Of a stretch of DNA of 64,000 nt, positions 1-64,000 are shown in pieces. A program made the position numbers and the translations under genes. The notes beneath the pieces were generated by a model. It was not told the DNA's origin. It saw only the letters and a program-made list of their open reading frames with translations, and made no database searches. Source of the DNA: an uncultured Acidobacteriota bacterium (GTDB lineage Bacteria; Acidobacteriota; Vicinamibacteria; Vicinamibacterales; UBA8438); the NCBI GenBank assembly GCA_913043225.1, contig CAJWLU010000014.1, forward strand, positions 18,903 through 82,902, written 5' to 3'. Every line of letters starts with the position of its first letter. Positions within the stretch are counted from its first letter, which is position 1.

Positions 1-1618
1 CGGCGTCCTTGATCAGCACCCCGACGCCGGCCCCTCGGCCCGTCCCCACCATGACGGCCATGGGAGTCGCCAGCCCCAAGGCGCACGGGCAGGCGATGAT
101 CAGCACCGCCACTGCGCTCACCAAGGCCAGCGCCAGACTGGGCTCCGGCCCCCAGAGCGCCCAGCCGATGAAGGCCAGTATGGCCACCGAGACCACGGCC
201 GGAACGAAATACTGGGCCAGGCGGTCGGCCTGCCGCTGTATCGGCGCCCGACTCCGCTGGGCCTCGGACACCATCGTGACGATCTGCGCCAGCAGGGTGT
301 CGGCGCCGACCCGTTCGGCCTGCATGACAAGCGTACCGGTGCCGTTCAAAGTGCCGCCGACGAGTCGGTCACCAGAGGTCTTCTCCGCCGGCACCGGCTC
401 GCCGGTCACCATCGATTCGTCAACGGCGCTGCGGCCCACGACCACGGTCCCGTCGACCGGCACCCGCTCGCCGGGACGGATACGTATAAGGTCGCCAACC
501 CGCACGTCGCTCAGAGGAACATCCTCCTCGGCATCGCCCACAACGCGGCGAGCCAGGGCCGGCGCCAGGCCTACGAGCGCCCGTAGGGCCGCGCCGGTAC
601 GGCTGCGCACACGTAGCTCGAGCAGCTGCCCCAGGAGCACGAGCACGATAATCATCACTGAGGTATCGAAGTAGGGCTCTACCCTGGCACCCATGCGGAA
701 CCCGCCCGGGAACCAACCAGGGACGAGCGTGGCCGCGACGCTATACAGATACGCGGCGCCTACCCCGATCGCGATCAAGGTGAACATATTGGGGCTGCGA
801 TTCACGATCGACGCCCAGCCCCGCTCGAAGAAGGGGCGTCCCGCCCAGACCACGACCGGGGTCGCGCAGGCCAGCTGAATCCAGTTCGAAAGGGATCGCC
901 CGACCAACGCGGTTACCTGCCCCCCCACAACCATCTCGGCCATCGCTAAAGCGAAGACCGGCAGGGCCAACGCGGCGCCGATCCAAAACCGGCGCGTCAT
1001 GTCGTCGAGCTCGGGATTAGACGGCTCTTCGGGTGACACCGTCCTAAACTCAAGCGCCATGCCGCATTCGGGACAGCTCCCGAGAGTCGACTGAACCACT
1101 TTGGGGTGCATCGGGCAGATGTACTCGACGGTAGGCAGGGCCACGGTGACTTCCGCCTCGAGCGCCATGCCACAGATTGGACAGGCGCCCGGCTCGGACT
1201 CGCGTACCTCCGGGTCCATCGGGCACGTAAAGACCGCGCCCCGAGGGGGTGGCGCGGCGGGGCCGGCATCTTCCGGATGGAGGTAGCGGTTTGGGTCGGC
1301 CTGGAACCTGGTCAGACAGCCTTCGCAGCAGAAGAAGTACGTCTGGCCCTCATGCTCGCAATTGAAAGAATCCGGCGCCGGGTCGACCTTCATTCCGCAC
1401 ACGGGATCCACCGCTAGCAGTGGATTGTCGGCCGAGGGTGTAGGCGCCGACGAATCTTCCCGCTCGAGAAACTGGTCCGGGTCTGCGACAAACGCTGTGC
1501 AACATCCGCCACAGCAGAAGTAGTAGGTCGCGCCGGCGTGCTCATGCTGGTGACGGGCGGTATCCGGGTCTACTCGCATACCGCAGACCGGATCACGCGT
1601 GTCAGCTGCCTTGGTCAT
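1..1618 (-). CDS. copA: Cu(I)/heavy-metal translocating P1B-type ATPase, 3' end beyond window
   Basis: Manual minus-strand translation from ATG 1618: two YHS-type repeats (DPVCGM...[14 protein letters not shown]...YFFCCEGC), two CPMxP...CPxCGMALE modules, TM region, TGE actuator motif and [13 protein letters not shown] near the window edge. Not in the ORF track because the stop lies outside. Confidence 0.93.
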
Positions 1619-1752
1619 CGAGTGCACGCTCGTTGGGTTCCATCAGGATCGACGCCCGCTCGCTTTACGACAATCCCTGGGTTCATTCATCATAGTCGTT
1701 CGATCGCATGCGCCCTCGCCGACGACCCGCACCGATTCACCATCCAGATCAC

Positions 1753-2487
1753 ATGAACAGACGACACGTCTTTCTCCTCTCGCTTGCTCTGATCTCGTTC
1801 GCCTCAACCCCAGCGGCGGCCCAGAACCCGGCCGAAGACAGCCTCTGGGCCGGCAGCGCCGAGGTCTCGGCGGTAGCAACGTCCGGTAACTCCGACACCC
1901 GGACCTTCGGCCTGGGCGGAGAGCTCACCTACGACCCCAGCGGCTGGAGCTGGCGGGCCCGGGCAGCCTACGTGGAGACCTCTGCCGACGACCTGCTGCG
2001 TGCTCGCTCGTTCAACGGCCTCGCCGAAGCCTCCCGAAACCTGAAGGACCAACTTGAGGTGTATGGGCGAGGCGGATACCTCCGAGATCTGTTTGCCGGG
2101 ATCGAACGACGCGTAACCACCGAAGGAGGGCTGGCCTGGGAAGCCATAGCCGGAGCACCGCACTCGCTGCAGATACTGGTCGGCGGCGGCGTGACCCGCG
2201 AGATTCGCCTGGTAGGAGAAGACCTGACGATCGGGACAGCCAATGCCACCGGCCGCTATGTCTTAACCCTCTCCAACACCAGCAAGATCACCGAAGAGGC
2301 GTCGTTCGTCGGCGATCTGAACACCGGCGAGAACTGGCGCATCGCGAACGAGGTGGCGGCCACCGCCACGCTCACCCGCCTGTTCTCACTCAAGGTGTCC
2401 CACAAGCTCAGCTACCTGAATGCTCCGGTACCAGGCTTCAAAAGCACGGACACCATCAGCTCGGCCGCGTTGGTGGCCACGTTCTAG
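1753..2487 (+). CDS. DUF481/YdiY-like outer-membrane beta-barrel protein
   Basis: Signal peptide from ATG 1753, 'ATSGNSDT' motif, alternating beta strands, terminal Phe. Confidence 0.8.
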   Translation: MNRRHVFLLSLALISFASTPAAAQNPAEDSLWAGSAEVSAVATSGNSDTRTFGLGGELTYDPSGWSWRARAAYVETSADDLLRARSFNGLAEASRNLKDQLEVYGRGGYLRDLFAGIERRVTTEGGLAWEAIAGAPHSLQILVGGGVTREIRLVGEDLTIGTANATGRYVLTLSNTSKITEEASFVGDLNTGENWRIANEVAATATLTRLFSLKVSHKLSYLNAPVPGFKSTDTISSAALVATF

Positions 2488-2493
2488 TCCCCT

Positions 2494-4440
2494 TCAGTCC
2501 AGCTGGGACCCGAGCCAGGCCTCGCGGAACCGCATATGGCTGGAGGTTAGGGTCCGACCGATCTCCTCGAACGCGACCAACCGGAGGCCGGGATGCTCCT
2601 CCGGCGTGACGCGCGCGGTAAGGAGCTCCCCCGCGCGAGCGAACGTCAGCGTCACTGAGCGACCAGGTAGCAACCGGTCACGCGTCTCGCTCCAACGACC
2701 GGCCGACGAGACCTCCCGGCCGTCGATCGACACGATCACGTCGTCCCGGTCGAGCCCGGCGAGATGGAGCGGCGAGCCAAAAGGCATCGGGCGAGTCACC
2801 CTCGCGCCGCCCCGCTCGAATCGGAGCGAGGGATCCCCGAGCCAGGCCTGGTCGAGGGCGGTCGGCACCACCGCCACGCCGGCCCGCTCCAACAGCGGCA
2901 CGTAGTCGATCACCTCGCGTCCCTCGACGTAGCGGTCGAAGTACTCGTCGGCGAACGACGCGTCGGTCAACTCCTCCAGCGCCGCGCGCGCATCAGCCAT
3001 CGTGTAAGGCCGGTCCACAGCACCCGGCGTCGAGCCTCCTGGCAGTCCGAACTGGCGCCACAGCAGCCGCATGTAGTCGTCCAGCGTCAGGCTGGGCACA
3101 CCGGCCGCGTCGGCGCTCCGAACCCGGAGCAAGAGGTCGAGCCCCAAGCCGAGCGTCTCGCCCCAAGTGTAGTAGGAGATGAAGAGGTTGTCCCAGTTCG
3201 TGGGATCGATCGCACTGGCGGCGTCGGTAAACGGCGCGAGCCGGCTCATCTCGACGGCGGAACGGAACCGCCGGCCCGGCCCCAATCGCACGGTCTCGAT
3301 GGCGCGGCTGAACCTGCCAAGAGTGGCGGGCAGCGACGCCAAACCTGCCCGCTGCAGCGTGAGCGTGCCGTAGTAGTTCGTGTACCCCTCCGCCAACCAG
3401 AGCTCGCCAGAAGCGTTAACGTTCTCGAAGTCGAATGGCTCGAGGGACTGAGGCCGGATCCGCTCGACGTTCCAGACGTGAAAGAACTCGTGTGAGACCG
3501 ACCCGAGCAGCGCTCGGCCCTGGGTACGCAACGATGCCGGCGCGCTGATCACCGTGCTGTTGCGATGCTCCATCGCGTCCCCGGCGGCGGTCGGCAGGTA
3601 ATCGGCAATGAAGGTGTAGCGACCGGTCTCGAAACGTGGGAACTCTCCGAAGACCGCCACCATCTCACGGACAATCCGTTCGACGTCGGCCGCATAGCGG
3701 TCGACATCGGCGTCGCTGCCTCCGTGGTGCACCGCCACCCGGAAATCGGGCCGGTAGGTCGAATCTGACGGATCGGTCACCTCGAAGGTCCGGTCGACAA
3801 ACGCGCTGAACTCCGCCGGGCTGTCCAGCAAGTAGCCAACGTTGGGGGCGATAAACCTGAGCTGGTCATCGGTCGGGAACAGCTGCGTCGCCACTCGCCA
3901 CGGCTCCCCAGCCGGAGGCACGAAACGCACCTCGATGGGGCCGGTCTCGAGACCGGCCGGCCACACCAGGCTCGCCGGCATGTTGAGGTGGGCATGCGTC
4001 GGGTCGACGGCGAGATAAGTCCCGTCCACCCGATCGCCGAAAATGCGGTAGTAGAAGACCACCGAACCATCGTGATCGGCGATGTCCCACCGGGTCGGTG
4101 TGGTCCGGATCGCCTCGAGCGGCTCGCCGGCGGCGGTACGTGCCTCGACCATGAAGATGTTCTTAGCAAAGTCGTGGCGCGCGTACCGGCCGGGTGAGGC
4201 ACTGCTCATCCGCAGACTGAGAGGATCCGCGCCGAGACCGTCGACCTCGAGTTCGACCGCCATCCACCGATGAGCCGGTTCAGGCACACTCACCGTGTAG
4301 CGCACCCTGGCGTCGGTGCTCCCGGCGGTCGACTGGCCACCAGTCGGGACGCTGAGTCTCAGCGCAATAACCGCGAGCACCAGAGCCGCGGCGCCGAGTC
4401 GCCAACCGCGCGCCCGGCGCCAGGCACTGGACCTGATCAT
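2494..4440 (-). CDS. M61 family (glycyl) aminopeptidase with C-terminal PDZ domain
   Basis: AMEHRNST, HEFFHVWNVERIRP, LWLAEG, SYYTWG motifs; PDZ-like C-terminus; signal peptide. Confidence 0.92.
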   Translation of the reverse strand: MIRSSAWRRARGWRLGAAALVLAVIALRLSVPTGGQSTAGSTDARVRYTVSVPEPAHRWMAVELEVDGLGADPLSLRMSSASPGRYARHDFAKNIFMVEARTAAGEPLEAIRTTPTRWDIADHDGSVVFYYRIFGDRVDGTYLAVDPTHAHLNMPASLVWPAGLETGPIEVRFVPPAGEPWRVATQLFPTDDQLRFIAPNVGYLLDSPAEFSAFVDRTFEVTDPSDSTYRPDFRVAVHHGGSDADVDRYAADVERIVREMVAVFGEFPRFETGRYTFIADYLPTAAGDAMEHRNSTVISAPASLRTQGRALLGSVSHEFFHVWNVERIRPQSLEPFDFENVNASGELWLAEGYTNYYGTLTLQRAGLASLPATLGRFSRAIETVRLGPGRRFRSAVEMSRLAPFTDAASAIDPTNWDNLFISYYTWGETLGLGLDLLLRVRSADAAGVPSLTLDDYMRLLWRQFGLPGGSTPGAVDRPYTMADARAALEELTDASFADEYFDRYVEGREVIDYVPLLERAGVAVVPTALDQAWLGDPSLRFERGGARVTRPMPFGSPLHLAGLDRDDVIVSIDGREVSSAGRWSETRDRLLPGRSVTLTFARAGELLTARVTPEEHPGLRLVAFEEIGRTLTSSHMRFREAWLGSQLD

Positions 4441-5078
4441 GGAGCGGTCTCGAGCGCGTCCCAGACCTGTCGGATAAACTCGTCTTCGGGCACCGCACCG
4501 AGCACCTCGACGCGGTCGTTGATAACGGTCTTCGGCACACCGGTGACCCGGTACTGCTGAACGAGCTCCGGATACTCAACCGCCGAGATAGTGGACGCGG
4601 TGATCTGGGGGTGCGCGAGCGCGAGACGCTGGGCAAGGCTGACCGCCTTGGGGCAATGGGGTCAGGTGGGGGTGGCGAAGACCTGAATGTCGACCGGGTC
4701 ATTCAACCCAGAGAGCCGTTCGCGCGTCTCCTCCGAGAGACCGGGGTCTCCGTCCGCCACCAGCAGCACGGCCTCGACCAGCGAGATCAGCTCGTGCCCC
4801 TCCGGAACACCGTAGAACCGGATCCCGGTGTCCTCCGCCCCGACCACCGCGATCGCTGGCGCCCGGCGGATGCCGGCCCGTTCGGTGACCTCGGTGTCGA
4901 GCAACAGGTTGTACTCCTCGACCGTGATCTGGTCAGAAAAGGCCGCCACCCGCTCGACGATCTGTCGCGCGGGCAGGCAGGTGTCGCAGCCAAAGGTCTG
5001 GGTGAAGAACTGGAGAGTAACCGGCGCGGCGAGCGCTTCGAGCGACGCCTCAAGATCGACGGGACCACGAATGTCCAT
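4437..5078 (-). CDS. Protein-disulfide oxidoreductase (two thioredoxin folds, AhpF-NTD/PDO-like), predicted selenoprotein with Sec at TGA 4662-4664
   Basis: First site CDTC. The ORF stops at FATPT-TGA but the frame continues PHCPKAVSLAQRLALAHPQITASTISAVEYPELVQQYRVTGVPKTVINDRVEVLGAVPEDEFIRQVWDALETAP to a TGA overlapping the next ATG, completing the second Trx fold (213 aa). Confidence 0.9.
4634..4650 (-). promoter_or_regulatory. Putative bacterial SECIS hairpin of the PDO gene
   Basis: CAAGGC-GGTCA-GCCTTG perfect 6-bp stem with G-first loop, starting at the 12th nt 3' of the UGA. Confidence 0.75.
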
Positions 5079-5116
5079 CCGCCGATTATCGCACTGGTTC
5101 TCGGACGAGAACCGCG

Positions 5117-5563
5117 CTACTTGAAGAGATCGTCGAATGCCTGGCGCGCGCTGCTGGTACCGGTGGGGGCGACGCGGGCCGAGTGGGTCTGGCGCTCAAC
5201 CGTCACCCGCGGCTCGAAGTAATCGCAGTCGTTCCGAACATCCTTGGGCGCCACGCGGGCCTTGATCGGTTGCTGGCACTCGAACCGGCTGCCTGAATCG
5301 AACGAGGCGCAAAGCGCGCAAACATACAGATCGCTGCCGCACGCCGAACAGCGGCTCTCTGGACCGATCGCCAGGTTCAGGGTCTGGCCACACCGAGCGC
5401 AGCGTACCACGTCGTGGAAACCAGGCATGTTGGGCGTCCGGTGCTCACGGTTGATGACGCTGCGTGGCTTGCCGTCGCCCTTCGGCTTGTTCGGCCTATC
5501 CCGCGTGGTGCGTTCCCGGTCGTCGTCCCGGTAGCCGCGTTGCCGGTATTTGCGTTCGCTCAT
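5117..5563 (-). CDS. Hypothetical Cys-rich (zinc-ribbon-like) protein
   Basis: Basic N-terminus, CxxC x3 plus further Cys (FEC, NDCDYF), ends AFDDLFK; coding-like composition. Confidence 0.75.
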   Translation of the reverse strand: MSERKYRQRGYRDDDRERTTRDRPNKPKGDGKPRSVINREHRTPNMPGFHDVVRCARCGQTLNLAIGPESRCSACGSDLYVCALCASFDSGSRFECQQPIKARVAPKDVRNDCDYFEPRVTVERQTHSARVAPTGTSSARQAFDDLFK

Positions 5564-5680
5564 GATCTAATGGCGAAATTTCCGAGGCCCTGGCCTCGTC
5601 TGCACGAGCCCGAAGACAATTTGGGCGTGAAACCGGTCTGATTATACGCACGGACCGGCAGGTTCCGCTGGCCGCCGGCG

Positions 5681-5697
5681 CTAGAACCTGGTTCTAG
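5681..5697. promoter_or_regulatory. Perfect 17-bp palindrome, candidate operator
   Basis: CTAGAACC-T-GGTTCTAG; a minus-strand TATAAT lies at 5641-5646 upstream of the 5563 gene. Confidence 0.4.
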
Positions 5698-5759
5698 TTG
5701 AACGCGCCTCCACCGGCACGCGAGGTCCAGGTCGAACTGGCAACCGACTGCTAGAGTAC

Positions 5760-6067
5760 CAACTCACAACAGATCCGAGCCATCATCACCGGCATCGGCT
5801 CGGTCATCGCGTAGCTGATGGGGATGGGTGCGGTGTGCGGGGCAGTAAAGACCATGTACAGCGCGCTGGCCACACGCACGCGGGAGAACGACGACCCTCC
5901 GGGCCCTGGGCCTTCCACACAAGCTCGGTTGTCTTCTCGGTACTGACCGACTCGGCGCTGCTGGTACAGGGCACCACCTGCACCCTGGTCATGGGCCTGG
6001 TCGGCGGCCTGTCCCAGCTATCCGCCCCGCCCGGATACGAATCTTCACGGCTCTCTGCGAGTTATAG
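5760..6067 (+). pseudogene. Decayed C-terminal fragment of an FtsX/MacB-type ABC permease
   Basis: Reads IITGIGSVIA*LMGMGAVCGAVKTMYSALATRTRE/(fs)TLRALG...VMGLVGGL/(fs)PAIRPARIRIFTALCEL*, with in-frame TAG 5812-5814 and frameshifts. Confidence 0.7.
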
Positions 6068-6114
6068 CCCCTGCTTCTGTGATGCGCCCCCCAGGGGGTC
6101 GGGCGAAACCCTCT

Positions 6115-8475
6115 CTAGAAGAGGAGGTTGAGCATCACGCGCGCGGTTCGGGGCAGCGACGGGTGGAAGTGCACGTCTTCGATGCCGCCCACCGGCTCGC
6201 CGGGCAAACGCGACTCGTAGAGGTAGTCGATGTCGGAGACGTCGCTGTCGAGCAAGTTGAAGCCTTCCACGGTGATAGTGGCCCGCTCGTTGAGATTGAA
6301 ACCGATCTCACCGTTCCAGATCGTGGTGGCAGCCGACTTCACCGACGCATCTTCGATGAGCGGTCTGGGACCAAAGTGCCGTAGCCGGAGACTTCCGTGC
6401 ACACGGCGGTTCGGCGCCACCGTGATAGCGCCGGCGATGACCCGATCCAGGGCGCCCGGAATGAAGTCGCCCGCGGGGTCTTCATCCGCGAACCGGGCGC
6501 GAGAGAACGACAGGTCGAGCTCGCCGGTCAGCCAGGACGCGAATCGCACGTAGTTGGTCCACTCGACGCCAAGACGTCGACTCGGCCGGCTGGCCTCGCT
6601 GATGCCGGCGTCGCCGACAAATAGCAGTTCGGAATCGAACGAGAGATACCAGAGCGCCACCGTGGACTGCACGCCAGGCAACCGGACAGTCCGCAGACCG
6701 ATCTCCGCGCCGTTGGCCGGCACCAGCGGATCCTCGCGATCGACCGGATCCCCGCTCACGGGGTCGACCTGCACAGTGGCGACACGGGGGTCGTTGCTGT
6801 GGAAACCGCGCCCGTAGTTCAGATAGAGCTCGGTCCCCTCCCACGGCCCGAGAACGGCGGTTATCTTCGGGCTCACGAGAGCCGCAGTTCCGTCGCCTGA
6901 GTTGAGCGAGTTCTGTGCTGTGACGTCGTAGCGATATACGTCACTGCGCAATCCCAGGGTCGTCCGGAACACGCGCGTCCATTCGATTTCACTCTGAGCG
7001 AAGAGCCCGGCCGTCGTCTGGGTCACCTCGTCATTACGAATAGCATTGGTGCGTCGGCGTGCCACCGTGTTGTAGAGCCCGACCGTGTCGACCACATCGT
7101 TGCGCACCGACACACCGATGGCATTCTCGACCGGGCGGTCGAACACGCGGCCCAGCCGCCGATGCACCATCTTCGCGCCCGAGCTCAGGCGACGACCTTC
7201 CTGTTCGACCTGGTCGCCATTGATCGGGTCTTCGAGGAAGTAGGTGAAGTTCTGGAACAAGTTGAGACCGCCGGTGAGGGCGTACGCCGTGAAGCGGGTC
7301 GACTGATTGGCACCCGAACGGAGCCAGTCGAACGTACCGGAGTAGCGATAGGCGCTGCCGGCATCCGTGTTGTCGATGCCCCCGAAGCGGCCAATGAGCC
7401 CCTGCTCGATCGCCCGGCGCGGAATCTGGTCCGTGGCGTTCCAGTCTCCGCGATACCCCATCCCGGTAATAGAGAAGCCGTTCTGCCGGTCACCCTGGCT
7501 GTAGCGGATGATGCCATTAGCCTTCTCCATGTTGTCCGGGCGCTCCCAGGGCCCGTCGTTCTGCGTGAGCTCCAGCGCCACCAGGAGATTCCCCGGCCCA
7601 ACCTCGGGCGAGACGGCGCCCAGCACACGGCCCCAGCCCTGACCGCCGCCGCTGATGCTGAAGATCGGCCGATCCAAGCTGTTCACGTAATTGATGTTGG
7701 CCGAGCCGGCGGCGGAGAAATCGCCGTGTTCGGCAAAGTACGGTCCCTTCGTGTACTGCACGCCGCTGACCAGCTCCGGGATCAACGCGTTAACGTCAGT
7801 GTAGCCGTGGGCGTGAGCGCCAGACGACTCATTCAGCGGTACCCCGGCCAGGGTCGTCGCGAAGTCGGAGCCGTGGTCTAGGTTGAAGCCTCGGAGGTAG
7901 TACTGGTTGGCCTTCCCTTCGCCGCTGTGCTGGCTCACCACGAACCCGGGCACGGCTTCGAGCACCTCTCCGGGCCGCATAATCGGGCGCGCCTCGAGCT
8001 GGGCCGAGGTGATCGCCCCTACACTGGCCGAGGTGGCAATCCCGACCAGGTTCTCCCTCGGATTCTCCAGGTCGGCGATATTCCGGAACGTTCGGGCACC
8101 CGTGACCACCACGTCGGCCGTGATGCTTAGTGCGAGCCGGGCGTCGACCGTGAGGGTCTGACCCGCGGCCATCTGAACGTCTTCGCGGAACGTCGAAAAA
8201 TTGACCAGGCGGACCACCACTGTGGCAGCACCGGCCGAGACTCCCTCGACCCGGTAGACGCCGACGTCGTCGGTCACGGCCGAGAACGAGCCGTCGTCAG
8301 TTTCCACCCCGACCGTCGCGCCGGGGAGCACGCCCCCTGTATCGTCTGTCACCGTCCCGGTGAGGGTTCCCGCTCCCTGGCCAGCGACCGATGCCACCCA
8401 ACCGAACACACAGCACGCAACCAAAACGCTCCAACGCAAGACGCTGCCCTCCAGTTCAGTGGGCGCACCACGCAC
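6115..8475 (-). CDS. TonB-dependent receptor with N-terminal carboxypeptidase-regulatory-like domain
   Basis: GTVTDDTGGVLPGATV N-domain, plug motif QHSGEGKANQYYLRGFNLDHG, barrel, terminal Phe. Exact start uncertain. Confidence 0.9.
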   Translation of the reverse strand: MRGAPTELEGSVLRWSVLVACCVFGWVASVAGQGAGTLTGTVTDDTGGVLPGATVGVETDDGSFSAVTDDVGVYRVEGVSAGAATVVVRLVNFSTFREDVQMAAGQTLTVDARLALSITADVVVTGARTFRNIADLENPRENLVGIATSASVGAITSAQLEARPIMRPGEVLEAVPGFVVSQHSGEGKANQYYLRGFNLDHGSDFATTLAGVPLNESSGAHAHGYTDVNALIPELVSGVQYTKGPYFAEHGDFSAAGSANINYVNSLDRPIFSISGGGQGWGRVLGAVSPEVGPGNLLVALELTQNDGPWERPDNMEKANGIIRYSQGDRQNGFSITGMGYRGDWNATDQIPRRAIEQGLIGRFGGIDNTDAGSAYRYSGTFDWLRSGANQSTRFTAYALTGGLNLFQNFTYFLEDPINGDQVEQEGRRLSSGAKMVHRRLGRVFDRPVENAIGVSVRNDVVDTVGLYNTVARRRTNAIRNDEVTQTTAGLFAQSEIEWTRVFRTTLGLRSDVYRYDVTAQNSLNSGDGTAALVSPKITAVLGPWEGTELYLNYGRGFHSNDPRVATVQVDPVSGDPVDREDPLVPANGAEIGLRTVRLPGVQSTVALWYLSFDSELLFVGDAGISEASRPSRRLGVEWTNYVRFASWLTGELDLSFSRARFADEDPAGDFIPGALDRVIAGAITVAPNRRVHGSLRLRHFGPRPLIEDASVKSAATTIWNGEIGFNLNERATITVEGFNLLDSDVSDIDYLYESRLPGEPVGGIEDVHFHPSLPRTARVMLNLLF

Positions 8476-8740
8476 CCAACCCTACTAGTGTCCGACAGCT
8501 TCAATGTTTCGGAGCCTTAAGAGTTCCTGAAGACTACGTCCCAGCCGGACAGCCTCTCCGGGTCGCCGAATCAGCCGCATCTTTCGACTGCCGGTCATCT
8601 AGAGAAACTTGTCTGGAAAAGACGCGTTGACCTCATGCAGGAACTGCGTGTTGCGGTTGCGTCCAGCTGTCCGGTCACGTACGCTCAGGGGGTTATCTAG
8701 CTTGCCACCGCCGGGCTCGCCCCGGAGCGAGGCCTCTGCC

Positions 8741-11446
8741 ATGCCTGCCCGACTCATCTTCTTACTTGGCGTCCTTTTCGTGTTCATGGTCGTGCCGTCG
8801 GCCGTGAACCTGCTCACCGAGTGGTTCTGGTTCGGTGAAGTCGGCTACACAGCCGTCTTCATCCGCACCCTGACGGCACGCGCCACCCTGGGCGCCCTGG
8901 TGCTACTAGCAACCTTCGCACTCGTGGCGTTCAACCTGCGCACGGCGCTGGGTCAGGTCACTCGGCCCTACATGCTCTTTCCAGGCGGCGGCGACATCCA
9001 GCCGATCGTGCTCAATCAGCGCCAGCTCCAGCTGATGGGCACTGGCGTGGCCGGACTCGTGGCGGTGTTTCTGGGTCTGTTCGCCTCCAACGAGTGGCTG
9101 ACCTGGCTGCAGTTCCAGCAACAGGTGCCCTTCGGGCAGACCGACCCCTTGTTCGGACACGACGTCGCGTTCTACGTGTTCACCCTGCCGTTCCTAGATC
9201 TGCTGCGCTATCTGGCCATGGCGGCCCTCATCCTCTCGACCATCGGGTCGGGAGCCGCCTACGTGGTGTCCGGTGCTCTGGCGTTAGACCCGGCGCGGGG
9301 CCTAATCGTGGCCGAGCCCGCCCGCAAGCACCTCGGCCTCCTGCTCGCGGTGTTCTTCGTCCTACTGGCCTGCGGCGCGTATCTGGATGTCCCCCGGCTG
9401 CTAACGACACCGGGCGGGGTCGTGCACGGCGCGTCGTATGTAGACGCCGTCATGCGAGTGCCGATCCATTGGGTGTTGATGGGCGTTGCCTTGCTCGGGG
9501 CCGGTCTCTCGACCATAAGCGCCTTCACGGCCCGCAACACGCCGGCGATGGCCGCCGTGGGTCTCTACGCCCTGGTGACGGTGGCGGGCAATCTGGGCTC
9601 GGTCGCGCTCCAGCGTCTGGTGGTGACCCCCGACGAGCAGCAGCGGGAAGCCCCTTACATCGCCCACACCATCGCGGCCACGCGACAGGCATTCGGACTG
9701 GAAGCGGTCGAGGAGCGCGAACTCTCAGGCGACGAGATCCTGACGCTCGCCGATATCGAGAACAACACGGACACCATCAACAACGTCCGGCTCTGGGACC
9801 ATGAGCCGCTGCTCGACACATTCGGCCAGATTCAGGAGATCCGGACCTACTACGACTTCGCGTCGGTCGACAACGACCGGTATCTGATCGATGGCGAGTA
9901 TCGCCAGATCATGCTGTCGAGCCGGGAGCTCAACTCAGACAGCCTGCCCAACCGATCCTGGGTTAACGAACGCTTGCAATACACCCACGGATTCGGCGTC
10001 GCGATGGGCCCGGTCAACCAGGTGACCCAGGAGGGGCTGCCAGTACTGTTCATCCAGGATCTACCACCTACCTCGTCGGTGGACCTCCAAGTCGACCAGC
10101 CCAGTATCTACTTCGGCGAGCTGTCGAACGACTACGTCATCGTCAACACCAACACCGACGAGTTCCACTACCCGGAGGGCGAAGATAACGTCTCAACCCG
10201 CTACGACGGAAACGGCGGGGTGCCACTGTCAGGACTCATCCGGCGGATGCTCTACGCCGTGCAGTTCCAGGCCTACGAGATCCTGGTGAGTGGTCAACTC
10301 AGCGGCGAGAGCCGCATCATCTACCACCGGAACATCCTCGACCGCGTGACCACAGTCGCGCCGTTCCTGCGCTACGACAGCGATCCGTATCTGGTGATCT
10401 CCGAGGGGCGCCTCGTCTGGATGGTCGACGCCTACACCGTGAGCGACCGCTATCCCTACGCCCAGCCGACGGCAACCGGGGTCAACTACATCCGCAACGC
10501 GGTGAAGATCGTTATCGACGCCTACGACGGCACCATGACGTTCTACCTGGCTGACGCGGAAGACCCGGTAGCCCGGACACTGCAAGCTATTTTTCCGGAA
10601 CTGCTGCGGCCGCTCGACGACATGTCGGAGGACCTGCGGCGGCACATCCGCTATCCGGAAGGGCTGTTTACGCTCCAGACCGAGATCTACTCGACCTTCC
10701 ACATGACCAACCCGGCGGTCTTCTACAACCGTGAAGACCAGTGGGAAGTACCGGTCATCGACGGCGAGGAGATGGAGCCGTACTACACGATCATGCGGCT
10801 GCCCGGAGAACCGCGGGCCGAGTTCATCCAGATGCTCCCATTCACGCCGCGGGGGCGGAACAACATGGCCGCATGGATGGCGGCCCGCAGCGACGGTGAC
10901 CAGTACGGCAAGATCCTGGTCTTCCAGTTCCCGAAGCAGAAGCTGGTGTTCGGACCCAGCCAGGTCGTGGCCCGCATCAACCAGGACCAGGAGATCTCGC
11001 CGCAGATCACCCTCTGGAACCAGCAGGGCTCGGAGGTCATCCAGGGCACGCTCCTAGTCGTGCCGATCGAGGGAGCGCTCCTCTACATCCGACCACTGTA
11101 TCTGCGAGCGTCGGGCGGGCGGATCCCGGAGTTGCGGCGCGTCATCGTCGCCTACCAGAACCAGATCGTGATGGAAGAGACGCTCGACCAGGCGCTGGGG
11201 CAGCTGTTCCGCTCAGGGGCACCGGCCGCGCCACCGTTGGCGCCCGAGGCAATTCTCGCCAACCAGGAGACAGTGATCCCGGCGCCCGATCTTCCAGCAA
11301 CGTCGGATGACGATCCGCTGGTGAGCCAAGCCAGCGTCCACTATCAGCGCGCGCTGGCAGCGCAGCGCAACGGCGACTGGTCGCTTTATGGTGAAGAAAT
11401 CGAGCGACTGGGCGAAATCTTGGAGCAGCTGAGCTCGGGGCCGTAA
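8741..11446 (+). CDS. UPF0182 family membrane protein
   Basis: EWFWFGEVGY, DPLFGHDVAFYVFTLP, NVRLWD, YTHGFG, NYIRNAVK, PYY motifs; ATG 8741 preferred. Confidence 0.93.
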   Translation: MPARLIFLLGVLFVFMVVPSAVNLLTEWFWFGEVGYTAVFIRTLTARATLGALVLLATFALVAFNLRTALGQVTRPYMLFPGGGDIQPIVLNQRQLQLMGTGVAGLVAVFLGLFASNEWLTWLQFQQQVPFGQTDPLFGHDVAFYVFTLPFLDLLRYLAMAALILSTIGSGAAYVVSGALALDPARGLIVAEPARKHLGLLLAVFFVLLACGAYLDVPRLLTTPGGVVHGASYVDAVMRVPIHWVLMGVALLGAGLSTISAFTARNTPAMAAVGLYALVTVAGNLGSVALQRLVVTPDEQQREAPYIAHTIAATRQAFGLEAVEERELSGDEILTLADIENNTDTINNVRLWDHEPLLDTFGQIQEIRTYYDFASVDNDRYLIDGEYRQIMLSSRELNSDSLPNRSWVNERLQYTHGFGVAMGPVNQVTQEGLPVLFIQDLPPTSSVDLQVDQPSIYFGELSNDYVIVNTNTDEFHYPEGEDNVSTRYDGNGGVPLSGLIRRMLYAVQFQAYEILVSGQLSGESRIIYHRNILDRVTTVAPFLRYDSDPYLVISEGRLVWMVDAYTVSDRYPYAQPTATGVNYIRNAVKIVIDAYDGTMTFYLADAEDPVARTLQAIFPELLRPLDDMSEDLRRHIRYPEGLFTLQTEIYSTFHMTNPAVFYNREDQWEVPVIDGEEMEPYYTIMRLPGEPRAEFIQMLPFTPRGRNNMAAWMAARSDGDQYGKILVFQFPKQKLVFGPSQVVARINQDQEISPQITLWNQQGSEVIQGTLLVVPIEGALLYIRPLYLRASGGRIPELRRVIVAYQNQIVMEETLDQALGQLFRSGAPAAPPLAPEAILANQETVIPAPDLPATSDDDPLVSQASVHYQRALAAQRNGDWSLYGEEIERLGEILEQLSSGP

Positions 11447-11489
11447 TCTCTTGGGCTTTGACGGAAGTGTGACTACGGGGGGACGAGCC

Positions 11490-12797
11490 ATGTGGCTTTC
11501 ACGATTCTGGGTACTGCTGGGTATCGTTGGGGTAATGGCCGGCTGTGGCGGCGAGCCGGTGGCTCCGGAGCCGGTCGAGCCGACACCGGGCCTGACGGCA
11601 TTCGTCGGAGCCCGGATCATCGACGGTACGGGTAACGCGGCCATCGAGAACGGCGTCCTCGTCGTGCGCGACGGACGCCTCGAAGCAGTCGGCTCGGCCG
11701 ACACCACCGCGGTCCCGGCCGACGCGACTCAGGTGGATCTCGCGGGTCGCACCATCATGCCCGGCATGGTCAATGCCCACGGTCACGTCAACAACATCAG
11801 AGGCCTCGAGACAACAGACTTCAATGAAGAGCAAGTGCTCCACCAGCTCGGTCTCTACGCGCGCTACGGTGTCACCACCGTGTTTAGCCTCGGCGGCGAC
11901 AGCGAAGCCAGCGTGGCGGTTCGCGACCGCGACAACGAGAGCACGTCCCTGGATCACGCACGGCTCTTCGTCGCGGGCAACATCGTCACCGGCCCGACGC
12001 CGGACGATGCGCGGCAACAGGTCAACGCGGTGGCCGACAGCGGCGCCGACGTGGTGAAGATCCGCGTCGATGACAACCTGGGCTCTGGCACCAAGATGAC
12101 GCCAGAGACCTACCAAGCGGTCATCGACACTTCTCACGAGCGGGGCCTCAAGCTGACCGCTCACATGTACTACCTAGAGGACGCCATCGGGCTGCTGGAA
12201 GCGGGCGCGGACCTACTGGCCCACAGCGTTCGGGACCAGGCGGTGAACGACGAGTTGATCACGCTCCTGCGCAATTCGGGCGTCTGCTACTGCCCGACCC
12301 TGATGCGCGAGGTCTCGACCTTCGTGTATGAAAGCCGGCCGGAGTGGTTCGATGATCCGTTCTTTACCAGAGAAACCTCTGCCGACGTCATCGCAGCCCT
12401 CGACAGCGAGGAGTGGCGAGCGCGATCGAGCGCGCCCGGACCGCAGACCTACAAGGCGCAGCTCGAAGTAGCGAAAGAGAACGTCAAGGCCCTGTCGGAT
12501 GCGGGCATCCCGATCGCTATGGGCACCGACACCGGGCCAGCTGCGCGGTTCCAGGGCTACTTTGAGCATGGCGAGCTGGCGCTGATGGTGGAAGCCGGCC
12601 TGACGCCGATGCAGGCGATCGTCGCTTCGACCTACGACGCGGCCCGATGCCTGGAAGTGGACGCCGATCTCGGATCGCTCGAAGCGGGCAAGTGGGCCGA
12701 CTTCATGGTGATGGGCGAGAACCCGCTCGATGACATCGCCCACACCACGACGCTCGAGGCGGTCTACGTCGCCGGCAACGCGGTACCGGGGGTATAA
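11490..12797 (+). CDS. Amidohydrolase family lipoprotein
   Basis: Lipobox MAGC, PGMVNAHGH, MGTDTG, GSLEAGKWADF. Confidence 0.88.
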   Translation: MWLSRFWVLLGIVGVMAGCGGEPVAPEPVEPTPGLTAFVGARIIDGTGNAAIENGVLVVRDGRLEAVGSADTTAVPADATQVDLAGRTIMPGMVNAHGHVNNIRGLETTDFNEEQVLHQLGLYARYGVTTVFSLGGDSEASVAVRDRDNESTSLDHARLFVAGNIVTGPTPDDARQQVNAVADSGADVVKIRVDDNLGSGTKMTPETYQAVIDTSHERGLKLTAHMYYLEDAIGLLEAGADLLAHSVRDQAVNDELITLLRNSGVCYCPTLMREVSTFVYESRPEWFDDPFFTRETSADVIAALDSEEWRARSSAPGPQTYKAQLEVAKENVKALSDAGIPIAMGTDTGPAARFQGYFEHGELALMVEAGLTPMQAIVASTYDAARCLEVDADLGSLEAGKWADFMVMGENPLDDIAHTTTLEAVYVAGNAVPGV

Positions 12798-12918
12798 CGC
12801 GGACCGCCGGCGCATTGGTGCAATGGCTTGGGTTAATGCCCGCCAGGTAGCTCGGCTGCGTTCGCCGGCGACTGGCGGCTTCAGGAAGAGCAACTAGATA
12901 CTTGAGAGCGAGGACACA

Positions 12919-13878
12919 ATGACAGGCCGAATCATCCTTGGGTGCGTGGCAGGGTTGCTGCTGGCGATCGCGCCGGCCTCGGCACAGGAATGGGAGCCGC
13001 CGCGGCTCGCCAACGGGGTGCCCGACATCAATGGCATGTGGAACAACGTCGGGTCGTCCCACGTGCCGCTTGAGGTCCCAGACGATCTCGCAGGCAAGAC
13101 GCTCACCGAAGACGAGCGACTCGAGCTTTTCACAGCTCGGTCCGACCGCGCCAAGGCGGCGCAATGGGAAGGGCACGAGAACAGCCGGGGTGTCGGCGCC
13201 TACGCCAACTACTGGTTCGACTGGTATTGGAGAGAGCCGGTAGCCGGTGAAGCGCCAGCGCTCATCATCGATCCCCCCATCGGTAAGCGACCGGCATTCA
13301 CCGAGCGAGCTCGAGACAGCGTGCAGTATTACCGGGACCATCTCCATGACCAGGCTGCGAACATGGAGGCGGGTGACCGGTGTCTCTCCCGCGGCGTGTT
13401 CGGCATGATGATGCCGACCGCGTACAACAACGGCAAACTGATCGTGCAGACCGAGGATCACATCCTCATCCACAGCGAGATGATCCATAACGCCCGGATC
13501 ATTCCGATCGACTCGGGTCCGCACGTCAGCGACAAGATCACCCAGTGGGAAGGCGACCCCCGCGGCTACTGGGAAGGCAACACGCTGGTGGTCGAGTCGA
13601 CCAACTTCAAAGCGGTGGGCAACATGCGGGCACCCGGGTCACGGGCTCCGCAGCATACAGGCCGCCGGATGGTGGAGCGGTTCACATTCGTTGACGACGA
13701 GACGCTGAACTACGAGCTGACCGTCGACGACCAAGAGACCTACACCGCCCCATGGACGGTGGCCTTCCCTTACAAGAAAGACGAGGCGTATCAGCAGTTC
13801 GAGTACGCCTGCCATGAAGGTAATTGGGCCGTGCCCAACTCACTGAGCGGCGCCCGGGCCGAAGAGCGCGCGCAGTAA
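12919..13878 (+). CDS. Secreted hypothetical protein (paralog of 17892-18878)
   Basis: Signal peptide; GxPDxxGxW, DRC, WEGDPRGYWEGNTLVVESTNF, EYACHEGN motifs. Confidence 0.8.
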   Translation: MTGRIILGCVAGLLLAIAPASAQEWEPPRLANGVPDINGMWNNVGSSHVPLEVPDDLAGKTLTEDERLELFTARSDRAKAAQWEGHENSRGVGAYANYWFDWYWREPVAGEAPALIIDPPIGKRPAFTERARDSVQYYRDHLHDQAANMEAGDRCLSRGVFGMMMPTAYNNGKLIVQTEDHILIHSEMIHNARIIPIDSGPHVSDKITQWEGDPRGYWEGNTLVVESTNFKAVGNMRAPGSRAPQHTGRRMVERFTFVDDETLNYELTVDDQETYTAPWTVAFPYKKDEAYQQFEYACHEGNWAVPNSLSGARAEERAQ

Positions 13879-15659
13879 TGAACATCGGCGCAGCCCACCG
13901 GGGCCATCTCCCTCGCGCGGCCTCAGGGCTAACGCTGCTGACGCTGGGTCTCTGGGCCTCGGCCGCCGGAGCCCAGAACCTGGACTGGTCGAGCCAGAAC
14001 CTCAACCTCGACAACAACCGGTTCGCCGCGGTGGACGAGGTCGACCGCGGGAACGTGGACCGGCTCGTCGAATCCTGGTCGTACGAGGTCGGCCCCACCG
14101 ACAACATCAGCCAGACCACGCCCGTGGTCATCGACGGGATCATGTATCTGCACTCACGGTCGACGCTGTTCGCGCTCGACGCGACCACGGGTGAAGAGTT
14201 GTGGCAGGCCGTGCTCGACGCCGGTGACCCGGGCGGCAGCCCTGTGCGTGGACCGACATTCGCCGACGGCAATGTGTACGCCTATCGAGGCGCCGACCTC
14301 TATGCCATGAACGGGAGGACGGGTGAACCGGTCGAAACGTTTGGCGACGGAGGGGTCCTGCCAGTCGTCAGCGCGGCGCTCCAGGCGAAGTATCCAGACG
14401 ACTTCCCACCGAATCTGGACCCGGTCAGCATCGGCTATCGCATCACCACTCCGCCGGCGTATCACGACAGCACAATGTATGTAGCGGCGGCGCTGTCGGA
14501 GGGACACATCCCGGGCGGGTTGGTCATCGCCACCGACTCTGACACCGGCGCGGTGAAGTGGGTGTTTAACACCATCCCGCAGGGCCCACAGGACTCGGGG
14601 TGGGAGATTGCACGGGACACCTGGGGGGACGGGGCTCGCGCCGGCGGCGGCATCTGGACGCAACCGGCGGTCGACACCGACCTAGGACTCGTCTATGTCA
14701 ACGCCGGGAACCCCTCACCGGACTACGATGGTTCGGCGCGGCATGGCATCAACCTCTTCACCAATGCCACCATCGCTCTGGATCTCGAGACCGGCGAGCT
14801 GCGGTGGTACTACCAGGCCGTACACCACGACCTGTGGGACTGGGACCACGTAACCGGCCCGGTCCTGTTCGACGTGCCGGATCCCGAGGGCGGCATCCTC
14901 AAGGGCGTGGCGGCGGCCGGCAAGAACTGCCTGTTCTACATGTGGGACCGGGAAACGGGCGAGCCGCTCCATCCGATGGTGGAAACCATCGTGCCGACCG
15001 AGACCGACGTCCCCGGTGAGCAGGCCTGGCCCACGCAGCCGATACCCTACAACGCGGCCGGCGTGCCAATGACGCCGCTCTGCGCAACGTTCGTGGATCT
15101 TGAAGATCCCGAGCAGATGGCCCGTTCGAGCCAGCTCTACTCTCCCTACTGGATCAGCAAGGAGGTCATCGTGCCTCACGGTGGGTCGAGCTTCGGGTCG
15201 CCATCGTTCAGCCCCAACACCGGCCTCGTGTATGTGACAGGGAAGAACGGCGCCATCGCCCTGGTGGTCAAGCCGGTGGGCGACTCGCTCGAACCTGGTC
15301 CGGACAGTCGGGGACACACAGACAGCTACGAGACGATCGACCGGATCATGGAAGGCTTCCCTCCGGAGGTGACCGTCTCGGCCTACGACCCGCTGACCGG
15401 GGAGCAGACCTGGCAAGCGATTCTGCCGGCCGAGACCGCCATCGGCGCCAGCGGCAACTTGGTCACGGCCGGCGACCTCGTGTTCCAGGGCGTAGAGGAC
15501 GGGGGCTTCTACGCCCTCGATGCCCGCACCGGTGACGAGCTGTTCGAGTACGAGGCGCCCCGACCGATCCGGTCGAGCCCGATGACCTATCAAGTCAACG
15601 GTAAGCAGTATGTGACCGTGGTCGCCACCAACACCGTCATCACCCTAGCGCTGCCATAG
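13878..15659 (+). CDS. PQQ-binding beta-propeller protein (quinoprotein dehydrogenase-like)
   Basis: [20 protein letters not shown] repeats, [38 protein letters not shown] coupling with the upstream gene. Confidence 0.9.
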
Positions 15660-15699
15660 CCGCTGCTCGTCGCCTCCGCGACCAGACAGGGAGGCCTCC

Positions 15700-15822
15700 T
15701 TGCTCAACGTCATTCCCAGCCGTGTCACCGCCCGGATGAACGGCGACTTCATCGTTTTCCTGATCGCCCTGCGGACCAATAAGCCCTGGAAGCTGCACAA
15801 GTGGCTGCCGGTGGGCCGCGCC
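15700..15822 (+). pseudogene. N-terminal relic of a DUF4188-like protein, in frame with the downstream amidohydrolase
   Basis: GGAGG then [38 protein letters not shown] resembles the DUF4188 N-terminus as I recall it. Confidence 0.55.
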
Positions 15823-17115
15823 ATGCGAATTGCGACCCTCGTCATCACCCTCCTTCTCACGCTGCCAGTCAGCCGGGCAGCCGCTCAGCATTCCGAGATC
15901 GACCGGGCGGTGGAGCGACTGGTGCCGCAAATCATCGAGCTTCGCCACCAGATCCACCAGAACCCCGAACTCGGCAACCGGGAAACCGAAACTGCGGCGC
16001 TCGTCGCGGCACATCTGCGAGAGCTTGGCTTCGACCACGTGCGCACCGGCGTCGCCCACACCGGCGTGGTGGCAATCCTGCGCGGAGGGAAACCAGGTCC
16101 GGTGATCGCGGTCCGGGCGGACATGGACGCGCTGCCGGTCACCGAAGAGACCGACCTACCGTTCCGTTCGACCAGGCGGACGACCTATCTGGGACAGGAG
16201 GTCGGCGTCATGCACGCGTGCGGGCACGACATCCACACCGCCGTGCAGCTCGGGGTGGCGTCGGTGCTCAAAGCGTTGCAACCGGATCTGCCCGGGACCG
16301 TGATGTTCCTCTTCCAGCCAGCCGAGGAGGGCCCCCCACCCGGCGAAGAGGGCGGCGCAGCTCTGATGCTCGCCGAGGGGGTGTTCGACACACTCCGCCC
16401 AGAGGCGATTTTCGGGCTGCACGCCAGCGCGCACCTCAACGTTGGACGGGCGGCCTACACCCCGGGTGGCGCGCTCGCGGCCGTCGACCACTTCCGGATC
16501 ACCATCCGGGGTCAACAGGCCCACGGCGCCGCTCCCCATCTCAGCATCGACCCTGTGGTCATGGCCTCGCAGGCGGTCACAACACTGCAGACGATCCGAT
16601 CACGGAACTTGTCGCCACTGGCGCCCAGCGTTATCACGGTCGGCATGATCAGGGGCGGGACGCGGTTCAACATCATCCCGGGTGAGGTGGCGCTGGAAGG
16701 GACGGTCCGGACTTACGACCCGGCGGTCCAGGACACCGTCGAGCGGCGGATGCATGAGATTCTCGACGGCATCACTCGGGCCGGCGGGGGATCGTTCGAG
16801 CTCGACTACGATCGGATCACGCCCGTCACCATCAACGACCTGGAACTCACCGGGCGGTCGGTGGCCAGCCTGGTGGCGGCGCTCGGCGCCGATCAAGTGT
16901 CAGAGGCCGACCCCTGGATGGCCGGCGAGGACTTCTCGCTGTTCGCCAACGAGGTGCCTGGGTTCTTCTACATGCTGGGCACCCTTGCCCCCGGCACCAC
17001 CTCGGGCGACCATCACTCACCGACGTTCCGGGCTGATGACACGGCGCTCCCGGCCGGGATGCGCACGATGGCCTACACGCTGTGGGACTACCTAACCCGC
17101 GGCAGCGGGCGATAG
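15823..17115 (+). CDS. M20D family amidohydrolase/carboxypeptidase (secreted)
   Basis: Signal peptide from ATG 15823; [30 protein letters not shown]. Confidence 0.92.
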
Positions 17116-17118
17116 TCG

Positions 17119-17895
17119 TCAGGAAACGAAGCGCGCGGTCGCCACCCCGACCCCTCGGACCTCCACCTCAACTTGTCCCGGACCATCGATCCGAACCAGC
17201 GCCACCGGTGCTCCGGGGATCACCACGCTTCCGGCGGCCAGAGCACATCCGTGACGACACAAGGCGTCCAGCAGCCAGGCAAGAGACCGGAGGGGGCCGC
17301 CCATAATCTCCGACGCCGGCGCCGCCTCGGCTTCCACTCCATCAACCCGCACCGACATACGCTCGTTGTTCAGCCCGAGTCCGTCGGGCGACATCGCCCG
17401 GGCACCAACCACGAGACCCGCGTGCATACCACCTGAACAGACTAGCTCCTGCGCCGACACAGCCCCGGCCCAGAAATGGAAGTGGTGCAGCTCGATCCCG
17501 ACCCGCACCTCCTGAATCGCGCCTCGGAGCCGTGCGGTCGGTAGCCCCGTCCCTTCGAGGTCCTCGCCGATCGTCAGCACCAGTTCCGGCTCGACCGCGC
17601 AGGAAGCAAAGTCGGCGGCCGAGAGCGTGACGCCGTCGGGATGAAACCGGGAGCTGAAGATGGGCGCGAAGATTGGTTCCGTGAGACCCAGCTGATCTCG
17701 GACGGCTGGGCTAGTGCAGCCAACCTTGTAGCCAGCCGGCGTCTCGCCCCGGGCGGCGCGGAGCGCGCACACCCTGGACTGGACGCCGTAGGCGTCGGCA
17801 AGGGACAGCGCACCGAGGTCAGGCGGAGAGCCAGGCCAGTGCAGCTCATCGAACGCGTGGAGGAAGCCTGTGGCCAGCCGGTCGAGACGACTCAG
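17119..17895 (-). CDS. 2-keto-4-pentenoate hydratase / FAH family protein
   Basis: DAYGVQ, GYKVGCTS, VEPE, MGGPLRSLAWL; frame open to a CTG at 17895 overlapping the upstream TGA. Confidence 0.85.
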   Translation of the reverse strand: MSRLDRLATGFLHAFDELHWPGSPPDLGALSLADAYGVQSRVCALRAARGETPAGYKVGCTSPAVRDQLGLTEPIFAPIFSSRFHPDGVTLSAADFASCAVEPELVLTIGEDLEGTGLPTARLRGAIQEVRVGIELHHFHFWAGAVSAQELVCSGGMHAGLVVGARAMSPDGLGLNNERMSVRVDGVEAEAAPASEIMGGPLRSLAWLLDALCRHGCALAAGSVVIPGAPVALVRIDGPGQVEVEVRGVGVATARFVS

Positions 17896-18878
17896 CGTCC
17901 GAGCTCTTCCATTCGCGCCCCGGCGAGCACGTTGATCATGGAGTAGTTCCGCTCGTGACAGGCAAACTCGTAGATCACACCCGAGGTCACGCCGCGGGAC
18001 AGGTGGTCAGTCGTCATTGGTGCCGACGCCGTCCAGGGCTGGTTGAAGACCTCCGGATCTTCCATCGTGAACGTGTAGTCGATGGACTGTGGGCCCACCC
18101 GGGTGAACCGCTCGACCAGCTTCAGCGTCGACCGCGACTTGCGCCAAGGCGAACTCCAGTAAGCATCGGGCTTATCGACGAAGTTGACCGTTTCCACGAC
18201 CAGCGTGTCGTCCTCCCAGCGTCCGCGTGCTTCTCCGGTCCACTGGCCGATGCCGGTCAGCGGCCGATCGGAAATCGGGATGACGCGCAGCTCGTGGTAC
18301 ATCTCGTGGAGCATCACCACTTCGCCCGGCGTCTGGAAGATCTGCAGGTTCATGTTGTAGGGCTGGAGCGGCACCATGTTCGGCAGCCCGTCGGTGATGC
18401 ACCGCTCGCCGGTATCCATGTCCGTCCAGCTGTGGAACGGCCCGACGCCGTAGCGTGCCACTTCCGTATCATAGGCCGCTCTGGCGGCGGGATCGACCCA
18501 CGGAATCTGACCGTTGGCCGGCTCGATGATCAGCGACGTCCGGAGGGTGCCGGTGACCGCGGTGCCGGAGTCCAGCCAGACCTGGTTGTAGCCACCGACG
18601 CTGCCGGGCGCTGCCTTGCCATCATTGGCAACCCGGGTCTCAATGGTCTGGCGCTCCATGGCCGACGCTTCCTCGGCGGTCAGCTCGGCCTTGTCGCCAA
18701 AACGCTCCGGCCGTTCGAGCGGTGTCAGGGTGGCCGAGGTCCAGACCCCCATCAGATCCGGCTCGCCCCACGGCGTCATCGGCGCCGTCCACTCGTTCCC
18801 AGACTGGGCCCAACCGAGCGAGGCCACGCCGATCGTCACGACACTCACGAGCACGAACACGCGGATGCGGTCACGCAT
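17892..18878 (-). CDS. Secreted hypothetical protein (paralog of 12919-13878)
   Basis: Signal peptide; WGEPDLMGVW, ERC, GEARGRWEDDTLVVETVNF, EFACHERN. Confidence 0.8.
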   Translation of the reverse strand: MRDRIRVFVLVSVVTIGVASLGWAQSGNEWTAPMTPWGEPDLMGVWTSATLTPLERPERFGDKAELTAEEASAMERQTIETRVANDGKAAPGSVGGYNQVWLDSGTAVTGTLRTSLIIEPANGQIPWVDPAARAAYDTEVARYGVGPFHSWTDMDTGERCITDGLPNMVPLQPYNMNLQIFQTPGEVVMLHEMYHELRVIPISDRPLTGIGQWTGEARGRWEDDTLVVETVNFVDKPDAYWSSPWRKSRSTLKLVERFTRVGPQSIDYTFTMEDPEVFNQPWTASAPMTTDHLSRGVTSGVIYEFACHERNYSMINVLAGARMEELGR

Positions 18879-18925
18879 AGTCTGGTTCCCTTCAGTAGTG
18901 ATTCGACCCGCACAGAATAGCAGGT

Positions 18926-19822
18926 CTACCCGTCGTTCGACGTGTCCCCAGGCGACTGACCAAGCTCCGCGATCAGCCCGACCAGCGCCGCCAGATCCCT
19001 CCGGCCCCAGTCGCGTCCAGCGAGGCCGTTGATGAGTTGCATGGTGACGGCCGCCGCCGGAGCTGCCGCGCCCTGCGCATGGGCTAGTCCAAGCGCCAGA
19101 TGCATGTCCTTGTGGTAGAGCCGCGACTCGATGCCGGCCTCGAAGTCGCGGGCCGCCATCTTAGCGCCGAACGCGTCCAGGACCCGGCTGGACGCCATCC
19201 CCGCCATCATGACCTGCCGGACCTGCTCGACATCGAGCCCACACTGGCTGGCGAGATTCAGCGCCTCGGCCGCGCCCTGGGCGTTGACCAAGAGCGCCAG
19301 CTGATGGCAGAGCTTGGTGGTCTGCCCGGCGCCATGGTCCCCCAGATGCATCACCGTCGGCCCCAGACTGGCAAACAGCGGGCGGGCTCGCTCGAGTGCC
19401 CCTGCCGGGCCGCCCACCATGATCGCCAGCGTGGCGTCCTGGGCCCCCTTCGGTCCGCCGGACACCGGCGCGTCGAGCATGTCGACCCCGATGTCGGCGA
19501 GCGACGAGGCGATCTCACGCGTCACTCCGGGATCGATGGTGCTCATGTCGATCACGAGGGAGCCCGAACGCAGACCGGCCCGCAGTCCGTCCTCACCGAG
19601 CACGACTCCCCGAACGTCCTCGGTACTCGTCACCATGGTGAACACCACGTCGGAGAGGGCTCCGAGCGCCGCCGGGGTCTCGACGCCGGTTGCCCCCTCG
19701 GCCACGAGCGGAGCCGCCGACTCGGCGCGCCGCGACCACACCGCCATTGCGTGACCACCGCGCATCAGGTTGAGCGCCATCGGGCGCCCCATCGTGCCGA
19801 GACCAATAAATCCCAGTTGCAT
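18926..19822 (-). CDS. 3-hydroxyisobutyrate dehydrogenase / tartronate-semialdehyde reductase family oxidoreductase
   Basis: GFIGLGTMG, DMST, DAPVSGG, GAGQTTKL. Confidence 0.92.
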   Translation of the reverse strand: MQLGFIGLGTMGRPMALNLMRGGHAMAVWSRRAESAAPLVAEGATGVETPAALGALSDVVFTMVTSTEDVRGVVLGEDGLRAGLRSGSLVIDMSTIDPGVTREIASSLADIGVDMLDAPVSGGPKGAQDATLAIMVGGPAGALERARPLFASLGPTVMHLGDHGAGQTTKLCHQLALLVNAQGAAEALNLASQCGLDVEQVRQVMMAGMASSRVLDAFGAKMAARDFEAGIESRLYHKDMHLALGLAHAQGAAAPAAAVTMQLINGLAGRDWGRRDLAALVGLIAELGQSPGDTSNDG

Positions 19823-19828
19823 GACGGC

Positions 19829-20401
19829 TCACCCGGCGTCCGGGAATCCGGGCGTGGCGCGAACCTCCGCAATCTGGGCTAGATGCCGCTGATGGTGCAT
19901 CGGAATATAGAGGAGCCACTGGTACGCGTCGAGCGCGCCATACATAACCCGATGATGCTTAAGGTGATGAGCCCGCAAAGGCGCGTCGGTGGTAACCGCG
20001 AACTCGAGCGACCGAGCGCGACACCGCCCGAACTCCTCTAGGGCCTCGGCCCTGTCGACTCTGCCGGTCGGCACCGCCTGACCTGGAGCATCCCGGCGCT
20101 CGCTTCGATCCTGCAGCGACTCGACGATAAGGGCGTCCTTCATCCCGACCCCGTCCGACCAGTTCTCTGACACGGTTTGACCGAGGGCCCGCTCGACCTG
20201 TCCCAGCAGGCTGATCTCGACACGCCCCAAATGCTCGACGATCAGGCGGATCGACCAGGCCTCGTCCGAAGGGCGATAGTCCCATTGGGCGTCGGTCAGC
20301 GGTTCCACCACCCCCAGCAAATCGTCGCGGGTCCGCTCGAAGAGCTCGACCACGAACGCACGCTCCTCAGAAGTGAGACGCGGATCGGACCGAGTGGTCA
20401 C
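19829..20401 (-). CDS. DinB family protein
   Basis: WSIRLIVEHL and HHQRHLAQI motifs; GTGA overlap start at 20401. Confidence 0.85.
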   Translation of the reverse strand: MTTRSDPRLTSEERAFVVELFERTRDDLLGVVEPLTDAQWDYRPSDEAWSIRLIVEHLGRVEISLLGQVERALGQTVSENWSDGVGMKDALIVESLQDRSERRDAPGQAVPTGRVDRAEALEEFGRCRARSLEFAVTTDAPLRAHHLKHHRVMYGALDAYQWLLYIPMHHQRHLAQIAEVRATPGFPDAG

Positions 20402-21321
20402 GCGGCACCGACTCCTCTCTTCTTCCAGTACCGGGCCAGCCCCAGCCAGCACTGGTCGAGCGGGGCCGCCTGGCCATAAAGCGCGGCGGCGGTGTCGGTC
20501 ATGTGACGCTTTAGGTAGCTCAGCAGTCCGGTCACGAAACGCTCTGTCTGTTCTTCCGGACTTCCGCCCGACTCGGCGATACCGCGCGCGAGTTCGGCCA
20601 TACCGTCGAGGTGTTCGACGAGACTGGCCAGGTGGGCGGCAGGTTCGCCGTGTGCCCCGAAGTGGGTGACGAAGAGCGTGTCGGCTTGCCAGCGCTCGAT
20701 ATCCGCGATGCTGGCTTTCCAGGTCTCGATGTCGATGTCGGGCGGCGGGGTGGGCGGCATCGCGAACAGCTCGGAGCCAGTGCGAATGCCCGCGGTGTCA
20801 CCGACAAACGCCACGCCACTGGCCCGGTCGAAGTAGCAGACGTGATGCGACGCATGTCCCGGCGTGTTGAGCACCTCGAGCTGGCGATCGCCAGCGGTCA
20901 CGGTCTCACCGCCGGTCAGTGGATGCAGGTTCGCCTCGGGCACCGCCAAGAACTCGCCCCACAGTCGATCCATGTCATCGCCGTACAGCCGCGTAGCGCT
21001 GGTGATTAGCTTGGTGGGATCGGCCATGTGGGACGCGCCGCGCTCGTGCACATAAACCTGAATGTCCGGATTCTCCCGCAGTAAGTGCCCTGTGGCGCCA
21101 GCATGGTCGAGGTGGATGTGCGTCAACAGTACCGTCCGCACGTCCGCCACCTCGATGCCCTGTCCAGCAAGCGCACCTCTCAGCGTCTCGAGACAGGTGG
21201 TCGGACCGGGGTCAACAAGGGTCACCCCCGAGACGCTCTGGATGACTCCAGTGGCAATGACTCGCGGCGAGCCCAGGAACATCAGATCGGCGCACGTGAT
21301 ACCGCGCGCAATGGTCTGCAT
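20398..21321 (-). CDS. MBL-fold metallo-hydrolase
   Basis: THIHLDHAG, TPGHASHH, GD, THFG. Confidence 0.92.
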   Translation of the reverse strand: MQTIARGITCADLMFLGSPRVIATGVIQSVSGVTLVDPGPTTCLETLRGALAGQGIEVADVRTVLLTHIHLDHAGATGHLLRENPDIQVYVHERGASHMADPTKLITSATRLYGDDMDRLWGEFLAVPEANLHPLTGGETVTAGDRQLEVLNTPGHASHHVCYFDRASGVAFVGDTAGIRTGSELFAMPPTPPPDIDIETWKASIADIERWQADTLFVTHFGAHGEPAAHLASLVEHLDGMAELARGIAESGGSPEEQTERFVTGLLSYLKRHMTDTAAALYGQAAPLDQCWLGLARYWKKRGVGAA

Positions 21322-21393
21322 AGCCGTGAAATCTTACTATGTGGCCTGCTTGACGGCGTCAGGGCCTCCATAGTCTGATGGACGAAGACAGGC

Positions 21394-21705
21394 ATGACGC
21401 GCCAGCCGACCACTGACCATGGGGTCCTCGAGGAGACCCGGCTCAAGACCCGCAAGCCCACGCGCTTCAAGGTCATCCTACTCAACGACGACTACACCAC
21501 AATGGAGTTCGTCGTGCAGGTACTCGAGTCGATCTTCCACAAGACCCCGTCAGAGGCCTATCGGATCATGATGCAGGTACACACCGAGGGCCGTGGGATC
21601 TGCGGTGCGTATAGCCATGAGGTGGCCGAGACCAAGGTCGCCACCACTAGTGACCTCGCGCGACGGGAGGGCTTCCCGTTGCAAGCGATGATCGAAGAGG
21701 AGTAG
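21394..21705 (+). CDS. clpS: ATP-dependent Clp protease adaptor ClpS
   Basis: KVILLNDDYTTMEFVV, VHTEG, VAETKV, GFPL. Confidence 0.96.
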   Translation: MTRQPTTDHGVLEETRLKTRKPTRFKVILLNDDYTTMEFVVQVLESIFHKTPSEAYRIMMQVHTEGRGICGAYSHEVAETKVATTSDLARREGFPLQAMIEEE

Positions 21706-21715
21706 CGGCGCAACG

Positions 21716-24115
<2,400 letters not shown>

Positions 24116-24121
24116 AGCCGG

Positions 24122-24322
24122 CTAGTGTGCCGGGTCTTTCGAGTCGCCTTCCAGCGCCAGGACTAGGTCCCGGAGTAGGTTGATCTGCTGTTCGGCGGCG
24201 TGCAGGATGGCCCGGCGCTCCTGCACGCTCGGGATAGACCAGTCCTCACCTTCGAGCCGCACCCGCCCGTCAGGCTCAAAATCGACCAGCACCGCTTCCA
24301 TCGTCTCGACATAGAGCTTCAT
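24122..24322 (-). CDS. Small hypothetical protein
   Basis: 66-aa ORF (MKLYVETMEAV...) with a purine-rich RBS, fills the gap after the ACT gene. Confidence 0.65.
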   Translation of the reverse strand: MKLYVETMEAVLVDFEPDGRVRLEGEDWSIPSVQERRAILHAAEQQINLLRDLVLALEGDSKDPAH

Positions 24323-24345
24323 GGCTGCCTTCTCCGAGGACCGTG

Positions 24346-24729
24346 TCACATGCCAGCCGCGGCCGCGGCTCGCTGGGCGTCCTCAACCACCACGACGAGG
24401 GCGGCCATCTCCTGTTCGCTACCCGCGGTGGCAAACGCGTACTCGATGTTCACCCCAGCCTGGCTCAAGAGGCGTGCCGCCGCGCTGACCCCGCCCGGAC
24501 CATTAGACACGGTCACGTACAGGACCTCCCGCTCCTCGACGATATAGTCACGATTGCGGAGCAAGCCGGCGACGTGGACGGGATTGTCGGCTACCAAGAG
24601 CAACACGCCGGTGCCCTCAAGACTCATCCCAATGATGTTGGCGTTCTCTCGTGCCAGAGCCTGGCAGACGCGGTCGAGGGCGCCAAGCGTGTTCTCGAGA
24701 CGAAGGGTCAGGGCGGTCCGGATCGCCAT
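24346..24729 (-). CDS. Tandem ACT-domain protein
   Basis: LENTLGALDRVCQALARENANI and VSNGPGGVSAAARLLSQAGVNIEYAF. Confidence 0.88.
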   Translation of the reverse strand: MAIRTALTLRLENTLGALDRVCQALARENANIIGMSLEGTGVLLLVADNPVHVAGLLRNRDYIVEEREVLYVTVSNGPGGVSAAARLLSQAGVNIEYAFATAGSEQEMAALVVVVEDAQRAAAAAGM

Positions 24730-24788
24730 CCCGCGGAGGATACAACACCCGACCGCTGCGCCCGGGAGCGAAGTAGTAACATGCGAGT

Positions 24789-27542
24789 ATGACTGTTGGG
24801 CGCGTGCGGGAGGCCGCGGCTCTCGTCGCATGTCTCCTGACCCTCGGGACGCCAGACGCGGCCGCGCAACCATTGGCGCCAGGCGCCTACGGACCGCTCG
24901 TCGACTTCCTGGAGGGGGCGGTGCTCGCCGGCGACCCGCAGGGCTACATGGCGCTGCTCAGCCCGGACGCCGACCTCGAGGCGGCGCGCACGTTCGCCGA
25001 CACCAGCCTACCGCGCGGCGTCGACCGAGTCACCATCGTTCCGCGCTTCCAACTGCCGATCAAGGACGTCCCGATCGGTGAGGGGGTCACCCTCACGGCT
25101 GAGGTGTTCGCCGAATCTGGGAATCACGGACGACTTGAGACCTGGATGCTCGAGCTGAGGCGTCCGGACGTCGGCACCGACTGGGCCATCCGGAGCCAGG
25201 CCATCATCGATACGGTGGACAACCTCCGACACCTCCGCCTCGACCCCACCACGCAGTACGAGGCAGATAACGTCGTCGTGCTGGGCGAGGACCTCTCACT
25301 GACCCTTTCGGGGACAGCGTTTGCGGCCGAAACCGACGAGGGCATGACCGGGCTGGTCTTGCTGGGTGACGGATTGATGAGCTTTGCGCCCCGACCCGAG
25401 GCCGAACAAGGCCAGGTGCGGATTTTCAGCGGGGACGACCGGCTCGAGACCGAGTTCGACGCCGTCTTCATCCGGGTCCACCCCGAGGTGTTCTCGTCCC
25501 AGGTGTCTACCAACAGCCTGATCGAGCAAACCGTCGACCCACGGGCACTCGAGAAGGCCACACGCGTCTTCGATGAGTTCATCGGGCTGTCGTTCACTTT
25601 AGACCTGTCCCACATCAGTGACCGCTTGTGGTCGGTCAGTCCCAGCGTCGGCGACTTTCTCGCCGAGATCAAGACACGGCGGCACGGCACGCTGACCTAT
25701 GCCCAGTCCGCCCAACAGCCCGAGGACATCTCGCTGTCAGTCCGCGACACCAATCGCATCGTCTCCCTGTATCCGTCGGCCCGGAAACGCGCTACCCAGA
25801 CCCGGTACTTCTCCGACGACGATGCCGCATTGCTCGACATTCTGGATTTCGACATCACCGCTTCGTTCGAGCCGCTCGGTTTCTCCCAACAGAACTTCCG
25901 GGCGCGGCGGGAACTGGTCGGCTGTCGGATCGTCGGCACCGCCCGACTGGCAGTCAAGGTGAAGTCGCTGCCGATAGCCGCGTTCAGTCTGCGGCTCGCC
26001 GACGAACTTGCCGTCTCGTCGATCACGTCGAGTGAGTTCGGCCCGCTCCTGTTCTTCCGGCTGGCCGGACAGAACAACGTGGTGGTACACCTGCCGACCG
26101 AGGCGCCAGGCGGCACCGAGTTCACCGTCACGGTGACCTACGCGGGCGATCTCCCCGCACAGCAGCTCGATGAGAACTGGTTGGCCAGCCAGTACTTTTT
26201 CTTCGAAGCCGAGGGGGTCTTTGGACTCGGCGAGCCCCGCTACGTCTACAGCAATCGGAGCTACTGGTATCCGCAGGGACGCTTCAGCGACTACGCGACC
26301 GCCACAATGAACCTCTCGGTGCCAGCGGGCTGGGGCGTCGTCGCCAGCGGCGACCCGCTCCCCGACAATCCACCGGTGGCCGAAGGGGACGACACGGGGC
26401 CCCGGCAGTATTCGTTCGTGGCGTTGCAGCCGGCCCGGTATCTCTCAGCGCTCATTTCGCGCTTCGAAGAACACTCCACCCCGACCCGACAGATCCGGCT
26501 GCCGACAGCCCACGCCGACCGGCCGGAGAGCACCACCGGGGGCGTCTACTACGACACGTTGACCCTGAACACAGTGGGCAGCGCCCGCAGCATGCGGACT
26601 GTCGACGACACTACCGAGCGGGCGGCCAAGATCGCCGCTTTTTATGCGGAACTGCTGGGCGACGTGCCGTACCCGTCGATGACCGTAGCGCTCACCGACA
26701 ACCGGCTGCCGGGCGGACATAGCCCCGCCTACTTCGCCATCATGAACCACGAGCTCCCTCGAAACCCGGGCATCATGGTCTCGTGGCAGACCGACCCTGT
26801 CAGCTTCAGCGGCTATCCGTCGTTCTTCCTGGCACACGAGATTGCCCATCAATGGTGGGGACAGGCGGTCGGCTGGAAGAACTACCACGAGCAATGGCTG
26901 AGTGAAGGGCTCGCGCAGTACTTCGCCGCGCTCCACGCCGAGCACGACGACGGAGCGGAGTCATTTAGCGACATCCTGCGTCAGATGCGTCGATGGGCAC
27001 TCCGGCACACCGACGAAGGCCCCATCTCGCTGGGCTACCGCCTCGGTCACCTTGACCGCGAGCCGCGGATCTTCCGAGCCCTCGTCTACAACAAGGGTGC
27101 GATGGTCCTGCACATGCTGCGCGGGTTGATCGGAGACGACGCCTTCTTTGAAGGCCTGCGCCGGTTCTACCACAACTGGCGCTTCCGGAAAGCAGGCACC
27201 GACGCGCTGCAGGAGGCGTTCGAGACCGAGGCCGGCCGACCGCTCGGTCGCTTCTTCGAGCGGTGGATTCACGAGTCCGCGCTCCCCCACCTCGTGTTCA
27301 GGTCACAGACCGAGACCGGACCTGACGGTGAGGTGGTGGTGCTCCGATTCGAGCAGCAGACCGAGCGACTCTACGAGCTTCCCGTCACCGTCGAGCTGAC
27401 CTTTCGGAACGACGACGTGGAGTCGGTCGTCGTGCCCATCGTGGACACCGTGACTGAAATGCGGGTCCCCACCGACGGTCGGCGTCTCCGCCGGGTACGG
27501 GTGGACCGGGACGAGCTAGCGCTGGCCAAGATCGATCGTTAA
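24789..27542 (+). CDS. M1 family aminopeptidase-like secreted protein
   Basis: LAHEIAHQWWG...WLSEGLAQY, YNKGAMVLHMLR; long unexplained N-terminal region; signal peptide. Confidence 0.88.
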   Translation: MTVGRVREAAALVACLLTLGTPDAAAQPLAPGAYGPLVDFLEGAVLAGDPQGYMALLSPDADLEAARTFADTSLPRGVDRVTIVPRFQLPIKDVPIGEGVTLTAEVFAESGNHGRLETWMLELRRPDVGTDWAIRSQAIIDTVDNLRHLRLDPTTQYEADNVVVLGEDLSLTLSGTAFAAETDEGMTGLVLLGDGLMSFAPRPEAEQGQVRIFSGDDRLETEFDAVFIRVHPEVFSSQVSTNSLIEQTVDPRALEKATRVFDEFIGLSFTLDLSHISDRLWSVSPSVGDFLAEIKTRRHGTLTYAQSAQQPEDISLSVRDTNRIVSLYPSARKRATQTRYFSDDDAALLDILDFDITASFEPLGFSQQNFRARRELVGCRIVGTARLAVKVKSLPIAAFSLRLADELAVSSITSSEFGPLLFFRLAGQNNVVVHLPTEAPGGTEFTVTVTYAGDLPAQQLDENWLASQYFFFEAEGVFGLGEPRYVYSNRSYWYPQGRFSDYATATMNLSVPAGWGVVASGDPLPDNPPVAEGDDTGPRQYSFVALQPARYLSALISRFEEHSTPTRQIRLPTAHADRPESTTGGVYYDTLTLNTVGSARSMRTVDDTTERAAKIAAFYAELLGDVPYPSMTVALTDNRLPGGHSPAYFAIMNHELPRNPGIMVSWQTDPVSFSGYPSFFLAHEIAHQWWGQAVGWKNYHEQWLSEGLAQYFAALHAEHDDGAESFSDILRQMRRWALRHTDEGPISLGYRLGHLDREPRIFRALVYNKGAMVLHMLRGLIGDDAFFEGLRRFYHNWRFRKAGTDALQEAFETEAGRPLGRFFERWIHESALPHLVFRSQTETGPDGEVVVLRFEQQTERLYELPVTVELTFRNDDVESVVVPIVDTVTEMRVPTDGRRLRRVRVDRDELALAKIDR

Positions 27543-27648
27543 CAGTCGCAGGCGGACGAAGCTACAGGGCGAGCGGCCAAACCGACGGTTCCAGGTTTGG
27601 CGCAGCCAACATCGTGACCCGTTGGCGTTGGCCCACGGGTCGGGCTTG

Positions 27649-28068
27649 CTAGTGGAGGAAGATCTCCTCGACTCGGGGATCTTCCGGAGACGCGTCGAGC
27701 GCAAAGACCAGGGCAAACTGCCGGCTGTCGTACTCGTAGAAACGGGTCAAGCGCTCCCCCTGCCCGCTGTCGTCAAGTTCCTGACGCCCCACCTCGACCC
27801 CACGACCGAACAGCGCGGCGATTTGGGAGGCCGTGTCGCCAACCCGAACCCCCTTCCCATCCCCGAAGAGCAACACCGGGAGGCTGACAGCCCCTGGGGG
27901 CACCGCCGCCGGAGGCGCCAGCGCCGGGGTCTCGGCAGTCGCCTGGTCGGTCGTGAACTCGCGGAACGTACGCACCAAGCCGGTTCCCACCCAGACCACC
28001 GCCACCAGGAAGCCGGCTGCCGCGCCCCACTGCAAGAAGGATCCCGTTCGCCGGCGTAGGGTTGTCAT
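27649..28068 (-). CDS. Hypothetical single-TM protein
   Basis: N-terminal TM helix, Pro/Ala linker, small globular domain. Confidence 0.7.
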   Translation of the reverse strand: MTTLRRRTGSFLQWGAAAGFLVAVVWVGTGLVRTFREFTTDQATAETPALAPPAAVPPGAVSLPVLLFGDGKGVRVGDTASQIAALFGRGVEVGRQELDDSGQGERLTRFYEYDSRQFALVFALDASPEDPRVEEIFLH

Positions 28069-28237
28069 ATCGCTGTCCGTGGTCGGGGCATTCTACCTCC
28101 GGGAAGGCGGCTGCTACGCAACCGGCCGAGGGCGACATCTTGATATGATCGAGGCTGGTCTGAATCGTGGCGACGTCTAGCGGATCGGCAAGACTCGACC
28201 CGAGAGGACCGCATCCCGATTCAACGCGGAGGCAATA

Positions 28238-29992
28238 GTGCGCTCGATCTCATTCACGACGCGGTGGCAACTCGTCACACTGGCATTGGCCGTCACGGCA
28301 GTGGCCGGTCCGCTGGCCGCCCAGATGCGTCTTCCAGAGCTCAGGTTCTCACCGCTCACCGAGACCGACGCCGTCCATGCCGGCAACACAGCCCGCGTCA
28401 GCCTGGATGTCACGCTGAACGCCGGATTCCACGTTAATTCGGACAGACCGCTCGACCCAACGCTGATCCCGACGGTGCTGACGCTCGAGCCTCCCGAGGG
28501 GATCTCCCTGGACGGCCTGGCTTTTCCAGAGCCAATCCTGGTGGGCGTGGCCGGCATCGAGGAACCCCTCGCAGTCTTCGAAGAGGAGTTCCGGATCGGC
28601 GTGAGTCTCGATCTGGCCGGCGATCTAGCCTCGGGCCTCTATGCCGTGCCCGGCAACCTCCGCTGGCAAGCGTGCAACGACACGATGTGTTTCGCGCCCA
28701 AGAACACCCCGGTGCAGTTCGAGCTCACGGTGGTGTCGTCGGACACGGCACTGGCCACCGTGCACGACAACTTTTTCGGCGGTCTGACGGAAGCCGACCT
28801 AAGTGACGCGCCGTCACCGGCACCGGTGGCGGCCATGGTCGACAACGTCTCGGTCGTCGCCACCTTGGGCGAGTTCGAGGTGCTCGGGAGCACCGGCGGC
28901 TACCTCAACACCGAGGATTTCCTCGGGTTCATCGAAGCAGCCGAGTCTGGCGAAGGCAATCAGGGGTGGTTCGAGGGCCGCGGACCTTTAGCCATCCTGG
29001 CGCTCATCCTGGTGGGAGGTCTGGCGCTGAATTTGACACCCTGCGTACTGCCAATGATCCCGATCAACTTAGCCATCATCGGGGCCGGCACCCGCGCCGG
29101 GTCCCGCGTGCGCGGTTTCGCCCTCGGCGGGACCTACGGGCTGGCTATGGCGCTCGTCTACGGCATTCTCGGACTGGTGGTTATCCTGACCGCCGGCACG
29201 TTCGGCACGATCAATTCCTCACCCTGGTTCAACGTCAGCATAGCGGCGCTGTTCGTAGTGCTGGGCCTGGCGATGTTCGACGTCCTGGCGATCGATTTCT
29301 CAAGCCTACAGTCGAAGCTCACGATGGGAGACAACGAGAACGGCTCGTTCATCGTGGCGTTCGGCATGGGGGCGGTCGCAGCGCTTCTGGCCGGCGCCTG
29401 CGTGGCCCCGGTCGTGATTCAGGTCATCGTGTTCTCGAGCAATCTCTATGGCACCGGCACCACCGTCGCGCTGTTGCTACCCTTCTTCCTCGGCATCGGC
29501 ATGGCGTTGCCCTGGCCGATCGCCGGCGCCGGTCTCTCGTTGATGCCGAAGCCGGGACCGTGGATGGTACATGTCAAGCATGCCTTCGGCGTCTTCATCC
29601 TCGGCACGGCCGTCTACTACGGGTACATCGGCTACGGGCTGTTCGCCCAGCGATGGGTCGATCCGACCGAGGTGGCTGACAGCGTGCAGGAACTGCTGGA
29701 CGAGGGTTGGTACGCCTCACTCGCGCAAGGACTCGAGGTGGCCGAGGCCGAAGACAAGCTAGTGCTAGTGGATATGTGGGCAACCTGGTGCAAGAACTGC
29801 CTCACGATGGACCAGACCACGCTCAAGGCCCCCCCAGTCGAGGCTGGTCTCGAGGACTACGTCAAGGTCAAGTTCCAAGCCGAGGATCTTGACGCATCGC
29901 CCGCCCGTGAGGTCTTGCAGCACATGGAGGGCATCGGGCTGCCCACGTACGCCATCCTGCGCAAGCGGGCCGAGCCAGCGGCAGGCAACTGA
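28238..29992 (+). CDS. dsbD: DsbD-like thiol:disulfide interchange protein (DsbD-alpha + CcdA + thioredoxin)
   Basis: QACNDTMCFAP, LNLTPCVLPMIP, GACVAP, WATWCKNC. Confidence 0.88.
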   Translation: MRSISFTTRWQLVTLALAVTAVAGPLAAQMRLPELRFSPLTETDAVHAGNTARVSLDVTLNAGFHVNSDRPLDPTLIPTVLTLEPPEGISLDGLAFPEPILVGVAGIEEPLAVFEEEFRIGVSLDLAGDLASGLYAVPGNLRWQACNDTMCFAPKNTPVQFELTVVSSDTALATVHDNFFGGLTEADLSDAPSPAPVAAMVDNVSVVATLGEFEVLGSTGGYLNTEDFLGFIEAAESGEGNQGWFEGRGPLAILALILVGGLALNLTPCVLPMIPINLAIIGAGTRAGSRVRGFALGGTYGLAMALVYGILGLVVILTAGTFGTINSSPWFNVSIAALFVVLGLAMFDVLAIDFSSLQSKLTMGDNENGSFIVAFGMGAVAALLAGACVAPVVIQVIVFSSNLYGTGTTVALLLPFFLGIGMALPWPIAGAGLSLMPKPGPWMVHVKHAFGVFILGTAVYYGYIGYGLFAQRWVDPTEVADSVQELLDEGWYASLAQGLEVAEAEDKLVLVDMWATWCKNCLTMDQTTLKAPPVEAGLEDYVKVKFQAEDLDASPAREVLQHMEGIGLPTYAILRKRAEPAAGN

Positions 29993-29999
29993 GGTGGGC

Positions 30000-30416
30000 G
30001 TGACGAGTCAGCCGTTCCCGCGACTGCTGGCGCCAGCCCTCGTGATGACCGCCGCAGGGCTGACGGGGTGCGCGGTCGAGCCGAACGACACCAATCTGAA
30101 GGATTCCTTTGTCGCCCAGATCGAAAGTGTGGGCGGTGTCAGCGGCATGACTAGGAACGGCGACACCCTGACTTTCAGCGGCCCTGATGGACAGGGGGAC
30201 ACCGCCCAATGGCAAGTCCAGCTGGACGTCGTCGAGCTGGTCACTGAGGGGGAGCTGCGGGGCAACATCCGTTCCGTTTGGGTACGCGACGGCACACCGC
30301 TCGAAGCGCCAGTGGGATCGATGTCGTTCATGCCCGTCCCTTTCCTCGAAACGGGCATCGCGCAAGACTGCTATGCCATCTGGGACGAAGACACCCGAAC
30401 CTGGGGCTGGACCTAG
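30000..30416 (+). CDS. Hypothetical lipoprotein
   Basis: GAGG then GTG 30000; lipobox LTGC. Confidence 0.7.
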   Translation: MTSQPFPRLLAPALVMTAAGLTGCAVEPNDTNLKDSFVAQIESVGGVSGMTRNGDTLTFSGPDGQGDTAQWQVQLDVVELVTEGELRGNIRSVWVRDGTPLEAPVGSMSFMPVPFLETGIAQDCYAIWDEDTRTWGWT

Positions 30417-30457
30417 GCATTCAGCCCGGATCAACCCCGGATTACCAGGCGGCGGTG

Positions 30458-31354
30458 TTAGGTACGTGGTACGCGGACGTTGAGCGCGTTCGGATGGACG
30501 CGGGCCGTCAGGGTTGACTGGGCGGGCATCGGCTCACCATCCACGTGAAACGGCATAAGCGTATTCGAGCTCAGCGTCACGGAGGAGACCGAGCGGGTCT
30601 TCACCAGAGGATGCCTGTCGATCGACCCGGCAAGAAGCCGGGGCACGCTCCAGGCGATCCGTGGCAGACCCATTGGTCCTACCGTCACCACCTCCAGCCG
30701 TCCATCATCCAGCAGCGCGCCGGGCGCGATCAGCGCGCCGTTACCATACTGCCGCCCGTTGGCAATCTCGATAATCAGCGCCTCCTGTTCCTCAGTGGCG
30801 TCCTCGAACTCGAGCCGGTAGCGTTCCGCGCGATACGACAGCACCTTGGCCACGGTGGCTTGCATGTACGTCCGTAGTCCGCGACCAGACAAGTGGCTAA
30901 ACAGCTCCGCCACCGAGGCCGCCAGCCCCACCCCGCCCACGTTGACAAAGTAGCGGCCACCGAGCTCCCCCGCATCAATCCGACGGTCGGCACCCTGGGC
31001 CGCGATCCGCATCGCGTCGCGTGGACGCAGGCTGATACCGAGCTCCCGGGCGAGACCATTTCCGGAACCGGCCGGGACGATGCCGAGCACCGTCGGCCGG
31101 TGGACCAGCGCCCCGGCCACTTCGTTGACAGTGCCGTCGCCGCCCCACGCTACGACGGGAGAATAGCCCCGGTCGGACAGATCGGCGGCGAGCTCCCGGG
31201 CATGCCCGCCACGCTCGGTGAACACAACGGTATGGACAAGCCCGGCCGCGTCACTCGCCCGCTGGGCCAACGCCCGCATGTCTGCACGCGACGAACGACG
31301 CGACGAGGGCCCGGCGTTCGGGTTGATGACGACAGCGATCGGCGACGCGGACAT
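30458..31354 (-). CDS. Diacylglycerol kinase family (YegS/DgkB-like) lipid kinase
   Basis: INPNAG, GGDGTVNEV, PAGSGNGLAR, GRQYGNG, VDGE. Confidence 0.92.
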   Translation of the reverse strand: MSASPIAVVINPNAGPSSRRSSRADMRALAQRASDAAGLVHTVVFTERGGHARELAADLSDRGYSPVVAWGGDGTVNEVAGALVHRPTVLGIVPAGSGNGLARELGISLRPRDAMRIAAQGADRRIDAGELGGRYFVNVGGVGLAASVAELFSHLSGRGLRTYMQATVAKVLSYRAERYRLEFEDATEEQEALIIEIANGRQYGNGALIAPGALLDDGRLEVVTVGPMGLPRIAWSVPRLLAGSIDRHPLVKTRSVSSVTLSSNTLMPFHVDGEPMPAQSTLTARVHPNALNVRVPRT

Positions 31355-31419
31355 CGCGGGGCTCTGGCGTGACGAATCCTCAGTAGGCCTGGATGCCAAT
31401 GCTATAATAATCGCCCAGG

Positions 31420-32661
31420 ATGGCACGTCGCTGGATGCGGGTCACGGTCGTGGTTGGGACCCTGACGGTGCTGTCTTTCCTCGCGCATCAGATCCGACTC
31501 GCCGAACTAACCCTGGACGGCGAGCAGAACGTCGAACGGGCCTTCACCGACCTCAGCTGGACGCTCACCTTGACGCTGGCTGATCTACGTGCGGCCGGGC
31601 AGGCGTACGTAGCTGAAGGCCAGGACCGTCTCTACTGGACCTCCAAGGTCACCGAGCATCTTGCGACCGTGGCCGACAGCCTCGACAATCTTCGACGACT
31701 AGCCATTAGTCCGACGTCGATCGAGGCGCTCGACGCGGTCAGCGCGACGATGGCCGAGCTCGAAACCATCGACCGCCGTGCGCGCGAGCATACTTCACTC
31801 GACCAGCTGCTGCTCGCTTCCGACCTGCTCTTCACCGATGGACAGGAGCTGGCCGCACGGGCCGCGAGCCAGGTGGACCTGGCTCGGTCCGCCGAGCGGA
31901 CGTTGAGGAACGAGACGGTGCGACAGACGCGGACCACGCAGACGCAGCTACTGCTCGGAGGCGTCGGTATCAGTGTCCTCGCGATGCTCCTGTTGGTGCC
32001 GGGCTTGCGACGAAGCGGCGCAGCCCCCTTCAGCGACGAAGCTCAGGAGGAGCCGTCGATCGAGACAAGCGGCGAGACCGCCCCACTGTCGAGCGAGGAC
32101 CGGCTGACGCTGGAGGACCTCGACCTTGGCGCTGCACAGGCCGACGAGACAGAGGCGCCGTCAGCGGCCAGCGCTGGCGCCATGCCGGACCTTCGGCTGG
32201 CGGCCGACCTGTGCACGGACCTAGGCCGACTGGCCGACCCTGGCGATCTGGCGGGTTTGCTGGCGCGCTCGGCCGATCTGATGAACGCGAGCGGTTTGAT
32301 CATCTGGGTGCGCGACCCACGTACCGCAACGCTACGACCGGCCCTCGGACACGGCTACCCAACGCGGACGCTCGCAGCCATGGGGGCCATCCCAGAAGAT
32401 GGCGACAACGCGACCGCCGCCGCCTACCGGGCGGGTCAGATGCAGGTCGTGGAAGGAAGCGAGGGCGGCAGCGGTGCCCTCGCGGCGCCACTGCTCGCGT
32501 CAGAACAGTGTGTCGGTGTGCTCTCAGCGGAGTTGCACGACGGCTGGGAGGCAAGCCCAGCCGTACAGGCGACGGTGGCCATTCTGGCCGCCCAGCTCAC
32601 CACGCTGGTGGCCCCAACCGCAGACAATGACGAAGTGTCGCCAGCCGAGGCTCACGGGTAG
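31420..32661 (+). CDS. Membrane protein: 2 TM + helical periplasmic domain + C-terminal GAF-like domain
   Basis: Two hydrophobic segments, acidic linker, GAF-like motifs (LIIWVRD, LAAPLL...CVGVLSAE). Confidence 0.75.
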   Translation: MARRWMRVTVVVGTLTVLSFLAHQIRLAELTLDGEQNVERAFTDLSWTLTLTLADLRAAGQAYVAEGQDRLYWTSKVTEHLATVADSLDNLRRLAISPTSIEALDAVSATMAELETIDRRAREHTSLDQLLLASDLLFTDGQELAARAASQVDLARSAERTLRNETVRQTRTTQTQLLLGGVGISVLAMLLLVPGLRRSGAAPFSDEAQEEPSIETSGETAPLSSEDRLTLEDLDLGAAQADETEAPSAASAGAMPDLRLAADLCTDLGRLADPGDLAGLLARSADLMNASGLIIWVRDPRTATLRPALGHGYPTRTLAAMGAIPEDGDNATAAAYRAGQMQVVEGSEGGSGALAAPLLASEQCVGVLSAELHDGWEASPAVQATVAILAAQLTTLVAPTADNDEVSPAEAHG

Positions 32662-32699
32662 AGAAACAGACTGCTCCAGCACGAGCCTGTAGAACGGCA

Positions 32700-32945
32700 T
32701 GGGGCGGGAACCCCACAGCCCCGCTGACGCACGCCGGCCGCGGCAGTCACCGAACCCTCCTGCACCTGAGTCACCAATAAACCGTCCTCAACGCCGAGGT
32801 AATCGGCTGAGTGCGAAGAGAGTTCCTGCACATTCACCCCAAGGCGCGGGCGACTGACACCAGCCACGTTTAAGTCGAACGTGTAGTCACGGTCCTCGTC
32901 CGGCACGAATCCACAGATCATTTCCGACAGCCGGTCAATTACCAA
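32700..32945 (-). pseudogene. Truncated PDZ-domain protein relic
   Basis: RPRLGVNVQELSSHSADYLGVEDGLLVTQVQEGSVTAAAGVR is the first half of a PDZ domain, then similarity is lost; no convincing start. Confidence 0.6.
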
Positions 32946-33044
32946 GCCGGCACCTGCGCTTCTTCAGATTCGAACTCGACCCAGTTGCAGAACGTCGGTG
33001 GCTGAACTCCACAGGGGACCCGGGCGTCACCGGGACAGGACGGT

Positions 33045-33218
33045 ACGCGTGGCCGGTGGGTGAATTCGGCCTAAATCCAGGGCCGGACCAATCCGGTACG
33101 CGTTTTGAACTAAGGGGGGTGGTCGCGCGGAGTCAACGGGGTGCGTTAACTCAGGCAGGCGCTGGCATCGCCGCATCCCGTCTCGTGGGGCATAGGCGAC
33201 TCCGCGTGACCCCTCTTA
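33045..33218 (+). other. Structured intergenic element (candidate ncRNA or MITE/REP-like relic)
   Basis: Hairpin 33045-33103 followed by a T run; second structure with stems 33111-33134/33198-33218 and 33136-33145/33172-33181; non-Watson-Crick pairs are G.U on the + strand. Confidence 0.5.
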
Positions 33219-33299
33219 CCAGGTCTTCTTCGGACGCAGGAGACAATCCCGCCCCCCCGCTGGCGGAGACACTCCCCACCAGCCGGGTATACTGGGAGG

Positions 33300-33746
33300 A
33301 TGGAGCCGCTCAGTCTGCCGCTCGACTATACCGCCATCGAGCGGATCCTGCCTCACCGGTATCCCTTCTTGCTCGTTGACCGCATCACCGAATTCGAGGA
33401 GGACAAGCGGATCGTTGGGATCAAGAATGTCTCGCTCAACGAACAGTGCCTGGCTCGTCGCCCAGGCGAGCGGCCAGCGCTGCCGCCGACGATCCTCACG
33501 GAGGCGGTGGCCCAAGTTGGGGCCATCCTGATCCTGGCCAAGCCGGAGAACCGCGAGAAGCTAATCTACATCGCCGGAATCGAGCGGGTCCGGTATCGGC
33601 GACCCGCCTACCCCGGCGACGTCGTCAACATCGAGGTCAACGTCAAACGACTCCGGCGCCGGATGGGCCAGCTCCATGGCACCGCGACTACGGGGGGTGA
33701 GGTGGTACTGGAAGGCCGGATGACGTTCGCCCTCGGCACCGCCTGA
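33300..33746 (+). CDS. FabZ-like hot-dog fold protein (catalytic His absent)
   Basis: LPHRYPFLLVDRI, GIKNVSLNE, EAVAQ, PGD; the usual GHFP segment reads LARRPG. Confidence 0.85.
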   Translation: MEPLSLPLDYTAIERILPHRYPFLLVDRITEFEEDKRIVGIKNVSLNEQCLARRPGERPALPPTILTEAVAQVGAILILAKPENREKLIYIAGIERVRYRRPAYPGDVVNIEVNVKRLRRRMGQLHGTATTGGEVVLEGRMTFALGTA

Positions 33747-33901
33747 CTGCGAACTCAAACGGCCTTGGGTTCTATTAAGAGTGGCAGAATCTCAAATTGC
33801 GGACCTCGCTGAGGTGGCGCCCACTGCCGGCGAACCCCTCCAGCAAGAAGCGGGAAATCTACGCACACTCACTCGTGTTCACTCAATCTGGTGGAAGTTA
33901 A

Positions 33902-34081
33902 ATGGGACAAAACCCTGTGGGCCCGGAAGTGGACCAAGAGATGAGGGATCGGTTCATCGAGCGCCGGAGGCTCATAAAGCAAATAGAGGAGGACGCGGCT
34001 AGATGCCTCAAAGTGGACGTCAACAATCCTGAAGACCCGGTCTTCATAGATAAGGATGAAGATGAGGCGGGGCAGAGATAA
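33902..34081 (+). CDS. Possible 59-aa small protein in a lower-GC patch
   Basis: MGQNPVGPEVDQEMRDRFIERRRLIKQIEEDAARCLKVDVNNPEDPVFIDKDEDEAGQR; below the ORF-track cutoff. Confidence 0.3.
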   Translation: MGQNPVGPEVDQEMRDRFIERRRLIKQIEEDAARCLKVDVNNPEDPVFIDKDEDEAGQR

Positions 34082-34220
34082 GATCTTCCTTCGGATAGGC
34101 TATTCGAGACCGGGAAAAAGCCAAATCAGTGTTTTGAGTTCGCACGAAGCACGACTCGTAGCGCACTCACTATTGCTCCAGGCTGAACGGGTCGACCGCC
34201 CCGAAACCCAGCCAGTCTAG
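34056..34220 (+). CDS. Possible 54-aa small protein in a lower-GC patch
   Basis: MKMRRGRDKIFLRIGYSRPGKSQISVLSSHEARLVAHSLLLQAERVDRPETQPV; overlaps the previous ORF. Confidence 0.3.
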   Translation: MKMRRGRDKIFLRIGYSRPGKSQISVLSSHEARLVAHSLLLQAERVDRPETQPV

Positions 34221-34289
34221 AGGAGATCGTTCATCTCGTTGCTTTTCCAGCCTGCGTTGTCCGGAACGCCAGGTGATAGAATCTGACGA

Positions 34290-34964
34290 ATGGGTTCGAA
34301 GAAGAATCGGAATCGAGCGGCGCCAACTCCGGTCGCCGAGCCACCGTCGAACGGGGCCCCGTGGCCGCTGATCGCCGTGGTGGCTGTGGCGCTGGCCGGG
34401 GGCGGCATCTACATGGCCACTTCGTCCTCGGGTAGTGGGGACACTGACGGGGCCCAGACGGCGTCTGCACAAATGGCCACCGAGACCGCAGCGCCGGCCG
34501 CTCCGTCGAGCACGACCGCGGCGCCAGGCGCCGCCGCGCCGGCGGAAGCGGAGCCAACGACGACCGCGGCTCGCACGCCACTCCCCGACGACCTGCCGAT
34601 GCCTCCGTTACCGTATGTGCCTCGGGCTGCGGCTGGACCGCCGGAACTGATGCAGCAGGCCTACGTCTTCGCGGCCAAGAACCCGCACATCCTTGACTAT
34701 GTGCCTTGCTACTGCGGCTGTGGCCAGACGGACGGCCACATTGGCAACACCGACTGCTTCGTCGATCGACGGGCGCCGAACGGCGCCGTGGAGGCGTGGG
34801 ACACCCACGGCATGACTTGAAGCCACTGCCTAGCTGTCGCGCGTGACGCGATGCAGATGAACGCCCTGGGCGCTTCCCCCTCCGATATCCAGCGAGCCGT
34901 CAAGACCAAGTACGCTTCCCAGTCGGCCTACGCCACCCCGACGCCTCCGGCGCCGGCTAACTAG
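34290..34964 (+). CDS. PCYCGC-motif membrane-anchored protein, predicted selenoprotein with Sec at TGA 34818-34820
   Basis: TM anchor, A/P/T linker, YVPCYCGC...GH...DCF...WDTHGMT-TGA-SHCLAVARDAMQM...KTKY...TPTPPAPAN-TAG (224 aa). TGA sits at the first Cys of the family's HGxxCxxC motif. Confidence 0.88.
34836..34852 (+). promoter_or_regulatory. Putative SECIS hairpin of the PCYCGC gene
   Basis: GTCGCG-CGTGA-CGCGAT stem-loop starting at the 16th nt 3' of the UGA. Confidence 0.6.
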
Positions 34965-35041
34965 CGGGGCGCGCCCGTCTCGTCCGGCCGTGTGTACACC
35001 CTCTGCCGCGCCGATCCCGCCGTAGCCCGCTATAATCGCGC

Positions 35042-36562
35042 GTGTCTCCGTCGCGCCCCCGACCCAAGGCGGCCGAGCTTGGCCGGCTGTTCGGTTCCGT
35101 CCGAGCCGGTGTCTATCTCGGTCCGCTGGAGGGTGGTGGTCCCCCAACTGGCGTAAACCCGCATCTGCAACTGATGTTCGGCTACGACCCGACGGCGTCT
35201 CCGCCGCCGGTGCACCCCTTTTCTGCCGATCGTTTTGTCGACCCGCAGGCGCGCGACGCCTTTTTCGCTGAGCTGACCCGCGACGGCGCTGTCGCCGACT
35301 ACCTGCTCCGATTGCGGCGAGCCGACGACACCACCGTCTGGGTCGAAGTTACCGCCACGCTGCATCCGGATCCAGACGGCGGTCCGGCGCAGATCGACGC
35401 TATCCTGCGCGACGTCAGCGAACGACGGAAGCTCGAAGACCGAGGGCGCAACCTCAGCCAACAGTTCTTGCAGTCCGAGAAGATGGCTGCTCTCGGGCAA
35501 ACCGTGTCTGGCGTGGCGCACGAACTCAACAATCCCCTCGCGACGATCCTTACCTGGGCCGAACGTCTCGCCAGCCGCAACGTCGATACCGGGACGCGCC
35601 ACGGTCTCGAGACCATCCTGAGCGAAGCCGAACGAGCCGCCAAGATCGTCAGGAACTTGCTGACGTTCGCGCGGAAGCGCAACACAACCCGCGCGCTCGT
35701 TGATGTGAACGTCATCGTGCGAGACACCCTCGCGTTACGCGCTTACGAGCAGCGGGTCTCCAATGTCACGACGATCGATGCCCTAGCGGGTGGCTTGCCG
35801 CAGGTCTTCGCCGATCCGCATCAGGTCAAGCAAGTGTTGCTCAACCTGGTGATCAACGCCGAGCAGGCGATGCTTGCAGCGCACGGACGGGGCACGCTGG
35901 TGACCCGCACCTGGTACGACGACGAAGCCGAGATGGTGATGCTGGAGATCAGCGACGATGGCCCGGGCGTACCCAACGAGGCGCAGAGTAAGATCTTCGA
36001 TCCCTTCTTCACCACCAAGGCAGTAGGCAAGGGCACTGGCCTCGGTCTCACGATGGCATATGCAATCGTCGAGGAACACGGTGGCCAGATCTGGCTGCGC
36101 TCCGGCGCAGAGGGCGCGTCGTTTTTCGTGTCTTTTCCGGCAGCGTCGGGCCACCACCGTCCTGCCGCGCCGCCGGTACCGCCGCCGCCCGCCACAGCCG
36201 GCTCGGCTGTGCTCGTGGTGGAGGACGAACCGGCCCTCGCGACCGCCGTGACCGACGCCCTTCGTGACGCCGGCTATCAGGTGGCGCACGCCGAAGATGG
36301 CCAGGCGGGGCTCGAGCGTATCCGGCAGGACAGATTCGATCTGGTGATCTGCGACCTAAAGATGCCAAGGCTAGACGGACCAGCGTTCTTTCGGGTGCTC
36401 TCGAAGGAGCAGCCGGGGCTGGCTCGGCACGTAGTCTTCGTCACCGGCGACGTGGCCGGGACGGACGCGGAACGGTTCCTGACCGAAAGCGGGTGCCGTT
36501 GGCTTCCGAAACCGTTCCGTCTAACGGATCTGCTGCGCGTCACCGAGGACGTGCTGCGTTGA
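35042..36562 (+). CDS. Hybrid sensor histidine kinase (PAS-HisKA-HATPase-REC)
   Basis: QSEKMAALGQ...VAHELNNPL, QVLLNLVINA, DDGPG, FDPFFTTK..GTGLGL, C-terminal REC (VVEDE, DLKMP, KPF). Confidence 0.93.
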   Translation: MSPSRPRPKAAELGRLFGSVRAGVYLGPLEGGGPPTGVNPHLQLMFGYDPTASPPPVHPFSADRFVDPQARDAFFAELTRDGAVADYLLRLRRADDTTVWVEVTATLHPDPDGGPAQIDAILRDVSERRKLEDRGRNLSQQFLQSEKMAALGQTVSGVAHELNNPLATILTWAERLASRNVDTGTRHGLETILSEAERAAKIVRNLLTFARKRNTTRALVDVNVIVRDTLALRAYEQRVSNVTTIDALAGGLPQVFADPHQVKQVLLNLVINAEQAMLAAHGRGTLVTRTWYDDEAEMVMLEISDDGPGVPNEAQSKIFDPFFTTKAVGKGTGLGLTMAYAIVEEHGGQIWLRSGAEGASFFVSFPAASGHHRPAAPPVPPPPATAGSAVLVVEDEPALATAVTDALRDAGYQVAHAEDGQAGLERIRQDRFDLVICDLKMPRLDGPAFFRVLSKEQPGLARHVVFVTGDVAGTDAERFLTESGCRWLPKPFRLTDLLRVTEDVLR

Positions 36563-36568
36563 CCGGAA

Positions 36569-37420
36569 CTAGCCCGCTACGGCCACCGCCTCGGCCGCCT
36601 GGCCGCGTCGCGGTGACAACCGGGCCTTAGCCATCTTTAGCACCCGCTTCGGCTGCTTCTTGAGTGTAGCCGCGGTCATCGCCGTCGCCACTTGCTCTGG
36701 CTTGAGGTCAGGGCCAAGGATTTTGCGGAGCCGCTGCACGGCACGCGCATGCAGCTGCGAAACACGAGACTCGTTGACGCCGATCTCCTGGCCGATTTGC
36801 TTCATGGTGACCTCGCCGTAGTAGTACAGCCCGATCACCTTCCGCTCGCGCCAGGGCAACGCCTTGATCGCGTCTCTGACCCGCGAGGCCACCTCTCCGC
36901 GCTCGCAGGCCTTGTCGGGCGTCGGCCTCTCAGGTGGCACCATGACCGGCGGCAGATTGACACCGCTGACCGCGTCGACGTTGGCCATCGGCGATGTCGA
37001 CTCGATGGTATTGATACGGACGATCGTCCGACCCAGGCGTGCTTCATCTGAGCCCATATGTTCGGCCAGCTCAGCCAGCGAGGGCTCCGCGCCCATCTCA
37101 TGTCGCAGCTTCTCGCGAGCTGCCTCCAACTCCCGCCGCACCCGCCGTATACCGCGCGGCCAGGCATCACGCCGTAGAGCATCGATCATCGCGCCCCGGA
37201 CGCGACGTTCTGCAAAGGTTTCGAACTTGATGCCACGCGTTTCGTCGAATCGATGCGCCGCGTCGATAAGACCGATCATGCCATCCTGCACGAGGTCTCC
37301 CAGGTCAATCGAATGGGGCATCGACGCCGCCATGCGGCGCGCCAACGCTTCGACGAATGGCAGACTCGCGGCGATGCGATCTTGGTCCTTGTCGTCGAGC
37401 ACTTGAGATTTAGTCGTCAC
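36569..37420 (-). CDS. fliA: FliA/WhiG family RNA polymerase sigma-28 factor
   Basis: DLVQDGMIGLIDAA, RVRGAMIDALR, LYY.EVTMKQIG..IGVNESRVSQLH; GGAGG RBS before GTG. Confidence 0.9.
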   Translation of the reverse strand: MTTKSQVLDDKDQDRIAASLPFVEALARRMAASMPHSIDLGDLVQDGMIGLIDAAHRFDETRGIKFETFAERRVRGAMIDALRRDAWPRGIRRVRRELEAAREKLRHEMGAEPSLAELAEHMGSDEARLGRTIVRINTIESTSPMANVDAVSGVNLPPVMVPPERPTPDKACERGEVASRVRDAIKALPWRERKVIGLYYYGEVTMKQIGQEIGVNESRVSQLHARAVQRLRKILGPDLKPEQVATAMTAATLKKQPKRVLKMAKARLSPRRGQAAEAVAVAG

Positions 37421-37489
37421 GCTATGCCTCCGGCGTTAGTTCCGGCGCCATCGTAATGACGTCGCCGTGGGTGCGAACCCCCCGTTATC

Positions 37490-37504
37490 GCAAGCGTGGT
37501 GCCA
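37490..37504 (-). promoter_or_regulatory. Sigma-54 (-24/-12) promoter of the sigma28 gene
   Basis: Minus strand TGGCAC-CACGC-TTGC, an exact TGGCAC-N5-TTGC consensus, 70 nt upstream of the start. Confidence 0.88.
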
Positions 37505-37551
37505 GCCTGAACCCGGACTGGTCACAAACTGGAATTCTGCCAAGACATGCT

Positions 37552-37601
37552 TCGTAAGCTGTTTATTTTCATGTGTTTATTTAGTTAGTCTTATTTCAGT
37601 T
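37552..37601. promoter_or_regulatory. AT-rich tract, candidate IHF/bending site
   Basis: TAAGCTGTTTATTTTCATGTGTTTATTTAGTTAG between the promoter and the enhancer boxes; approximate match to WATCAANNNNTTR. Confidence 0.5.
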
Positions 37602-37635
37602 CACCAACTGCCATGGTAGAACTCCACTGCAGCAC

Positions 37636-37682
37636 GACAATATATTGACGATCTAAACCAGGCAGACCGCCATTTTTTTGAC
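37636..37682. promoter_or_regulatory. Two FleQ-type enhancer boxes
   Basis: GACAATATATTGAC (37636-37649) and GCCATTTTTTTGAC (37669-37682), 33 bp apart, resembling the GTCANTAAATTGAC FleQ consensus. Confidence 0.65.
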
Positions 37683-37724
37683 AAAAAGGGCCGGTGGCGA
37701 AAGGGTGGGGTGAGGAGCCGCTGA

Positions 37725-37922
37725 CTAACGGTCCTGGCAGCGCTCGCGGATGTGCCGAGCGGCGCTGATCGCCTCGACCGCGCCGGACACGATCTGCTCA
37801 GCGCGGGCACGACTGACGCTGTCGGCCAGCTTGCCCTCAAGCAGCTCGGCGTTGGCGAGGATGATGCCGAGCTGATTGTTCAGCCGATGAAAAAGGGCGC
37901 CAATGTCGGGCGGCTGGTCCAT
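37725..37922 (-). CDS. Stand-alone HisKA-like (DHp) microprotein
   Basis: 65 aa; LFHRLNNQLGIILANAELL mirrors the H-box of the nearby kinase (AHELNNPLATILTWAERL). Confidence 0.75.
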   Translation of the reverse strand: MDQPPDIGALFHRLNNQLGIILANAELLEGKLADSVSRARAEQIVSGAVEAISAARHIRERCQDR

Positions 37923-37997
37923 CTCTAGAGGATCCGGTCGCAAATGCGGAAACGGTACCTGGCTGCGCATGACCTCGATCCGCGGTTAGCGTGCGGC

Positions 37998-38204
37998 TTA
38001 GCGGTCGGTATGCGCCGACGTGAGCGGTGCCGACGCGCCGTCCGGCTCACGCCACAGCGTGTCGACAAAGATGCGGACCGAGCCCCCGGCGGTGCGGACA
38101 TATTCGACCTTCCCGCTGGCGATCCAGTTGTAGATCGTGCGGCGGCTAACGCCAACCAGGTCGCAGGCTTTCATGATCGAGATCGTTTTCCTATCGACTA
38201 TCAT
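37998..38204 (-). CDS. Excisionase/HTH_17-type small DNA-binding protein
   Basis: SIMKACDLVGVSRRTIYNWIASGKVEYVRTAGGSVRI. Confidence 0.85.
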   Translation of the reverse strand: MIVDRKTISIMKACDLVGVSRRTIYNWIASGKVEYVRTAGGSVRIFVDTLWREPDGASAPLTSAHTDR

Positions 38205-38376
38205 CTCTAGCGCTCGCATCCGGCCTGTCTCATCCCCCGCTCCACGGCATCTTCCGTGGCCCCGCTCAACTTCTCTCCGCAGGCTCAAAGGGTGGTATCG
38301 GCACAGCGTCTCCACGTCATTAGTCCCTACGAAGAATCGGGTTAGGTACGCGCCTTGACGGGCTCAAGCCAGCGGT

Positions 38377-38390
38377 GTCAAAGTATTGGC
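38377..38390. promoter_or_regulatory. Third FleQ-type box in the activator's own promoter
   Basis: GTCAAAGTATTGGC, 16 bp downstream of TTGACG (38355-38360) and 12 bp before ATG 38403. Confidence 0.55.
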
Positions 38391-38402
38391 GGTTTCTTGT
38401 AA

Positions 38403-39788
38403 ATGACTGACAGAGAAACACATCTGCTTATCGTAGAGGACGAAGCTCCGCTGCGTCAGGCCACCGCCGAACGACTAGCGGAACATGGCTATTTGGTTGT
38501 GGAGGCAGAAAGCGGCGAGGTGGCCATCGAACAGCTAGCCAAATTCGCGTTCGATGTGGTGCTGACCGACCTGCGCCTCCCTGGCATCGACGGGACCGCC
38601 GTGCTTGAGGCGGCGCTTGAACGCTATCCGGAAATCGTGTGTATCGTGGTCACCGGCTTCGGCACAGTCAAGGACGCCGTCGACGCCATCAAGCGGGGCG
38701 CCGCGGAGTTCATCACCAAGCCCTTCCAATTCGATCAGCTTTTGCATGTACTGTCATCGGCCCTCGAGCAACGGCGGCTCCGCTCAGAGAACGCCTACCT
38801 CCGCTCACAACTCGAGGAGCGCTATCGTTTTGACGGACTCGTGGGCCAGAGCGCACCGATGCGCGAGCTGTTCGAACTGCTAGAGACAGTAGCCGGCGCG
38901 TCGAGCACCGTGCTCATTACCGGGGAGACCGGCACCGGGAAAGAACTCGCGGCACGGGCTATTCACCATAACAGCGACCGGCGGGCCCACCGCTTCGTCG
39001 CGCTCAACTGCGGCGCCCTGCCAGAAACGTTGCTCGAAGCCGAACTGTTCGGACATATTCGCGGTGCCTATACCGGGGCGGTCAGCAATCGGGCGGGCCG
39101 TCTGGAAGCGGCCGACCGCGGCACAGTGTTCCTGGACGAAGTCGGCACCATGCCGCCCAGTCTTCAGGTCAAACTCCTGCGAGTACTGCAGGAGCGGGAG
39201 CTGGAACGTCTCGGAGACACTCGCACGATCCGCATCGATGTCCGGGTCATAGCCGCCACCAACGCGAATCTGGCGCAGATGGTCACCGACGGGCAGTTTC
39301 GTGAGGATTTGTTCTATCGGCTCAACGTCATTCCGGTCCGGCTGCCCTCTCTCCGAGAACGCCGGGACGACATTCCGCTGCTGGTGCAGCACTTCGTCGA
39401 GCGGCTTACCGGTCAGGACGGCGGGCGGCGGGACGTTCGGGTCACGCAGGAAGCGATGCGGCAGCTGATGGGCTTCAGCTGGCCGGGGAACATCCGACAG
39501 CTCGAGAACGTGGTCGAACGCGCCCTGGCCCTCGGTCGGGACCGGACGCAGCTCGACGTCGCGGATCTCCCACCAGAGATCAGAGAGGGCCCCAGCGTGG
39601 GTCAGCCGCAGCCCGTCGAGATTCCGGAAGAAGGCGTGGACCTGCCGGGCCACATCGCCGCCCTGGAGCGAAGGTTCATCCAGCAGGCCCTCGCCGAGAC
39701 TGATGGGAACAAACAGCAGGCCGCCGAGCGCCTGGGACTCAAGCGCACCACGCTCGTAGAGAAGGTGAAACGGCTGCGGCCACAATAA
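38403..39788 (+). CDS. Sigma-54-dependent response regulator (REC-AAA-HTH), FleQ/FlrA-like HTH
   Basis: REC with DLRLP, GETGTGKE, ELFGHIRGAYTGA, FLDEV, FREDLFYRLNV, WPGNIRQLEN, HTH AAERLGLKRTTLVEK. Confidence 0.93.
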   Translation: MTDRETHLLIVEDEAPLRQATAERLAEHGYLVVEAESGEVAIEQLAKFAFDVVLTDLRLPGIDGTAVLEAALERYPEIVCIVVTGFGTVKDAVDAIKRGAAEFITKPFQFDQLLHVLSSALEQRRLRSENAYLRSQLEERYRFDGLVGQSAPMRELFELLETVAGASSTVLITGETGTGKELAARAIHHNSDRRAHRFVALNCGALPETLLEAELFGHIRGAYTGAVSNRAGRLEAADRGTVFLDEVGTMPPSLQVKLLRVLQERELERLGDTRTIRIDVRVIAATNANLAQMVTDGQFREDLFYRLNVIPVRLPSLRERRDDIPLLVQHFVERLTGQDGGRRDVRVTQEAMRQLMGFSWPGNIRQLENVVERALALGRDRTQLDVADLPPEIREGPSVGQPQPVEIPEEGVDLPGHIAALERRFIQQALAETDGNKQQAAERLGLKRTTLVEKVKRLRPQ

Positions 39789-39802
39789 ACCGGAGGAGGC
39801 CG

Positions 39803-41062
39803 CTAGGCGAACAGACGCAGCGGCTCGTAGTTACCCTTCAGAATTGCCGCGGAGTCCTTGTAGCCCAGCCACTGCTGGATCATGCTGGCGTAGACCCGCC
39901 GGAAGTCAGTCGTCATCTTCAAGTTGCCGTCATCCAGATCGGTGAGGCTGGGGTGCGCACCGTGGAGGCCACCCTCTACGCCGGACCCGATGACAAACAT
40001 CGGCGTGGCAGTGCCGTGGTCCGTACCCAGGCTGGCGTTCTCTTCAACGCGCCGGCCGAACTCGGTGAACATCATGATGGCTACGTCGTCCACCCGATTG
40101 AGCCGCTGCAGATCCTCGACGAACCCCCGAATCGCATCGGCCGTGTAAGCCAGCAGACGCGCATGTGGATCCGCCTGGTGGACGTGGGTGTCGAACGAGT
40201 TTCCGGCGTAACTGACGTAATAGAGACGGGTCGGCATCTCCGCCGCGATGAGCGCTGCCACGCGCCGGAGCTGCGGCGAGAGCCCGCCGATCCCATAGTC
40301 GACCGGGGTGCTGTAGGCTGCCGACGCCTCGCGCACGAAGGCTGAACTCTGCTCGGCGTTGCTGGCGGTGGCGGCAAGGAAGTCGAGAGTGGAATTACTG
40401 CCCGTGTTCACGGCCATGTCGTCCAGCGCCGACTTCTCACCGTCCGAGCCCTCGCGTCGGAAGCTACGCGGGTCGTTAAACACCAACGGCTGGTGGTGGC
40501 GGGCTCGCACCGCCAGCGACTGCCGGGTGCCGATGTTCACGATCATGTTGCCCTGCGCGTCATGGTCGTACACGCCATCGGCCACACGGCCGAGCCAGCC
40601 CAGCGGCTCTCCGCCGTTCGGGACGCCGGTATGCCAGAAGCCCATGGACGAGAAGTGGGACAGGCTTGGATTGTCGTAGCCGCAGCCATGCACCACGCCC
40701 ATCATGCCGTCCTTGTACAGGCGTTCGAACCCGACCATCGAGGGATGTAGGCCGTATCCGTCCTCGATCTTGATCGCCTCGTTCTCGCGGATACCTAGAT
40801 TTGGCCGCACCCGATAGTAGGTGTCGCTGCCATACGGCACGACCGTGTTGAGCCCGTCGTTACCACCAGACAGCTCAACCACCACGAGGATCCGCTCGGG
40901 ATGCGCCTCCATGCTGCTACCGGTCAGCGCCTGGGCCGTCAGTGCCTCTGTGGTACGGCTCATCAGCACCGGGAGACCGGCAGTGACGCCAATCCCGTAG
41001 AGTCCGCGTCGCAGAAACTCGCGCCTGGAACAGGCGCACGAATCGGAAGGACGGATGATCAT
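39803..41062 (-). CDS. DUF1501 family protein (Tat-exported)
   Basis: SRREFL, LSGGNDGLNTVVP, SHF, FDTH, EFGRRV.EN...GTDHG, TTDFRRVYA. Confidence 0.9.
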   Translation of the reverse strand: MIIRPSDSCACSRREFLRRGLYGIGVTAGLPVLMSRTTEALTAQALTGSSMEAHPERILVVVELSGGNDGLNTVVPYGSDTYYRVRPNLGIRENEAIKIEDGYGLHPSMVGFERLYKDGMMGVVHGCGYDNPSLSHFSSMGFWHTGVPNGGEPLGWLGRVADGVYDHDAQGNMIVNIGTRQSLAVRARHHQPLVFNDPRSFRREGSDGEKSALDDMAVNTGSNSTLDFLAATASNAEQSSAFVREASAAYSTPVDYGIGGLSPQLRRVAALIAAEMPTRLYYVSYAGNSFDTHVHQADPHARLLAYTADAIRGFVEDLQRLNRVDDVAIMMFTEFGRRVEENASLGTDHGTATPMFVIGSGVEGGLHGAHPSLTDLDDGNLKMTTDFRRVYASMIQQWLGYKDSAAILKGNYEPLRLFA

Positions 41063-41079
41063 GAGAGTCTCCTTGACGG

Positions 41080-42882
41080 CTACGCCACTTGATACTCAGG
41101 CGTGCTCAGCACCAAATACAGCAACGACCGCAATGCACCTTCGACCTGCGGGCTCGGGGCAGGGAGCCGGTCCGCACCTAACTCGCTGCGCAACCGGTCC
41201 ACCAGCACCTGACGGCCCGCTGGCGCCAGGGGCGCGCGAAGAAAACGACGCTGGTAGTAGTCGACGATCGACTCGACGGTCGTCGCACCAGCCTCGGTCA
41301 CCATAGCCGCAAGGTCCAGGTCGGCCGGGTGCCGGGGCACGAGCTTCAGCCGGTCGTAGGCCATGATGTAGCCCATGTAACCGCCGTAGCGTGTGTTGTA
41401 GTCCTCGTCCCGGTCAGCAATCATGCTCGACTCCGCGTCGCCCTGCTGGGTCGCGGCGGTGATGTTCAGCCCCTGCTGGAGCCGACGCTCCACCTGCGCG
41501 TAGATACCCGGGGTGGCCCGGTCGGGCGCCCAGAATCCGTCGGTGTCTGGGAAGAGCACGTTGCGGAAGAGGTTGCCGCGCTCAAGCAGCAACGCGGGCG
41601 TGATCCAGGTGCGGCCCCCAGCCCAGCCTGCGACGTTCGGCGGATTGAACAGCGTCTGTCCCAAGCCGGCGGTCAATCGGTTGAAGTCCGGGATGGTCGG
41701 CAGTCTTTCGAGACCCAGTTTTCGGTAGGTAGAAACGACCAGTTGCACCGGACTCTTGACCTGGGTAGCGTTGGACGCTGGGCTGTAGAAATCTCGGGAT
41801 AGCAAGATCTGACGGAGCAGTGGCTGTAGCTCGTAGTTCGCCTCCCGGAGCGTGTCCCCCAGCGCCTCGCGGATCACGTCGTCCAGATCTTCCCGCACCA
41901 GATAGCGATAGAGCTTGGCCGAGATGAACTCCGCCGTGACCGGGGTCTCGAGGACGATATCGATGATGTCCTCGCCGTTCAGGTTGTCTGTCCGACCCAG
42001 AAAGGTCTTCTCGCCATCGTCGTGGGTAGCGGCATCGAACTTAAACTCGATCGCGTCGTTCGTCCAGCCAGTGAACGCGCGTGACGCCTCCCGAATGTCC
42101 TGCTCGCTGTAGTTGCCCACGCCCATCGTGAACAGCTCGAGCAATTCGCGTCCGAAGTTCTCGTTCGGGTGCCCTTTGCGGTTCTCGCCGTTGTCCAGAT
42201 AGACCAGCATGGCGGGATCGGTGAGGATTCCGAGCAGCAAGTCACGAAAGTTCCCGGCAGCATTCGCCCGCAGCATCTCGTTCTGCTGATGCATCATGCG
42301 GGTATCGCGCACTTTCGTGTTGCCGGTGGCGAAGTGGCCATGCCAGAACAGCGTGAGCTTCTCCTCGAGCGGCCGGCGCGTGGTCAACATCCGCTCGCCG
42401 AACCAGATCGCCAGCCGCTGGGTCTCGATGGCGTTGGAGCGCAGCCCGTAGAAAAACTTGTTGACCACCGGCTGCAGCCGACGACTTTCACCCTCGGGGA
42501 GCACCGCCACGCCCATCGAAGAACCGCTTTCGCGAGCGATTCGCACCGCGTCGGCGCGGCTCTTGGGGAACGGATCCATCTCCGGATCCCAGATCGGAGA
42601 AGGGTCGAAAGCTGGGGTCAGGCTGTTGTCGACTGATTCGAAGTCGACCAACCAGGCCACCGCCGCCTTTGGGCTCATGGCTGCCAGGCGTTCAATCTCG
42701 TCTGGGGTCGCGCCGAATCCGGCGCGCTCGATGAGATGCGCCGCCTTGTCATAGTCCCACTCCGCGGCGGTGATGGGAGACAAGTCGTTGACCCAGTCCT
42801 CCGATCCAGCCCCCGCAGCCAGGACCCCAATGCCGGCCGCCACCGAAAGCACACACGCCGCGATCCAACCATTGATCTTCAT
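41080..42882 (-). CDS. DUF1800 family protein
   Basis: AAHLIERAGFG, EKLTLFWHGHFAT, PAMLVYLDN, PNENFGRELLELFTMG, PPNVAGW; usual partner of DUF1501. Confidence 0.9.
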   Translation of the reverse strand: MKINGWIAACVLSVAAGIGVLAAGAGSEDWVNDLSPITAAEWDYDKAAHLIERAGFGATPDEIERLAAMSPKAAVAWLVDFESVDNSLTPAFDPSPIWDPEMDPFPKSRADAVRIARESGSSMGVAVLPEGESRRLQPVVNKFFYGLRSNAIETQRLAIWFGERMLTTRRPLEEKLTLFWHGHFATGNTKVRDTRMMHQQNEMLRANAAGNFRDLLLGILTDPAMLVYLDNGENRKGHPNENFGRELLELFTMGVGNYSEQDIREASRAFTGWTNDAIEFKFDAATHDDGEKTFLGRTDNLNGEDIIDIVLETPVTAEFISAKLYRYLVREDLDDVIREALGDTLREANYELQPLLRQILLSRDFYSPASNATQVKSPVQLVVSTYRKLGLERLPTIPDFNRLTAGLGQTLFNPPNVAGWAGGRTWITPALLLERGNLFRNVLFPDTDGFWAPDRATPGIYAQVERRLQQGLNITAATQQGDAESSMIADRDEDYNTRYGGYMGYIMAYDRLKLVPRHPADLDLAAMVTEAGATTVESIVDYYQRRFLRAPLAPAGRQVLVDRLRSELGADRLPAPSPQVEGALRSLLYLVLSTPEYQVA

Positions 42883-42977
42883 CGGTCGCTCTCCGAAAAA
42901 CGGCCCCGTTCCAGGCTACGGATGATACGGCACGAGGGTCCAGGGCACCAGCGAGCGGTAGGACCGTACACGCCCAG

Positions 42978-43343
42978 CTACTCGGCGTCGCGATGGACGG
43001 TGTCCGGCGAAAACGCGGGGAGACAGACGGCGACATACTCCGCCCCTTCAGGTTCCGGGCTACTGTATCGGATCCACTCACCCGGGACCGCCACGACGGC
43101 CTGGCCCTCGCGCACGTCGAGTGCGCCGTGTTCGTACTCGACCCGGAGCATCCCCCGGGTCACCACGGTGATCTCCTCGAACTCCGGCCGCTGACCCGGT
43201 TCAACCCAGCCGGGGGGCGACACCATGCGTGCCACACTGACCTCTCCGTGGCCGGTGTTGACCCGCCCGGCGTACTCCTCGATCCGTTTCGGCAGATTGC
43301 CGGCGGCCTCGATCACGCTAGGGCATTCAATCAACCGAGGCAT
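42978..43343 (-). CDS. Cupin domain protein (EutQ-like)
   Basis: MPRLIECPSVIEAAGNLPKRIEEYAGRVN, WVEPGQRPEFEE, CLPAFSPDTVHRD; TGATG overlap with dusB. Confidence 0.85.
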   Translation of the reverse strand: MPRLIECPSVIEAAGNLPKRIEEYAGRVNTGHGEVSVARMVSPPGWVEPGQRPEFEEITVVTRGMLRVEYEHGALDVREGQAVVAVPGEWIRYSSPEPEGAEYVAVCLPAFSPDTVHRDAE

Positions 43344-44470
43344 CACACCAGGACCGCAGAACCGGTCCGGCCGGGAGCATCCTCCTCGATCGTGGCCATC
43401 CCGCTGCCATCGTCGCTCAGATCGAAGTGGTAGCGGATGATCGTACGGAGTTCGTCGAGCGAACTGGCCTGGTTGATCGCGACCCGCAGCTTTGACCCGT
43501 TGTGGACACCCTTGGTGTACCAGGAACCGAGGGCTCGCAGCTTGTTGATTACCCAGCGCTCGCGGGTAACAGCGGTGCGTGGTCGGCGTCCACGAGAACT
43601 GGCACGTACGGCCGAGTGGCGGAAGCCCTCCGCCTCGTTGGTTCCCTCGCGAAGTAGGAGATCGATGTAGACCAGCAGGAACCGGCCCCGATCGTAGGCG
43701 GGAGCCGGACCGGTCCCCATTCCCGCCTCCAAGCGCTGGGCCTGCTCGAAGATCCAAGGGTTGCGGAGCGCGCCGCGGCCCACGAGGACCCCGGCCACGG
43801 CGGTCTCGTCGAAACGCTCGACCAGATCCTCGGGCGAGACACAGTCGCCACTCCCAAAGACCGGAATCCCAACATCACGGGCCACGCGATCAATCAGGCC
43901 CCAGTCCGACTGGCCTGTATACGACTGCGCTGCGGTACGTCCGTGCACGGCCACCGCGGAGGCGCCGGCATCTTCCATCAGCCGGGCTACACGGGGCGCA
44001 TTGACGTGGTCATCGTCCCAGCCCGCCCGCATCTTGACCGTGACCGGAATCTTCACCGCATCGGCCATGGCGCGCACCACGCCCGCGGCATGCTCGGGGG
44101 TCCGCATCAAGCTACAACCCGCGTGGTGCTTGGCAATCTTGGGCACCGGGCAGCCCATGTTCACGTCGACAATGTCGGCGCCTAGCTTCTCCACGATCTG
44201 CGCCGCCTGGGCCATCTTGTCCGGGTCGCCACCGAAGATCTGGATCGACACCGGCCGCTCTTCCTCAGTGAACTCGGCATACTCGAGGGTGCGATCGATG
44301 CCGCGCACCAGGCCCTCGGAGCTAACCATTTCGGTGACCACTAGCCCACAGCCTCCCCGCCGCTTCACCAACCGGCGAAACGCGGTGTCAGTCATGCCCG
44401 CCATAGGCGCCAGAGCAAACGGCGAATCGAGCGTGATCGACCCGATCTTCGGCGCAGCCTTCCTGGTCAT
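43343..44470 (-). CDS. dusB: tRNA-dihydrouridine synthase DusB
   Basis: LAPMAGMTD, QIFG, DVNMGCP, VTVKMR, VHGRT, GRGALRNPW. Confidence 0.9.
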   Translation of the reverse strand: MTRKAAPKIGSITLDSPFALAPMAGMTDTAFRRLVKRRGGCGLVVTEMVSSEGLVRGIDRTLEYAEFTEEERPVSIQIFGGDPDKMAQAAQIVEKLGADIVDVNMGCPVPKIAKHHAGCSLMRTPEHAAGVVRAMADAVKIPVTVKMRAGWDDDHVNAPRVARLMEDAGASAVAVHGRTAAQSYTGQSDWGLIDRVARDVGIPVFGSGDCVSPEDLVERFDETAVAGVLVGRGALRNPWIFEQAQRLEAGMGTGPAPAYDRGRFLLVYIDLLLREGTNEAEGFRHSAVRASSRGRRPRTAVTRERWVINKLRALGSWYTKGVHNGSKLRVAINQASSLDELRTIIRYHFDLSDDGSGMATIEEDAPGRTGSAVLV

Positions 44471-44473
44471 CTC

Positions 44474-45019
44474 TTAGTAAGCCTTAACGTCGGCAGCGTC
44501 GACCTCGACCGATACCGCCTGCCCGATCAGGTCGACCGACAGCACGAGGCGCGCATGCGTGCCTTTTCGTACCAGCCGCCCCACCACCCCCCGCAGCGGT
44601 CCGTGCACCACTTCGACCATCATCCCCTCACGAATGAGCGGGCAAGGGTCGTAAAGCAGATCTGTGTCCACCAGCCGCCGGATGCCGTTGATCTCGTGGG
44701 CCGCGATCGCCGCCGGCTCACCATCGAAGGACACGATGCTGACCACGCCCGTGCAGCGGAGGATGCCACGCCGATGCTCAGCGTCGAAACGTGCGAAGCA
44801 GTAGCCTGGGAACAGTGGCCACGCGATCTTCTTGCGCCGGTCCTTCCAGCGGCTCCACCGGGTGATGGTGGGCAGGAATACCTCAACCTGCTTGCGTTCC
44901 AGCTGATCGCGAACCACCTGTTCGTGGCGGGAGCGGGTCCAGATGGCATACCACGGATCATCGGTCCGCTCCTCGGTGGCAGCCAGACCTGCCGGCCCAT
45001 CGTGAGACGCCGTGTCCAT
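44474..45019 (-). CDS. NusG paralog, UpxY/RfaH-type transcription antiterminator
   Basis: WYAIWTRSRHEQ, FLP....RWKDRRKKI..PLFPGYCF, KOW GPLRGVVG. Confidence 0.9.
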   Translation of the reverse strand: MDTASHDGPAGLAATEERTDDPWYAIWTRSRHEQVVRDQLERKQVEVFLPTITRWSRWKDRRKKIAWPLFPGYCFARFDAEHRRGILRCTGVVSIVSFDGEPAAIAAHEINGIRRLVDTDLLYDPCPLIREGMMVEVVHGPLRGVVGRLVRKGTHARLVLSVDLIGQAVSVEVDAADVKAY

Positions 45020-45029
45020 GCCGAACTGA

Positions 45030-46115
45030 CTAGTCGCCCCGACGGGCCGCAGCGCGCGACCTGATCTGGGCTTCGTAGATGCCCTGCAGGTCCTCGTCGA
45101 CCCACTCGATGATGGCATCGTCCCGCAAGGTCCCCAGATATCGATCCAGCGCTTCGAGCCGGCGCTCGTCGAAGACGTTCTCCATGATGCTGTTGCGAAC
45201 GTCGTCATAGGGCTGGGGAGCGGCGGCGGTCTCGTCGGCGAACTGCAGAATCTGGTACCCGGCCGGGGTCCGTTCGATCTCGCCGACGGCGCCGACCTCC
45301 ATCGTCTCGAGCCGGTCGAGGATCACTTGGCTCAGATCCGAGTTAACGATCGGCCCCAGCAGCCCACCGTTGTCCTTCGACACAGCATCGGACATCTCGC
45401 GCGCTACATCGGCGAAATCTTCACCACCCAGCACCCTGGCGCGGGCCTGCTCGGCTCGCGTCAGCGCAGCCTGATCCTGGGCCTGGGCCAGCGCACCGGT
45501 CCCGTCTGCCGCGGCGATGAGGATCTCGCGCAGCGTCACGGTGGCCGGCTGCATAAACTCATCGAGGTTATCGTCGTAGTAGACGCGCGCCTCGGTGTCG
45601 GTCATCGAGATTTTGTTCAGAATTTCAATTTGCTGGACCTGGCCGACCATCATCTGGTCCTCAACCGCCTGGCGGAACTCGAGCATCGTCATCTGCTGGT
45701 CCTGAATAATGGCGCTCTCCAGCTGTTCGTCGTTGAGCCCGTTGTCGTCCTTGATGCCGGTCAGGATCTCTTGGAACTGCTCGTCGCTAAGGCTAAACCC
45801 GTAGTCGCGGCCGCGCTGCACCATAAGAGCGGTATCAACCGCCTCGGCCAGAACGTCAGGGGTAATCTCCGCGATGATCGCTCGAAGCTCGGCGTCGGTC
45901 TGGGCTATGACGTTGCGCGTACGCAGCTCGGTGATTTGGGCATCTTCGAGGTCCGTCTGGGTGAACGGATCACCGTTGATCTTGACGATGATCCGCTCAA
46001 ATACCTGGGCCCCCGGCCGTCCCGATTTCAGCCCCTGGGCGTCGGCAATCCCAGAGAAGAGCGCCGCTACCGCCAGTGTCGCGAGACTGTGTCTCAACGC
46101 GTTGCTCATCTGCAT
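45030..46115 (-). CDS. SurA/PrsA-like parvulin peptidyl-prolyl isomerase
   Basis: Signal peptide, ERIIVKING, FADVAREMSD...NGGLLG, RTPAGYQIL. Confidence 0.88.
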   Translation of the reverse strand: MQMSNALRHSLATLAVAALFSGIADAQGLKSGRPGAQVFERIIVKINGDPFTQTDLEDAQITELRTRNVIAQTDAELRAIIAEITPDVLAEAVDTALMVQRGRDYGFSLSDEQFQEILTGIKDDNGLNDEQLESAIIQDQQMTMLEFRQAVEDQMMVGQVQQIEILNKISMTDTEARVYYDDNLDEFMQPATVTLREILIAAADGTGALAQAQDQAALTRAEQARARVLGGEDFADVAREMSDAVSKDNGGLLGPIVNSDLSQVILDRLETMEVGAVGEIERTPAGYQILQFADETAAAPQPYDDVRNSIMENVFDERRLEALDRYLGTLRDDAIIEWVDEDLQGIYEAQIRSRAAARRGD

Positions 46116-46182
46116 TTCCTCGTCCTAGATTGTACCCCGTACAAACGCCGTAGCCCGGCTAACGGTCGACCTCCGCGGCCTG

Positions 46183-49100
46183 CTAGCCGTCGACGCGAAG
46201 GGTTCCCAATTCGACCAGCATATCGCTGATACGACCGAACAGATCATCGGTTTGCTGGCCACGGCGGGCCTCCCGCTGATAGTCGGTGCGTGAGAAGCCA
46301 GCACGCACGTCTGCGCTCCGCGCTCGATCCGTCCACCACGACAGGTTTCCGGCGCTACGTAGGGTGTCGCCGGGGGCGCGCAGATCGACAAACAGGGTGG
46401 CCGGGGGCTTCAGTCGAAGGTCTCCACGTCGCTCGACGAAGCGGACCAGCCGCACCGGATCCACCGGGGTGGTATCCCGGAACTTCAGCACAACCTGCTG
46501 GCTATCCCGGTCCATGGTCTCGACCCCGAGCTCATCGGCCAGGACACGCAGCCGGCCATACTCCACGAGCGTCGCCACAGTTGGGGGTATCGGTCCATAT
46601 CGGTCATGCAGCTCATCGAGGAGGCCGGACAACGACGCTTCGTCGCGGGCCGCCGCGACGCGGCGGTAGATGGTGAGCCGCTGGTTCGTGTCCGGGATAT
46701 ATCGCTGGTCGATCTTGACGTCAACGTCGAGGTTGACCGTCGCACGGACCTCCTCCTCCTCGATCTCCTCGCCCTTGAGCTCCCGCACCGTCTGCTCGAG
46801 CAGCTTGACATAGAGGTCGAACCCGACCGACTCGATGTGCCCGCTCTGCTCGCCACCCAGGAGGTTACCTGCGCCGCGGATCTCAAGGTCGAGCGCGGCG
46901 ACGCGGAAGCCGCTCCCAAGATCGCTGAACTCACGGATGGCCGACAGCCGCTGCCTGGCCACCGGCGAGAGGGAGCCCTCGGGGGGCACCAGCAGATAGG
47001 CATACGCTCGCCGATCGGAACGTCCCACCCGGCCGCGAAGCTGGTAGAGCTGAGCCAGGCCGAACCCCTCCGCGTGATTGATGATGATCGTGTTGGCGTT
47101 AGGAATGTCTAGACCGTTCTCGATGATTGTCGTTGCCAGCAGGACATCGTATTCGTGCTGGACGAAGTCGATCATGCAACGTTCGAGCTGGCCCTCGGCC
47201 ATCTGCCCGTGGGCCACAGCGATACGAGCCTCCGGCAGCATACGGGTCAAGATCTCGCCCATAGCGTAGATCGACGTCACCCGGCTGTGGAGGAAGTAGA
47301 CTTGGCCGCCCCGCTCGAGCTCGGTCCGGATGGCCCGAGCGATCGTCTGATGGTCGAAGCGCACCACGTTGGTCTGGATCGACTGACGATCCTTGGGAGG
47401 CGTCTCGATCACGGACATGTCCCGGATCCCCACCAGCGACATGTTGAGGGTGCGGGGGAGCGGCGTGGCGGTCATGGTCAGCACGTCAACCCGGCGGCGC
47501 AACTGCTTGATCCGCTCCTTGTGCGCGACGCCGAAGCGCTGTTCCTCGTCAACCACCAGTAGCCCAAGGTCCCGAAACACGACATCCTTGGACAGAAGCC
47601 GGTGCGTGCCCACGATGATGTCGAGCTTGCCGTCGGCCAGCTGCAACAAGGTTTCCTTCTGCTCGGCCCGAGTCCGAAAGCGGCTGACGAGATCGATGCG
47701 CACCGGGAAGGCGGCAAACCGGTCGACTAGGGTCTTGTAGTGCTGGAATGCCAAAACCGTGGTGGGGGCCAGCACCCCCACCTGCTTGCCGTCCATGACC
47801 GTCTTGAAGGCGGCTCGCATGGCCACCTCGGTCTTCCCATACCCCACGTCACCACATAGCAGCCGGTCCATCGGCGTGGACGCTTCCATATCCTGCCGAA
47901 TGTCACGGATGGCCTTGGTCTGGTCCGCGGTCAGCTCATACGCGAACGCGTCGTCGAACTCGCGGTGCCAGTGGGTGTCGGCGCTGAACGCATGACCGGG
48001 CACGGCTTTCCTGGCCGCGTAGAGCTTGAGCAACTCCTCGGCCATATCCCGCATCGCCTTGCGGACGCGAGTCTTGGTCTTGCTCCAGCTGGTCCCACCC
48101 AGCTTGTCCAGCGAAGCACGAGTGGAGCCGGTGTACTTCTGCAGCTGGTCGAGCTGCTGAACCGGGACAAAGAGCTTATCCTCACTGGCGTAGCGTAGCT
48201 CCATGAATTCGTGCTGTTCGAGACCCACCGGGATCTGCCGGAGCCCGACGAACCGCCCCACCCCATGCTCGACGTGCACGACGCGATCGCCAACTTTCAG
48301 ATCTCGGAAGTCGGAGAGAAACGAGCGGACTGGCTTGGCCACCGGCGCGCGGGCCCGCCGCTCCTCGTCGAAGACGTCTGGCTCGCTGAAGACGAGCAAT
48401 CCGGCATCGGGCAGACGGAAACCGCGGGTCAACCGGCCCGTGACCACGAGCAGCGCCGCGCCATGGGTCCCCTCGGTCTCGTCCACCGGCAGAGCGGTCA
48501 GGTCGTAATCGGCGAGCAACTCGATGACCCGCTCGGCCCGGCCTGGCGTGGCGGCCACAAACAGCGCCTGCTCCTCCCGCTCCCGGGCCCGGCGGATCTC
48601 GGTCACCCAGTCGGCGAGACGCCCGTGGAACGCGACGACCGGCTGGCACCCGACGTGGCGGACGGCCGTTGCCGGCGTGGCATCCTCCCAGAGCTGTTCC
48701 ATGCGCTCAGCTGCCGCGATCCAGGGCTTGAGCTCGTCCGCCTCAACGAGTAGCGCCGCCGGAGGAGCGACGACCTCGCCGCGAGCCCCTGCATCGGCGA
48801 AACCGTTCTCGGCCTGTTCGAAGCGGCGGTCGATGGTCTGCCGGACGTCGTCCCTCTCTGTCACATAGACCCGCGTGGCACCGACCTGCAGGTAGTCGGC
48901 CAACCAAGCACTTCGGTCCAGATGGTCCGGATCGCCGGCGGAGGTGTCGTCCTCGAAGAGCTCGCGCAACGGGACAATATCGATCCGGTCGAGGACCTGG
49001 ACCGAACGCTGGGTGGACGGGTCGAACCGTCGGATCGACTCCAGGCTGTCGCCGGCGAACTCGGCGCGCACCGGGATTTCGGCTCCCGCGGGAAAGAAGT

Positions 49101-49659
49101 CGACCACGCCGCCACGGACGCAAAACTCGCCATGCGCATCAACCGGATCGGCTGGCAGGAACCCGGCGTCGGCCAGCAAATCCCCGAACGCAGTCGGATC
49201 GAGCAGTACCCCCTCGGAGAGCCGCACGCTCGCAGCGCGCAGACGCTCCGGGGGGCTGACCCGGGGGAGCAGCGCAGATGCGGCGGCGATCACCACCCGG
49301 ACCGTACCGGTTGCAAGCCCGTAGAGCGCCCGCGCTCGCGCGGCCGCGACATCAAAGTGCGGAGCCAAACCGCGGTACGGATCGACTTCGTGTGACGGAT
49401 AGGGCAACACCGCCGCCGCGGCGTCGTGAGACGGAAGGGCATCGAGCGCCGCGAGAAAGAATCGGGTGTCGGTGACCAACTGCTCCACGTCGCGGTCTCC
49501 CGGCACCACGACGAGAACTGGTGACTCACCGGCCGCCACCGCGGCCGCGAACCCACGCGCCGACGGCGACAATCCAGCCAAGCTGCCGGACGGGCCGAGC
49601 CCGGCTCGCGCCGCGGCCATCTTCAGCGCCGCCTGCAGGGTCAGAGAGGTCCCAGTCAC
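46183..49659 (-). CDS. mfd: Transcription-repair coupling factor Mfd
   Basis: GDRVVHVEHGVG, MDRLLCGDVGYGKTEVA, DEEQRFGV, TATP, QLRGRVGRS, DLEIRGAGNLLG. Confidence 0.97.
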   Translation of the reverse strand: MTGTSLTLQAALKMAAARAGLGPSGSLAGLSPSARGFAAAVAAGESPVLVVVPGDRDVEQLVTDTRFFLAALDALPSHDAAAAVLPYPSHEVDPYRGLAPHFDVAAARARALYGLATGTVRVVIAAASALLPRVSPPERLRAASVRLSEGVLLDPTAFGDLLADAGFLPADPVDAHGEFCVRGGVVDFFPAGAEIPVRAEFAGDSLESIRRFDPSTQRSVQVLDRIDIVPLRELFEDDTSAGDPDHLDRSAWLADYLQVGATRVYVTERDDVRQTIDRRFEQAENGFADAGARGEVVAPPAALLVEADELKPWIAAAERMEQLWEDATPATAVRHVGCQPVVAFHGRLADWVTEIRRAREREEQALFVAATPGRAERVIELLADYDLTALPVDETEGTHGAALLVVTGRLTRGFRLPDAGLLVFSEPDVFDEERRARAPVAKPVRSFLSDFRDLKVGDRVVHVEHGVGRFVGLRQIPVGLEQHEFMELRYASEDKLFVPVQQLDQLQKYTGSTRASLDKLGGTSWSKTKTRVRKAMRDMAEELLKLYAARKAVPGHAFSADTHWHREFDDAFAYELTADQTKAIRDIRQDMEASTPMDRLLCGDVGYGKTEVAMRAAFKTVMDGKQVGVLAPTTVLAFQHYKTLVDRFAAFPVRIDLVSRFRTRAEQKETLLQLADGKLDIIVGTHRLLSKDVVFRDLGLLVVDEEQRFGVAHKERIKQLRRRVDVLTMTATPLPRTLNMSLVGIRDMSVIETPPKDRQSIQTNVVRFDHQTIARAIRTELERGGQVYFLHSRVTSIYAMGEILTRMLPEARIAVAHGQMAEGQLERCMIDFVQHEYDVLLATTIIENGLDIPNANTIIINHAEGFGLAQLYQLRGRVGRSDRRAYAYLLVPPEGSLSPVARQRLSAIREFSDLGSGFRVAALDLEIRGAGNLLGGEQSGHIESVGFDLYVKLLEQTVRELKGEEIEEEEVRATVNLDVDVKIDQRYIPDTNQRLTIYRRVAAARDEASLSGLLDELHDRYGPIPPTVATLVEYGRLRVLADELGVETMDRDSQQVVLKFRDTTPVDPVRLVRFVERRGDLRLKPPATLFVDLRAPGDTLRSAGNLSWWTDRARSADVRAGFSRTDYQREARRGQQTDDLFGRISDMLVELGTLRVDG

Positions 49660-49702
49660 GGGTCGTGTCTACCTGAGCGGTCGTCCACCCGGACCGGCGA
49701 TT

Positions 49703-51199
49703 TCAGTCAGAGGAGGAGTCGTCCGCCGCCGCAGAGACCGGCTTGAACCGCAAGTTGTCGGTGAATCGCCAGACATGTCGTGGGCGGTAGATGCCTACGT
49801 CCTTTGTCCTGGACTTCACGCGAAATGTGTAGAGCAGCCGGTGGTAGTCGTAAGAAAAGCCGTCTCGCTTGTGTGCCGCCACGTCGAGCTTGTAGGTACC
49901 CTCGACGAGATCGAGCTGCTCGATGGCGAACTCCACCTCACCCGCCCCACTGAGCGAGGCGGATTCCATCTCTTCGATGTTCGTGTTGGTGCCAAAGCAG
50001 CAGACGCCGTCGGTGCTGAAGATGCTGATGCCGAATGCGAAGTCTTCGACTGGCTGGGCGGCGCGAACCTTCATTCGGATGGTCATGCGGTCGCCCGTGT
50101 GGAAGACGTGACCCGCACCTTGGTCGCCCTCGAGCGTGACTTCTTCGATCCGAACTGCCCCTGAACCCCAGCGTCCTTCGTTGGCGGTGAACATGTTCAC
50201 CAACCCGGTTTCCTCATCGACCTCCGCGTGCTCGCCCTCAGGGGGAGGTGGTGCCTGCTCGGCGGGCTCTAGCGCACTCGCGGTCTCGTCGAGAGGGTTG
50301 TCGGGCTCAGACGCCGGTGACACGACGGCCTGTTCGGCGGCCGGCTCAGGCCCCTTGGGGTCGTTCGGCGATTCGCCGACCTGCCCACTCCCGTCGGCTT
50401 GGGCCGAGGCTTGCGCCTTGGCGTCAGCGGCGGCCAACAGCTCGTCTTCGAGCTGCTCGACGTCGGCCAGATACATCTGGACCACCCGTTTCGGATCGCC
50501 GGTCGCTCGCCGGTCGCCAGCCTCCAGCCAGAGCGCCTCGTCGCAGAACCGCTCGACCATTGATAAGCCGTGGCTGACCAGGAGAATAGTCTTGCCTCGG
50601 CGCTTGAACTCCGCGAACTTGTCCAGACATTTCAGGCTGAAGCCCTCGTCGCCGACGGCCAGAACTTCGTCTACCAAAAGGATGTCCGGGTCGACGTGCA
50701 CCGCCACCGCGAAACCGAGCCGCATGTACATCCCCGAGGAGTAGGTCTTAACTGGGGCGTCGATGAACTCCTCCATCTCGGCGAACTCCACGATCTCGTC
50801 GAACCGCTGTTCGATGTCCCTCCGGGACAGCCCGAGCATGATGCCGTTGATGAAGACGTTCTCACGACCCGAGATCTCCGGATGAAAGCCCGCGCCCAGC
50901 TCTATCAGGGCCGACACGCGTCCGTTCACCCGCACGGACCCATGGGTCGGCTTGGTGATCCCCGCCACCAGTTTCAGCAGTGTGCTCTTCCCAGAACCGT
51001 TTCGCCCGATCACACCGTAGGACACCCCGCGAGGCACCTGCACCGACACATCGCTCAACGCACGGAATGATTCGTCCGGCCGCAGCTGGGCCACAAGGCT
51101 GCCAGTGAGCAGGGCGCTCTTGAGGGTCACGAATCGCCGGCTGTGCCCGTGCCGCCGGTAGATCTTCGTGACGTGGTCGAGGTCAATCGCAGGGGTCAC
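49703..51199 (-). CDS. wzt: Wzt-type polysaccharide ABC exporter ATPase with C-terminal carbohydrate-binding domain
   Basis: GRNGSGKST, ELGAGFHPEISGREN, YSSGMYMRLGF, DEVLAVGD; Wzt_C-like C-terminus; TAGTG overlap with wzm. Confidence 0.9.
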   Translation of the reverse strand: MTPAIDLDHVTKIYRRHGHSRRFVTLKSALLTGSLVAQLRPDESFRALSDVSVQVPRGVSYGVIGRNGSGKSTLLKLVAGITKPTHGSVRVNGRVSALIELGAGFHPEISGRENVFINGIMLGLSRRDIEQRFDEIVEFAEMEEFIDAPVKTYSSGMYMRLGFAVAVHVDPDILLVDEVLAVGDEGFSLKCLDKFAEFKRRGKTILLVSHGLSMVERFCDEALWLEAGDRRATGDPKRVVQMYLADVEQLEDELLAAADAKAQASAQADGSGQVGESPNDPKGPEPAAEQAVVSPASEPDNPLDETASALEPAEQAPPPPEGEHAEVDEETGLVNMFTANEGRWGSGAVRIEEVTLEGDQGAGHVFHTGDRMTIRMKVRAAQPVEDFAFGISIFSTDGVCCFGTNTNIEEMESASLSGAGEVEFAIEQLDLVEGTYKLDVAAHKRDGFSYDYHRLLYTFRVKSRTKDVGIYRPRHVWRFTDNLRFKPVSAAADDSSSD

Positions 51200-51993
51200 T
51201 AAACTTCCTCCGCGAATGAATCCCGCAGGCGATCGAACAGGGCGTAGCCAAACAAAAAGAGCACCAGGCCTGCCACCGCCAACGCGAGCAGCCACTTCCA
51301 GTGACCGAACGGCCCGTCGTAGAAGAGGATCTCCTGATACGAGATTGCCAGATGCGCGAATGGGTTGAGGTCCATGATGGCCTTGCCCCGATCCGACAGA
51401 AATGACATCGGATAGATAATCGGGGTGGCGAAGAACCAAAGCGTCAGGATGTTCGCCAGCAGGTCCTTGATGTCCCGAAAGTGGACCGTTAGCGCAGACA
51501 GCACCATCACGAGACCCAGCGTGAGCGTGAACTGCACTGCGACCACGAAGGGGAACCACGCAAGCTCGGTCAGCCGGAGCGGCACCGCGTAATAGAGCAG
51601 GAAGATGATGAGGATGGGCAGCCCGAACAGGAAGTGAACCATGTTCGAGAGCACGGCCACAATCGGCAGGATCTCAGCCGGAAACATGACCTTCTTGATC
51701 AAATTACCGTTGATGATGAGCACGTTGGCGCCATCGGACAGCGACGACGAGAACCAGGTCCATGGGAGCAACCCGCAGAAGAGGAACACGGCGTAGGGCT
51801 CCAGACTGACCAGCTCGCCCCGGGGCAGAACCACGGTGAAGACGAACGAATAGACCAGCAGTAGCAGCAGCGGGTTGACGAACGACCAGAAGAACCCGAG
51901 CACCGAACCCCGGTATCGGGCCTTCAGCTCCCGGGCAACGAGTGTCTGGATGAGCCCCCGGTACCGGTAGAGCTCTCCGAGGTTAGACAGCAT
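51199..51993 (-). CDS. wzm: Wzm-type ABC-2 permease
   Basis: RELKARYRGSVLGFFWSFVNPL, LIKKVMFP, FRD, TPIIYP, NPF. Confidence 0.92.
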   Translation of the reverse strand: MLSNLGELYRYRGLIQTLVARELKARYRGSVLGFFWSFVNPLLLLLVYSFVFTVVLPRGELVSLEPYAVFLFCGLLPWTWFSSSLSDGANVLIINGNLIKKVMFPAEILPIVAVLSNMVHFLFGLPILIIFLLYYAVPLRLTELAWFPFVVAVQFTLTLGLVMVLSALTVHFRDIKDLLANILTLWFFATPIIYPMSFLSDRGKAIMDLNPFAHLAISYQEILFYDGPFGHWKWLLALAVAGLVLFLFGYALFDRLRDSFAEEV

Positions 51994-52750
51994 CGACCTG
52001 GAGCACGACCGCTGTCACGTTATCAGGACCGCCGCCGTCATTGGCAGCCTGGATCAGTGCCTCGCAGATGCGATGTAGGGCGGTGTCCCGACCAAGCACC
52101 TCGCCGATCTCGTCGTCGCTCAGCACGGTAAACACCCCATCGGAGCAGAGCAAAAGCCGGTCGCCCACCTGGAGCTCAAGCTCTTGCAGATCCACCTCGA
52201 GCTCTTCGGACCCCGAGAGCGCCCGCGTCACAATGTTCCGCCAGGGGTGCTCGCGCGCTGCCTCCTCAGTCAGCGCACCCACCCGGATCTGCTCCTCAAC
52301 CCAGGAATGGTCGCGGGTCAGCCGCTCCAGGGCGCCAGCGCGGAGACGATAGCCACGGCTGTCTCCGACGTGGGCCAACGTCGCCGCGCCATCGCCGGTC
52401 AGCATCGCCACCGCTGTGGTCGCCATGCCGCGTAGTTCACTCGACGCCGCGATCTGGGACGCGAGCCGGCGATTTCCCATACGAAACCCGGCCTGCAACC
52501 GATTGGCGTTGACGCTGTGCTCGGGGTTGAAAGCAATGGGCCAGGTCTGGTCCGGCGACACCGCAACCGTCGCCTCGACGAACGCGACAATGCCCTCAAC
52601 CGCCGCCTCTGACGCGACGTCGCCAGCCGCGTGACCACCCATGCCGTCGGCCACGACATACAGACCCAGATCGTCACGCACCGACAGATTGTCTTCGTTG
52701 ATGGACCGTCGCAGCCCTGTGTCGGTCGCGGAGGCAGAGGAAAGGCGCAT
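51983..52750 (-). CDS. PP2C-type Ser/Thr protein phosphatase
   Basis: TDTGLRRSINED, VADGMGGH, HVGDSR, TRDHS, LLCSDG, GGPDNVT. Confidence 0.93.
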   Translation of the reverse strand: MRLSSASATDTGLRRSINEDNLSVRDDLGLYVVADGMGGHAAGDVASEAAVEGIVAFVEATVAVSPDQTWPIAFNPEHSVNANRLQAGFRMGNRRLASQIAASSELRGMATTAVAMLTGDGAATLAHVGDSRGYRLRAGALERLTRDHSWVEEQIRVGALTEEAAREHPWRNIVTRALSGSEELEVDLQELELQVGDRLLLCSDGVFTVLSDDEIGEVLGRDTALHRICEALIQAANDGGGPDNVTAVVLQVDAV

Positions 52751-52844
52751 CGCTTGGAAAGACGGGTCGGATCGCGCTGCCCGCATTGTCACCCACACAC
52801 GGGTGGGAACCAAGAGGTGGGCGAGGCGTCGGTCGCTTCGGGCG

Positions 52845-53267
52845 TTAACCGCGAGTCTTGGCGCGCGAGGCGACCTGCAACCGGGTCAAAGACTTTAGCA
52901 GCGCCAGACGGGCACGCTCGAAGTCCATGTCGACCACCGGCTTGTCTAAACGGCCCTTGGCCCGTTCCTGGGCCGCCTCCGCCCGGGTAACGTTGATCTC
53001 CTCGGCCGATTCGGCGATTTGCGCCAGCACGGTGACCCGGCCGGGCTGCACCTCGGCGAAGCCGAAGGAGACCGCCACATAGGAGTTCTCTTCGCCCTGG
53101 CGATACCAGAGTTCTCCGACCTGGAGCGTTGCCAGCAGCGGCGTGTGACCAGGCAACACCCCGAACGAACCTTCGGCCCCGGGCACCTGGACTTCATCCA
53201 CCTGCTCGCTGACGACGGCCCGTTCGGGCGTGACGATCTCGAGGGTGAGATGGTCAGGAATGGCCAT
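52845..53267 (-). CDS. atpC: ATP synthase F1 epsilon
   Basis: LEIVTPE, GVLPGHTPL, GFAEV. Confidence 0.96.
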   Translation of the reverse strand: MAIPDHLTLEIVTPERAVVSEQVDEVQVPGAEGSFGVLPGHTPLLATLQVGELWYRQGEENSYVAVSFGFAEVQPGRVTVLAQIAESAEEINVTRAEAAQERAKGRLDKPVVDMDFERARLALLKSLTRLQVASRAKTRG

Positions 53268-55636
<2,369 letters not shown>

Positions 55637-55671
55637 GCTGAGTCCTCTGTCCGCTGGCTCTGACGTTCGGC

Positions 55672-57201
55672 CTAGGCCGCGGCGGTCTTGCGGGCCGCCA
55701 GGAACTGCTCGGTGAACTCCTTAAGCACCGCCTCGACCCGACCCTTAAGGTCATCGTCGAGCTGCTTCTTCTCGGCCAGATCGGCAAAAAGTGACGGCTC
55801 GCGGCCCTCGACGAACTGATAGAGCTCGGTCTCATAGGCGCGGCAATCGGTCTCGGCGACCTCATCGAGATAGCCCTTAGTACCGGCGTAGATGATCAGC
55901 ACCTGATTGGCCACCGGCAGCGGCTGATACTGCGGCTGCTTTAGGACCTCGACCAGTCGGCCTCCGCGGTTGAGCTGGTCCTGGGTCGCCTTGTCGAGAT
56001 CGCTGGCCATCTGAGCGAAGGCGGCCAGCTCGCGGAACTGGGCCAGGTCGAGTCGCAAGGTGCCCGAGACCTGCCGCATCGCCTTAACCTGGGCCGCCCC
56101 GCCCACACGGGAGACCGAGTTGCCGACGTTGATAGCCGGGCGCACACCCTGGTGGAACAGGTCGGACTCCAAGAAGATCTGACCGTCAGTGATGGAGATG
56201 ACGTTAGTCGGAATGTAGGCCGACAGGTCGCCGGCCTGAGTCTCGATGATCGGCAACGCGGTCAGCGAACCCGCTCCGAGTTCATCCCGCATCATGGCTG
56301 CACGCTCGAGCAGTCTGGAGTGCAGGTAGAAGACGTCGCCCGGATATGCCTCGCGCCCCGGGGGACGGCGGAGCAGCAAGGAGATCTCGCGATACGCCTG
56401 GGCGTGCTTGGAGAGGTCGTCGTAGATACAAAGGGCGTGCTCGCCCTTGTCACGGAAGTACTCGCCCATCGCGCAGGCGGAGTACGGACTGATGAAGAGC
56501 AGTGGGGCAGGCGCCGATGCCGGCGCGGCTACGACGATGGTGAACTCCATCGCGTTGTTCTCTTCGAGGGTCTTCACCACCTGCGCGATGGTCGACTGCT
56601 TCTGTCCGATGGCGTTGTAGATGCAGACTACGTTGTTGCCGCGCTGGTTGAGGATCGTATCGACGGCCACCGCGGTCTTGCCGGTCTGGCGGTCACCGAT
56701 GATCAACTCTCGCTGGCCGCGGCCAATCGGCACCATCGCGTCGATCGCCTTGAGACCGGTCTGAAGCGGAATGCTGACGCTCTGGCGGTCGACGACGCCG
56801 GGCGCAATCTTCTCGACAGGCGAGGACTCGGTCGCCGCAATCGGCCCTTTCCCATCGAGCGGCTGCCCGAGGGCGTTGACCACCCGGCCCAGGAGCGCTT
56901 CACCAACCGGCACCGAAATGATGCGACCGGTACGCTTGACCGTATCGCCTTCCTTGATCTCGGTGCTCTGGCCGAGGAGAACCGCGCCGACCCCGTCTTC
57001 TTCGAGGTTCAGCGCCAGTCCGTAGATCCCGTGCGGGAACTCAAGCATCTCGGTAGCCATGACGCTCTCTATCCCGTGGACTTGGGCAATGCCGTCTCCA
57101 ACCGAGACGACCGTGCCGACTTCGGCCACATCGACGTCGAGGGTGTAGTCACCGATCTGGTCGCGAATGATCTGGGTTATCTCGTCCGCTTTAATTGTCA
57201 T
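55672..57201 (-). CDS. atpA: ATP synthase F1 alpha
   Basis: [29 protein letters not shown]. Confidence 0.98.
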
Positions 57202-57279
57202 CGCAAAGGAGCCTGTCTGTGGTTCGTGTGGTTCGTCGTTTGTGTTTCGTGCCTGGTCTGGACGTCGTCGATACGAGCC

Positions 57280-57825
57280 CTACTGCTCCAGGAGGTTCTG
57301 GCGAATCCGTTGGAGGTGGTGCGCGACGCTTCCGTCATAGACGGTCGTGCCGACGCGTGCCACGACACCGCCCAAGAGTTCAGGGTCGACGTCGGTCGTC
57401 ATCGTCACCTGCGCTCCGCTGGCCGCCTGCAGCGCACGTTCGAGACCGGCGGTGCGGTCATCGCTGATCGGCGTGGCGGTCGTGACCTGTGCCTCCACCA
57501 CACCGAGGTGCCGGAGCAGGCGGCCGCGGTACGCTTCCACGATGTCGCCGAGGAGAACCAGCCTGTCGCGCTCGGCAAGTAGGTGAAGCAGTTTGGTCAC
57601 CGGAGGAGTTAAGGGATCCAGCCGCTCGAGCAGGGCAGAGACCAGATCCTTCTTCCTCGGTGTGGGAACAGCAGGATTCAGCAGCACGCGCCCGAGCATC
57701 TCGTGACCAGCGAGGAGGTCTGAGAAACCCATCAGGTCGGTTTCAACCTGGCGGAGGTCATGCTGTTTAGTGCTGACATCGAACAGTGCGCGGGCGTAGC
57801 GCGCAGCCACAGTGCGATTGGTCAT
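57280..57825 (-). CDS. atpH: ATP synthase F1 delta
   Basis: VAARYARALF, VDPELLGGVVARVG..VYDGSV. Confidence 0.95.
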   Translation of the reverse strand: MTNRTVAARYARALFDVSTKQHDLRQVETDLMGFSDLLAGHEMLGRVLLNPAVPTPRKKDLVSALLERLDPLTPPVTKLLHLLAERDRLVLLGDIVEAYRGRLLRHLGVVEAQVTTATPISDDRTAGLERALQAASGAQVTMTTDVDPELLGGVVARVGTTVYDGSVAHHLQRIRQNLLEQ

Positions 57826-57941
57826 GGTGTCCGGGTGGCCAGGACGACGGTGATCCGGAGGCCGTTGTGGCGCTCCGGCCGAGCGGGCCAAACATGTAGT
57901 TATACCATTCTGGGCGAAACGCCATCAAGCCGTCCGGAGGG

Positions 57942-58820
57942 CTACGAGGCAGCCGTCAACCGGTCGAAGAGTCGCTGGAGCTCCGGCTCGGAGGTGAAGT
58001 TGATCTCAATCCGCCCCTGCTTCCCTCGGCGGACGATGCGGACGCGCGTACCCAGCGCAACCCGGAGGCGGTCCTGTGCCGCGCGGGTGTGGACGTCGAG
58101 CGGTGGAGCGCCCCCCGTCGGGCGGGCCGGATCGCCGGCGTGGGTCATGCGGCGGACCAACGCCTCGGTCTCGCGGACCGAAAGGCCGCGGGCCACGACC
58201 TCTCGCGCGGCCCGGCGCTGGGCGCCGGCATCGAGTCCGAGGAGGGCCCGTGCGTGGCCCATGGCCATCCGACCCGCCCCAAGCTCGGCCTGCACCTCAG
58301 ACGGCAGCTGCAGGAGGCGCACGTAGTTGGCAACCGTCGCGCGGTCTTTCCCCACCGCCTGAGCGACCGCGTCCTGGGTCAAGCCATGTTCGGCTATCAG
58401 CTGGCGGTAGCCTTCGGCCTCTTCGATGGGATTGAGATTCTCGCGCTGGAGGTTCTCGACAAGAGCAAGTTGCAGCAGGTTCTCGTCGGCCACGTCCCGG
58501 ACGACCACCGGCACACGGTGTAGCCCGGCACGCTGGGCAGCGCGCCAGCGTCGCTCGCCGGCAACGATTTCGAATCGGCCGTCATCAAGATGCCGCACCA
58601 CGATCGGCTGGATCACGCCCGAGACTTCGATGGAGCGACTCAGCTCGTCGAGGCGAGTTTCGTCCATCGTTGTACGAGGCTGGTCGGAATTGGGCTGCAG
58701 TCGGTCGACATCAAGCTCGGTAGGCGTGTCGGTGGCGGGCCCGGCTGCAGCTTGAAGATCTGGTGTCGTCGGGATGAGGGCGCTGAGGCCTCGTCCGAGT
58801 GCCTGTCTTGTCTTGGCCAT
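57942..58820 (-). CDS. parB: Chromosome partitioning protein ParB
   Basis: ALGRGLSALI, QPR, GVIQPI, VAGERRWRAA, ENLQRENL, HTH, GHARALL. Confidence 0.97.
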   Translation of the reverse strand: MAKTRQALGRGLSALIPTTPDLQAAAGPATDTPTELDVDRLQPNSDQPRTTMDETRLDELSRSIEVSGVIQPIVVRHLDDGRFEIVAGERRWRAAQRAGLHRVPVVVRDVADENLLQLALVENLQRENLNPIEEAEGYRQLIAEHGLTQDAVAQAVGKDRATVANYVRLLQLPSEVQAELGAGRMAMGHARALLGLDAGAQRRAAREVVARGLSVRETEALVRRMTHAGDPARPTGGAPPLDVHTRAAQDRLRVALGTRVRIVRRGKQGRIEINFTSEPELQRLFDRLTAAS

Positions 58821-58837
58821 GAGAGAACTCCTGGGGG

Positions 58838-59635
58838 CTAGAGGATCGAGTCGGGGAGTCGAGGCGCCTCCCGATCGAGAATCTCCCGGGCGAGCGCCAG
58901 GTAGGCTTCGGCCCCGCGAGAGCGGACGTCGTAGAGGATGGCCGGCAGGCCGTGTCCGGGCGCCTCTGCAAGACGCACGTTTCTGGGGATGACTGTGTCG
59001 TAGACCTTGTCGCCAAAGTGTCGGCGCACCTCCTCGGCTACGCCTTGGCCCAAGCGGGTGCGGGTGTCGGCCATCGTAAGTAGGACCCCCTCGAGGTCGA
59101 GCGTCGGATTCAGGGTAGCCCGCACGCGTTGCATCGTTGAGGTCAGCTCGGCCAGGCCTTCAAGCGCGAAGTACTCGCAGTTGAGCGGAATCAGGATGGT
59201 CTCGGCCGCGACGAGGGCATTGAGGGTCAGCAGCCCAAGCGAAGGCGGGGTATCGATAAAGATGTAGTCGTATCGAGACTTAGCCTGCTGCAGGAGCGGG
59301 CGCAGTCGGCTTTCTCTTGCCAGCATTCCCACCAGTTCGACCTCGGCTCCCGTGAGATGGCGGTCGGCCGGAATCAGGCGTAGCCCGGTCACCTGAGTGT
59401 CGAGCTCGATCTCCCGAGGGTCAAGCGGGGTATCGGATGTGAGGGCCTCGTAGACGGTCCGCTTGCTCGCGACGGCCTCGGTTAACCCGATGCCACTGGT
59501 GAGATTCGACTGGGGATCCAGATCAACCAAGAGGACGGACCGCTCGCCCATCGCCAGGGATGCAGCGAGGTTGATCGCTGTGGTCGTCTTACCGACCCCG
59601 CCTTTTTGGTTCGCGATCGAGATGATCCTGCCCAT
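58838..59635 (-). CDS. parA: Chromosome partitioning ATPase ParA/Soj
   Basis: NQKGGVGKTTT, DLDPQ, DTPPSLG, EYFALEG, IPRNVRLAEAP. Confidence 0.97.
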   Translation of the reverse strand: MGRIISIANQKGGVGKTTTAINLAASLAMGERSVLLVDLDPQSNLTSGIGLTEAVASKRTVYEALTSDTPLDPREIELDTQVTGLRLIPADRHLTGAEVELVGMLARESRLRPLLQQAKSRYDYIFIDTPPSLGLLTLNALVAAETILIPLNCEYFALEGLAELTSTMQRVRATLNPTLDLEGVLLTMADTRTRLGQGVAEEVRRHFGDKVYDTVIPRNVRLAEAPGHGLPAILYDVRSRGAEAYLALAREILDREAPRLPDSIL

Positions 59636-59774
59636 TTATGTCTTTTGACCTAAATTATTGCCCTTTTGACATTTTGGTGGCGGTCTGCGCGGCCTGAAAG
59701 ACTAACGCGAATCAGCACATCAGTGCAAGGCCCTATGCACAGGTTGCCCGGCGGCCGGCGCGCATGGGTTGGGG

Positions 59775-59790
59775 TGTTCCACGTGGAACA
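59775..59790. promoter_or_regulatory. parS site (perfect)
   Basis: TGTTCCACGTGGAACA. Confidence 0.95.
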
Positions 59791-60078
59791 CAGCGAGCAC
59801 CCCTCGGGACACACCCGCACAGAGCCAACAAGGAACCTAGCAAGCAAACCTGAGATCGGCTCACCTCGACCAAGAGCCTCTGTGTGTTCAAGCGACTGGG
59901 GAAATCCGGATGGAGGCGCAAACGTATTGAGACCCGAAGAGGGCACTGTGGTACCGGCTGGGGAGCCCGGTTCTAGGTCAGCCCGCGCGCATCGGTGACC
60001 TGCACACAGTCAAGCTAGGGATTGCCCAGATGAAGGCCCCGCCACTAGACGCCAAGCCGGAACGGACACCACCGCGCC

Positions 60079-60094
60079 TGTTCCACTTGGAAAC
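60079..60094. promoter_or_regulatory. parS site (degenerate)
   Basis: TGTTCCACTTGGAAAC. Confidence 0.65.
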
Positions 60095-60181
60095 GACCGT
60101 ACGCCTAAACGAAGATTGCTTTGAGACTACTCTTCCTGGAACCGTGGCGGCCGGCGATAAACTACCCGCCACAAATTCCAA

Positions 60182-60197
60182 GGTTCCACGTGGAACG
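60182..60197. promoter_or_regulatory. parS site
   Basis: GGTTCCACGTGGAACG, perfect 14-bp core. Confidence 0.9.
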
Positions 60198-60688
60198 CCG
60201 GGTAACACGGGCACCAGGCAGGCTTGAGATGCCGGCGAAAAAATCCAACTCCCCAAGCTGGCGTCCAACCAACCACCAGCAGCAACCAAGCTCCATAATG
60301 AACAGCCACTGCCAGGGACCAACGCCTGCCTTGCGGGAATACCGCGCCAGGGAACAGGGGACTAGAGAATGCCGGCGAACGTTATGAGACCAAGAGCAAT
60401 CCAGCCATCTCCGCCCGTGTGAGCCTCTATTGAAATTCCAGACCAGCAGGTACACCGACCACCGAATGGGGAACCCAGGGAAAGCAACACCGGGCCTGAC
60501 CAGACCACTCACACCCCTTTCGCGCCGGCAAATTGACTTCGGTAGGCCACCAACGAAGGCGTATTGCAACCTGCCCTACTCCTACACGGAAGAGGCTCTG
60601 GCGAAGCGCCTGTCAGCCCCTCCTGCCGGATATCCCACAGTGAGACCCTCTTGCGCGCCGCTCTCAGCATACAACCACGATCTTCGTT

Positions 60689-61306
60689 TTATCTTTGCCT
60701 CATCAAAAAGAGTTCGCCAGCGCCGGACCCCGGCAAAGAAACTGACCGATCGACCCGCCACAGACCGGCGGCGCCGGAAGTCTTACCGCCGAACACCAAC
60801 CAACTTCCGCCCGGTGCCAACCGGCGTCCAACCTCCGCACCAATCGCGGCATCCACACGCACGCCGCGACTCGTCACGACGTCCGCTTTCAGATCATCCT
60901 CGACCGTCAACTCATCAAACCGGCACGCGGCGACCCTGACGCCATCCAACCCCAGCGAACGCACCGCTTCTCTCAGAAACGCAGCCTTCCGCTGCCTCGA
61001 CTCCACCAACACCAGCCGTCCGCCGCCTAGTGTCAGGAGCATCGGGATCGCGGGGGATCCCGCTCCAGACCCGATGTCGATCGCGAACATCTGCCTACTC
61101 GGCAAAAGCCCCGCCGCAAACACACCCTCGAGCAGCAGCCGGTCTACCGCCACACCCTTCTCTCCAACCGACGTGAGATTGATCCGCTCGTTCCAACGAA
61201 AGAGCAACGCCAGGTACTCTTCCAACCTGGCGGCCAGCTCCAACGGCATAGGGACGCCCCTTGCATCAGCGGCCGCCTTGATATCGGACGCCGTTACCTT
61301 CAGCAC
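60689..61306 (-). CDS. rsmG: 16S rRNA m7G527 methyltransferase RsmG
   Basis: WNERINLTS, DIGSGAGSP, VESRQRKAAFL; follows mnmG. Confidence 0.92.
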   Translation of the reverse strand: MLKVTASDIKAAADARGVPMPLELAARLEEYLALLFRWNERINLTSVGEKGVAVDRLLLEGVFAAGLLPSRQMFAIDIGSGAGSPAIPMLLTLGGGRLVLVESRQRKAAFLREAVRSLGLDGVRVAACRFDELTVEDDLKADVVTSRGVRVDAAIGAEVGRRLAPGGSWLVFGGKTSGAAGLWRVDRSVSLPGSGAGELFLMRQR

Positions 61307-61313
61307 GTCGCTC

Positions 61314-63155
61314 TCACGCCTCTATCCACCCGCCCCACCGCTTCACATAGGCGCCCAACACCGCCACCGCCGCCGGGGTCACCCCAGGCACCCTGGCCGC
61401 CTGTCCCAACGTCGCTGGGCCAACACCGGTCAACCGCTCCTGCACCTCCCGCGACAGACCCGGGACCCGGTCGAACGGAAACCCCGACGGTATCCGCCGG
61501 CGCTCATCCCTTCGCTGTCGGGCGACCGTAGCTTCCTGCCGCCGCAGGTATCCCTCGTACTTCACTTCGGTTTCGACGCTCGACAGCTCGACCATCTCCG
61601 GGCCCGGTCCTGTCTCCACCTGGACCGCTCCCTCCGACGCTAGACCCGCCAGCGATACACCGGGTCGCCTCAGCACCTGCGTCAGCTCGACAGTCCTGGC
61701 GCCATCCCTAACTCGGCCGGCCCTCACCCGGGCGAGATTCCGTTCATAGCGGCCCTGGCGGGCACCAAACCTCTCCCATGCCAAATCCCCGACCAACCCC
61801 ACCTCTCTCCCTCTTGGAGTCAGCCGAAGATCCGCGTTGTCTATCCGCAACAACAGGCGGTGCTCCGCTCGCGACGTGAACATCCGATACGGCTCCAGGC
61901 ACCCCCCCGTAGTCAGATCGTCGACCATCACCCCTAGATACGCTTCCGCCCGACTCAGCACGAACTTACCCTCACCCCGTACCTGCCGAGCCGCATTCAC
62001 GCCGGCAACCAGACCTTGCCCCGCCGCCTCCTCGTACCCAGAGGTGCCATTCACCTGACCCGCCAAGAACAGGCCCCGAATCCTCTTCGTCTCGAGCGTT
62101 CGTGCCAATTCCGTTGGCTGAATGAAGTCATACTCCACGGCGTACCCCGGACGCAGCATCTCTGCCTGACTCAATCCCGGCAGGCTCCGCACGATCCGTT
62201 CCTGCACCGACGCCGGCAAGCTCATGGAGCAGCCGCTCAGGTACACCTCCTCCACGTCGACGCCTTCCGGCTCCAGAAACAGCTGATGCCGCTCCCTCTC
62301 CGGAAACCGCATCACCTTGTCCTCGAGCGACGGACAGTACCGCGGGCCGATGCCTTGAATCTGACCGTTATAGAGCGGGGACTCGGCCAGATGCTTGCGC
62401 ACCAATCCATGCGCCTTGTCCCCCGTGTGGATGATGTGGCAGAGGACTTGTTCTCGCTCTACCCGGCCTGTACTGAATGAGAACGGCACCGGTTCAACAT
62501 CCCCACGCTCCTCCTTCAACCCGTCGTACTCGATACTCCCTTTCGCCAACCGTGGAGGGGTGCCCGTCTTCAACCGGCCCCACACCAACCCGAGCGCCCG
62601 CAGCGACTCTCCGAGCTGGATAGACGCAGGTTCGCCCAACCGCCCCGCCGGCCGGGTCTCTGGCCCGACGTGAATCAGCCCGTTCAGGAACGTTCCGGTC
62701 GTCACTACCACCGACCGACCCCACACCGGCGTCCCATCCTCCAGCTCAACGCCGCGAGCGACCTGCCCCGAAACAGCCACCCGGCCGACCCGGCCGACCA
62801 CCCACTCGATCCCCGGCATCGCATCCAGCCGTCTTCGCATCCACTCGCCATAGCGACGCTTGTCCGCCTGCGCCCGCGGCGACCAGACCGCCGGCCCTCG
62901 GCTGCGATTCAGCAACTTGAACTGAATGCCGGTGGCATCGATCGCGCGCCCCATCAACCCACCCAGCGCATCGATCTCACGAACCAGATGTCCTTTGGCC
63001 GTGCCACCCACGGCCGGATTGCATGGCATCTGCGCCACCGTCTCTCTAGACAGCGTGCACAACGCTACCGAACACCCCACCGTCGCCGCGGCATGCGCCG
63101 TCTCCACGCCGGCGTGACCGGCGCCCACGACGACCACGTCGTAGACCCTCCTCAT
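61314..63155 (-). CDS. mnmG: tRNA uridine-5-carboxymethylaminomethyl synthesis enzyme MnmG
   Basis: [58 protein letters not shown]. Confidence 0.97.
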
Positions 63156-63168
63156 TCCTTCACCTCAC

Positions 63169-64000
63169 CTACTTACCAATGCAGAACCGTTCGAAGATCT
63201 GCTCCAGCACCTGGTCCGGCGTACGGCTCCCCGTCAATTCCTCGAACGTCGTCCTCGCCCGCGCCATATCGGCCAGCACGAACTCCTCCGCCGCACCCTG
63301 GGCCACGCTCCTCTCGGCAGCCCCCAGCGCCGCCGCCGCCTGCTCCAACAATCTCGTATGCCGACGATTTGCCACCGCCGGACTGTCGCGCAACGGCTCT
63401 CCCCCCCCCAACGCCTGCACCAGCGCCGACCGCAACCGCACCAATCCTTCTCCGGTCGCGGCCGACACCTCGACCACCCCGATCCCATCCAGGCCTTCAA
63501 ACTCCCGCGGTTGCCACGCTGCCGGAAGATCGACCTTGTTGACCGCCACCACACGCGGTACTTCGTCGGCCTCCCGCAGTGCCTGCAACTCCGCCTCACT
63601 CCACGCGCGCGAACGGTCCAGCACCACCAGCGCCACCGACGCTACCCCGACCGCCCCGCGCGCCCGAGCCACCCCTTCCTCCTCGACCAGGTCAGTGGCC
63701 GGCCGGAGGCCCGCCGAATCGACCAGAGTGACCGCGAGACCGTCGACGTCCAGCCGCTCGGTCACCAGGTCTCTTGTGGTCCCCGGCTGGCCCGCTACGA
63801 TCGACCTGGATGATCCAAGTAACGCATTGAAAATAGAAGACTTGCCGGCATTTGGTGTCCCGAGGATCACCACCTGACACCCTTCCCGAACCAACCGTCC
63901 CTGTGACGCCTCTGCCAACGTTTCCTCGATCTTGCCTCGGACCATCGCGATCCCCTCCGCGACCTCGGCCGGCGTAATGAAGTGATACCCCTCCTCGGGA
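63169..64000 (-). CDS. mnmE: tRNA modification GTPase MnmE (5' end beyond window)
   Basis: GTPNAGKSS, GTTRD, DSAG, NKVD, terminal FCIGK; frame open to the window edge (PEEGYHFI). Confidence 0.96.
   Translation of the reverse strand, partial: PEEGYHFITPAEVAEGIAMVRGKIEETLAEASQGRLVREGCQVVILGTPNAGKSSIFNALLGSSRSIVAGQPGTTRDLVTERLDVDGLAVTLVDSAGLRPATDLVEEEGVARARGAVGVASVALVVLDRSRAWSEAELQALREADEVPRVVAVNKVDLPAAWQPREFEGLDGIGVVEVSAATGEGLVRLRSALVQALGGGEPLRDSPAVANRRHTRLLEQAAAALGAAERSVAQGAAEEFVLADMARARTTFEELTGSRTPDQVLEQIFERFCIGK

Follow-up and report, generated by a model that had tools for sequence, protein, structure and literature searches.

A mis-annotated selenoprotein gene of the catalogued PCYCGC/CYCXC family at a conserved Vicinamibacterales locus

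Introduction

In the window, i.e. the whole stretch of 64,000 nucleotides of acidobacterial DNA that was analysed, a gene of the PCYCGC family carries an in-frame TGA, raising the question of whether this codon ends a 176-residue protein or is read as selenocysteine (Sec), and of what the resulting protein might do. A preliminary description, made from the letters alone, had proposed a membrane-anchored, extracytoplasmic selenoprotein with a UxxC motif. Here we address the coding status of the TGA, the family to which the protein belongs, and its candidate functions.

The PCYCGC reading frame continues through an in-frame TGA

The ORF called with table 11 spans 34290-34820, encodes 176 aa and ends at ...WDTHGMT-TGA; as had been described, the frame runs on to a TAG at 34962-34964, yielding 224 aa when the TGA is read as U. 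The PF13798 (PCYCGC) profile matched residues 117-219, thus across the UGA, at an E-value of 7.5e-27 and 94.5 bits versus a gathering cut-off of 25. The gene is laid out as follows.

34290..34964, plus strand: PCYCGC/CYCXC-family selenoprotein gene, 224 aa with UGA read as Sec
34368..34424, plus strand: hydrophobic segment aa 27-45 after a basic N-terminus, putative N-in/C-out membrane anchor
34425..34574, plus strand: Ala/Pro/Thr-rich linker aa 46-95, variable in sequence and outside the modelled folded core
34704..34721, plus strand: PCYCGC motif (C140, C142, C144), after helix 1
34737..34808, plus strand: H150, C156, beta-hairpin aa 158-170 and H173; this beta-hairpin is short in NF041379-type members
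34818..34820, plus strand: in-frame TGA, codon 177 (Sec177), first residue of U-S-H-C, directly before the helix aa 178-192
34821..34964, plus strand: part after the UGA, with C180, two helices, a terminal TPTP and the TAG stop
34836..34852, plus strand: upper stem-loop of a bacterial SECIS, GTCGCG-CGTGA-CGCGAT, 6 bp with the loop CGUGA

The Cys/His/Sec set that had been claimed was recovered in full (C140, C142, C144, H150, C156, H173, U177 and C180), and the PF13798 pattern, PCYCGC plus three further conserved Cys, is represented in it by C140, C142, C144, C156, U177 and C180. The N-terminal anchor proposed earlier likewise held, as the hydrophobic stretch behind a basic N-terminus (best 19-residue Kyte-Doolittle mean of 1.9, at aa 27), with both features present in 30 of the 30 orthologues printed and the topology being a prediction. 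Given this anchor, the linker and the annotation of PCYCGC homologues as (lipo)proteins, the protein would be located extracytoplasmically, in the periplasm. Between 33700 and 35200, no sequence resembling a sigma-70 promoter was detected, and the sole terminator-like match was at chance level. The RNA-library runs yielded low-depth Logan contigs only, and since these cover coding and non-coding stretches without distinction, they do not show expression; a single RNA-library contig that bridges the TGA (X2) has the codon unchanged, which is no proof of transcription.

Comparative evidence for UGA177 as a selenocysteine codon

The two cues on which Sec had been proposed, the open frame behind the TGA and a nearby hairpin, are both present, but neither goes beyond chance when taken alone. 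Among the long TGA-ended frames of this genome (64% GC), 197 of 532 stay open for at least 47 codons, 31 of them with a codon score as good as that of the PCYCGC gene, so open-frame length was dropped as stand-alone evidence; GC3 was 0.81 after the UGA versus 0.79 before it, and the codon log-odds 0.045 versus 0.121. The hairpin, found at 34836-34852 as described, starts at the 16th base after the UGA, yet its folding energy is ordinary against shuffled sequences (z -0.57 for 34819-34860) and was dropped as stand-alone evidence as well. The bSECIS consensus in the excerpted text of PMC13188914 comprises a 3-9 nt loop, a 4-16 bp stem, a G in the first two loop positions, a spacing of 16-37 nt and an MFE of at most -7.5; the values here are a 5-nt loop, 6 bp, 21 nt from UGA to loop and -10.3 kcal/mol with the lower stem, the 17-nt hairpin core alone giving -6.9 kcal/mol.

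The comparison among relatives carried more weight. A homologue is present in 48 of 61 related genomes, and at the codon in question the 30 best relative loci have TGA in 13 cases and TGC/TGT in 17. Adding 20 further regions gave a set of 22 TGA and 30 Cys copies, and a GTDB contig scan of 376 relatives, of which the best 80 were kept (mostly titled Vicinamibacterales or Acidobacteria), gave TGA in 39 and Cys in 41; these 52-copy and 80-locus sets come from one collection and probably overlap, and the kin within them are not independent. In these two overlapping sets, the full 6-pair stem with an NG[GU] loop was found in 22/22 and 39/39 TGA copies, and the same stem-loop in 0/30 and 2/41 Cys copies. 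Across 13 Sec orthologues, synonymous differences numbered 0 in 72 codon comparisons within the hairpin, which covers just six codons, one of them Met, versus 58/228 downstream and 23/144 upstream. Compensatory covariation was absent among the Sec orthologues, the stem being invariant save for G-U/A-U at the base pair. The exact hairpin motif occurs once in the genome, at the PCYCGC gene. Downstream of the UGA, C180, A184, G194, Y208 and T216-P219 are invariant in 29 Sec and Cys orthologues. When the Sec/Cys state was placed on a 60-row tree, 8 changes were obtained, at least 5 of which are forced by well-supported branches, with long-branch caveats; because of these repeated changes, the hairpin can be said to track TGA across separate lineages. 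As selA was above cut-off in 56 of 61 genomes, most carriers of the Cys form among them, loss of the pathway does not account for these forms. This genome itself, 96% complete, contains selA, selB and selD above cut-off and a tRNA-Sec(UCA) gene (selC).

The TGA/Cys pairing, the invariant C-terminal motifs and the TGA-linked conservation of the hairpin thus argue that the TGA is a real Sec codon. Judged from these sequence comparisons, UGA177 is almost certainly decoded as Sec through SelB and the coding-region hairpin, giving a 224-aa, N-terminally anchored protein whose compact Cys/His/Sec domain would sit on a flexible linker in the periplasm. That the TGA is instead a true stop (a nonsense allele, pseudogene or sequencing error), leaving a 176-aa truncated form, would be in line with the ordinary energy of the hairpin and with the 114 of 120 database homologues that end at the UGA codon, although gene callers account for the latter. 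This alternative is scarcely credible, since many genera and families share the TGA at a single codon, followed by invariant residues and accompanied by a TGA-linked hairpin, since the genome encodes the Sec machinery, and since a short-subfamily lineage combines TGA at the equivalent aligned position with a different hairpin. The preliminary description had named a search for the sel genes and a homologue alignment as checks; the first found the machinery, and the second found TGA paired with Cys at the first position of CxxC in syntenic orthologues and conservation on both sides of the UGA. What it had listed as counter-evidence, i.e. missing sel genes, no relatives with TGA or a decayed downstream part, was in no instance observed.

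The long-hairpin subfamily of a catalogued selenoprotein family

The doubt on novelty voiced in the preliminary description was justified. A table in a 2026 review, as excerpted, contains the entry 'CYCXC family protein (OS_HP4), PF13798, UxxC' (PMC13188914), the OS_HP4 UxxC entry also stands in PMC9312934, and both reviews, in the portions available, cite a 2007 Olavius paper for OS_HP4. The available main text of that paper names OS_HP1-3 only, with no 'HP4', and 'HP4' is likewise absent from the available text, supplements excluded, of the 2008 GOS paper and the 2022 Haft preprint. The PCYCGC motif is described in the available part of PMC13068155, and the literature retrieved by full-text search, in the portions available, gives no function for PCYCGC, PF13798, NF041379 or CYCXC. 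With one Sec, UxxC and a PF13798 domain, the protein fits the tabulated CYCXC/OS_HP4 family. It is therefore confirmed as the product of a real, mis-annotated selenoprotein gene of an already catalogued family.

On the NCBIfam model NF041379 ('CYCXC family (seleno)protein', OS_HP4_CYCXC), the protein scored 66.7 bits, below the strict equivalog cut-off of 90, because it belongs to a subfamily with a longer beta-hairpin: long-form Cys homologues scored 60-68 bits, and three short acidobacterial members 104-111. The three short forms have TGA at the same aligned site, two of them with a different hairpin, and the profile-profile alignment of the short and long subfamilies reached 99.9%. These scores, the shared TGA site and the alignment place the protein in a long-hairpin PF13798 subfamily of the catalogued selenoprotein family. 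It shares with CYCXC/OS_HP4 (NF041379) the same domain, the CxCxC...H...C...H...UxxC set, the aligned Sec site and an exported or anchored N-terminus, but differs in a beta-hairpin longer by 12 residues before UxxC, the terminal TPTP, a transmembrane anchor without lipobox, and another SECIS sequence. PCYCGC, WDxHG, CxxC and TPTP are all found, too, in the PF13798 (lipo)proteins of Bacillota and Burkholderiales, where the members examined have Cys (P0233) in place of Sec; the Bacillota members are lipoproteins, often in plasmid metal-resistance clusters, whereas the gene studied here occupies a conserved chromosomal locus. Of 301 genomes sampled from the phylum, 70 contained PF13798 (a tally that includes the unpublished G083), and its representatives in the library number 1773 at E 0.001.

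For annotation, the consequence is that, of the 120 closest homologues in the database, 114 stop at the UGA and so lack 47 residues including UxxC. The Sec form is now documented in the long-hairpin subfamily, outside the reach of the NCBIfam model, and Sec and Cys orthologues form a clean series across genomes that have, almost without exception, retained selA. As the family has no known function, testable leads are gained too, namely copper/heavy-metal and Dsb neighbourhoods in two unrelated phyla and a possible CcmH-like fold. To a specialist in selenoproteins, all of this would come as no surprise.

Gene neighbourhoods of PCYCGC loci

The following genes in the window recur at related loci.

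28238..29992, plus strand: DsbD (DsbD_N, DsbD_TM and thioredoxin-like domains), syntenic, possible reductant
33300..33746, plus strand: FabA/FabZ-like dehydratase, upstream, in 74/80 loci
35042..36562, plus strand: PAS-histidine kinase-receiver hybrid, directly downstream on the same strand, its domains matched in 80/80 loci

The Vicinamibacterales locus is orthologous in its Sec and Cys forms, with the fabZ-like gene upstream and the hybrid kinase, a FliA-like sigma factor and a sigma-54 regulator downstream. Of the 69 related loci with a complete upstream flank of 5 kb, 52 have DsbD. A shared operon of DsbD and the PCYCGC gene was ruled out by an opposite-strand lipid-kinase gene in between, DsbD lying 4.3 kb off; the earlier suggestion of DsbD as the reductant is hence speculative at this locus, but gains from Burkholderiales plasmid clusters, where DsbD does stand beside the PCYCGC gene.

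At 30 more distant acidobacterial loci, the 117 nearest neighbours were mostly housekeeping genes, with the exceptions of DsbB and a DsbA-like gene directly downstream (L204), CopC/CopD (L206), a redoxin (L205), Fur/FTR1 (L208) and RND exporters (L046, L216 and L220), and at none of the 30 did DsbD rank first or second among the genes on either flank. The hybrid kinase ranked first or second downstream at 8 of 11 more distant loci. Outside Acidobacteriota, neighbourhoods were taken from plasmid records, i.e. 12 annotated loci hand-picked from 24 and 45 matches for taxonomic spread, and as plasmids are enriched for metal-resistance islands, the context seen there is biased. In the Bacillota plasmid loci, a heavy-metal P-type ATPase lay within 7 kb in 5/6 and an ArsR/SmtB regulator in 4/6, while DsbA with a disulfide oxidoreductase was found in 2/6, one of which had CcdA too. 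An RND exporter, a copper-binding protein and DsbD shared the cluster in 5/5 Burkholderiales plasmid loci, accompanied variously by a multicopper oxidase (3), TlpA-type reductases (2), SCO, CueR and a c-type cytochrome; these five loci probably represent a single island family. The Priestia H11 and Thermomicrobium plasmid loci showed neither a metal nor a Dsb context.

Several further genes in the window were noted. A copper P-type ATPase (TIGR01511, 595 bits; G000 C14:17938-19746) overlaps the window start at 1-844 on the minus strand, 33 kb from the PCYCGC gene. A remnant of a PDZ-domain gene lies at 32727-32903 (minus strand), the gene being intact there in a relative (39% identity over 59 aa). 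A 59-aa ORF of lower GC (54%) at 33902-34081 (plus strand), upstream of the PCYCGC gene, had no match in 109 related loci or elsewhere in the genome.

Residue conservation, predicted structure and the relation to CcmH

A model of aa 96-224 built from a 115-row alignment reached a pLDDT of 95.8 and comprises a helix at 118-130, the PCYCGC loop, the beta-hairpin 158-170, U177 and helices at 178-192 and 197-211. In that alignment C140, C142, C144, H150, C156 and C/U177 are invariant, with H173 kept in 113 rows and C180 in 111, figures that overstate conservation, as 98 rows were chosen by a Cys-motif filter and 4 without the second Cys were added by hand. Among 150 unfiltered representatives, CxxC was intact in 109, 29 ended where the UGA would be, 5 had the first Cys only, 5 were without CxCxC, and 2 were others.

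A PDB sequence search with the protein and the family profile found no solved relative and nothing better than E 0.23, and Foldseek gave no match at E 0.001 for the models of either the long or the short form. The top Foldseek match for both was the CcmH redox domain (2HL7 and 2KW0), at E-values of only 2.7 and 3.1. VIA-align to CcmH 2HL7 gave Z 4.2 (rank 2, rmsd 3.4, 75 aligned) for the first model and, to CcmH, Z 3.6 (rank 7, rmsd 4.1, 66 aligned) for that of the short subfamily, both within the noise band, the best Z of 4.4 and 5.5 being to a designed protein. These matches are weak and neither establish nor rule out any known fold. At the profile level, aligning the PCYCGC profile by hhalign with CcmH domains from these genomes gave a probability of 82% with a pairwise E of 1e-5, a score that 0 of 60 column shuffles reached; in this register CxCGC pairs with CxCG, and the Sec site with a conserved Cys. 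The short subfamily gave a probability of 41% in another register; as this subfamily had been predicted to match better but matched worse, a one-to-one correspondence of five Cys with those of the Cys-rich CcmH was rejected as not robust. The helix pair alone carries much of the CcmH profile signal, and neither a PF03918 (CcmH) match at E 0.01 nor an LRCxxC motif was found in the PCYCGC protein.

CcmH is a membrane-tethered three-helix thiol oxidoreductase (PMC3884852, available text). As modelled, the PCYCGC protein would resemble the CcmH/CcmL N-terminal redox domain (PF03918; 2HL7, 2KW0) in its three helices, the Cys motif after helix 1, a G-x-S-x-x-D/E-I...Y helix pair and a predicted membrane-tethered, periplasmic placement; it differs in the missing LRCxxC and in the extra His and Cys residues and the hairpin, the structural match is weak (Z 3.6-4.2), and no ccm genes were found among the neighbours scanned. 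The models thus suggest a CcmH-like fold as a lead, not a result. A function to match, as a free-standing, divergent CcmH-like thiol reductase for the maturation of cytochrome c or another CxxCH or metalloprotein, could draw on the hhalign score with its alignment of Cys motif and Sec site, on the lead of 2HL7 and 2KW0 in both Foldseek lists, and on a c-type cytochrome, TlpA and SCO in two Paraburkholderia clusters. It appears improbable to us, since the short subfamily fares worse in both comparisons, much of the signal comes from the helix pair, the LRCxxC motif is missing, no ccm gene is among the 117 neighbours of the 30 loci, and the genome has its own CcmH domain elsewhere, in a long frame.

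Most relatives contain Cys-rich CcmH domains with CxCG..C...C..C instead of LRCxxC (L195, at G000 C5:184719-185150 on the minus strand, and L174-L194). These stand at the end of long frames, mostly of 770-950 aa, which are probably CcmF fusions. A weak extra CcmH match in G053 (C25:14890-15162) spans a TGA.

Candidate functions of the PCYCGC protein

A non-thioredoxin thiol-disulfide redox module that repairs envelope thiols under copper or soft-metal stress, fed by DsbD or CcdA, is the function that we tentatively propose, a reading that falls somewhat short of probable. In such a scheme, Sec177, at the start of a helix, would be the attacking nucleophile and C180 a dispensable resolving residue, with the CxCxC/H150/C156/H173 cluster as a structural or auxiliary metal or disulfide site. 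The domain might then reduce or repair thiols of the envelope that copper or other soft metals have damaged, and be re-reduced through electron import of the DsbD/CcdA type. DsbC/DsbD-linked repair of copper damage is described for E. coli (PMC4624244, available text), and by analogy the PCYCGC protein may act under copper or soft-metal stress. The redox module is favoured because 5 of the 150 representatives keep the first Cys and lose the second, with the Sec site preceding a confidently modelled helix (178-192), because DsbD and TlpA occur in Burkholderiales clusters alongside RND exporters and copper-binding proteins, DsbA and CcdA in Bacillota, and DsbB with a DsbA-like gene at L204, and because both models have the CcmH redox domain as their top Foldseek match. 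Weighing against it are the housekeeping or signalling genes nearest to the gene at this and most acidobacterial loci, the weakness of those structural matches, the probable origin of the Burkholderiales loci from one island family, and the heavy-metal ATPase link in Bacillota, which fits metal binding equally well.

Metal binding is in fact a close rival, and it and redox repair are not mutually exclusive. As a soft-metal binding protein, i.e. a chaperone, buffer or sensor of Cu(I), Cd, Zn or Hg, the protein would use its eight conserved potential ligands as one or two metal sites, Sec would raise the affinity for soft ions, and metal would be handed to or from exporters, DsbD merely keeping the ligands reduced. 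This is possible in the light of those ligands, of the P-type ATPases and ArsR/SmtB regulators of the Bacillota plasmids, of the RND, copper-binding and CueR neighbours in Burkholderiales, and of the CopC/CopD genes and RND exporters adjoining L206 and L046, L216 and L220, respectively. However, the residue lost in some members is the second Cys of CxxC, as befits a resolving Cys, the copper ATPase of this genome is far away at the window start, and any thiolate site for metal would, in an oxidising compartment, depend on a reductant in either case. The kinase gene directly downstream on the same strand, here and in most Vicinamibacterales loci examined, would fit a periplasmic redox or metal sensor signalling to the adjacent PAS hybrid histidine kinase; yet this kinase has only cytoplasmic PAS, HisKA, HATPase and receiver domains, and the link is absent outside Vicinamibacterales, so that plain synteny suffices and the sensor is very improbable.

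Returning to the redox module and its metal-binding rival, both might be set in a wider evolutionary frame that we regard as rather unlikely, namely that the PF13798/CYCXC proteins form a distant, free-standing offshoot of the three-helix redox fold of CcmH, which gave up cytochrome c maturation and would now act under copper stress, either as a non-thioredoxin envelope reductase supplied by DsbD/CcdA or by trapping soft metals; at one orthologous Vicinamibacterales locus, the attacking residue would have alternated repeatedly between Sec and Cys, the same SECIS being kept or lost each time. Were this true, an uncharacterised selenoprotein family would have a function, and a natural Sec/Cys orthologue series would be available with which to test what selenium adds outside the cytoplasm.

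Other selenoprotein candidates and paralogues

A second hidden selenoprotein gene lies in the window at 4440-5195 on the minus strand, with a TGA at 4664-4662, UxxC and a 6-bp hairpin; it encodes a protein disulfide oxidoreductase of a known family (TIGR02187, 235 bits versus a cut-off of 185). A crude scan of the genome (G000) for in-frame TGAs, an incomplete one as the PCYCGC gene was not among its candidates, gave further candidates with hairpins at C11:65567(-), C17:68051(+), C50:988(-), C10:105621(+) and C42:3783(+), which from their motifs may be peroxiredoxin-, OsmC- and AhpC-like; the hairpin loop of the C11:65567 candidate likewise starts with CGUG. SelD (G000 C10:21255-22178, L004) lies inside a 788-aa open frame with a long N-terminal extension, which we presume to resemble a flavin oxidoreductase, and has Cys, not Sec, in its motif. 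Three tandem TGA-bearing paralogues of the PCYCGC gene, divergent at about 40% identity, were found in a relative (L036 of G003, at 6373-7113, 9200-9919 and 14973-15713); they are in repeated cassettes, each behind a similar gene of 430-660 aa and adjoining an RND gene, and retain the SECIS stem with the loop CGUGU. A DUF1800-DUF1501 gene pair occupies 39803-42882 of the window on the minus strand.
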